A stretch of DNA of 17,492 nt from positions 1 through 17,492 of the forward strand of contig DAOVET010000049.1 in assembly GCA_030668825.1 (NCBI GenBank). Direction: 5' to 3'. Source of the stretch: Candidatus Heimdallarchaeota archaeon. GTDB lineage: Archaea; Asgardarchaeota; Heimdallarchaeia; Heimdallarchaeales; Heimdallarchaeaceae. Below the pieces are notes generated by a model. That model saw only the letters and a list, made by a program, of their open reading frames with translations, was not told the origin of the DNA and searched no databases. The position numbers and the translations under genes were made by a program. This document shows, one piece after another, positions 1 to 17,492 of this stretch (the stretch's first letter is position 1; the number at the start of each line of letters is the position of its first letter).

Positions 1-193
1 ACATGTGAATTCCTCTTTTTGAAGGTAATAAATCGACATAAACATCTATTTTTGCTGATAATTCATTATATTCACCAAAACGTTTCCTACGAATAATTTT
101 TGGAATGTCGCTTACACCTACTCTCCTAATACCTATCTGTATCTTTGATTCATCTGCTTGAACATCTGATAGTTTTTTGCTATTTAGATTCAT
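1..193 (-). CDS. mptA: GTP cyclohydrolase MptA/FolE2 family, N-terminal part (runs off window start)
   Basis: Manual translation from ATG at 193 gives MNLNSKKLSDVQADESKIQIGIRRVGVSDIPK...AKIDVYVDLLPSKRGIHM, matching the FolE2/MptA motifs DVQ, RVGV, VDL and GIHMS. It starts 9 nt after the queE stop. Not in the ORF track. Confidence 0.88.
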   Translation of the reverse strand, partial: MNLNSKKLSDVQADESKIQIGIRRVGVSDIPKIIRRKRFGEYNELSAKIDVYVDLLPSKRGIHM

Positions 194-202
194 CTTTATT
201 CC

Positions 203-1018
203 CTACAAGATTTCTACGGCTTTGTGCATTTGTATTGAAATCCCTATTTTTTCAGGTGAAAGAAATTTCCCAGCAATTTGAGAGAAATCATTCACTTGAT
301 CCCATGTTGGCTGTTCAACCTTAGAATTAGCTATTGGAGTAACAAATTGGATAACAATGGGAAGATCTATGGATCCACACTTCTTTGCAATAATCTCAAA
401 ATTTTCTTTTTTTGAGGCTTTGGTTATTACAGTTTTTGCAAATACTTTAGTTCCTGCATTTTTTAGTATCTTACTCATTTCTACTTCCTGATTTACAAGA
501 TTTTCCCATTCTAAAGCAGCATTCGCTGTTTTATCCTTTATATCTACACATGCAAAATCAATTTTTTCTGATAATTTTTCTAGAAACACAAAATTATCTG
601 TGTATGCTGTTTCTAAATATGTTTTATATCCTGCTTCTTTGAGAAGGCTAGTAATATCTTCAAAAAATGATTCCTGATACAAGGGCTCTCCCCCTGTCAA
701 ACTTACAGAGTGTAAATCCTTAGTAGAAAGCTTCATCACAAAATCTAAAATATCTTCAGGTGTCAAAGGGTTAGCTACTTCTTCAAAGGATTGAGTTCCT
801 GCTTGTGTTTCCACAAGACATTTTGATGGAGTTGTACTCCAAGATTTCGGAGAATCACACCAGATACAACCTTTTGTTCCATGAACACCTAAAGCAAGAG
901 GACATCCTGAGAATCTGATGAAAATCTGCCTTAATCCATAACAACTTCCCTCAACTGCTGCTCCTTCACCTTGGAAACTTGAGAATATTTCCTGTACGTA
1001 ACCCTGTGACATTGACAT
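203..1018 (-). CDS. queE: 7-carboxy-7-deazaguanine synthase, radical SAM (QueE/NrdG family)
   Basis: EIFSSFQGEG, FIRFSGC...CIWCDS, SLTGGEPL, YLET and C-terminal QMHK; adjacent to a GTP cyclohydrolase gene. Confidence 0.88.
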   Translation of the reverse strand: MSMSQGYVQEIFSSFQGEGAAVEGSCYGLRQIFIRFSGCPLALGVHGTKGCIWCDSPKSWSTTPSKCLVETQAGTQSFEEVANPLTPEDILDFVMKLSTKDLHSVSLTGGEPLYQESFFEDITSLLKEAGYKTYLETAYTDNFVFLEKLSEKIDFACVDIKDKTANAALEWENLVNQEVEMSKILKNAGTKVFAKTVITKASKKENFEIIAKKCGSIDLPIVIQFVTPIANSKVEQPTWDQVNDFSQIAGKFLSPEKIGISIQMHKAVEIL

Positions 1019-1091
1019 ATTATTTTCTTAACTCTAAATAAAAATTCCTTATGATGATAGATTCAGTTATACTGTAAAAAAAGAAGGTTTG

Positions 1092-1559
1092 CTATAAATT
1101 GTACTTACCTATCTGATCAAATGTAGCATATTTTTCTACATATTCTCGAACTTTTCTAGCATATTCTTTAGGGTCTCTTTTCATCAGATTGGCAGCTGTT
1201 GAATTTAAAGGATCATCAGGATTTGGATTACTTAAAATGAAACGAATTGATTCTATAACATCAACTAGATTGTTCGCAGGGGTCCAATCTGCTCCTAGAA
1301 CGCCTACACATATTCTTGTATCAAATACATTAGCATGAAAAACCTTTGTTAACATTTTTACCTTTGGAGGTTTAAATGGATATTCTCTAGGAATATCAAT
1401 GTCAAGCACAAAAACGCCATTTTCATATAAACCTGCTCCAAAAATAAAACCCCTCCATTGAAGTGTATTTCCGTCTATTGGTTTGAATGTTGGCAATTCT
1501 TTTTTTAATTCATTGGCTTCGATTGCTATTCTAGGCCAAAATTCTTCTTCTGCTAACAT
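1092..1559 (-). CDS. Ubiquitin-conjugating enzyme E2 (UBC fold)
   Basis: YENGVF, YPFKPPKV, FHANV (HPN-like), ICVGVL with the catalytic Cys, WTPA, PNPDDPLN. Confidence 0.93.
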   Translation of the reverse strand: MLAEEEFWPRIAIEANELKKELPTFKPIDGNTLQWRGFIFGAGLYENGVFVLDIDIPREYPFKPPKVKMLTKVFHANVFDTRICVGVLGADWTPANNLVDVIESIRFILSNPNPDDPLNSTAANLMKRDPKEYARKVREYVEKYATFDQIGKYNL

Positions 1560-1598
1560 TGATTCATATCCAGTATGTTTTTTTAAGGATGGTTGTAA

Positions 1599-1763
1599 TT
1601 AGTATCCTCCTGAACCCTTGTTCTGCATCTCTAGAAGTATCATGAGTATGGCTGCAATTAATCCTTTTTGATCTCCTGCGATTTTCTCAAATTCTTTTCT
1701 TTCTAACATCATTGCCACAGAACGCCATCTAACTAGTAATTCCACGATGTCTCTTTCGCTCAT
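1599..1763 (-). CDS. Small 54-aa hypothetical protein ending GSGGY
   Basis: Manual translation MSERDIVELLVRWRSVAMMLERKEFEKIAGDQKGLIAAILMILLEMQNKGSGGY*. It fills the gap upstream of the E2 on the same strand and has an AT-rich TATA-like segment about 30 nt upstream. Not in the ORF track. Confidence 0.65.
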   Translation of the reverse strand: MSERDIVELLVRWRSVAMMLERKEFEKIAGDQKGLIAAILMILLEMQNKGSGGY

Positions 1764-1915
1764 TAGCCTTCATCTATGAAAAGTTTGCTAGATATATTAA
1801 GATTATGTCTCTCCTAAACGAAATTTGATTTAGCGGATAAAAGGAAGTTAGTTTTTGATTACGCCTAAGCCAAAAATTTTTTTAATTTGACAACTATTAC
1901 TATATGTGAATATGT

Positions 1916-2605
1916 ATGAGTAACCCAGAGGAAATGTTAGTTCAACTAATTAACTCAATCAATAAGCTTTCAACTCTTGTTCAAAATGTAAATGATGCGA
2001 TTTCTAAACTATCTACTCAAATAACACAATTAGAAACAAAGATGACAGGTTTTTCTAATGTTGAAAATCAAGTTACTGAGGTAGGCCTTAAACTTGGTGA
2101 GATTCCTGGAATTAAGGAGATGATCACAAACCTAAACTCTAAGATTGATGGGTTGGGATCTATTGCGGTTGCAGCTCCTGCAAAGTCCAAAGCCAAAGGC
2201 AAGAAAAAGTCTACTCCTTCAGTTGCAGTACCAGCTGAACCAGCTCCTGAAGAATATACTTCTCCAGGTATAGATGAAGAAGATGCTGGAGAAGGGGTAT
2301 CAGCTGAAGCTGATGCAGCTTTTAATGCTATTTCCAAGAAATTCAAACATATAACACAAATGGTTAGCCCCACTAGTAGTTGTGGGAACATATCAAAGAT
2401 GATAGGGGATTTAAGGGATGAGGTCGAGACTCATGTCGGAATGTCACCAATGTTATATGAGCTAAACTCTTGGGTTCAAAGAATTTCAAAAATGCCTGAA
2501 GCAGATGTACTTCTTCCTGAAGTTCATTCTGAGTTAATTGGTAAACTAGATGATTGGTTAACAAGAGTAACCAAAGCAATTCACTTAAAATATCAAGATG
2601 GATAG
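1916..2605 (+). CDS. Hypothetical protein: N-terminal coiled coil, Lys/Ala/Pro then acidic linker, C-terminal helical domain
   Basis: Long ORF with a heptad pattern over about residues 5-80 and a low-complexity linker (AKSKAKGKKK...DEEDAGEG). Confidence 0.75.
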   Translation: MSNPEEMLVQLINSINKLSTLVQNVNDAISKLSTQITQLETKMTGFSNVENQVTEVGLKLGEIPGIKEMITNLNSKIDGLGSIAVAAPAKSKAKGKKKSTPSVAVPAEPAPEEYTSPGIDEEDAGEGVSAEADAAFNAISKKFKHITQMVSPTSSCGNISKMIGDLRDEVETHVGMSPMLYELNSWVQRISKMPEADVLLPEVHSELIGKLDDWLTRVTKAIHLKYQDG

Positions 2606-2688
2606 GCATTCTATTAAAACAGTAATACCCCCGTCCATATTGATATAATACTTATTTTTTAACTTACTAAACCAAATATGTACATGTT

Positions 2689-3336
2689 ATGATGAATCTA
2701 AGTGATATTAAGGGCATCATAGAGATAAATGGTGAGTCTTATGATCCAAAAGAGGTTCTTAGAGCTCTTCTTGAACAAGGTTTGAAAATCCATCCTTTAA
2801 ATGGTTCCTTACTAATTGGACGAACTTTTATTGATCCTTCCCCAAACCTTGAATTTAGGAGCCAATCCTGCCCGATATCTACCCACTGTAAGATTTTTGA
2901 AAAACTAAACTTGTCAAAAAAAGAAATAACAAATTCTTTATTAACATCATATGACATTAATTTAGATTCACAATCACCTAATCTAACTTCTAGTCCATCA
3001 CAATCTCCCCCTAACAGATTTTATACTGATCCTGTTCAGATGGATATTAATAATATGGATATTCAAAGTCTTTTTTCAGAATCATCCATTGGAGAGACAG
3101 TTTTACCATATGATGAACATCAGAATAGTTCATTTCTAAGAACCAGCTTAATCGATAATTTAGAACCTGAACCTGCTGAAATGATGGGAGTGTCTCCTGT
3201 AACAAAATATGGCGAATCGATGAACATAGATGTTTCTCACATCCCATTCGAATACAAAGGAAGATGTCCTTATTGCAAATCTGTTGTTAATATGAAATGG
3301 AAGTTTTGTGGAACTTGTGGCACTCATATGAAATAA
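2689..3336 (+). CDS. Hypothetical protein with C-terminal zinc ribbon
   Basis: C-terminal CPYC-x10-CGTC; Ser/Pro-rich, probably disordered middle region. Confidence 0.75.
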   Translation: MMNLSDIKGIIEINGESYDPKEVLRALLEQGLKIHPLNGSLLIGRTFIDPSPNLEFRSQSCPISTHCKIFEKLNLSKKEITNSLLTSYDINLDSQSPNLTSSPSQSPPNRFYTDPVQMDINNMDIQSLFSESSIGETVLPYDEHQNSSFLRTSLIDNLEPEPAEMMGVSPVTKYGESMNIDVSHIPFEYKGRCPYCKSVVNMKWKFCGTCGTHMK

Positions 3337-3344
3337 ATTAAAGG

Positions 3345-4655
3345 TTAGTCTGAACTCTCTACGTCAACACAACCTTCTGGTGTTATTGCAAATACAGCTT
3401 CTGATTCTGGTAAATATGGTGAGTCATAAATTCTAATAATTCTCTTCTCGCCTTTGGATTTTCTTAAATAGAATCTAGTTATAGCCCAGTGACCAAGGAT
3501 ATTTCCACCAATCGCTTGAGTTGGATCACCAAAAAAGGCTGCGGGATTTGACTGAACCTGGTTTGTGATTGCAATAGCTACATTATAGGTGTCTGCTAAC
3601 CTTCCAAGAATCCCTAAATGATGGTTGATCGTTTGTTGTCTCTCAGCAAGAGTTCCTCTTCCCGCATATTCTGCTCTAAAATGAGCTGTAGCAGAATCAA
3701 GAGCAACAAGCCCATATTCATCTTTGTGGTTATAAAACAATTCAAGTAATCTTTCTGCTAGAGTCATTTGATGATCTGAGTTATACGCTCTTGCGTAAGT
3801 TATGTCCCTAAGAACATCCTCAAAATTCTTCTCCCAACCTAAATCATTTTGTAATTTACCATGAATTGCTTTAATTCTACTAGGAGAAAATGTTCCCTCA
3901 GTATCTATAAATACAGCTTTCTTTCCAACTCCTCCTAATTCTGGTGGAAGTTGAACAGTTACACAAAGCTGGTGACATAATTGTGATTTTCCAGAGCGGA
4001 AAGGTCCAAAAAGTTCTATAGTCTCTCCAAGCCTTACTCCAGCAACATCTAATTCCTCAATAGTGGTTAACGCATCTAATGCTTTAATTCCATAAGAAAA
4101 AGCTGGAGATCCCTTCTGTTTTTCCATTATTTCAAAGGCGTTAATAAACTCAATTCCTCCACGTACCTCAGTAAGAGATTGCTTGTATTTTTTTGCAGCG
4201 CTTTCTGTAATCCCATACTTCTCTTCTAATTCTCTTATAGGAGTTGTTTCAAGAAGATAAACGTTTAATCCCTTCTCTCTTAACATATCTGCAGTAGTTT
4301 TCCCTACCCCTGGTAAATCTTCTAAACCGATTTCTTCTTTGAAAAATCTATACTTTGGTACTATAGAACTTATTTCCAACCTAATTTTCTTCGCAATTGC
4401 TCTTTGAATCCCCATTGTTTGTAATTCAATGAGTCTTGTTGTCATTAATCCCTCAATAGTTGTGATTTCATTCTCTATTAAAATTTCCAGGGTTTTTTTT
4501 CCTAAACCTGGAACATCCTTAAGTTTAAGCTCAACATCTACTTTTTTCTTCTTTGAATTCTCTTGTTCTTCTATCTCAATTAGATGTTCTTCGTATTGTT
4601 CTCCAATTTCCTTTGAATCAGGCTTAGTGGTTTCTTCCTGTGTTTCTTTGCTCAT
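3345..4655 (-). CDS. radA: DNA repair and recombination protein RadA (Rad51 family) with duplicated N-terminal HhH domain
   Basis: Walker A GPFRSGKSQ, FIDTEGTF, ARAYNSDHQ, Walker B VALDS, FRAEYAGRGTLAERQQ, TNQV, GGNILGH and FxxA motif FINA. Start placed at ATG 4655 (MSKETQ) rather than 4712 because a TATA box lies at 4693-4700. Confidence 0.95.
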   Translation of the reverse strand: MSKETQEETTKPDSKEIGEQYEEHLIEIEEQENSKKKKVDVELKLKDVPGLGKKTLEILIENEITTIEGLMTTRLIELQTMGIQRAIAKKIRLEISSIVPKYRFFKEEIGLEDLPGVGKTTADMLREKGLNVYLLETTPIRELEEKYGITESAAKKYKQSLTEVRGGIEFINAFEIMEKQKGSPAFSYGIKALDALTTIEELDVAGVRLGETIELFGPFRSGKSQLCHQLCVTVQLPPELGGVGKKAVFIDTEGTFSPSRIKAIHGKLQNDLGWEKNFEDVLRDITYARAYNSDHQMTLAERLLELFYNHKDEYGLVALDSATAHFRAEYAGRGTLAERQQTINHHLGILGRLADTYNVAIAITNQVQSNPAAFFGDPTQAIGGNILGHWAITRFYLRKSKGEKRIIRIYDSPYLPESEAVFAITPEGCVDVESSD

Positions 4656-4692
4656 ATTATGCACCACTGCTATTACTCCGAAGAGGTTAGAG

Positions 4693-4700
4693 TATTTAAA
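4693..4700 (-). promoter_or_regulatory. Probable TATA box of radA
   Basis: TTTAAATA on the minus strand about 38 nt upstream of ATG 4655. Confidence 0.5.
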
Positions 4701-4758
4701 GATAATACTCATTTTACACTTACTATTCCTTAAATTTAACTTCTTCGAAGGGAGACCG

Positions 4759-4899
4759 TATTTTGAAACACAAATCTTCTCTATCCATCAACAAGAACAC
4801 ACGACTCAAGAAGACAAACTCTTAGAAGACATGATCGCTCTGGTCACCTCTTTTGCAGGAAGGCTACACAGACAACGGAGAGGAAAAGCACCGCCATAA
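4759..4899 (+). pseudogene. tnpA: IS607 tnpA (serine recombinase) C-terminal fragment
   Basis: YFETQIFSIHQQEHTTQEDKLLEDMIALVTSFAGRLHRQRRGKAPP* matches the IS607 TnpA C-terminal helix (E-L-x-EDL-x-x-I-x-TSF-x-GRLY-x-x-R). No start, HTH or catalytic domain upstream. Confidence 0.85.
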
Positions 4900-4917
4900 A
4901 AAAAGGATTTTATCGAG

Positions 4918-4925
4918 TTTAAATA
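4918..4925 (+). promoter_or_regulatory. TATA box of tnpB copy 1
   Basis: AGTTTAAATAGC about 30 nt before the TTG start, conserved in copy 2. Confidence 0.65.
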
Positions 4926-4955
4926 GCATTTTGCGGATATACTTAGTGAGATAAA

Positions 4956-6884
4956 TTGGTCACACAAACAGCAACCAAACTACAAACACTCATTCCCACC
5001 ACTTCAAAGGGAGTAATGAGAAGTTATCAAGTAGTGCTCAAATGCGCTGACCAATCCCAACGAGAAGAGATTAACAAGAGGATTAGAACACTAGAAGAAC
5101 AGCAAGATCAGCTGCTCACTCCTCAAGTAATTAAACAAGCTGTGGAAATGTACAGAACCAATCCCAAAGAAGGATTCTTCACCCGCCAACTCTGCAAAGA
5201 AGTAGGCCAAAGCCCGAATATAGCGGAAAGTGCCTTCCATTGGCTGTACATCGCTATCAAAGGCAAGATAGATAAGGAGAAGAAAGCACAAGGGCTCTTT
5301 AATTTTATGTTGAAGAATCCTCAGCAGCTGATAGAATGGCTGATTTTCGGTCGTTCACCTTATACCGAAAGCAGTTTAGAAAACTTTTGGCGACTAAAAA
5401 GAAGATATATTATTAACCTCCTCACCAGTACTAGATTACAAACCGATTCCTATTGGAGAAAAAAAAATAAAACTATCTATACCTCCGATTTTCTACAATT
5501 GAACGCACTTCTTCCAACGTGTTCGCAACCTGAAGTCCTGCAAGCTCTAGATGATGCACTGTTTTACTACAATCATGAATTTTCGCTCATACCACAACTT
5601 ACTAAGAATCAGAAAGCATTTCTGAAGAAACTCAAACTGTTGAAAAAAGAACAATCAACTGTTGTCCCTTTTCTCACTTCATGGATCAATAGCCCTCAAG
5701 ATTCTCGATGGAAAAGTCTCAAAATATTAGCTGAACAACTAGCTACAATTATAGGTAAACCTTCCCGAAAACTCTTTTCAGCAGTTAGACTGATAGTCGT
5801 TTTCACACTCTTTGATCATTACATGCAGAGTGTCCCTCAGTTAGTCAAGTCTCTTCCTATAGCTAATGTTGTTCCCCCACCATTTAAACGTAAAAAGAAA
5901 GGAAGATTGCCAATCAAACTATTAATGAAAAAAAACTATGTTATCACCCGCCAAGGGAATGCTCAAGAATTGACTGACCAAGTAAAGAAACAAGGATGGA
6001 CTGAACTCGGTTTTCCAAGAAAAGGGAAACAAAGGTTAACTGCTCAGGTTCATTTTCCACCAAAAGTAGTAGAGTATATACAAAATGGTGCCCACATCAA
6101 AGTGTTCCAAGTAAACAGTGGACAAGCGCCTAGTTGCAAACCTCGGGTGGATGTAGTACTAGAAGGAACCCATACTTGTTTCCATTCTTCCACCCTTCTC
6201 CACCGCTATCTTGCTAAGATTCCTGCAAAGAAAACTTCCATCCTTGGAGTAGATATTAACCGACTAGGACAACATATGGTAGTGTTTAACACCTCGGTAG
6301 CTCTCCCTCCAGATTTACTAGATTTAGCTGCACACTATGATCATCTTAGTACAAAAGTCCTAGATGAGCTTAACAGAGGTTTACTCCGTAAACGAAAGGA
6401 GTATGATACTCATGAGTGTTGTAAACTCAAGGGTGAACTCAATCGCGTCTATACTCGTCGTCATCGTATCCTTCGAGAGATTACTCGTCTTCTCCCCCAC
6501 TTTCTAGCGGCTGTTTTGGTGAAAAAACAGACAAAAATACTCAAGATTGAACGCTTAACTGCTGATCCCACTGGCACTAAAGGTGCCTTAGCTAAAGCTA
6601 TTTACACCATGCCTGACAGTTTGTTCATTTACAAAAAAGCTGTGTGGTTAGCTTCTTTGGAGTTAGGCTATGATGTGCAGTTAGAAGCTGTTCGTCCTTA
6701 TCACACCAGCACCATTCATTACGGGTGTGGAGGTGTGCTTGCTCGTCAAAAAGGTCAGTATGATGTTGCTCCTTGTAAGAAATGTGGACAACAGGTCAAC
6801 ACTCACTTCAATGCTGCTCATAACATTGCTTCCCTTCCAGGTACCCTCCTTCCTCCCGATTCCTTCCCCTCACCGCACGTGTAG
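4956..6884 (+). CDS. tnpB: Large TnpB-family RNA-guided protein (642 aa), RuvC D-E-H variant
   Basis: RuvC-I ILGVDIN (D433), RuvC-II KIERL (E532), TS-x-x-HYGC...CKKC zinc finger and RuvC-III NTHFNAAHNI (H617 where Asp is canonical); lies downstream of an IS607 tnpA remnant. Confidence 0.9.
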   Translation: MVTQTATKLQTLIPTTSKGVMRSYQVVLKCADQSQREEINKRIRTLEEQQDQLLTPQVIKQAVEMYRTNPKEGFFTRQLCKEVGQSPNIAESAFHWLYIAIKGKIDKEKKAQGLFNFMLKNPQQLIEWLIFGRSPYTESSLENFWRLKRRYIINLLTSTRLQTDSYWRKKNKTIYTSDFLQLNALLPTCSQPEVLQALDDALFYYNHEFSLIPQLTKNQKAFLKKLKLLKKEQSTVVPFLTSWINSPQDSRWKSLKILAEQLATIIGKPSRKLFSAVRLIVVFTLFDHYMQSVPQLVKSLPIANVVPPPFKRKKKGRLPIKLLMKKNYVITRQGNAQELTDQVKKQGWTELGFPRKGKQRLTAQVHFPPKVVEYIQNGAHIKVFQVNSGQAPSCKPRVDVVLEGTHTCFHSSTLLHRYLAKIPAKKTSILGVDINRLGQHMVVFNTSVALPPDLLDLAAHYDHLSTKVLDELNRGLLRKRKEYDTHECCKLKGELNRVYTRRHRILREITRLLPHFLAAVLVKKQTKILKIERLTADPTGTKGALAKAIYTMPDSLFIYKKAVWLASLELGYDVQLEAVRPYHTSTIHYGCGGVLARQKGQYDVAPCKKCGQQVNTHFNAAHNIASLPGTLLPPDSFPSPHV

Positions 6885-6967
6885 GGGACCCACTCAAACG
6901 ACGGTTAGACGCCTTTTGGCAAGTTTAACCAAGTTTCATAACGTGTGTATTTTGAAAGTAATGAACT
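6865..6967 (+). ncRNA. Predicted omega-RNA (reRNA) 3' scaffold plus guide, copy 1; 5' end unknown and probably inside tnpB
   Basis: Hairpin 6865-6888 with loop CGCAC, hairpin 6903-6930, terminal GTGTG 6943-6947 complementary to the loop; predicted guide starts at 6948 (TATTTTGAAAGTAATGAACT). Confidence 0.75.
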
Positions 6968-7007
6968 GATTAAATGAACTGGTTTTTTATCGAGAAAATT
7001 ACTTTTT

Positions 7008-7517
7008 TTAGAAATCTATCCCTTTTCTTGCTTCAATACCCTTGGTGTAGGGATGTTTAATTTCTTTAACATCAATGATTGTATCAGCTTTTGATTTTAG
7101 TCCTTCTGGAAATTTTCTTCCAGTCAAGATAATCTCATCACTAACATAGGGAAAGATTCCCTTCAATTGATCCCAAGAAATTAATCCAAATGAGAGAGCA
7201 ATTCCTGCTTCATCCAAAAGAAGTATCTCAACTTGAGCTTTCTTTAGTTCTTTTTCTAGAACACTGATACCATTGTTTATCAAAGCTATATATTCATCTT
7301 TTTGATCCTTCGATTGATAAAACCTATCTTTCCCAAACGTAAACCACCTTACATTATCCTTATCCTTAAAAAAATTACATTCTCCACAGTTTTTACCAGT
7401 TTTTAGGAATTGAGCTACTAATATAGATTTTCCTTCTCTTTGCTTTTGAAAAATATGACCTATACCTGTTGTTGTTTTTCCTTTTCCTTCTCCAACTATG
7501 AAGGTAATCTTAACCAT
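7008..7517 (-). CDS. cobO: Cob(I)yrinic acid a,c-diamide adenosyltransferase (CobA/CobO/BtuR)
   Basis: GEGKGKTT P-loop, QFLK, LLDE, LTGR and KHPY...ARKGIDF C-terminus. Start likely ATG 7517 (MVKITF); the ORF track gives 7550. Confidence 0.9.
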   Translation of the reverse strand: MVKITFIVGEGKGKTTTGIGHIFQKQREGKSILVAQFLKTGKNCGECNFFKDKDNVRWFTFGKDRFYQSKDQKDEYIALINNGISVLEKELKKAQVEILLLDEAGIALSFGLISWDQLKGIFPYVSDEIILTGRKFPEGLKSKADTIIDVKEIKHPYTKGIEARKGIDF

Positions 7518-7619
7518 TATCTGAAAAATAGATTTATCTCTTTTAAACATTGACTAAAAGAGTCAGTGTAATCTAAATTAAAACATATTTAGATACACTG
7601 GCTTGGAAAGTTCAAAGAC

Positions 7620-8081
7620 TCAGATTTGTATTTCTTCTTGTTCAAGATTGGTTTCATTGTTTTTACGTTTCTTTTCTTCCTTTTCCCTTATTTGTCTATT
7701 CTTTTCTTCTTCTAAATGTTTTAGCCCTTTGTCTTTCAATTTTCCAACTCCACCACAAACTGGACAAACATCTTTTCTAGCTTCTTTTTTTGGTCCAGCA
7801 TCTACATATCCCGTTCCATAACAATAAGGGCAATTTGTCCCTATAACCTTAGCACCTGATCTTGCATAAATATATGATAATAGTAAAAATAACGCACCTA
7901 ATCCAATAGTGATGAAACCGGCTATTTCTAGTCCTCTTGCATCAATTCCGCTTTCCTCAAAAACAGCAACAGCTTTATCATACATATATAGTCCTACAAT
8001 AAGCAGAATACCACCAAATAGAAAGATGGAATATTGGATAACATAGATTCTTATATTAGAAACTCTTCTTTTCCCTTTCAT
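7620..8081 (-). CDS. Membrane protein with two TM helices and a DnaJ-type zinc finger
   Basis: Two hydrophobic segments, then CPYCYGTG and CPVCGGVG (CxxCxGxG twice) and a charged tail. Confidence 0.75.
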   Translation of the reverse strand: MKGKRRVSNIRIYVIQYSIFLFGGILLIVGLYMYDKAVAVFEESGIDARGLEIAGFITIGLGALFLLLSYIYARSGAKVIGTNCPYCYGTGYVDAGPKKEARKDVCPVCGGVGKLKDKGLKHLEEEKNRQIREKEEKKRKNNETNLEQEEIQI

Positions 8082-8175
8082 TATTGTTTGATTATTTGTT
8101 TAAACGCTGAAAAATTTTGTGCTTATGAAGAGAATGAATAAAGAAGAAATTACCAGAATCTCTATCTGGTTCTTC

Positions 8176-8727
8176 TTATCTTCCTGCTCGTTTCAAAGTT
8201 TCATTTTTTATTGCATTTCCTAGAAGAGTTTTAACTAATCCCCCTACTCCTTCTCCAGTTAATGCAGATGTTTCAAGATATCTACAGCCTAGTTTTCTAG
8301 ATATTCTTTTTGCATCTTCTCTTAAAACTTCACGTTTTGCATCAGTTTTATTACCAACAATTGTAATATCTAAATCAAGATTTTGTTGTCTAAGTTCCCT
8401 AATCCAGTTTGCACACTCTTTGAATGATTCTCTCCTAGATACATCAAAAATAATTGCTGCAGCATTGGTTCCTGAATAAAGAAGATTCCTGACTACTCCA
8501 AATCTTTGTTGTCCTGCCATATCGTAAAACAGTGCTACTGCTTTTCCTTTGCCTGTTTTAAATGAATAAGTGTGGAATTCAGCTCCTATAGTTGGCTTAT
8601 AATGTTTTAGAAAAATATTTTCTGTTATTCTTTTGCAAATTGTTGTTTTTCCCGATCTACCAGGACCACATATGGCTAACTTGTAAATATCGTAATCTCG
8701 AAATTTAACTTCCACTTTAGAATTCAT
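8176..8727 (-). CDS. Rab/Ras-superfamily small GTPase
   Basis: G1 GPGRSGKT, G2 PTIG, G3 DMAGQQRF, G4 NKTD, G5 ETSAL; no C-terminal prenylation Cys. Confidence 0.93.
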   Translation of the reverse strand: MNSKVEVKFRDYDIYKLAICGPGRSGKTTICKRITENIFLKHYKPTIGAEFHTYSFKTGKGKAVALFYDMAGQQRFGVVRNLLYSGTNAAAIIFDVSRRESFKECANWIRELRQQNLDLDITIVGNKTDAKREVLREDAKRISRKLGCRYLETSALTGEGVGGLVKTLLGNAIKNETLKRAGR

Positions 8728-8764
8728 GCAGTTAGCACCAAGATAAACCTCTAAAAAATTAATA

Positions 8765-8866
8765 AAAGACGATGTAATACTAAGCGCACATCATGAAACT
8801 TGGTTAAACTTGCCAAAGGCTTTTTAACCGTCGTTTAGGTGGATCCCCTCATGTGCGATGAGGGGA
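8765..8866 (-). ncRNA. Predicted omega-RNA 3' scaffold plus guide, copy 2
   Basis: Perfect 9-bp hairpin TCCCCTCAT-CGCAC-ATGAGGGGA (8866-8844), hairpin 8829-8802, terminal GTGCG (8789-8785) complementary to the loop; predicted guide starts at 8784 (CTTAGTATTACATCGTCTTT). Confidence 0.78.
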
Positions 8867-10778
8867 AAGGATCAGAAGGAAGGAGGAAACCTTGGAGGGA
8901 TGCAATATTTTGAGCAGCATTTTTATGAGTGTTGACACGTTGACCACACTTATTACAAGGGGCAACATCATATTGACCTTTTTGGCGAATAAGTGAACCA
9001 CCACACCTATAATGAATTGAGCTAGTATGATAGGAAGGGACTGCTTCTAATTTTATATCATAACCTAACTCTAGTGAAGCTAACCACACAGCTTTCTTAT
9101 AGATGAACAAACTATCAGGCATGGTGTTAATAGCTCTAGCCAAAGCACCTCTGGTACCAGTGGGATCAGCAGTTAGGCGTTCAATTTTTAACACTTTACA
9201 TTTATTTTTCACCAACACTGCTGCTAGAAAGTGAGGAAGGAGACGGGTAATCTCACGCATGATTCTACTGCGACGAGAATAAACCCGATTGAGTTCACCC
9301 TTGAGTTTACAACTTCCCTGAGTATTATACTCTTTCCGTTTTCTGAGATATCCTCTGTTAAGTTCTCTCAGCACCTTTGTACTGAGATGATTATAGTGAT
9401 TTGCTAATTCTAATAAATCTAGAGGGAGAAAGATTGGAACATTAAATGTCACCATATGTACTCCTAAGCGGTTAATATCTAGTCCTAGAATTGACATTTT
9501 CCTCTTTGCAGGAATATTCGTAAGATAGCGATTAAGAAGCTTAGAAGAATGAAAACAATCCAAAGTTCCCTCAAGAACCACATCTACCCTAGGTTTATAA
9601 TGAGGTGCTTTACCACTGCTTACTTGAAAGATTTTAATATTTGTTCCAGTGTTAATATACTCTAATATTTTTGGTGGAAAGTGAACCTGAGCAGTTAGTC
9701 GCTGTTTTCCCATTCTTGGAAAACCCAGTTCAGTCCAGCTTTGTTTTCTTACTTGTTTTGTCAAATCTTTTGCATTCCCTTGACGGGCTATTACATAGTT
9801 TTTTTTCATTAATAGTTTGATTGGCAATCTTCCTTTCTTTTTACGTTTAAATGGTGGGGGAACAACATTAGCTATAGGGAGAGCCTTAACTAACTGAGGG
9901 ACACTCTGCATATAATGATCAAAGAGTGTGAAAACGACTATCTGCCTAACTGCTGAAAAGAGTTTTCGGGAAGGTTTACCTATGATTGTAGCTAATTGTT
10001 CTGCGAGTTCTTTGAGACTTTTCCATCGAGAAGGTTGAGGACTATTGATCCACGAGGTGAGAAAAGGTATTACAGTATTCTGTTCCTTCTTCAAGAGTTG
10101 GAGTTTATTTAACAATGCTTGCTGATTCTTTGTCAGTTGTGTGAGAATTGAGAATTGATTCTGTTGATAGAACAACACATCATCTAGAGCTTGAAGAACA
10201 TCAGATTGTGAGTATGTTGGAAGGAGAGAGTTGAATTGATGGAAGTTAATGAAATAGCTGTTTTTGTGTTTTTTTCTCCAATAAGAATCGATTTGAGTTC
10301 TCGTACTGGTGAGGAGGTTAATAATATATCTTCTTCTTAGTCTCCAATACTTTTCCAAACTTCTCTCAGTATAAGGTGATCGACCAAAAATTATCCATTC
10401 CACTAACTGTTGAGGATTTTTTTGAATGAACTCTAGTAATCCATGAACTTTCTTTTCCTTGTCCATCTTGCCTTTGATGGCGATATATAACCAATGGAAA
10501 GCACTTTGTGCAATGTTGGGGCTTTTTCCCACAATTTTGCAGAGTTGACTGGTAAAGAATCTTTCTTTCGGATTATTTCTGTACAATTCCACAGCTTGTT
10601 TAATCACTTGAGGAGTAAGTAATTGATGTTGTTGATATTCTAGATCTCTTATCCTCTGGTTTATTTCTTCTCGTTGGGATTGATCTACACACTTCAGCAC
10701 CACTTGATAGCTTCTCATCACTCCTTTAGAACTAGAGGGACGAAGAGCTTGTTGCTTGGTTGCTGTTTGCGTGACCAT
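8835..10778 (-). CDS. tnpB: Large TnpB-family RNA-guided protein (647 aa), RuvC D-E-H variant
   Basis: ILGLDIN, KIERL, HYRC...CNKC and NTHKNAAQNI (H618); colinear paralogue of 4956..6884, roughly 80% identical by eye. Confidence 0.9.
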   Translation of the reverse strand: MVTQTATKQQALRPSSSKGVMRSYQVVLKCVDQSQREEINQRIRDLEYQQHQLLTPQVIKQAVELYRNNPKERFFTSQLCKIVGKSPNIAQSAFHWLYIAIKGKMDKEKKVHGLLEFIQKNPQQLVEWIIFGRSPYTERSLEKYWRLRRRYIINLLTSTRTQIDSYWRKKHKNSYFINFHQFNSLLPTYSQSDVLQALDDVLFYQQNQFSILTQLTKNQQALLNKLQLLKKEQNTVIPFLTSWINSPQPSRWKSLKELAEQLATIIGKPSRKLFSAVRQIVVFTLFDHYMQSVPQLVKALPIANVVPPPFKRKKKGRLPIKLLMKKNYVIARQGNAKDLTKQVRKQSWTELGFPRMGKQRLTAQVHFPPKILEYINTGTNIKIFQVSSGKAPHYKPRVDVVLEGTLDCFHSSKLLNRYLTNIPAKRKMSILGLDINRLGVHMVTFNVPIFLPLDLLELANHYNHLSTKVLRELNRGYLRKRKEYNTQGSCKLKGELNRVYSRRSRIMREITRLLPHFLAAVLVKNKCKVLKIERLTADPTGTRGALARAINTMPDSLFIYKKAVWLASLELGYDIKLEAVPSYHTSSIHYRCGGSLIRQKGQYDVAPCNKCGQRVNTHKNAAQNIASLQGFLLPSDPFPSSHMRGST

Positions 10779-10807
10779 TCTTTCTCATTATCTTATCCAC
10801 AAAAAGC

Positions 10808-10815
10808 TATTTAAA
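10808..10815 (-). promoter_or_regulatory. TATA box of tnpB copy 2
   Basis: AGTTTAAATAGC on the minus strand about 30 nt before ATG 10778, same core as copy 1. Confidence 0.65.
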
Positions 10816-10826
10816 CTTGGTAAAAA

Positions 10827-10937
10827 TCAGTTCTTTGAATGTGTTTTTCCTCTTCTCTGTCTTTTTGTTCTTACTGCGAACGTATCCTATGATTACTTTA
10901 GTCTAATGGTTATCTTCTTCCTCTCACTTATTTTTTG
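10827..10937 (-). pseudogene. tnpA: Highly degraded IS607 tnpA remnant
   Basis: Minus strand reads TKVIIGYVR, +1 frameshift, VRTKRQ (compare the serine recombinase motif IGYARVSTxxQ), joined directly to RRGKTHSKN* (compare copy 1 RQRRGKAPP*). Confidence 0.65.
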
Positions 10938-11059
10938 TACTAAGCGGTTACTTGAAACCATATGTTAATACAATTGTGAGAACATAACTAGGATAATTAT
11001 GCTTTATCAGCCATATTTCTTGCTGAATTCTTAAATAATAATGCTGAGTAAGTTGATGT

Positions 11060-11920
11060 ATGAGTTTTGAGTTCAAGAAAATTGCAGTAATTGGTTCGGG
11101 AACAATGGGAAGCGGTATTGCAATGGTTTTAGCAAAAGCTGGAATTAACGTTAGTCTCCATGATGTAAGTGAAGAATATCTAGAAAAAGGAAAGGAACAA
11201 ATAGATAAATTTCTCAAGGGAAGTGTGAAGAGGGGAAAAATAACAGAGGAAGAAGCCAATCAGGTAAAAAGTAAAATTTCCTTTAATGTTGATTTAGCTG
11301 CATCTACAAAAGATGTTCAATTAGTAATCGAAGCAATCATTGAAGAATCTAAAGAAAAGAAAAAATTGTTTACAGAGCTTGATGAAATATGTGAAAAAGA
11401 TGTCATCTTTGCGAGTAACACTTCTGCAATTAGCATAACTGATCTTGCAATGGTTACGAATAGACAAGAACTATTTTTAGGACTTCATTTCTTCAATCCA
11501 CCATCGTTGATGAAATTAGTTGAAGTAATTAAAGGAAATAAAACAAATGATGAAACTGTTAGTAAAATGATGTCCCTCTGTCAAAAACTGGGTAAAACAC
11601 CAGTACCTTCAAACGAAGCTCCTGGCTTCATTGTTAATAGATTGCTTTGGGTTTTCCTGAATGAATCCTATAGACTAATAGAAACAAAAGTTGCGGAAAA
11701 AGAAGATATAGACACTGCAGTAAAACTTGGACTTAATCATCCAATGGGGCCGTTTGAACTTTCAGATTACATAGGTTTGGATATCATGCTAGATATTGGA
11801 AGTTACATAGCAACTAAGTATGGTGAAATGTATAAACCAGCTCCACTTCTAAAGAAAATGGTTGAAAAGGGTAAATTGGGTAGAAAATCTGGCGAGGGTT
11901 TCTACAAATATTCTTCATAG
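11060..11920 (+). CDS. hbd: 3-hydroxybutyryl-CoA / 3-hydroxyacyl-CoA dehydrogenase
   Basis: VIGSGTMGSGIA Rossmann motif, IEAIIE, ASNTS, GLHFFNP, PGFIVNR, HPMGPFEL, LGRKSGEGFY. Confidence 0.95.
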   Translation: MSFEFKKIAVIGSGTMGSGIAMVLAKAGINVSLHDVSEEYLEKGKEQIDKFLKGSVKRGKITEEEANQVKSKISFNVDLAASTKDVQLVIEAIIEESKEKKKLFTELDEICEKDVIFASNTSAISITDLAMVTNRQELFLGLHFFNPPSLMKLVEVIKGNKTNDETVSKMMSLCQKLGKTPVPSNEAPGFIVNRLLWVFLNESYRLIETKVAEKEDIDTAVKLGLNHPMGPFELSDYIGLDIMLDIGSYIATKYGEMYKPAPLLKKMVEKGKLGRKSGEGFYKYSS

Positions 11921-11953
11921 AATTGATAAGAATAAAGTAAAGGAGTTAATCAG

Positions 11954-12637
11954 TTATCTCCTTCTAAAATACAATAGAAATGCAGATAATCCTGCAATTA
12001 CAGCTGGCACTAAAGCAAAAATAACCCATGCCCATGCCGCGGAAATTGATTTACCCAAATTCCATTGCGGTAAGACAGTGTTTATTGGCGAATCCGCAGA
12101 TATGAAACTAACAAGTATTCTATTTCGATTATGTGTCTCTTGAGGATCTCCCCAATTATCATAATATGTTAAATCTGCATAAGGTATAGAAATTTCTATT
12201 ACACTATCTAATGTCAAATTATAATAAAATATCATACTTGTATTTGGTTCAAGTTGTGTAATATTGAACTCCAAATAATCTTCAGTCATAAATCCATCGG
12301 TGATATTTACTGGTGTGAAATCACATTCTAAAGGAGTTTGTATTGTTGAATTAAGAGTTACATTACCATTTATTAGCTGACCGAGTAAACTTGAATTAAA
12401 AGTCAAAGGAGCTGATTCAGCAAAATTCAAGGAAACGGTTATATTTGTAATCGTGTAATTAAAGTAGTTTTTAATAAAGATACCAACCTCTAAATTAGTG
12501 TTTTCTACAGCTGTTGCATTTACTACAACTTGACCAATTACTAATGTCTGTTCTGGTATATAACTAGTTGTAAAATGAGCACAGAGCAATGATAAAGCAA
12601 GAATGGTTACAAAGAGAATTTTACTTTTCATTTTCAT
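11954..12637 (-). CDS. Type I membrane glycoprotein, TRAP-beta (SSR2)/BatD-like Ig fold
   Basis: Signal peptide, beta-rich ectodomain (AVENTNLEV..IKN, QLEPNTS, ADLTYYD), about 10 N-x-S/T sequons, C-terminal TM helix followed by RRR. Confidence 0.6.
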   Translation of the reverse strand: MKMKSKILFVTILALSLLCAHFTTSYIPEQTLVIGQVVVNATAVENTNLEVGIFIKNYFNYTITNITVSLNFAESAPLTFNSSLLGQLINGNVTLNSTIQTPLECDFTPVNITDGFMTEDYLEFNITQLEPNTSMIFYYNLTLDSVIEISIPYADLTYYDNWGDPQETHNRNRILVSFISADSPINTVLPQWNLGKSISAAWAWVIFALVPAVIAGLSAFLLYFRRR

Positions 12638-12711
12638 TGATTTGTCTCCTTCAGAGCATAAAAAGTAGGAATGTTTTTAACTTTAACTCTTGCTGTCAGT
12701 AAACTACGAGC

Positions 12712-13434
12712 TTACATCAAATTAAGGGTGCTTTGAAAAGCTCTAACTATATCTATATTTTCGATTACTGATGATTTTGCTACTATTTCAGGAAGCTGAA
12801 GATTAATCCAGTTCATAGCATCTTCCATTTTTTTCCGCATACTTGGGTCTGTTATTCGAAATATATCAACAAGTGTATCAAAATTAACATTAGAGTTAGT
12901 TTCGAGTGCTTCTAACCAATTTCGTAGTGTAACAATTCTTTGAGAGGGTAGAATGAACTCAACACTGCTATTGATTCGATTTGTTACTACAACTCCTTTG
13001 ATTTTTACGGGCATAAGTGGAATAAATTGACCCCCTAATTGTGATCGAAAAAGCAAGGAAAGTATTTTTGTTTTGTCATTTATTCGCAATCTAGAGTATA
13101 AATGTTCATAATCAACCAGTGTTGTACCAAAGAAGATTTTGGTATCTCCGTGTTCAATATTCAAAACTGATTTCGATTCTAGGATCATATTGAGATCATT
13201 TGTTTTGAATCTAATTGAAATGATTCGTGGTAAATCTTGAGTTAATTTTTCTAAAACTTTGTCGATGTCACCCTCGATAACTAGATCGTCACCTGATCTT
13301 GAAAAACGAGAATCAAACAAGCGTTTTATTGTTACAGGTTCTTCCTCAAGAGCCGAATATAAATCATTCAGGCTATCTATGTTGAGGGATTTTTGTGATA
13401 TTCTAATCATTGTAGCTTCAGGCAGTGAAAACAC
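12712..13434 (-). CDS. Hypothetical protein
   Basis: 240-aa ORF starting 5 nt after the polB stop (GTG 13434, alternative ATG 13410); no recognised motif. Confidence 0.7.
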   Translation of the reverse strand: MFSLPEATMIRISQKSLNIDSLNDLYSALEEEPVTIKRLFDSRFSRSGDDLVIEGDIDKVLEKLTQDLPRIISIRFKTNDLNMILESKSVLNIEHGDTKIFFGTTLVDYEHLYSRLRINDKTKILSLLFRSQLGGQFIPLMPVKIKGVVVTNRINSSVEFILPSQRIVTLRNWLEALETNSNVNFDTLVDIFRITDPSMRKKMEDAMNWINLQLPEIVAKSSVIENIDIVRAFQSTLNLM

Positions 13435-13439
13435 CCCAT

Positions 13440-16265
13440 TTAACTAAACCAAGAATCAAGAGATTTTTGTCCTTCAATTGATTCTCCCCAGGAAATACCT
13501 ATGGTATCCAACAGCTGTATTAATGTAGATTTAAGTAGTTCTTTAACTTTAGGTATATCCACATCTGATTTTTCAGCTAATTGAATTGGTTTTACAGAAC
13601 ATTCTTTGCTTCGGCTAATTTGGTCTGAAAGCTTAATGGATTGAGCTTGTATCTTAAATGGTTTAGTTTTGATAAAACTAATCAAAGATCCTACAGTTGG
13701 CTTTTCACCATCAGGAAATGCTAACATAAGTTGGATTGCGGCTTGTAATGGTTGGGTCCAACTATCGTATTGCTCAATTTTCTTAGATAGTGTTACATGT
13801 ATTGCTAAATCTTCAAGTTCAAAATTCCTTTTAGATATCTTTTGGTTAACAGCTTGTATTATTCTTATTATCTTCTTCTTAGTTTCTTCTAATTCTTCAG
13901 GGGTTTGAACCCCTGCTAAAATTTCTAAAGCTTTTTCAAATGGTCTTTTTGCTAAAATTGGAGTATTTTTCTTCCTACCCATCAAACCCTTTACTATTGG
14001 ATATCCTTTAGTTGTGATTCCAAAGTAGTTTTTCTTTCTATCTGAAAGTCCACAATAACGGAATACATAATCAGTTCCTAATTCTATCTGAAAGGTTTCC
14101 ATGCTCCATTTTTCCAATTCCTCGATATTTTCAGGGGTTGGTTTGTGTATGAAAATACTATCTGTATCCCCATACAGAACCTGCAATCCTAATTTCTCTT
14201 CGCTATATTTTTTTGTTTTAGAAATTGCTTCTCGAGCAAGAGCCGCAGTTGACTCTGCCACAGGAGGACAATACAAAGCAAAATTATCTGAACCAAAAAC
14301 ACCATAGGAGGCGTTAAGTAGTACTTTTAGAGAAGATTGTATGACATCACTAAGTTTTCTTTCTTCTTCGCTTAACGATGGATCTTTTGCTCTATCTTTG
14401 AACCAGTAAACCCTGATATCCCTTATGAATCCAATTAGCATGGAACTCATACCCACATGCTTTTCACATACCCAATGACTGGTTTCTGGTATTTTATTCT
14501 TCTTGCACTCAATATGATTACAATTCAAAGTTTCATACGATAGATTTCTAGTTTTTATAATGGAAGGATAGAGACTAGCAAAATCCATTACATGAACATC
14601 CCACCATACACCAACTTGTGGATCTATTACAATGGCTCCTTGATACTTCTTTCCTTTAATGATGGCTTCAGTTGATGTACCTCCCTTTAATTGAAGAATA
14701 TCCTCTCTCCTTGGGATTAAATAATTTCTGAGCCTGTGTTCAAAGTACATCCAATTCTGGATCCATATACTGATACTTGCTCGAGTAAAATCATCTATTG
14801 GCATTTTTGTAATTCGAGAAAGCATTACTACTAAGTTAATTACTTGATCATTATTGAAACTGGTTAATTCAAAGGTTATTTCAGAATCTCTTCCATTGTA
14901 TTTAATAAGTTCCTCCAAATCCAAATCCCAAATTTCTTTTTCAAGCTTAAGTTTCTCCTTGCCTAGAATTGTTTTTCCAAGTTCATCAAGGGTTACTCTG
15001 TCGTAAACACCTCCAAATGCATAAATTCGAATGGCGGGTTGTCTAAAAAATCTGTATAAATCAAGATGTATTGAGTGGGAAAGGTAAACGTCCTGAGATC
15101 TTGTTCGTATAAATGGATTCAATTCTTCATCAATGTTAAGTTTCTTCGCTCTATTATCTAAATATAGGAAATCAAAACTATCTCCATTAAATGTAATAAC
15201 AATAGGATATTTGCTCATTTCATCAAAAACTGCTAGAAGCAACTCTTTCTCATCATCAAACTCTTTAACCTTTATTGAAATTTTACTTTTATCTATTTGT
15301 TTTTTTTCTTCATTAAGCACAAAAACAGTGGTTTCTCTTTCTTCATTTGTTAAGCCTATTGAGATTACTTTCTGTATGGCGGCATGAGGATCAGGGATTT
15401 TGCTTTTTTCACTCTCAACTTCTATATCTACTGAACACCTACTTATTTTAGGAATAGGAGCAAAGAATATCGGAAGATACTGCTCAACTAATTGCAAAAT
15501 TTCATGAGATTGTCCTTTAAAGATATCAAGTAAATTGTCTTTAACTTCATTGGATATTTTAGGTTCCACTCTTTGTAGTTTGTTGTTTTTAACTTCATAG
15601 AACAATCCTGGAACTAGTCCATTGTCATAGATATAATTCAAATGATATCTAATGTTAGCTTCAAAAGAGGGGCTGATTTTTTCCCTATAACTATTATCTC
15701 TCCCCCCAATTACTAGCGGGTTTGTTGCAAGTACCTTTGTTAGAGTTAATTCTTTTTCATTAAGTAGACTGTATTTCTTAATAACCTCACAACCGATAAA
15801 CTCTTTTTCATTCGCAAATTTCTTTTCTACTTCAGCTTTACTTACTGTAGTGAGCAAATATGGCAGGTGGTTTGTTGTATCATACCATCTGAAAACTTTA
15901 CCTTGTTCTGGGTTGAACAGTTTTACATATGCCTTCTCTTTTTTACCATCATATTTTACATCAATAAGATAGGAAGGGGATAGATTTTCGGGAGCAAGAT
16001 GAACATAACTGCTTCCCTTTCCTCCAAAGGATTCCTCCTTCGAGTTATTTGCTGGTTTTTTATTTATGTTCAGAGAAGAAGCTCCTTTAGTTGGAGTTGA
16101 TTCTTTATTGTCTTTTATATCAATCCGGGAACTCGAATCTCCTTCTTTCTCATTATTAGAATTTGCTTTGTTTGAATCTTGAATAAAACTCAATAGATTT
16201 TTATTATCATTTTTCACGATAGATCTACTCACTCTTCCATTTTGATGCTCATCTCTAAATTGCAC
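13440..16265 (-). CDS. polB: Family B DNA polymerase (archaeal PolB1-like)
   Basis: Exonuclease motifs DIE, FNGDSFD, YNGRD; polymerase motifs DFASLYPSII, KVLLNASYG, YGDTDS; C-terminal PIP box QKSLDSWF. The N-terminal YDGKKEKAYVKLF...YDTTNHLPYL resembles crenarchaeal PolB1. Start uncertain (GTG, low-complexity N-terminus). Confidence 0.95.
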   Translation of the reverse strand: MQFRDEHQNGRVSRSIVKNDNKNLLSFIQDSNKANSNNEKEGDSSSRIDIKDNKESTPTKGASSLNINKKPANNSKEESFGGKGSSYVHLAPENLSPSYLIDVKYDGKKEKAYVKLFNPEQGKVFRWYDTTNHLPYLLTTVSKAEVEKKFANEKEFIGCEVIKKYSLLNEKELTLTKVLATNPLVIGGRDNSYREKISPSFEANIRYHLNYIYDNGLVPGLFYEVKNNKLQRVEPKISNEVKDNLLDIFKGQSHEILQLVEQYLPIFFAPIPKISRCSVDIEVESEKSKIPDPHAAIQKVISIGLTNEERETTVFVLNEEKKQIDKSKISIKVKEFDDEKELLLAVFDEMSKYPIVITFNGDSFDFLYLDNRAKKLNIDEELNPFIRTRSQDVYLSHSIHLDLYRFFRQPAIRIYAFGGVYDRVTLDELGKTILGKEKLKLEKEIWDLDLEELIKYNGRDSEITFELTSFNNDQVINLVVMLSRITKMPIDDFTRASISIWIQNWMYFEHRLRNYLIPRREDILQLKGGTSTEAIIKGKKYQGAIVIDPQVGVWWDVHVMDFASLYPSIIKTRNLSYETLNCNHIECKKNKIPETSHWVCEKHVGMSSMLIGFIRDIRVYWFKDRAKDPSLSEEERKLSDVIQSSLKVLLNASYGVFGSDNFALYCPPVAESTAALAREAISKTKKYSEEKLGLQVLYGDTDSIFIHKPTPENIEELEKWSMETFQIELGTDYVFRYCGLSDRKKNYFGITTKGYPIVKGLMGRKKNTPILAKRPFEKALEILAGVQTPEELEETKKKIIRIIQAVNQKISKRNFELEDLAIHVTLSKKIEQYDSWTQPLQAAIQLMLAFPDGEKPTVGSLISFIKTKPFKIQAQSIKLSDQISRSKECSVKPIQLAEKSDVDIPKVKELLKSTLIQLLDTIGISWGESIEGQKSLDSWFS

Positions 16266-16325
16266 ACGCTAGTTTTATTATCAGTTAAAGATATCAAATA
16301 TACATTTTGACTATTATTGGTATTA

Positions 16326-16367
16326 AAACCAATTTACATAATCCAATTTACGTAATCCAATTTATAA
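16326..16367. repeat. Three tandem 14-bp units with core CCAATTTA
   Basis: AAACCAATTTACAT / AATCCAATTTACGT / AATCCAATTTATAA, cores at 16329, 16343 and 16357. Confidence 0.8.
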
Positions 16368-16426
16368 ATATGATTTTGTCCTCTAATATTTTATTGGGTT
16401 TAAATATAAAAATCAAGTGTAATTTA

Positions 16427-16724
16427 TGGGAAGAAAGTTGATAGTTCTTGTAGACTTCGAGACCACCTCCCGCCATGGACTGTGGTCAAGATACAAGAGC
16501 CTAGGAATCCCTCCCTATATTCAATCTATGAAAGGGAAAGAACAAGCGATCCGAAAGCACTCTCTGAGTGTGAACGGGGTAGAAGGATACGTGATTTATC
16601 CATTAGAATAAGTAAGAGCTGGAAACAAGTCATCTTTCAGTTCTTATAATAATTTCTATAAAAGCACCTTAAACTGACTTCAAGATACTAAGAAATCATT
16701 TCCCTTAAAGGCACTTTCTTCCCA
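16427..16724 (+). ncRNA. Unidentified structured RNA candidate (~298 nt); alternatively a MITE
   Basis: 12-bp terminal complementarity TGGGAAGAAAGT (16427-16438) / ACTTTCTTCCCA (16713-16724), several internal hairpins with G-U pairs favouring the + strand, and TTTAAATATA about 20-28 nt upstream. Confidence 0.55.
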
Positions 16725-16758
16725 CTAATTTTATTTAATACTAATTTTTGGTTATCTC

Positions 16759-17193
16759 ATGAAATCAACAATTGATAAATTGAAAAGGGTACACTATCTT
16801 AAGCTTGAGAAAGGTGATGATATACTAGAGAGCATAATTTCCTACTGTAAAGATAACACAGTATCATCGGGCGCAGTTCTTGGAATAGGAGCTGTATATA
16901 ATCCCTCTTTAGGTTATTTTGACTTAGATAAAAAAATCTATCTTCAAAATGATTATGATTTTAATGCGGAGATACTTAATTGCAGTGGTAACATTGCTAA
17001 AAACGCTGAAACTGGGGATTACATGGCACATTTACACATGTTAGTTGGTGATCAAAAAGGAAATACCTTTGGTGGACATCTATTACCTGGTAACAAGATT
17101 ACTGTTACAGGAGAATTTATAATTTTTGAGACAGAAACAACACTTAATAGAGCGCTAGATGATGAGTTTAAATTATTGCTACTCAATATGTGA
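16759..17193 (+). CDS. PPC domain / DUF296 protein
   Basis: LEKGDDIL, GIGAV, EILNCSGNI, HLHM, GGHL. Confidence 0.9.
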   Translation: MKSTIDKLKRVHYLKLEKGDDILESIISYCKDNTVSSGAVLGIGAVYNPSLGYFDLDKKIYLQNDYDFNAEILNCSGNIAKNAETGDYMAHLHMLVGDQKGNTFGGHLLPGNKITVTGEFIIFETETTLNRALDDEFKLLLLNM

Positions 17194-17343
17194 TAATGAC
17201 TCATTATTCTCTTCGTAATTTTTGAATTCCATGAAATTGCTAATTTTTCTTCTTCTCTACCAATTCTTCCATGAGTCAAAAAGATAATCCTCTAACAAAC
17301 TTTTAATAAGGCGAAATGAGTTTATCTTATTAAAAATAACATC

Positions 17344-17492
17344 GTGATTAGAGTGTCAGATATACTTCAGGAAATACTAAAGAGCGGAGCGATATTGGTT
17401 ATTGATCCAACAGTCATTCAGACAAATCCTGATGATTTTTTAGATCATTATGGACATATGGTGGATGCCATATCATTAGTTGCAAAAGGAAG
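17344..17492 (+). CDS. Hypothetical protein, N-terminal part (runs off window end)
   Basis: Open frame from GTG 17344 or 17353: (VIR)VSDILQEILKSGAILVIDPTVIQTNPDDFLDHYGHMVDAISLVAKG. Confidence 0.55.
   Translation, partial: MIRVSDILQEILKSGAILVIDPTVIQTNPDDFLDHYGHMVDAISLVAKG

What the first reader, a model, noticed from the sequence alone, without database searches (positions are those of the whole stretch)
4755..10948. Each TnpB element carries ACCG plus the seed of its own guide at its left boundary (self-targeting signature)
Seen in sequence. Copy 1 right end reads GTGTG|TATTTTGAAAgtaat (6948-6957) and its left boundary reads gACCG|TATTTTGAAAcacaa (4755-4768). Copy 2 (minus strand) right end reads GTGCG|CTTAGTAttac (8784-8778) and its left boundary reads aACCG|CTTAGTAcaaa (10948-10938). 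Two unrelated guides each match 10 or 7 nt starting exactly at guide position 1, each preceded by the same ACCG, each at the point where tnpA is cut off. Established: the TnpB guide is the DNA flanking the right end, the TAM lies 5' of the target, and IS607 inserts through a 2-bp crossover without target duplication. Inference: TAM = ACCG with a probable CG crossover core. Model A: these TnpBs bind seed-only sites about 100-110 bp upstream of the divergent neighbours (radA, hbd) and 160-190 bp upstream of tnpB, acting as RNA-guided regulators, as TldR proteins do with short seeds. Model B: the duplications are scars of a TnpB cut at the empty site repaired by abortive gap-filling from the right end, giving 5'-truncated, tnpA-less, cleavage-resistant copies. 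A third, more speculative option is an unknown insertion route that makes variable target duplications with 5' truncation.
Basis: partly seen in the sequence, partly recalled or inferred. Interest (0 to 1): 0.93.

Follow-up and report, generated by a model that had tools for sequence, protein, structure and literature searches.

The report
Repair scars beside truncated TnpB transposons
Two transposon copies that have lost their left end each sit beside a short repeat of their own target DNA, which looks like a fossil of the transposon's RNA-guided nuclease cutting an empty site and the cell repairing it incompletely.

Summary
Both tnpB elements in the window lack the left end and most of tnpA. 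Each has ACCG plus the first 10 (copy 1) or 7 (copy 2) bases of its own right-flank target at its left junction.

They also occur in metagenome contigs of related populations.

The family is a divergent IS607-type element of a sediment archaeon. ACYG is its target/TAM, and CG or TG is its crossover core.

Seven of the 10 duplicated bases of copy 1 (TTTGAAA) are also the tnpA sequence at the break, so the junction is a 7-nt microhomology.

The same signature appears at about five more loci in the ~64 copies examined. Two of these are confirmed by empty alleles. Truncation depth ranges from about 1 to 636 nt, and the duplication is always 5-11 nt.

Best reading (about 0.62): a break inside the target of an empty allele, most likely made by TnpB, was repaired by copying the occupied allele from the right end inward and closed by end joining.

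Nothing supports the regulator model (A) as the origin. I found no description of such scars in print.

The parts
4755..4758 (+). ACCG, the target/TAM motif left of copy 1. It is original flank, not element.
   Evidence: The empty allele in G013 reads GGGAGACCG|TATTTTGAAAG. ACCG or ACTG lies left of the LE in 18 of 26 LE-bearing copies.
4759..4768 (+). Partial duplicate of copy 1's target (TATTTTGAAA, guide positions 1-10). Bases 4762-4768 (TTTGAAA) are at the same time tnpA sequence, making a 7-nt microhomology junction.
   Evidence: Full-length tnpA copies read CGTTTGAAACACAAAT at this point.
4762..4899 (+). 3' remnant of tnpA (last 45 codons plus stop) of an IS607-type serine recombinase.
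   Evidence: 80% identity to residues 150-194 of the L011 TnpA. L011 TnpA scores 170 bits on NF033518, IS607 family transposase, cut-off 110.
4918..4926 (+). Conserved TTTAAATAG upstream of tnpB, a TATA-box-like candidate promoter retained by the truncated copies (inferred).
   Evidence: Conserved in all 20 aligned copies. Function not tested.
5016..6884 (+). tnpB copy 1: 622 aa, intact, a divergent large TnpB with D413 / E512 / H597 at the RuvC motif positions.
6873..6947 (+). Conserved structured 3' segment (candidate omega-RNA scaffold end) and right end. The closing stem CGCACGU/ACGUGUG ends at the last element base, 6947.
   Evidence: one compensatory change in copy 2. No Rfam family matched.
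6948..6967 (+). Full target / guide-template of copy 1 (TATTTTGAAAGTAATGAACT).
   Evidence: It continues uninterrupted from ACCG in the empty alleles.
8765..8784 (-). Full target / guide-template of copy 2 (CTTAGTATTACATCGTCTTT on the minus strand).
8785..8860 (-). Right end and structured 3' segment of copy 2.
8835..10706 (-). tnpB copy 2: 623 aa, intact, 79% identical to copy 1.
10779..10937 (-). Degenerate tnpA 3' remnant plus the tnpB upstream region of copy 2.
10938..10944 (-). Partial duplicate of copy 2's target (CTTAGTA, guide positions 1-7).
   Evidence: Metagenome contigs skip 8777->10938, with 7-9 bases fitting both sides.
10945..10948 (-). ACCG, the target/TAM motif left of copy 2.
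   Evidence: Empty alleles in G012 and G018 read GTAACCG|CTTAGTATTACATCG.

Best explanation
The two elements are immobilised, 5'-truncated copies of an IS607-type transposon: MerR-HTH serine recombinase TnpA, a large TnpB, and a 3' guide-RNA scaffold.

In this family the element sits between ACYG (the target of TnpA, and by inference the TAM of TnpB) and the roughly 20 nt that become the guide.

Proposed sequence of events:
1. A full-length or LE-bearing copy occupied the site.
2. One genome copy became or was empty (ACCG|target), by TnpA excision or because it never had the element.
3. A double-strand break was made inside the target, most likely by TnpB with its own guide. A characterised IS607 TnpB cuts at about nt 16 and nt 22.
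4. The right break end is fully homologous to the occupied allele. It invaded and copied leftwards through the right end, the scaffold and tnpB into tnpA.
5. The left break end carries a non-homologous tail of target bases. It was joined to the nascent strand by end joining or microhomology annealing (TTTGAAA for copy 1).

The product is ACCG + the first 5-11 target bases + an element lacking its left end + the complete target. Such copies have no LE and no TnpA, so they cannot be excised. The left site has too few matching bases to be re-cut.

Shown: the structure, the empty alleles, the microhomology, recurrence at other loci, and the asymmetry (always the left end lost, always 11 nt or less kept).

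Inferred: that the break was made by TnpB, that the template was a sister or homologous occupied allele, and the order of the steps.
For: (1) Empty alleles join ACCG directly to the full target at both window sites, at two further signature loci, L008 and L014, and in metagenome contigs. The left repeat is therefore retained target, and the right copy was regenerated.

(2) Copy 1's junction lies in a 7-nt identity between target positions 4-10 and tnpA. The G013 allele at copy 2's site joins through TTAG. L008 joins through CT.

(3) Recurrence, from the scans of 53 loci and 64 loci:
- L001: 10 nt.
- L002: 7 nt.
- L100: 5 nt, same site as L002 in another species. That element is only 83% identical to window copy 2, while the ~150 nt of right flank in the same alignment are about 95% identical.
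- L014: 10 of 11 nt.
- L008: 9 of 10 nt.
- L099: 7 nt after ACCA.
- Mini-elements L179 and L183: 5 nt each.
- L022: 5 nt after ACTG.
Truncation points lie at about 1, 5, 10, 495, 546, 600 and 636 nt into the element.

(4) Null: no match of 9 or more in 2754 non-self pairs. P(5 or more) is 1.3% per locus.

(5) All retained stretches are 5-11 nt. That is shorter than the 16/22-nt cut positions measured for an IS607 TnpB (PMC11061315, passages).

(6) Canonical copies show no duplication. This matches the statement that IS607 makes no target-site duplication and reseals donor sites scarlessly (bioRxiv 10.1101/2023.11.20.567912, passages).

(7) DSB-triggered recombination with an occupied sister chromosome is the demonstrated role of TnpB in IS605 (PMC10055086, passages).

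(8) The protein is a bona fide TnpB/Cas12f fold with strictly conserved D, E and H at the RuvC positions.
Against: No direct evidence that TnpB made the break.

The third RuvC residue is His, not Asp, in every family member. Nuclease activity is therefore unproven. PMC10691335 (passages) infers activity for such clades but did not test this one.

Copy 2's junction shows no clear microhomology (0-1 nt), and its parent sequence is unknown.

Several truncated copies lack the signature: L125, L172, L024 and L093.

The 5-nt cases at intact left ends (L179, L183, L022) are individually weak. Across 23 LE-bearing copies, LE positions 2-8 match the own guide only slightly more than other guides do (2.30 vs 1.89, permutation p 0.026, driven by L008).

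No full-length allele at either window site was seen in the 25 genomes or the 4 runs examined.

Ploidy and recombination habits of this archaeon are unknown.

L014's right copy differs from its left copy at target position 1 (T vs C), and its right end reads AG rather than CG. This is unexplained.
Confidence: 0.62

Rival explanations
1. Two-step route without a nuclease. Microhomology-mediated unequal sister exchange or template switching occurs between the right-flank target and an internal tnpA sequence. This makes a tandem [full element]-[partial target]-[truncated element]. TnpA then precisely excises the full element, leaving ACCG|partial target|truncated element|target.
For: It yields exactly the observed structure and uses copy 1's 7-nt TTTGAAA identity. 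TnpA excision is efficient and scarless in IS607.
Against: It needs two rare events per locus. Copy 2, L099 and L008 have only 0-2 nt of microhomology. None of about 60 loci shows two right ends in the same orientation. It does not explain why retained stretches never exceed 11 nt.
Confidence: 0.1
2. Reader's Model A. The ACCG+seed sites are functional. These TnpBs bind the seed-only sites upstream of radA, hbd and their own genes and act as RNA-guided regulators, like TldR.
For: TAM plus 7-10 matching bases is retained next to intact tnpB genes in promoter-proximal intergenic DNA. The RuvC-III Asp is replaced.
Against: The sites are leftovers of targets that were already there before insertion. 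The site differs between the window and G013 (7 vs 5 nt), and the G013 tnpB is broken: its longest frame is 562 aa. The D-E-H motif is clade-wide and also present in full-length mobile copies with TnpA, so it is not specific to the immobilised ones. This model does not explain the 5' truncation or the microhomology. It is a possible consequence of the structure, not its origin.
Confidence: 0.06
3. RNA-templated repair or target-primed copying. The tnpA-tnpB-scaffold-guide transcript, held at the target by TnpB, serves as the template for a host polymerase or reverse transcriptase. This would give LINE-like 5' truncation with short target duplications.
For: 5' truncation with variable short duplications is the classic signature of target-primed copying. 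The RNA carries the guide and so regenerates the target at the right junction.
Against: No reverse transcriptase lies in or next to the elements. Truncation points range from 1 nt to 636 nt into the element, including positions upstream of tnpA and in the LE, which need not be transcribed. DNA-templated repair needs no extra factor.
Confidence: 0.06
4. An unknown insertion pathway of this family, such as aberrant TnpA activity or another transposase acting in trans, that makes staggered cuts, variable target duplications and left-end loss.
For: Duplications of 5-11 nt flanking an insertion resemble target-site duplications.
Against: The duplication always starts exactly at the canonical ACYG| insertion point. 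The right junction is always canonical, and the left junction falls at arbitrary internal positions lacking any end sequence. Serine recombinases exchange at a 2-bp core without duplication.
Confidence: 0.06

Closest known systems
IS607-family transposons with TnpB homing (CboIStron/IS607: bioRxiv 10.1101/2023.11.20.567912; IS605 homing: PMC10055086)
   Same: Serine-recombinase TnpA with an HTH domain (NF033518). tnpB lies downstream. A structured 3' RNA segment ends at the right end. The guide is the right flank. A short motif left of the LE doubles as TnpA target and TAM. A 2-bp core is shared by both junctions. Canonical copies have no duplication.
   Different: The target/TAM is ACYG with a CG or TG core, rather than TGGG with GG. 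TnpB is about 620 aa with a long helical insertion, and has D-E-H instead of D-E-D. The host is an uncultured sediment archaeon. The window copies carry partial target duplications and lack the LE, which the published model does not describe.
Abortive gap repair of cut-and-paste DNA transposons in eukaryotes (origin of internally deleted P, Ac/Ds and Tc1/mariner derivatives and MITEs; e.g. PMC3814204, search listing and abstract only; the P and Ac/Ds examples are recalled)
   Same: A break at an emptied site is repaired by copying the sister copy. Synthesis aborts, and the ends are joined at microhomologies. The result is defective, non-autonomous copies.
   Different: There, the break is left by the transposase itself and both ends are homologous, so deletions are internal. 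Here the break is inferred to be RNA-guided and offset into the target. Repair would then be one-sided, the left end is lost, and a piece of target is duplicated.
TldR, the TnpB-like nuclease-dead repressors (bioRxiv 10.64898/2026.09.22.753285, abstract only)
   Same: Immobilised tnpB relatives that keep a guide RNA and a TAM-adjacent partial match in promoter regions.
   Different: TldRs have lost catalytic residues and transposon context as a clade, and target other genes. Here the proteins are indistinguishable from those of mobile copies, and the 'target' is a remnant of their own insertion site.
5'-truncated LINE insertions with target-site duplications
   Same: Truncation from the 5' side, an intact 3' end, and short variable duplications.
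   Different: No reverse transcriptase. The duplication starts at a fixed motif-defined point. The likely template is DNA.

Membership tests
IS607 family insertion sequence | Encodes a small serine recombinase TnpA with an N-terminal MerR-like HTH | tested here: met
   Full-length relatives (L011, L016, L017, L019 and others) carry it. L011 TnpA scores 170 bits on NF033518 (cut-off 110). The window copies keep only the last 45 codons (copy 1) or a degenerate remnant (copy 2).
IS607 family insertion sequence | Same 2-bp core dinucleotide at both junctions and a short conserved target motif | tested here: met
   ACCG pairs with GTGCG and ACTG pairs with GTGTG in LE-bearing copies. The base after the right end is T in 26 of 26. 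Window copy 1 is mixed: left CG, right TG.
IS607 family insertion sequence | No target-site duplication | tested here: not met
   Met by canonical copies. Not met by the two window copies or by L008, L014 and L099, which carry 7-11 nt partial duplications. I read this as a secondary repair product, not as a property of transposition.
IS607 family insertion sequence | Conserved left and right ends | tested here: not met
   The right end is present in both window copies. The left-end motif (ACTGAGGAG..AAAACTTATCCAATCTTACC) is absent from both.
TnpB (RNA-guided nuclease, Cas12 ancestor) | RuvC fold with a zinc-ribbon/TNB domain; overall TnpB/Cas12f architecture | tested here: met
   AF2 model pLDDT 90.6. 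Foldseek top hits are Cas12f, ISFba1 IS607 TnpB 8iaz, ISDra2 TnpB 8h1j and Fanzor2, all at probability 1.0 but with TM scores of only 0.2-0.48. Pfam TNB domain scores 25-28 bits, near its cut-off. NCBIfam guided_TnpB scores 23.5 against a cut-off of 100.
TnpB (RNA-guided nuclease, Cas12 ancestor) | Catalytic D-E-D triad in RuvC I/II/III | tested here: not met
   D413 and E512 are conserved. The third position is His597 (N-T-H-x-N-A-A) in all intact copies tabulated (about 50 of 62 rows; broken or contig-end copies were not scored), in the 40-50% identical subfamilies, and in 31 of 31 distant homologues where the motif was found. D-to-H clades are described and presumed active in PMC10691335. 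The positions in the 3D model were not measured.
TnpB (RNA-guided nuclease, Cas12 ancestor) | Guide RNA scaffold encoded at the 3' end, guide read from the right flank, TAM 5' of the target | tested here: inconclusive
   A conserved structured segment ends at the right end, with one compensatory pair. No Rfam match. No RNA data. The TAM is inferred from flanks and empty alleles only.
TldR (nuclease-dead TnpB-derived repressor) | Clade-specific loss of catalytic residues and of transposon context, with guides matching promoters of other genes | tested here: not met
   The same D-E-H motif occurs in mobile full-length copies. The partial match is to the element's own former target.

The most novel reading that the evidence does not exclude
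Right-end-primed, guide-directed copying is a regular, TnpA-independent way in which TnpB elements are fixed in archaeal genomes. Each imprecise homing event creates an unexcisable tnpB gene that still carries its promoter and guide scaffold. Beside it lies an uncleavable TAM+seed site that the ribonucleoprotein can still bind. This would be the ready-made starting material from which RNA-guided regulators (TldR-like) and other domesticated TnpB/Cas12 systems arise. The scars would also show that the His-variant RuvC of this archaeal clade is an active nuclease in vivo.
Probability: 0.12. Interest if true: 0.85.

Novelty: new variant of a known kind. Interest (0 to 1): 0.7.

Why it matters
TnpB homing (cut the empty site, recopy the transposon) has been shown in laboratory bacteria for IS605 and is inferred for IS607. 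Natural genomic traces of it have not, to my knowledge, been described.

These junctions would be such traces, found in an uncultured sediment archaeon. They:
- give the target/TAM (ACYG) and crossover core of a divergent family without any experiment;
- suggest that a His-for-Asp RuvC variant is active in vivo;
- offer a concrete, testable origin for some of the very many tnpA-less 'solo' tnpB genes;
- predict an inherent asymmetry of RNA-guided homing, in which the left break end carries a target-derived flap. That asymmetry could be tested directly and may matter for TnpB-based genome editing with templates.

Tried and rejected
Chance: rejected by the non-self guide controls and by the empty alleles.

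Assembly artefact: rejected.

ACCG as the first bases of the element: rejected, because empty alleles keep ACCG or ACTG next to the target.

'All truncated copies carry the seed': rejected. L013, L094, L118, L097, L096, L020, L025 and L116 turned out to have short left ends with internal tnpA deletions. L024, L093, L098 and L104 remain unclear. L125 and L172 are truncated without a seed.

A general 'memory' of targets in LE positions 2-8: the signal is weak (p 0.026, driven by L008) and I make no claim from it.

N-terminal-only tnpB fragments, searched as possible mirror-image products: 5 of the 6 fetched lie at contig ends and are uninformative.

Short right-end-only fragments: L158 and L005 are degenerate with an unclear junction. 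L159 and L160 lie at contig ends.

No empty allele for L099 was found in the 25 genomes.

Rfam: 0 matches at gathering threshold.

First AF2 run with 31 close relatives: poor model (pLDDT 65). It was replaced by the 62-sequence run.

No RNA holder was listed for the stretch, so nothing can be said about expression.

Contigs cannot show rare alleles. The absence of a full-length allele at the window sites is therefore not evidence.

Literature: searches found no paper describing partial target duplication or left-end truncation as products of TnpB homing. Supplements were not available and might hold such observations.

The Asgard assignment is only my inference from gene content (Ras-family GTPase, Rad51-type RadA). 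It was not tested.
Full report
**What is in the window**

Window positions 4755-10948 hold two copies of one element in opposite orientation. They lie between radA (3345-4712, minus strand) and a 3-hydroxyacyl-CoA dehydrogenase gene (11060-11920, plus strand). Between the two copies are a corrinoid adenosyltransferase, a small ORF and a Ras-family GTPase.

Each copy has an intact ORF of about 620 aa (5016-6884 plus strand; 8835-10706 minus strand; 79% identical). Downstream of each ORF is a conserved 60-110 nt segment. The two copies stop being alike exactly at ...AACGTGTG|TATTTTG and ...GATGTGCG|CTTAGTA.

Upstream of each ORF are about 110 nt of conserved non-coding DNA with a TTTAAATAG box, and then a remnant of another gene.

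**What the element is**

Sixty-one genomes related to the window's genome were searched with the protein. All 24 other genomes of the same genus have the family, often in many copies. The window's own genome has five matches.

Full-length copies measure about 2.7 kb from left end (LE) to right end (RE). Upstream of tnpB they encode a 196-aa protein with a MerR-like HTH and a serine-recombinase core (..VIGYARVSASKQ..). That protein scores 170 bits on NCBIfam NF033518, 'IS607 family transposase', cut-off 110.

The large ORF hits only the Cas12f1-like TNB domain in Pfam, at about threshold, and falls below NCBIfam's TnpB cut-offs. An AlphaFold2 model built on 62 homologues is confident (pLDDT 90.6, pTM 0.79). 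Its Foldseek matches are Cas12f proteins, the IS607 TnpB ISFba1 (8iaz), ISDra2 TnpB (8h1j) and Fanzor2. All have probability 1.0, though TM scores are low (0.2-0.48) because of a long helical insertion.

The clade is small: 162 representative clusters in 1.84 billion proteins.

The last about 75 nt fold into a conserved structure. Its closing stem uses the final seven bases of the element, and copy 2 has one compensatory change in it. No Rfam family matches.

So this is a divergent IS607-type element whose guide RNA should read the DNA right of the RE.

**Target motif and crossover core**

In 26 copies with a recognisable LE, the four bases to the left of it are ACCG (12 copies) or ACTG (6 copies; three more have ACTG displaced by a base or two). 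This co-varies with the RE: ACCG goes with ...GTGCG and ACTG goes with ...GTGTG. The first base right of the RE is T in 26 of 26.

This is what a serine recombinase exchanging at a 2-bp core (CG or TG) inside a preferred site ACYG|T would leave. It parallels the GG core and TGGG target/TAM shown for a clostridial IS607 element (bioRxiv 10.1101/2023.11.20.567912, passages read). That paper also states that IS607 makes no target-site duplication and reseals the donor site exactly.

Copy 1 reads GGGAGACCG TATTTTGAAA CACAAATC... at its left junction and ...GTGTG TATTTTGAAAGTAATG at its right junction. Copy 2 reads GTAACCG CTTAGTA CAAAAAAT... and ...GTGCG CTTAGTATTACATCG.

Neither copy has the LE motif. 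Copy 1 begins inside tnpA at codon 150 of 196. Copy 2 begins about 55 nt further in.

As a control, upstream regions were paired with the guides of other loci. The best ACCG+prefix match never exceeded 7 in 2754 pairs. Exact runs of 5 or more occurred in 1.3% of 4028 pairs.

Contigs assembled independently in two studies, with 0-1 differences from the window, bridge all four junctions.

**The predicted empty alleles exist**

Searching the genus with the outer flanks showed that in most species the radA and hbd flanks are about 1.84 kb apart, instead of 6.19 kb.

At copy 1's site:
- the closest relative, G013 (flank 96% identical), reads ...GAAGGGAGACCG|TATTTTGAAAGTAATGAACTG...;
- five other species read the same with ACTG, and one reads ACGG.

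At copy 2's site:
- G012 and G018 read ...TTTCAAGTAACCG|CTTAGTATTACATCGTC...;
- G024, G009, G010 and G006 differ by one or two bases.

Metagenome contigs of related populations also skip exactly 2189 nt (4756->6946) and 2160 nt (8777->10938).

ACCG is therefore flank. The left repeat is what remains of the original target. The insertion equals a left-truncated element plus a second, complete copy of the target.

**New evidence on mechanism**

Full-length tnpA genes read ...CAAACGTTTGAAACACAAAT... at the point where copy 1 begins. Bases 4-10 of copy 1's duplicated target (TTTGAAA) are therefore identical to the tnpA sequence at the break. The junction is a 7-nt microhomology, and only TAT is unambiguously duplicated.

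G013 also carries an element at copy 2's site. Its junction is ACCG CTTAG|ATTAAAG..., which lies 36 nt further into tnpA and sits at a TTAG shared by target and tnpA. That element is only 83% identical to window copy 2, while the ~150 nt of right flank in the same alignment are about 95% identical, and its tnpB is broken. It is either an independent event at the same site or an orthologue reshaped by gene conversion and a later microhomology deletion.

**Recurrence elsewhere**

I examined 53 family loci with at least 200 nt of upstream sequence, and later 64 including metagenome contigs.
- L014 (G021) reads ACCG CAATAGAATAA, joined to tnpA about 495 nt into the element. Its guide is TAATAGAATAATG. 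Empty alleles in G015 read AGCG|CAATAGAATAATG.
- L008 (G012) reads ACCG TTTTAATGCT, joined to the LE at about its 11th base. Its guide is TTTTACTGCTTT. Empty alleles were found in five species.
- L099 (G010) reads ACCA TAAACGA, joined near the LE start. Its guide is TAAACGATGTG. No empty allele was found.
- Two of three ~370-nt mini-elements from metagenomes, and L022, have their first five LE bases replaced by the first five guide bases. These 5-nt cases are individually weak.
- Full-length copies and most copies with an LE show no such match.
- Several truncated copies do not show it either (L125, L172, L024).

In every positive case the left end is the one lost, the right junction is canonical, and 5-11 target bases are kept.

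**Most likely mechanism**

These features fit repair of a double-strand break located inside the target of an empty allele, with an occupied allele as template.

The whole target lies to the right of the element in the template. The right break end is therefore homologous up to its tip. It can invade and copy leftwards through RE, scaffold and tnpB.

The left break end ends in target bases that have no partner next to ACCG in the template. If that flap is not removed, the nascent strand is instead joined to it, at a microhomology when one is available.

This explains the asymmetry, the variable truncation depth, the regenerated target, and the short retained stretch.

A characterised IS607 TnpB cuts at nt 16 of the non-target strand and nt 22 of the target strand (PMC11061315, passages). 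Retention of 11 nt or less after trimming is consistent with that.

DSB-triggered recopying from a sister chromosome is the demonstrated function of TnpB in IS605 (PMC10055086, passages).

The nearest precedent is abortive gap repair of eukaryotic cut-and-paste transposons.

**Caveats**

Nothing here shows that TnpB made the break.

The family has His where the third RuvC Asp should be (N-T-H-x-N-A-A). Asp413 and Glu512 are kept. This holds in every intact copy, in 40-50% identical subfamilies and in 31 of 31 distant homologues where the motif was found. PMC10691335 (passages) reports D-to-H RuvC-III clades, some almost restricted to archaea, and infers that they remain nucleases. This has not been tested for this clade.

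Copy 2's junction has no evident microhomology.

Copy 1 has CG at its left junction and TG at its right junction. L014's right copy of the target differs at position 1. Mixed junction dinucleotides were seen experimentally when element and target cores differ, but I cannot reconstruct the history here.

**Rivals**

- Unequal exchange followed by excision. Microhomology-mediated unequal exchange would give a tandem [full][partial target][truncated] array, and TnpA would then excise the full copy. This gives the same product but needs two rare events. It has little microhomology to work with at most loci, and no intermediate was seen among about 60 loci.
- RNA-templated or target-primed copying would also give 5' truncation with duplications. 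There is no reverse transcriptase, and truncation points include the LE.
- Model A does not explain the origin of the structure. The sites pre-existed as full targets, they are not conserved between the window and G013, and the proteins do not differ from those of mobile copies. Residual binding of TnpB to ACCG+10 nt remains possible and untested.

**Novelty**

Four literature searches, plus passages of the main TnpB homing, IS607 and classification papers and a 2026 review, gave no description of partial target duplications or left-end loss as products of TnpB homing. Supplements were closed.

I rate it a new variant of a known kind: a known system (IS607/TnpB homing) with a previously undescribed, interpretable by-product.

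Noticed in passing
window 5016-6884 and 8835-10706; all family loci: The whole TnpB clade has His in place of the third RuvC Asp (N-T-H-x-N-A-A), and an H-C-C-C rather than C4 zinc ribbon (H568, C571, C587, C590). The proteins are about 620 aa because of a roughly 300-aa helical N-terminal/REC region. The clade is rare: 162 clusters in 1.84 billion representatives.
   Followed up: partly
L179, L183, L184 (metagenome contigs): Mini-elements of about 366-371 nt. They carry about 40 nt of left end, a TATA-like box, a long conserved structured segment and the right end, but no tnpA or tnpB. They look like guide-RNA-only, MITE-like derivatives that would depend on TnpA and TnpB in trans.
   Followed up: partly
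L100 (G013:C102) versus window 8785-10948: Elements at the same site in two sister species are 83% identical (74-89% per 200-nt bin), while about 150 nt of right flank in the same alignment is about 95% identical. This suggests independent insertions into one hot site or ectopic gene conversion among paralogous copies.
   Followed up: partly
L093 and L104 (G013): Two copies lie beside tRNA-like sequences. Long similar stretches (..GCTAGATCACTGCCCC..) occur on both sides of the element, which could mean insertion into or next to tRNA genes with a longer duplication.
   Followed up: no
L172 (G020:C1, locus 1534-1821): A 70-nt right-end-only fragment sits in inverted orientation directly against the 5' part of another copy's tnpB. 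One element's guide would therefore match another element's gene.
   Followed up: partly
L085 (G007:C10): Another family member lies about 260 nt from the hbd flank, in the opposite orientation to window copy 2. The radA-hbd intergenic neighbourhood appears to be a repeated landing zone.
   Followed up: no
window 8176-8727 (-): A Ras-family small GTPase (Pfam Ras, E 2.7e-35) lies next to a Rad51-type RadA of 455 aa with HhH repeats. This fits an Asgard-type archaeon from cold-seep or marine sediment. Taxonomy was not tested.
   Followed up: no
L014 (G021:C39): The right end reads GTGAG and the adjacent target starts with T. The retained left copy and the empty alleles start with C. This is a junction change that neither simple copying nor simple recombination explains.
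   Followed up: no

Follow-up and report, generated by a model that had tools for sequence, protein, structure and literature searches.

Positions 6865-6948 (+ strand) and 8866-8784 (- strand) of a stretch of DNA from Candidatus Heimdallarchaeota archaeon very probably represent the conserved core of a guide RNA (an omega RNA, or right-end RNA) belonging to an IS607-family transposon, with a pseudoknot that marks where the guide begins. The whole stretch analyzed, referred to here as the window, comprises 17,492 nt (GCA_030668825.1, contig DAOVET010000049.1, positions 1-17,492, forward strand) and holds two copies, copy 1 on the + strand and copy 2 inverted on the - strand. As judged from the comparison of homologous sequences, the pseudoknot at 6865-6948 is real and conserved. 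The covariation of the fold, the strand that folds, the boundary of the element, its IS607 nature, and the TnpB fold of its protein are all shown by the analysis. This type of element, IS607 with a TnpB guide RNA, is already known; the Heimdall case adds another member and leaves the known working of TnpB systems unchanged. What is gained is a secondary structure supported by covariation, together with an exact boundary between scaffold and guide, for the guide RNA of an IS607 lineage from archaea; the protein of this lineage is unusually large, and its third catalytic Asp is replaced by His. The case likewise illustrates how the same DNA can work for the transposase and for the RNA fold.

The right-end fold and its pseudoknot

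Stem-loop 1 of copy 1 (6865-6888, + strand) has arms at 6865-6872 and 6880-6888, a loop at 6873-6879, and a bulged T at 6882. Its sequence is TCCCCTCAC (6865-6873), the CGCAC loop (6874-6878), and GTG-T-AGGGGA (6879-6888, the extra T being 6882); that of copy 2, on the minus strand, is TCCCCTCAT / CGCAC / ATGAGGGGA. Across 48 homologues the helix is 97.4% paired. A first-pass annotation of the window had described an omega/reRNA scaffold at the right end of tnpB, in which the CGCAC loop pairs with the terminal bases of the element (GTGTG at 6943-6947 in copy 1, GTGCG in copy 2). All of the sequence features it described are found, at 6865-6947 in copy 1 and at 8784-8866 on the minus strand in copy 2, and the scaffold itself is backed by covariation in two clades, by strand-specific G-U pairs, and by the known design of IS607 reRNA, as outlined in parts of PMC10711439. 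Although a chance match between a 5-nt loop and a tail could not be excluded from two copies alone, it is excluded by the covariation seen in the family (48 right ends).

The pseudoknot helix has six pairs. Its 5' strand, CGCACG (6874-6879, +), forms the apical loop of stem-loop 1, and its 3' strand is CGTGTG (6942-6947, +), with one G-U pair in copy 1; in the right-end RNA module of copy 2 (8784-8866, -), CGCACA (8857-8852) faces TGTGCG (8790-8785), and the last base is C8784. Loop/3'-end complementarity across homologues, on which the proposal had been staked beforehand, is kept: of the 48 distinct right ends taken from related genomes, 44 have the full 6-bp pairing, in at least five compensated versions, and four have an imperfect one. 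The main family contains CGCACG/CGTGCG (26), TGCACG/CGTGCA (4), and CACACG/CGTGTG (2), and also CGCACA/TGTGCG (2), CGCTCG/CGAGCG (1), and AACACG/CGTGTT (1). Over the 48 right ends, 98.3% of the cells of the 5-bp helix are paired, with both-side changes in 3 of the 5 pairs, a level matched by 0 of 500 shuffles. The 6-bp helix is likewise 98.3% paired, as against 21-41% of cells in slid controls, and has both-side changes in 4 of the 6 pairs; because the sequences are related, counts of cells make the independent events seem more numerous than they are. A comparison of cognate with non-cognate loops and tails, in which near-identical rows were dominant, was set aside.

One part of the earlier description has to be reassigned. 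The U-A to C-G change between the copies at 6873/6879 had been regarded as compensatory within stem-loop 1; this pair is a standard one in just 24 of 47 homologues. In 47 of 48 right ends the partner of 6879 is 6942 instead (G-C in 45; A-U in the other 2, which are copy 2 and its orthologue), and consequently the double change belongs to the sixth pair of the pseudoknot.

In paralogues that are 41-45% identical, loop and tail still pair, over 7 bp and with different sequences such as CGCATAC/GTATGCG and CACATGC/GCATGTG. In their 17 right ends, 84% of the cells pair and 3 of the 7 pairs have changed on both sides; six of the 17 rows are off the simple register, with an extra T in three and a different loop in three. 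G-U pairs occur in 22 of the 48 main-family right ends at one pair and in 18 of the 48 at another. Since these would be A-C mismatches on the opposite strand, the strand that folds is the sense strand of tnpB.

The second stem that had been noted earlier is present as the inner helix (GGTTAGA...TTTAACC, 6903-6909 / 6924-6930) of a composite stem 2 (6896-6936, +), with an apical GCC/GGC (6911-6913 / 6918-6920, +) and an outer AAAC/GTTT helix (6896-6899 / 6933-6936). Among the homologue right ends, the inner helix is 96.4% paired, with double changes in 4 of its 7 pairs. When the 83-nt fold is compared with dinucleotide shuffles, copy 1 has a z of -2.99 (equalled by 1 of 200 shuffles) and copy 2 a z of -3.24 (0 of 200). 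Copies 1 and 2 differ at 15 of the 84 positions of the module versus 51% of the synonymous sites of tnpB. RNAalifold, applied to 45 sequences that each included 130 nt of upstream coding sequence, gave no further helix with double changes; an alternative GUAC/GUGC pairing that it proposed from the 45 sequences had 0 compensated cells and was rejected.

The fold overlaps the end of the gene, and the stop codon of copy 1 (TAG, 6882-6884) lies inside stem-loop 1. The remark that the bulged T ends the protein of copy 1 early (...PHV*, compared with ...HMRGST* in copy 2) extends to the family: the T together with a short ...HV* type of tail is found in 23 of the 48 right ends, and the T is absent in 23.

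The element end and the TnpB-like protein

The end of the element, and with it the scaffold/guide boundary, had been placed at 6947. Alignment of the homologues and empty sites in relatives move it to 6948/6949. T6948 (+), the last conserved base, is a nearly invariant column at which the similarity among the 48 right ends stops, and it belongs to the (C)GT common to the target site. In two pairs of occupied and empty sites in relatives, the right junction lies directly after ...GCGT; the empty sites read AACGT or ACTGT and continue directly into the presumed guide, the flank found after ...GCGT where the site is occupied. Only (C)GT is repeated at both junctions, and there is no long target duplication. 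The presumed guides, whose position follows the design of the family and whose length is assumed, would be 6949-6968 (+) for copy 1 and 8764-8783 (-) for copy 2.

Full copies of the element carry, upstream of tnpB, a 196-aa TnpA with MerR and Resolvase domains, i.e., a serine recombinase. At one locus (L040:861-1451) the Resolvase match has an E value of 8.2e-24 and the MerR match one of 9.3e-10, and tnpA is complete or nearly so at six distinct loci. In the window, an IS607-type tnpA remnant (4762-4899, +) comprises the last ~45 codons and ends in ...GRLHRQRRGKAPP*; in a tblastn search with the TnpA of L040, only amino acids 150-194 were matched there, and the DNA upstream is entirely radA antisense. 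Both window copies are without a left end and tnpA and therefore can no longer move. The family also includes gene-less mini-elements, in which the left end, a TATA-type promoter, and a leader of ~130-170 nt are followed directly by the 84-nt RNA module. By blastn, this leader has no similarity to the tnpB coding sequence. At two of the four mini-element loci examined, a left-end pattern search was unsuccessful.

The tnpB-like gene of copy 1 (4956-6884, +) encodes 642 aa; that of copy 2 (8835-10778, -) encodes 647 aa, 79% identical. A family-conserved TATA-like box of archaeal type, TTTAAATA (4918-4925, +), lies 31 nt upstream of the start of copy 1 tnpB and presumably acts as its promoter. 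In a structure model of the copy 1 protein (pLDDT 87.6), the predicted overall fold is that of TnpB/Cas12f, with WED, REC, RuvC, and zinc finger (H588-C591-C607-C610) and a large helical insert of ~270 residues. Foldseek matches this model to Cas12f (E 1.7e-9), ISFba1 TnpB (1.6e-8), and ISDra2 TnpB (7.1e-7); of 62 PDB matches at E<=0.001, the best 50 are all of Cas12/TnpB type. Sequence profiles respond more faintly: Pfam Cas12f1-like_TNB gives 25.3 bits for copy 1, below its cut-off of 26.3, and 27.9 bits, above it, for copy 2, and NCBIfam guided_TnpB gives 23.5 and 25.7 bits, respectively, against a cut-off of 100. The RuvC triad, D433-E532-H617, is D-E-H rather than D-E-D, the third position reading N-T-H where Cas12f has N-A-D. 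Among 31 sequences, D433 and E532 are invariant and H617 is at least 90% conserved. Because this third residue is His rather than Asp across the family, nuclease activity is uncertain.

Alternative explanations

It could be argued that the right end is a DNA-level site only, where TnpA binds and crosses over, with no role as RNA. Such a site would account for an imperfect inverted repeat of 20 nt, 80% complementary, between 6917-6936 and the left end of full elements, for the motif kept in 10 left ends, and for the terminal (C)GT in common with the target. However, the score of this repeat does not exceed that of chance pairs within the element, and a protein-binding duplex needs no intramolecular covariation, yet at least five joint changes are seen in a loop and a tail separated by 63 nt, and joint changes recur in the paralogues; the G-U pairs, moreover, are specific to one strand. 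DNA and RNA roles can also coexist, as in the account of IS607 given in PMC10711439, and some of the right-end conservation may indeed be at the DNA level, given that stem 2 overlaps the inverted repeat. A purely DNA-level site is thus considered quite improbable. Still less can be said for hairpins that stabilize or terminate the 3' end of tnpB mRNA in place of a guide-RNA scaffold. Although the structure does begin in the last codons and continue past the stop codon, a stabilizer or terminator has no need for a pseudoknot that reaches the exact end of the transposon, the boundary is without a T-run, and the flanks beyond it vary between the copies; moreover, the gene-less elements have the module behind their own promoter, where there is no mRNA to stabilize. 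This explanation is considered extremely improbable.

Instead of being parts of transposons, the window copies themselves might be RNA-guided DNA binders that have been domesticated and are nuclease-dead (TldR-like). Their open frames have been kept even though the left end and tnpA are gone from both, the Asp of RuvC-III has become His, and dN/dS between the window copies and other copies is 0.11-0.15. However, dN/dS values taken between paralogous copies are largely a record of the period before stranding, and the His is family-wide, present also in copies with tnpA and in fresh insertions with empty sites. The family is multi-copy as well: 24 of 31 genomes contain matches to the RNA model, ~192 in all. 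In addition, no second genomic target was found for either presumed guide, the perfect matches being to self only, with one 3-mismatch match. In another species, the copy 2 orthologue contains an in-frame TGA, up to which dN/dS could be computed over only 83 codons; an ungapped read-through comparison beyond the TGA was out of register and invalid. Domestication is accordingly judged highly improbable. In view of the same losses and of this TGA, the selection for RNA function that had been claimed earlier for both loci is no more than possible.

Proposed function and related systems

Taken together, these results favor the conserved core of an IS607 guide RNA. In this model, transcription in the sense of tnpB would run through the last codons and the right end into the flanking DNA, and the RNA would fold into stem-loop 1 and composite stem 2. 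The six-base apical loop, CGCACG, would pair with the six bases preceding the element end, CGTGYG, and the pseudoknot would thereby fix the start of the guide, i.e., the flank from 6949 on. The TnpB-like protein would be expected to bind the scaffold, and the guide to recognize an unoccupied insertion site adjoining a short motif that ends in GT. From these features we infer that the RNA is produced, that it is bound by the TnpB-like protein, and that the D-E-H protein may cut DNA.

Close parallels exist within IS607 itself, where one TnpB needs a pseudoknot in which five guide-flanking bases pair with the stem-loop 1 apical loop (PMC10711439). The ISXfa1 reRNA of Xylella fastidiosa (Yoon et al. 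2023, PMC10711439) likewise belongs to an element with a serine-recombinase TnpA, and its guide RNA is read through the right end and on into the flank; there too, guide-flanking bases are paired with the loop at the tip of stem-loop 1, and one or more fixed bases of the crossover motif lie within the scaffold. The terminal shared letters are GG in ISXfa1 but (C)GT in the Heimdall element, which also differs in its conserved core of only 84 nt, its 642-aa protein with a large helical insert, its D-E-H rather than D-E-D triad, and its Asgard archaeal host, and which is known here computationally. The protein fold is like that of the ISFba1 TnpB-reRNA (PDB 8IAZ; Ren et al. 2024, PMC11061315) and ISDra2 TnpB-omega RNA (PDB 8H1J) complexes, but those proteins have ~380-410 residues and the canonical NAD motif. 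The ISFba1 scaffold likewise has a pseudoknot, needed there for cleavage (PMC11061315). It comprises 187 nt with two pseudoknots and a RAGATH-18 core, whereas the Heimdall module matches no Rfam family (0 matches at the gathering score in the window and 0 at E<=1 at four mini-element loci).

TnpB branches with an altered RuvC-III have been described, including RIIIr-4 (Asp to His) and the archaeal Ser-6 and RIIIr-6 (Altae-Tran et al. 2023, PMC10691335). As in the Heimdall family, a conserved His occupies the position of the RuvC-III Asp, and some of these branches are, by their description, archaeal and linked to serine recombinases; RIIIr-4, however, is without a zinc finger, while the Heimdall family keeps an H-C-C-C finger. 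The mini-elements resemble the PATE-like gene-less IS200/IS605 elements (Meers et al., bioRxiv 10.1101/2023.03.14.532601), in which both ends and the guide RNA are kept with no protein, so that in both cases the guide RNA must serve a TnpB encoded elsewhere. Unlike these, the Heimdall mini-elements have IS607-type ends, their own archaeal TATA promoter, and the leader unrelated to tnpB.

A broader hypothesis, possible but rather doubtful, is that an Asgard-restricted clade of ~640-aa D-E-H TnpB-like proteins constitutes a trans-acting guide network with extra guides supplied by mini-transposons. If so, mini-transposons with their own promoters would feed guide RNAs to proteins encoded elsewhere, and the last two bases of the pseudoknot would double as crossover/target letters of the recombinase. 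The fold and the specificity of the transposase would then have to co-evolve. In addition, the active site with its His would be that of a functional nuclease with distinct chemistry, not of a dead one. The structure and boundary provide a basis for bench tests, e.g., of a possible compact-to-medium Asgard genome-editing nuclease.

A search of RNA runs covered six runs, each with less than half of the sampled words, and contigs were examined from four. A contig from a run that is probably DNA matches a gene-less copy of the RNA module, and the single contig from one true RNA library, 151 nt long, corresponds to tnpB coding bases at 6530-6680.

Covariation of the right-end fold

The two tnpB-like genes of the window, copy 1 (4956-6884, + strand, 642 aa) and copy 2 (8835-10778, - strand, 647 aa), encode proteins that are 79% identical and lie inverted, with three unrelated genes between them. 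Each carries a right-end module, a putative guide-RNA scaffold (6865-6948 in copy 1, 8866-8784 on the - strand in copy 2), which in copy 1 consists of the final 20 bases of the gene and 64 bases past the stop codon. Comparison of the two copies had led the first-pass annotation to propose two hairpins, a loop/tail pseudoknot, and an extra T at 6882 that creates a TAG stop. The observation is confirmed: the letters quoted are found in both copies where it placed them, the TAG stop and the two differing protein tails are present, and in each copy the 83-nt stretch folds into both hairpins (copy 1, -27.5 kcal/mol vs -18.3 ± 3.1 in shuffles, z -2.99; copy 2, z -3.24 vs shuffles). The interpretation was right in its core, with three details corrected.

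The protein is present in 29 of the 31 genomes of the taxonomic family. A covariance model of the module, which had been proposed as a check, finds matches in 24 of these 31 genomes (150 listed, 42 unlisted), and family covariation supports the structure. The window's own genome (G000) holds four module copies: besides those of the window there are a gene-less one and one that is degenerate and sits at a contig end. It also has two paralogous genes that are 41-43% identical. From the fetched loci, 65 right ends were extracted, and the 48 distinct ones gave an unproblematic alignment of 94 columns (A2), in which column n is window base 6860+n. The proposed structure is paired in 94.3% of 1336 cells, although relatedness among the rows means that cells do not count as independent events, and the structure tested had itself been derived from these sequences. 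Changes on both sides are seen at 11 of 28 pairs vs 2.4 ± 1.1 in shuffles (0/500 as high), and when partners are slid by 1-3 columns as a control, pairing falls to 17-42%.

The pseudoknot helix (columns 14-18 with 83-87) is 98.3% paired in the 48 right ends with double changes at three of five pairs. The proposed "compensatory" stem pair 6873/6879 (columns 13/19) did not hold up, since just 24 of 47 rows have a standard pair there. Instead, column 19 pairs with column 82 (6879/6942; G-C 45, A-U 2, other 1; n=48), and the A-U pairs come from copy 2 and from the orthologue of copy 2 in a second species. Because the A of the copy 2 loop is thus matched by a T in the tail, the predicted pseudoknot is one of six pairs, CGCACG (6874-6879) with CGTGTG (6942-6947). 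All six are intact in 44 of 48 sequences, in six compensated versions; of the other four, one is the degenerate copy at a contig end and three have a single mismatch each. Stem 2 has support as well: 96.4% of cells pair in its inner helix, where four of seven pairs show double changes. The value for the small GCC/GGC helix is lower (80.7%), the alignment there being displaced by an indel. One broken copy (L072, G013:C43) has an inverted apical loop, CGTGCG in place of CGCACG, which can still pair with the tail, using two G-U pairs, because the word is nearly palindromic.

Paralogous genes share the design. Of the 3' regions fetched from 20 such genes, 17 right ends were kept in a second alignment (A4), two that stop at a contig end and L119, a duplicate of another row's right end, being dropped. 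The common order is stem-loop 1, an extra hairpin, a composite stem, CTTCAT, and the tail; the letters differ, and the loop/tail helix has seven pairs (such as CGCATGT/ACATGCG, CGCATAC/GTATGCG, CACATGC/GCATGTG, and CACATAC/GTATGTG). Pairing is found in 88.0% of cells vs 79.1 ± 1.0 in shuffles (0/500). The figure for the pseudoknot itself is 84%, and double changes occur at three of its seven pairs. The unpaired cells belong to three rows with one extra tail T, which are out of register, and to three rows of a subgroup with the loop CGCCGC. At six of 18 paralogue loci, in different species (G000:C4 (L101), L105, L115, L117, L118, and L120), a 43%-identical paralogue has a tRNA-Cys(GCA) gene ~45 nt away on the other strand, which looks like an old, syntenic insertion. 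The right ends of L102, L110, L113, and L119 continue into tRNA-like 3' sequence, where there is no ARAGORN call.

Element ends and the scaffold boundary

Complete copies have, upstream of tnpB, a gene for a TnpA of the IS607 type (196 aa, with a MerR and a Resolvase domain). Copy 1 retains only the last ~45 codons of tnpA (4762-4899), preceded upstream by radA antisense sequence, and the trace in copy 2 is more degenerate still. Ten left ends share the pattern A-C-Y-G-T, five bases, ACTG, then AAAACTTA..CAATCTTRCCA, the last part of which forms an imperfect inverted repeat with right-end bases 6917-6936 (20 nt, 80%); this repeat is a lead only, because its score is no better than that of chance pairs within the element. 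Both window copies lack the left end, and consequently a composite transposon formed by the two seems unlikely.

Unoccupied counterparts in other species were compared for two insertions. For the full tnpA-tnpB element L040, the empty site, present in four genomes including the own one (G000:C103:1130-1468, L125), reads ...TCTCAGAACGT and then directly TATACTTCAAT; the occupied site reads ...TCTCATACCGT, the element to ...AACGTGCGT, and then TATACTTCAAT. The second insertion is a 360-nt mini-element; its empty sites read ...TTAACTGT, TTAACAGT or TTAACAGC, then TCATTATGC, and the occupied site reads ...TTTGACCGT, the element to ...AACGTGCGT, then TCATTATGC. These comparisons place the right junction directly after GCGT, at column 88 or window base 6948, rather than at 6947 as first annotated. 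As (C)GT is found at both junctions, the final two pseudoknot bases overlap the shared motif; for both insertions, occupied and empty sites disagree in the bases immediately to the left of the junction. In IS607, the fixed flanking base counts as scaffold, and there too the pseudoknot end overlaps a motif shared with the target (PMC10711439).

The orthologue of copy 2 (L048, in genome G008) shares with it both the flank and the A-U variant of the pseudoknot, and thus the insertion is older than the split of the two species. Its gene has one in-frame TGA, at codon 84.

Gene-less mini-elements and the folding strand

On the tnpB sense strand, two pairs are G-U in 22/48 and 18/48 rows. Such pairs would be A-C mismatches on the opposite strand, and therefore the folding molecule is the sense strand. 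Of 20 inspected model matches with no protein match nearby, nine are uninformative because they run up to a contig end. In nine of the 11 internal ones, the module is immediately preceded by a GTTTATATA-type box and a non-coding leader of ~130-170 nt; another has the leader, with no box visible in the stretch inspected, and the last is a bare module. Two mini-elements, for which both ends could be located, have full lengths of 323 and 360 nt. Mini-element leaders are of at least two sequence types, and similarity to tnpB coding sequence was not detected in the leader, whereas both ends and the promoter region match those of full elements. The gene-less copy of the own genome (G000:C127:11495-11587, L004) has a leader of the same type. 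It and its relatives (L081, L091, L093-L100, L134, and L136) comprise a left end, a TATA-type promoter, a leader, and the 84-nt module. A predicted promoter that points at the module in elements without a gene argues for an RNA product. One mini-element interrupts a dehydrogenase-like gene in one species.

The module has the design of IS607/IS605 guide RNAs as set out in PMC10711439 and PMC11061315, and gene-less guide-RNA elements are already known for IS200/IS605 (bioRxiv 10.1101/2023.03.14.532601). The window element is an ordinary, well-preserved example of an already known system type. Literature listings on TnpB in Asgard archaea and on IS607 TnpB pseudoknots, together with the papers cited here, revealed no account of this particular family.

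The protein and neighboring genes

At E ≤ 0.001, the protein has only 162 matches among 1.84 billion cluster representatives. Both window proteins were aligned with 29 near-full-length matches, picked by eye from the 150 listed. The alignment has no variation at D433, N435, E532, and three Cys, and conservation of H588 and H617 is ≥90%. The motif VNTHFNAAHNIA aligns to VNADYNAARNIA of Cas12f (PDB 8HR5), and therefore the third catalytic Asp (RuvC-III) is replaced by His family-wide (motif N-T-H). A conserved RuvC-III Asp-to-His change in another TnpB clade is interpreted by its authors as rearrangement, not loss (PMC10691335). The zinc finger is H-C-C-C, and an extra helical domain of about 270 residues brings the protein to ~640 aa. 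In the AlphaFold model (pLDDT 87.6, pTM 0.79), residues 33-298 form an all-helical region, and the structure matches of the model include Cas12f, ISFba1 TnpB, and ISDra2 TnpB. For copy 1 vs copy 2, L040, and another fetched locus, L063, dN/dS is 0.11-0.15 at dS 0.53-0.86.

Between the two copies (7008-8727) lie genes for a CobA/BtuR-type adenosyltransferase, an unknown 153-aa protein with weak zinc-ribbon-like matches, and a Ras-family small GTPase (8176-8727). This GTPase, an E2 ubiquitin-conjugating enzyme (1092-1559), a Rad51/RadA with HhH repeats (3345-4712), and a family-B DNA polymerase (13440-16265) are eukaryote-like, as is typical for Asgard archaea.

Follow-up and report, generated by a model that had tools for sequence, protein, structure and literature searches.

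A conserved histidine in place of the third RuvC aspartate in an IS607-type TnpB family of Heimdall-group Asgard archaea

The RuvC pocket of the TnpB/Cas12 superfamily is canonically formed by a D, E, D triad. Histidine is found at catalytic positions of other RNase H-fold nucleases, such as the DEDH tetrad of Argonaute and His983 of the Cas9 RuvC domain, and TnpB and Cas12c process guide-RNA transcripts with the RuvC site. TnpB-derived proteins with an altered RuvC site include the TldRs, which have a truncated C-terminus and which Wiegand and colleagues reportedly described in 2024 as TnpB-like, nuclease-dead repressors. For one TnpB clade, RIIIr-4, the replacement of the RuvC-III Asp by His together with an incomplete C4 finger is given as the hallmark, and the clade is predicted to be active (Altae-Tran 2023, PMC10691335). 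In that paper, conserved RuvC rearrangements are argued to keep activity, and "the complete 4 cysteine motif" is the basis on which fingers are scored. RIIIr-4 is described there as having viral representatives, an archaeal component and MazE/RHH-associated members; Asgard groups linked to Cas1 and an archaeal branch, RIIIr-6, are also named. A screen of 59 orthologues from five major clades reports, in its available text, activity among the rearranged clades for one RII-r5 member only (PMC10278001). A first-pass annotation of the DNA studied here had allowed that a D-E-H site might already be a common and characterised state; the trait is indeed catalogued in print for a major TnpB clade (PMC10691335), but our literature search found no biochemical test of any D-E-H TnpB.

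The stretch of DNA that we analysed as a whole (the window, 17,492 nt from a Candidatus Heimdallarchaeota archaeon) carries two tnpB copies whose products are 79% identical (509/643). The genes and the key residues of copy 1 are placed as follows:

4956..6884, forward strand: tnpB copy 1, 642 aa, TTG start
8835..10778, reverse strand: tnpB copy 2, 647 aa, ATG start
6252-6254, forward strand: codon of D433, copy 1
6549-6551, forward strand: codon of E532, copy 1
6717-6785, forward strand: zinc ligands H588/C591/C607/C610, copy 1

The translation of copy 1 contains GVDIN (D433), KIERL (E532) and NTHFNAAHNI (H617), and its DNA from position 6795 reads GTC AAC ACT CAC TTC AAT GCT GCT CAT AAC ATT, with residue 617 being a His encoded by CAC at 6804-6806. 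Copy 2 has the same D433/E532/H617 set, a RuvC-III motif of NTHKNAAQNI and CAT (8927-8925) as its His codon. The RuvC-I motif of both proteins is D-x-N (D433, N435), and the zinc finger of copy 1, H588-x2-C591 ... C607-x2-C610, is of the H-C-C-C kind, with equivalent residues in copy 2. The first-pass annotation had read the two copies in the same way: the retention of D433 and E532 with a third Asp changed to His is borne out by translation and DNA, the different His codons by the DNA, and the His as first zinc ligand of both copies by the alignment.

Structure prediction, which the same annotation had proposed, yielded an AF2 model of the tnpB product with a pLDDT of 86.7. A Foldseek search with this model retrieved 59 PDB matches at E<=0.001, the top ones being Cas12f and TnpB chains at probability 1.00 (Cas12f 8hr5, 8j3r and 7wju; ISFba1 TnpB 8iaz; ISDra2 TnpB 8h1j), and the model and the Foldseek matches both place the protein in the WED-REC-RuvC-TNB fold of the superfamily. 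When a profile of 62 family members was aligned to solved structures, H617 fell on the Asp of 'VNADYNAARNIA' in CnCas12f1 (8hr5) and on the catalytic Asp of other Cas12f/TnpB chains, the canonical triad being altered at this third position, and H588 was aligned to the first Cys of the Cas12f/TnpB finger. Among proteins of solved structure, Cas12f (CnCas12f1 8hr5, AsCas12f 8j3r/7wju, Un1Cas12f1 7c7l) comes closest in both fold and sequence and shares the RuvC and zinc-finger (TNB) module; unlike Cas12f, the family studied here has no associated CRISPR array, is borne on a transposon and has His for the third Asp. Curated family models gave divided results: with PF07282 (TNB domain), copy 2 scored 27.9 bits, above the cut-off of 26.3, and copy 1 scored 25.3 bits, below it; NF040570 (guided_TnpB; cut-off 100) gave 23.5 and 25.7 bits, and the NCBIfam IS607_TnpB model (cut-off 350) only 19.3 and 12.4 bits. 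The ~420-aa TnpBs of the same genome were matched weakly in a profile-profile comparison (probability 1.2%), whose RuvC-III alignment again puts H617 on an Asp and which serves here for comparison of the motif alone.

Judged by homologous sequences, the His is an old, conserved trait of the family and not a product of decay, as the first-pass annotation had argued. All 111 homologues that cover the site carry it, from 120 collected (the other 9 are truncated there). The clade-wide survey suggested at that stage was carried out with representatives of the best 150 clusters at 50% identity, 120 of which cover position 617; 114 of these have His there, 5 have Gln and 1 has Asp. The 46 intact copies whose motif was located by script are evenly split between the His codons CAC (23) and CAT (23), dN/dS is 0.154 between copy 1 and copy 2 (dS 0.85), and the median over 57 random family pairs is 0.146. 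In the 62-member family alignment D433, N435, R436, E532, H588, C591, C607, C610 and H617 are all invariant. Among covering representatives, D433 and N435 are each kept in 101/101; E occupies position 532 in 105 of 121, the others having D (15) or H (1); 108 of 120 have R at position 597 and another 8 have K there; and the first zinc ligand is H in 107 and C in 16 (n=123). The His-bearing clade occurs in Heimdall, Thor and Promethearchaeota MAGs, and the pattern of conservation far exceeds chance. With all three pocket positions fixed across so deep a clade, a dead pocket is not expected. On these grounds, and on those of the transposon context described below, we think it fairly probable that the two genes encode a transposon-borne, RNA-guided nuclease of IS607 type with a D-(N)-E-H site; such a site would still cleave DNA, possibly with a changed metal preference.

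Other acidic residues were considered as stand-ins for the third Asp. Apart from the residues listed above, the only invariant acidic positions in the C-terminal half of the 62-member alignment are E494 and D603. The latter lies in the zinc-finger loop and varies in the wider clade, where H (12), N (3), E, R or Q can take its place; because of this variation it is unlikely to be catalytic. D537 is near-invariant in the family, but it is S, T, N and others among the representatives, and it was likewise set aside.

Histidine is a poorer Mg2+ ligand than aspartate, which speaks against a cleaving site, as does the Gln found in 5/120 representatives, all five of which retain D and E; this substitution is as compatible with hydrogen bonding or a structural function as with catalysis. 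H617 could be purely structural, acting as a fifth ligand or in the second shell of the adjacent zinc site of an inactive nuclease. It lies only 7 residues past C610, and the first finger ligand is also His in most representatives. The finger has four ligands already, however, and H617, where the RuvC-III helix begins, falls precisely in the column of the catalytic Asp. Moreover, the 16 representatives with a CCCC finger all keep His at 617, meaning that the two His residues do not co-vary, and we regard a structural role with loss of nuclease activity as very unlikely. We also find it quite unlikely, if a little less so, that the D-x-N/E/H pocket is a working alternative RuvC centre whose chemistry differs from that of D-E-D, be it one with a preference for Mn2+ or Zn2+, a nickase or a centre for RNA cleavage only. 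Were such chemistry true, the constrained copies that lack a transposase would be kept by host or element as RNA-guided binders rather than cutters, and the Asgard-wide clade would be a naturally occurring equivalent of Cas12k or Cas12c that is carried by a transposon.

By its traits, the family may be RIIIr-4-like, with the RIIIr-6 branch or the Asgard Cas1-linked groups as further candidates. Compared with the published description of RIIIr-4 (PMC10691335), it shares the conserved RuvC-III Asp-to-His change, the lack of a complete C4 finger (here H-C-C-C) and an archaeal distribution, and two distant relatives carry a weak MazE-like PF04014 match (E 7e-4 and 9e-5). It differs in that RIIIr-4 is in part viral, while the relatives found here include none in IMG/VR or phage GenBank, and in that our family is ~640 aa long and IS607-linked. 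A viral origin was looked for and rejected: 70 pattern matches in IMG/VR left zero confirmed, and a tblastn search of phage GenBank returned nothing.

Both genes are, from sequence comparison, members of IS607-type elements. The parts of the two elements are:

4760..6947, forward strand: copy 1 element, with the left part deleted and the tnpA 3' relic, tnpB and 3' scaffold left
4774..4899, forward strand: relic of tnpA (IS607 serine recombinase), its last ~40-46 codons, reading …FETQIFSIHQQ…LLEDMIALVTSFAGRLHRQRRGKAPP to the stop, with a tail that matches intact TnpAs
8778..10937, reverse strand: copy 2 element, a 2160-bp unit of left end, tnpB and scaffold without tnpA, borders +/- up to 9 nt

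An upstream serine-recombinase TnpA with a MerR HTH and a resolvase domain is a trait of IS607 elements; it is present in relatives, while in the window it is reduced to the 3' relic before copy 1 and is missing from copy 2. Two relatives (loci L026 and L052) encode intact 197-aa IS607 TnpAs in which PF00239 and PF00376 are found; their NF033518 scores of 167.5 and 158.1 bits exceed the cut-off of 110. The tail of the relic corresponds to the end of these proteins. NF033518 aligns 4774-4887 to its positions 149-185 at 21.7 bits, under the cut-off; Pfam found no domain in the surrounding ORF (4429-4899), which beyond the relic is spurious. Read from the printed segments, about 10 of the 47 loci with an intact tnpB have an intact or near-intact TnpA upstream, the two that pass the NF033518 cut-off among them. 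The family is present in 22/22 genomes of the genus and 47/301 of the phylum; the source genome has 4 intact His-type tnpB copies, and a genome of the same genus has up to 48 first-look candidate members.

The left border of copy 1 adjoins ACCGT at 4755-4759, where homology to other copies begins right after GGGAGACCGT (4750-4759); a search upstream of this copy did not recover the canonical left-end motif, AAACTTnnCCAATCTTACC. At the right border, conservation in the family alignment ends after ...CAAGTTTCATAACGTGTG. A script with fixed offsets found the left-end and right-end consensus and a shared 3-nt YGT core to agree in 19/26 loci, and three of the seven misses proved by eye to be register errors. 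The elements may have a short core common to their two junctions and lack a long target duplication, but copy 2 is flanked by a 9-nt repeat, CGCTTAGTA, at 8778-8786 and 10938-10946. An empty site of copy 2 was observed on a public contig (run X12) that joins 8777 to 10938 and skips 2160 nt, with 9 letters at the junction fitting either side. Described IS607 elements, for instance the one encoding the ISFba1 TnpB of the TnpB-reRNA structure 8iaz (Foldseek E 5e-8), consist of a serine-recombinase TnpA, TnpB and a guide RNA. They resemble our family in the transposase upstream of tnpB in intact relatives, in the structured scaffold downstream of tnpB, which runs up to the right end, and perhaps in the short core, whereas our family differs in its D-E-H triad, its RuvC-I D-x-N and a much larger helical lobe.

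No IS607 TnpA above the NF033518 cut-off was found in the source assembly, which is 90.6% complete, and yet four intact His-type tnpB genes are present, so selection may not be purely transposon-linked. The window copies could then be TldR-like repressors, guided by RNA, that were left behind in the chromosome with no transposase and that the host has domesticated for gene regulation; the first-pass annotation had entertained a TldR-like protein as a nuclease-dead or attenuated DNA binder. The lost left end of copy 1, the intact ORFs and the low dN/dS at a dS of 0.85 are compatible with this. The absent TnpA is weak evidence, since MAGs often miss repeated IS copies. The traits of TldRs, namely a non-mobile single locus, a promoter-complementary guide and a conserved host neighbour, were not found: the family is multi-copy, retains the ends of a transposon and a scaffold-guide boundary and is TnpA-linked in relatives, neighbour genes vary from locus to locus, guides match their own flanks only, and copy 2 is polymorphic for presence and absence with exact element borders. 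In addition, two catalytic residues, D433 and E532, are kept and the third alone is altered, to a conserved His, and the C-terminus is untruncated. Domestication of this sort is highly improbable in our view, and of the two alternatives that the annotation had posed, the active D-E-H nuclease appears the better supported, the TldR-like one fitting poorly.

A guide scaffold at the 3' end of the gene, with a sharp scaffold-guide boundary, is a trait of the TnpB/Cas12 superfamily, and at the sequence level it is present here. The features concerned are:

6840..6947, forward strand: copy 1 3' scaffold at the right end, omegaRNA-like, conserved and structured, a putative RNA
8785..8892, reverse strand: copy 2 3' scaffold, ending ...CAAGTTTCATGATGTGCG
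6865-6888, forward strand: scaffold hairpin 1 of copy 1, spanning the stop codon
6896-6936, forward strand: nested stem of the copy 1 scaffold
6948..6967, forward strand: candidate guide of copy 1, the flank right after the right end

Synonymous variation collapses over the last ~15 tnpB codons, and in 47 copies conservation extends ~63 nt beyond the stop codon and then ends abruptly. In an alignment of 44 scaffolds, which share a conserved nested-stem fold, 20 pairs are predicted and 7 of these are backed by compensatory changes in one or more sequences; the single-sequence fold of the copy 1 scaffold has an energy of -28.4 kcal/mol (z = -2.1). Rfam and tRNA scans of the window gave zero matches. 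Even with up to 2 mismatches allowed, the 20 nt past the right end of either copy occur nowhere else in the genome. We infer that the scaffold is transcribed and bound and, by analogy with described TnpBs, that the flank after the right end would act as the guide.

Put together, the element is an insertion sequence of the IS607 family that has multiplied in Asgard archaea of the Heimdall group and that carries a probable TnpB-type RNA-guided nuclease. The protein has a TnpB/Cas12f architecture with an enlarged helical lobe (~640 aa vs ~400), and its predicted RuvC pocket is formed by D433 (of D-x-N), E532 and H617 beside the H-C-C-C zinc finger. Each element ends in the conserved, structured scaffold. 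The adjoining flank would serve as guide, and the ribonucleoprotein could then recognise the empty donor or target site, in which the left-flank consensus N-A-C precedes the shared YGT core. Cutting of this empty site would favour retention of the element.

A further reading, unlikely though it seems to us, is that the pocket is kept for RNA work only: the D-E-H site would process its own transcript into guide RNA, and DNA would be bound uncut, with the protein marking or blocking the target site or aiding the transposase in its choice of site. Replacement of the third Asp throughout the clade and the tolerated Gln would fit this. So would two points in the available text of the orthologue screen, where processing by TnpB of its own mRNA is described and no rearranged RuvC-III orthologue is reported active (PMC10278001). 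The strictly conserved R597 of the zinc-finger domain and the whole DNA-side architecture, however, fit DNA cleavage equally well. Furthermore, the retention benefit known for TnpB requires a DNA break, a dependence that Meers and colleagues are said to have reported in 2023. The family offers a well-defined test case for whether a RuvC domain with His for the third Asp cuts DNA and with which metal, given its intact proteins, mapped scaffold-guide boundary, candidate target-adjacent motif and observed empty site. If active, it would be a compact archaeal nuclease with altered chemistry; if inactive, it would be a natural RNA-guided DNA binder still on its transposon.

Some smaller observations concern the gene and its transcript. 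A search for the source of mid-gene synonymous constraint in tnpB found neither an overlapping ORF nor a convincing consensus RNA fold. One run labelled RNA-Seq, but probably DNA (X20), has no cover over the bin 6841-7071, in which the scaffold lies, and is silent on expression. Finally, upstream of copy 1 there is one more conserved feature:

4918..4925, forward strand: TTTAAATA box, ~38 nt before the copy 1 start codon

The corresponding motif, GTTTAaATA, is conserved among 47 aligned upstream regions, and the box is likely an archaeal TATA-type promoter of tnpB.

The two TnpB proteins are paralogues (79% identity) encoded by a low-GC Asgard archaeon, and the source labels of the tnpB homologues read Candidatus Heimdallarchaeota or Heimdallarchaeaceae. 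The genes lie among a RadA/Rad51 recombinase, a family-B DNA polymerase, an E2 ubiquitin-conjugating enzyme and a Ras-family GTPase, the main features being:

1092-1559, minus strand: E2 ubiquitin-conjugating enzyme homologue (PF00179, E 3.5e-34)
3345-4712, minus strand: RadA/Rad51, 455 aa, with helix-hairpin-helix motifs N-terminal to the Rad51 domain
4956-6884, plus strand: tnpB copy 1, 642 aa, TTG start
7008-7550, between copies 1 and 2: CobA/BtuR-type corrinoid adenosyltransferase
7620-8081, between copies 1 and 2: small membrane protein with CxxC pairs
8176-8727, between copies 1 and 2: Ras-family GTPase
8835-10778, minus strand: tnpB copy 2, 647 aa

The E2 enzyme and the Ras-family GTPase are of kinds mostly known from eukaryotes. 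The two tnpB copies are inverted and enclose three host genes, with their right ends, and hence the presumed guides, pointing inward (6947-8785).

The first-pass annotation had claimed that the third RuvC catalytic aspartate is replaced by histidine in both paralogues, and the translation, the codons and a profile alignment to PDB sequences all agree with this. Copy 1 reads GVDIN (D433), KIERL (E532) and VNTHFNAAHNI, with the histidine at residue 617 (CAC at 6804-6806), and copy 2 reads VNTHKNAAQNI (CAT at 8927-8925); the zinc finger is H588-x2-C591 ... C607-x2-C610. When a profile of 62 family members was searched against all PDB sequences, its '...CkkCgqkVNTHanaakNIa' aligned with '...CKKCGYKVNADYNAARNIA' of CnCas12f1 (8hr5), and other chains of Cas12f and TnpB aligned in the equivalent way, so H617 falls in the column of the catalytic Asp and H588 in that of the finger's first Cys, which bears out the further claim of a histidine as first zinc-knuckle ligand in both copies.

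Curated models match weakly and only over the C-terminal TNB/RuvC-III piece, the window copies scoring 25.3 and 27.9 bits on PF07282 (cut-off 26.3), about 24-26 bits on NF040570 (cut-off 100), and 19 and 12 bits on NF038280 (IS607_TnpB; cut-off 350). The fold predicted by AlphaFold2 from the family alignment (mean pLDDT 86.7) is unambiguously of the TnpB/Cas12f type, with Cas12f complexes, ISFba1 TnpB (8iaz) and ISDra2 TnpB (8h1j) as the top PDB matches in Foldseek, all at probability 1.00. In the model, the added length is wholly helical and separates the first WED strand (residues 20-29) from the remaining WED domain (from about residue 320); it is therefore an enlarged REC lobe.

The same annotation had read the histidine as a lineage trait and not recent decay, and this part of its interpretation stood. 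In the 62-sequence alignment, which reaches down to 39% identity to copy 1, D433, N435, R436, E532, S585, H588, C591, R597, D603, C607, C610, H617 and N619 are invariant. A word-indexed search returned 120 homologues, and histidine occupies the site in all 111 that cover it, the other nine being truncated. Searching 1.84 billion cluster representatives with a profile brought up no more than 326 proteins at E<=0.001, which sets the clade far apart from ordinary TnpBs in sequence. Among the best 150 of these 326, column 617 is H in 114, Q in 5 and D in 1 of the 120 representatives covering it; RuvC-I has D in 101/101 and reads D-x-N throughout; at RuvC-II, 105 of 121 have E, 15 have D and one has H; and His is the first zinc ligand in 107 of 123, Cys in the other 16. 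The remotest members (750-1450 aa) have a D-D-H triad and a CCCC finger and come, where named, from Promethearchaeota MAGs. Across 46 intact genomic copies in which a script located the motif, the histidine codon is CAC in 23 and CAT in 23, and dN/dS is 0.154 for copies 1 and 2 (dS 0.85), the median for 57 pairs drawn at random being 0.146. Conservation, codon split and low dN/dS together show the histidine to be an ancient selected state and not decay.

Both traits flagged are hallmarks of a published clade. In the passages on these variants, Altae-Tran et al. 2023 (PMC10691335) describe six large TnpB branches with altered RuvC-III, of which RIIIr-4 has the RuvC-III Asp replaced by His, is without a C4 zinc finger (fingers being scored as a complete four-cysteine motif), takes in archaeal MazE/RHH-associated TnpBs and is represented in viruses; conservation, they argue, implies that activity is retained. 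The window family resembles RIIIr-4, as set out there, in its RuvC-III His and incomplete C4 finger and in two distant relatives with a weak MazE-like domain, whereas the viral presence of the clade is unmatched. The family is therefore a probable and not a proven member of that clade; searches of IMG/VR and phage GenBank gave no viral relative. Nety et al. 2023 (PMC10278001) sampled orthologues from five major clades, RIII-r4 included, and found 27/59 active, one RII-r5 orthologue among them; the main-text passages on this survey mention no active RIII-r4 member. Full-text literature searches found no description of the Heimdall TnpB family and neither a biochemical test of a D-E-H TnpB nor a demonstration of DNA cleavage by one. 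The window TnpBs are members of an already catalogued variant, and what they offer is a clean test of whether a D-E-H RuvC site is active.

Element anatomy was read from 66 loci taken from Heimdall MAGs. Many tnpB copies have a same-strand upstream gene ending ...KLVEDMIALVTSFAGRLHRQRRGKAPP, intact or near-intact in about 10/47 intact-tnpB loci (printed segments read by eye), with a MerR-type helix-turn-helix followed by 'GYARVS'; two such genes score 167.5 and 158.1 bits on the NCBIfam model 'IS607 family transposase' (cut-off 110) and have Pfam Resolvase and MerR domains. All copies have in common about 63 nt past the stop, and similarity breaks off sharply after their final ...GGCAAGTTTAACCAAGTTTCATAACGTG(C/T)G. 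In the last ~110 nt, the consensus fold of 44 sequences combines a nested stem with a hairpin that spans the stop (20 pairs, of which 7 show compensatory change in one sequence or more), the 3' region of copy 1 by itself has a fold of -28.4 kcal/mol (z = -2.1), and synonymous variation collapses across the final ~15 tnpB codons. By analogy, this is the anatomy of a putative TnpB omegaRNA/reRNA scaffold with its guide in the flank. The stop codon falls inside the first scaffold hairpin (6879-6890, likewise in relatives); copies with GTG-TAG-GGG end ...HV and those without that T extend by 4-5 codons (...HVRG(P/S)T), so the C-terminal tail seems to be set by the RNA hairpin and not by protein function. 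The left-end consensus is flank-N-A-C-(C/T)GT-N5-ACTGA-N6-AAACTTAYCCAATCTTRCC. With a fixed-offset script, the 3 nt after AC (left) equal the 3 nt after GTG (right) in 19/26 loci (CGT/CGT, TGT/TGT and, once, CTT/CTT), three of the 7 misses being register errors by eye; this fits the shared crossover core expected of a serine recombinase.

Homology of copy 1 to other copies starts straight after ACCGT (4755-4759), and a search for the canonical left-end motif there found none. Copy 1 retains only the last ~40-46 tnpA codons (NF033518 match at 4774-4887, 21.7 bits, profile positions 149-185), so the listed ORF 4429-4899 is otherwise spurious. Copy 2 is without tnpA. A 315-nt contig from public sequencing run X12 joins 8777 to 10938, skipping 2160 nt, with flanks 95-97% identical, and the right border that this empty site gives coincides with the one that the family alignment had placed independently at 8785. 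So copy 2, made up of left end, tnpB and scaffold, is a discrete unit that some populations carry and others lack. The nine letters CGCTTAGTA stand at both its borders (8778-8786 and 10938-10946), and one copy of this direct repeat is kept in the empty-site contig. Other element copies have only about 3 nt common to both ends; the additional 6 nt of copy 2 look like the left-end start of relatives, e.g., locus L013, and it may thus have inserted into a pseudo-left-end site.

The assembly, 90.6% complete, holds four intact His-type tnpB genes and no IS607 TnpA above cut-off; because MAGs frequently miss repeated elements, the missing TnpA is weak evidence of stranded copies. The family is present in 22/22 sampled genomes of the genus, 26/28 of the family and 47/301 of the phylum, with up to 48 first-look candidates in one genome. 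For both copies, the 20 nt that follow the right end match no other place in the genome at <=2 mismatches. The first-pass annotation had offered two alternatives, an active nuclease with a D-E-H site and a TldR-like, nuclease-dead or attenuated role, and the latter is unlikely for a multi-copy transposon family with an empty-site allele and guides that match only their own flanks.

Most likely, and most simply, the elements follow the standard TnpB cycle, in which the 3' transcript of the element would yield a scaffold-guide RNA, the ribonucleoprotein would recognise and cut the joined flanks (left-flank motif ending AC plus the YGT core, then the right flank), and homologous repair from a sister copy would restore the element. 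The anatomy supports every step bar the cut. We infer that the D-E-H site cuts DNA because strong purifying selection holds D, E and H alike in place, R597, the zinc-finger Arg of the TNB domain, is retained too, the family has proliferated as a transposon, and other RNase H-fold nucleases have His at catalytic positions (Argonaute DEDH, Cas9 RuvC His983). Against activity count the change of His to Gln in 5 representatives, a genome without the transposase, and the fact that His is a poor Mg2+ binder, and a Cas12c-like state, with RNA processed and DNA only bound, is a real alternative.

Synonymous variation is also strongly reduced in mid-tnpB (5691-5981, codons ~246-342 of copy 1), likewise in copy 2 and 45 relatives, with normalised entropy of 0.17-0.45 versus about 0.65-0.73 elsewhere and long runs at least 90% identical in DNA. 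No alternative-frame ORF of at least 40 aa and no convincing consensus RNA fold were found in this region, and the pattern points to a nucleotide-level element of some kind within the gene.

The same genome also has 19 above-cut-off matches to NCBIfam guided_TnpB, proteins of about 420 aa (loci L072-L081 on contigs C35, C26, C109, C8, C43, C97, C113, C20, C135 and others) with INADVNAA at RuvC-III, Gly at the expected RuvC-II Glu (...IGYN...) and no cysteine finger, which resemble the published RIIr-5 rearranged clade. Since the two groups differ in their rearrangement, two rearranged TnpB lineages coexist in one genome. RuvC-I of the whole His-type clade is D-x-N (N435 in 101/101 representatives), in contrast to the D-L-G of the ~420-aa proteins (D187 and G189 invariant in their alignment), so the pocket is altered at two places, not one. 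Some distant relatives of the His-type family are very large, at about 1180-1780 aa (P0146, P0158, P0162, P0176, P0182, P0187, P0221 and P0223 from the profile search), and carry the same His-type RuvC module C-terminally; a weak MazE/AbrB-like match was seen in P0176 and P0182, and P0221 homologues, where named, come from Promethearchaeota MAGs.
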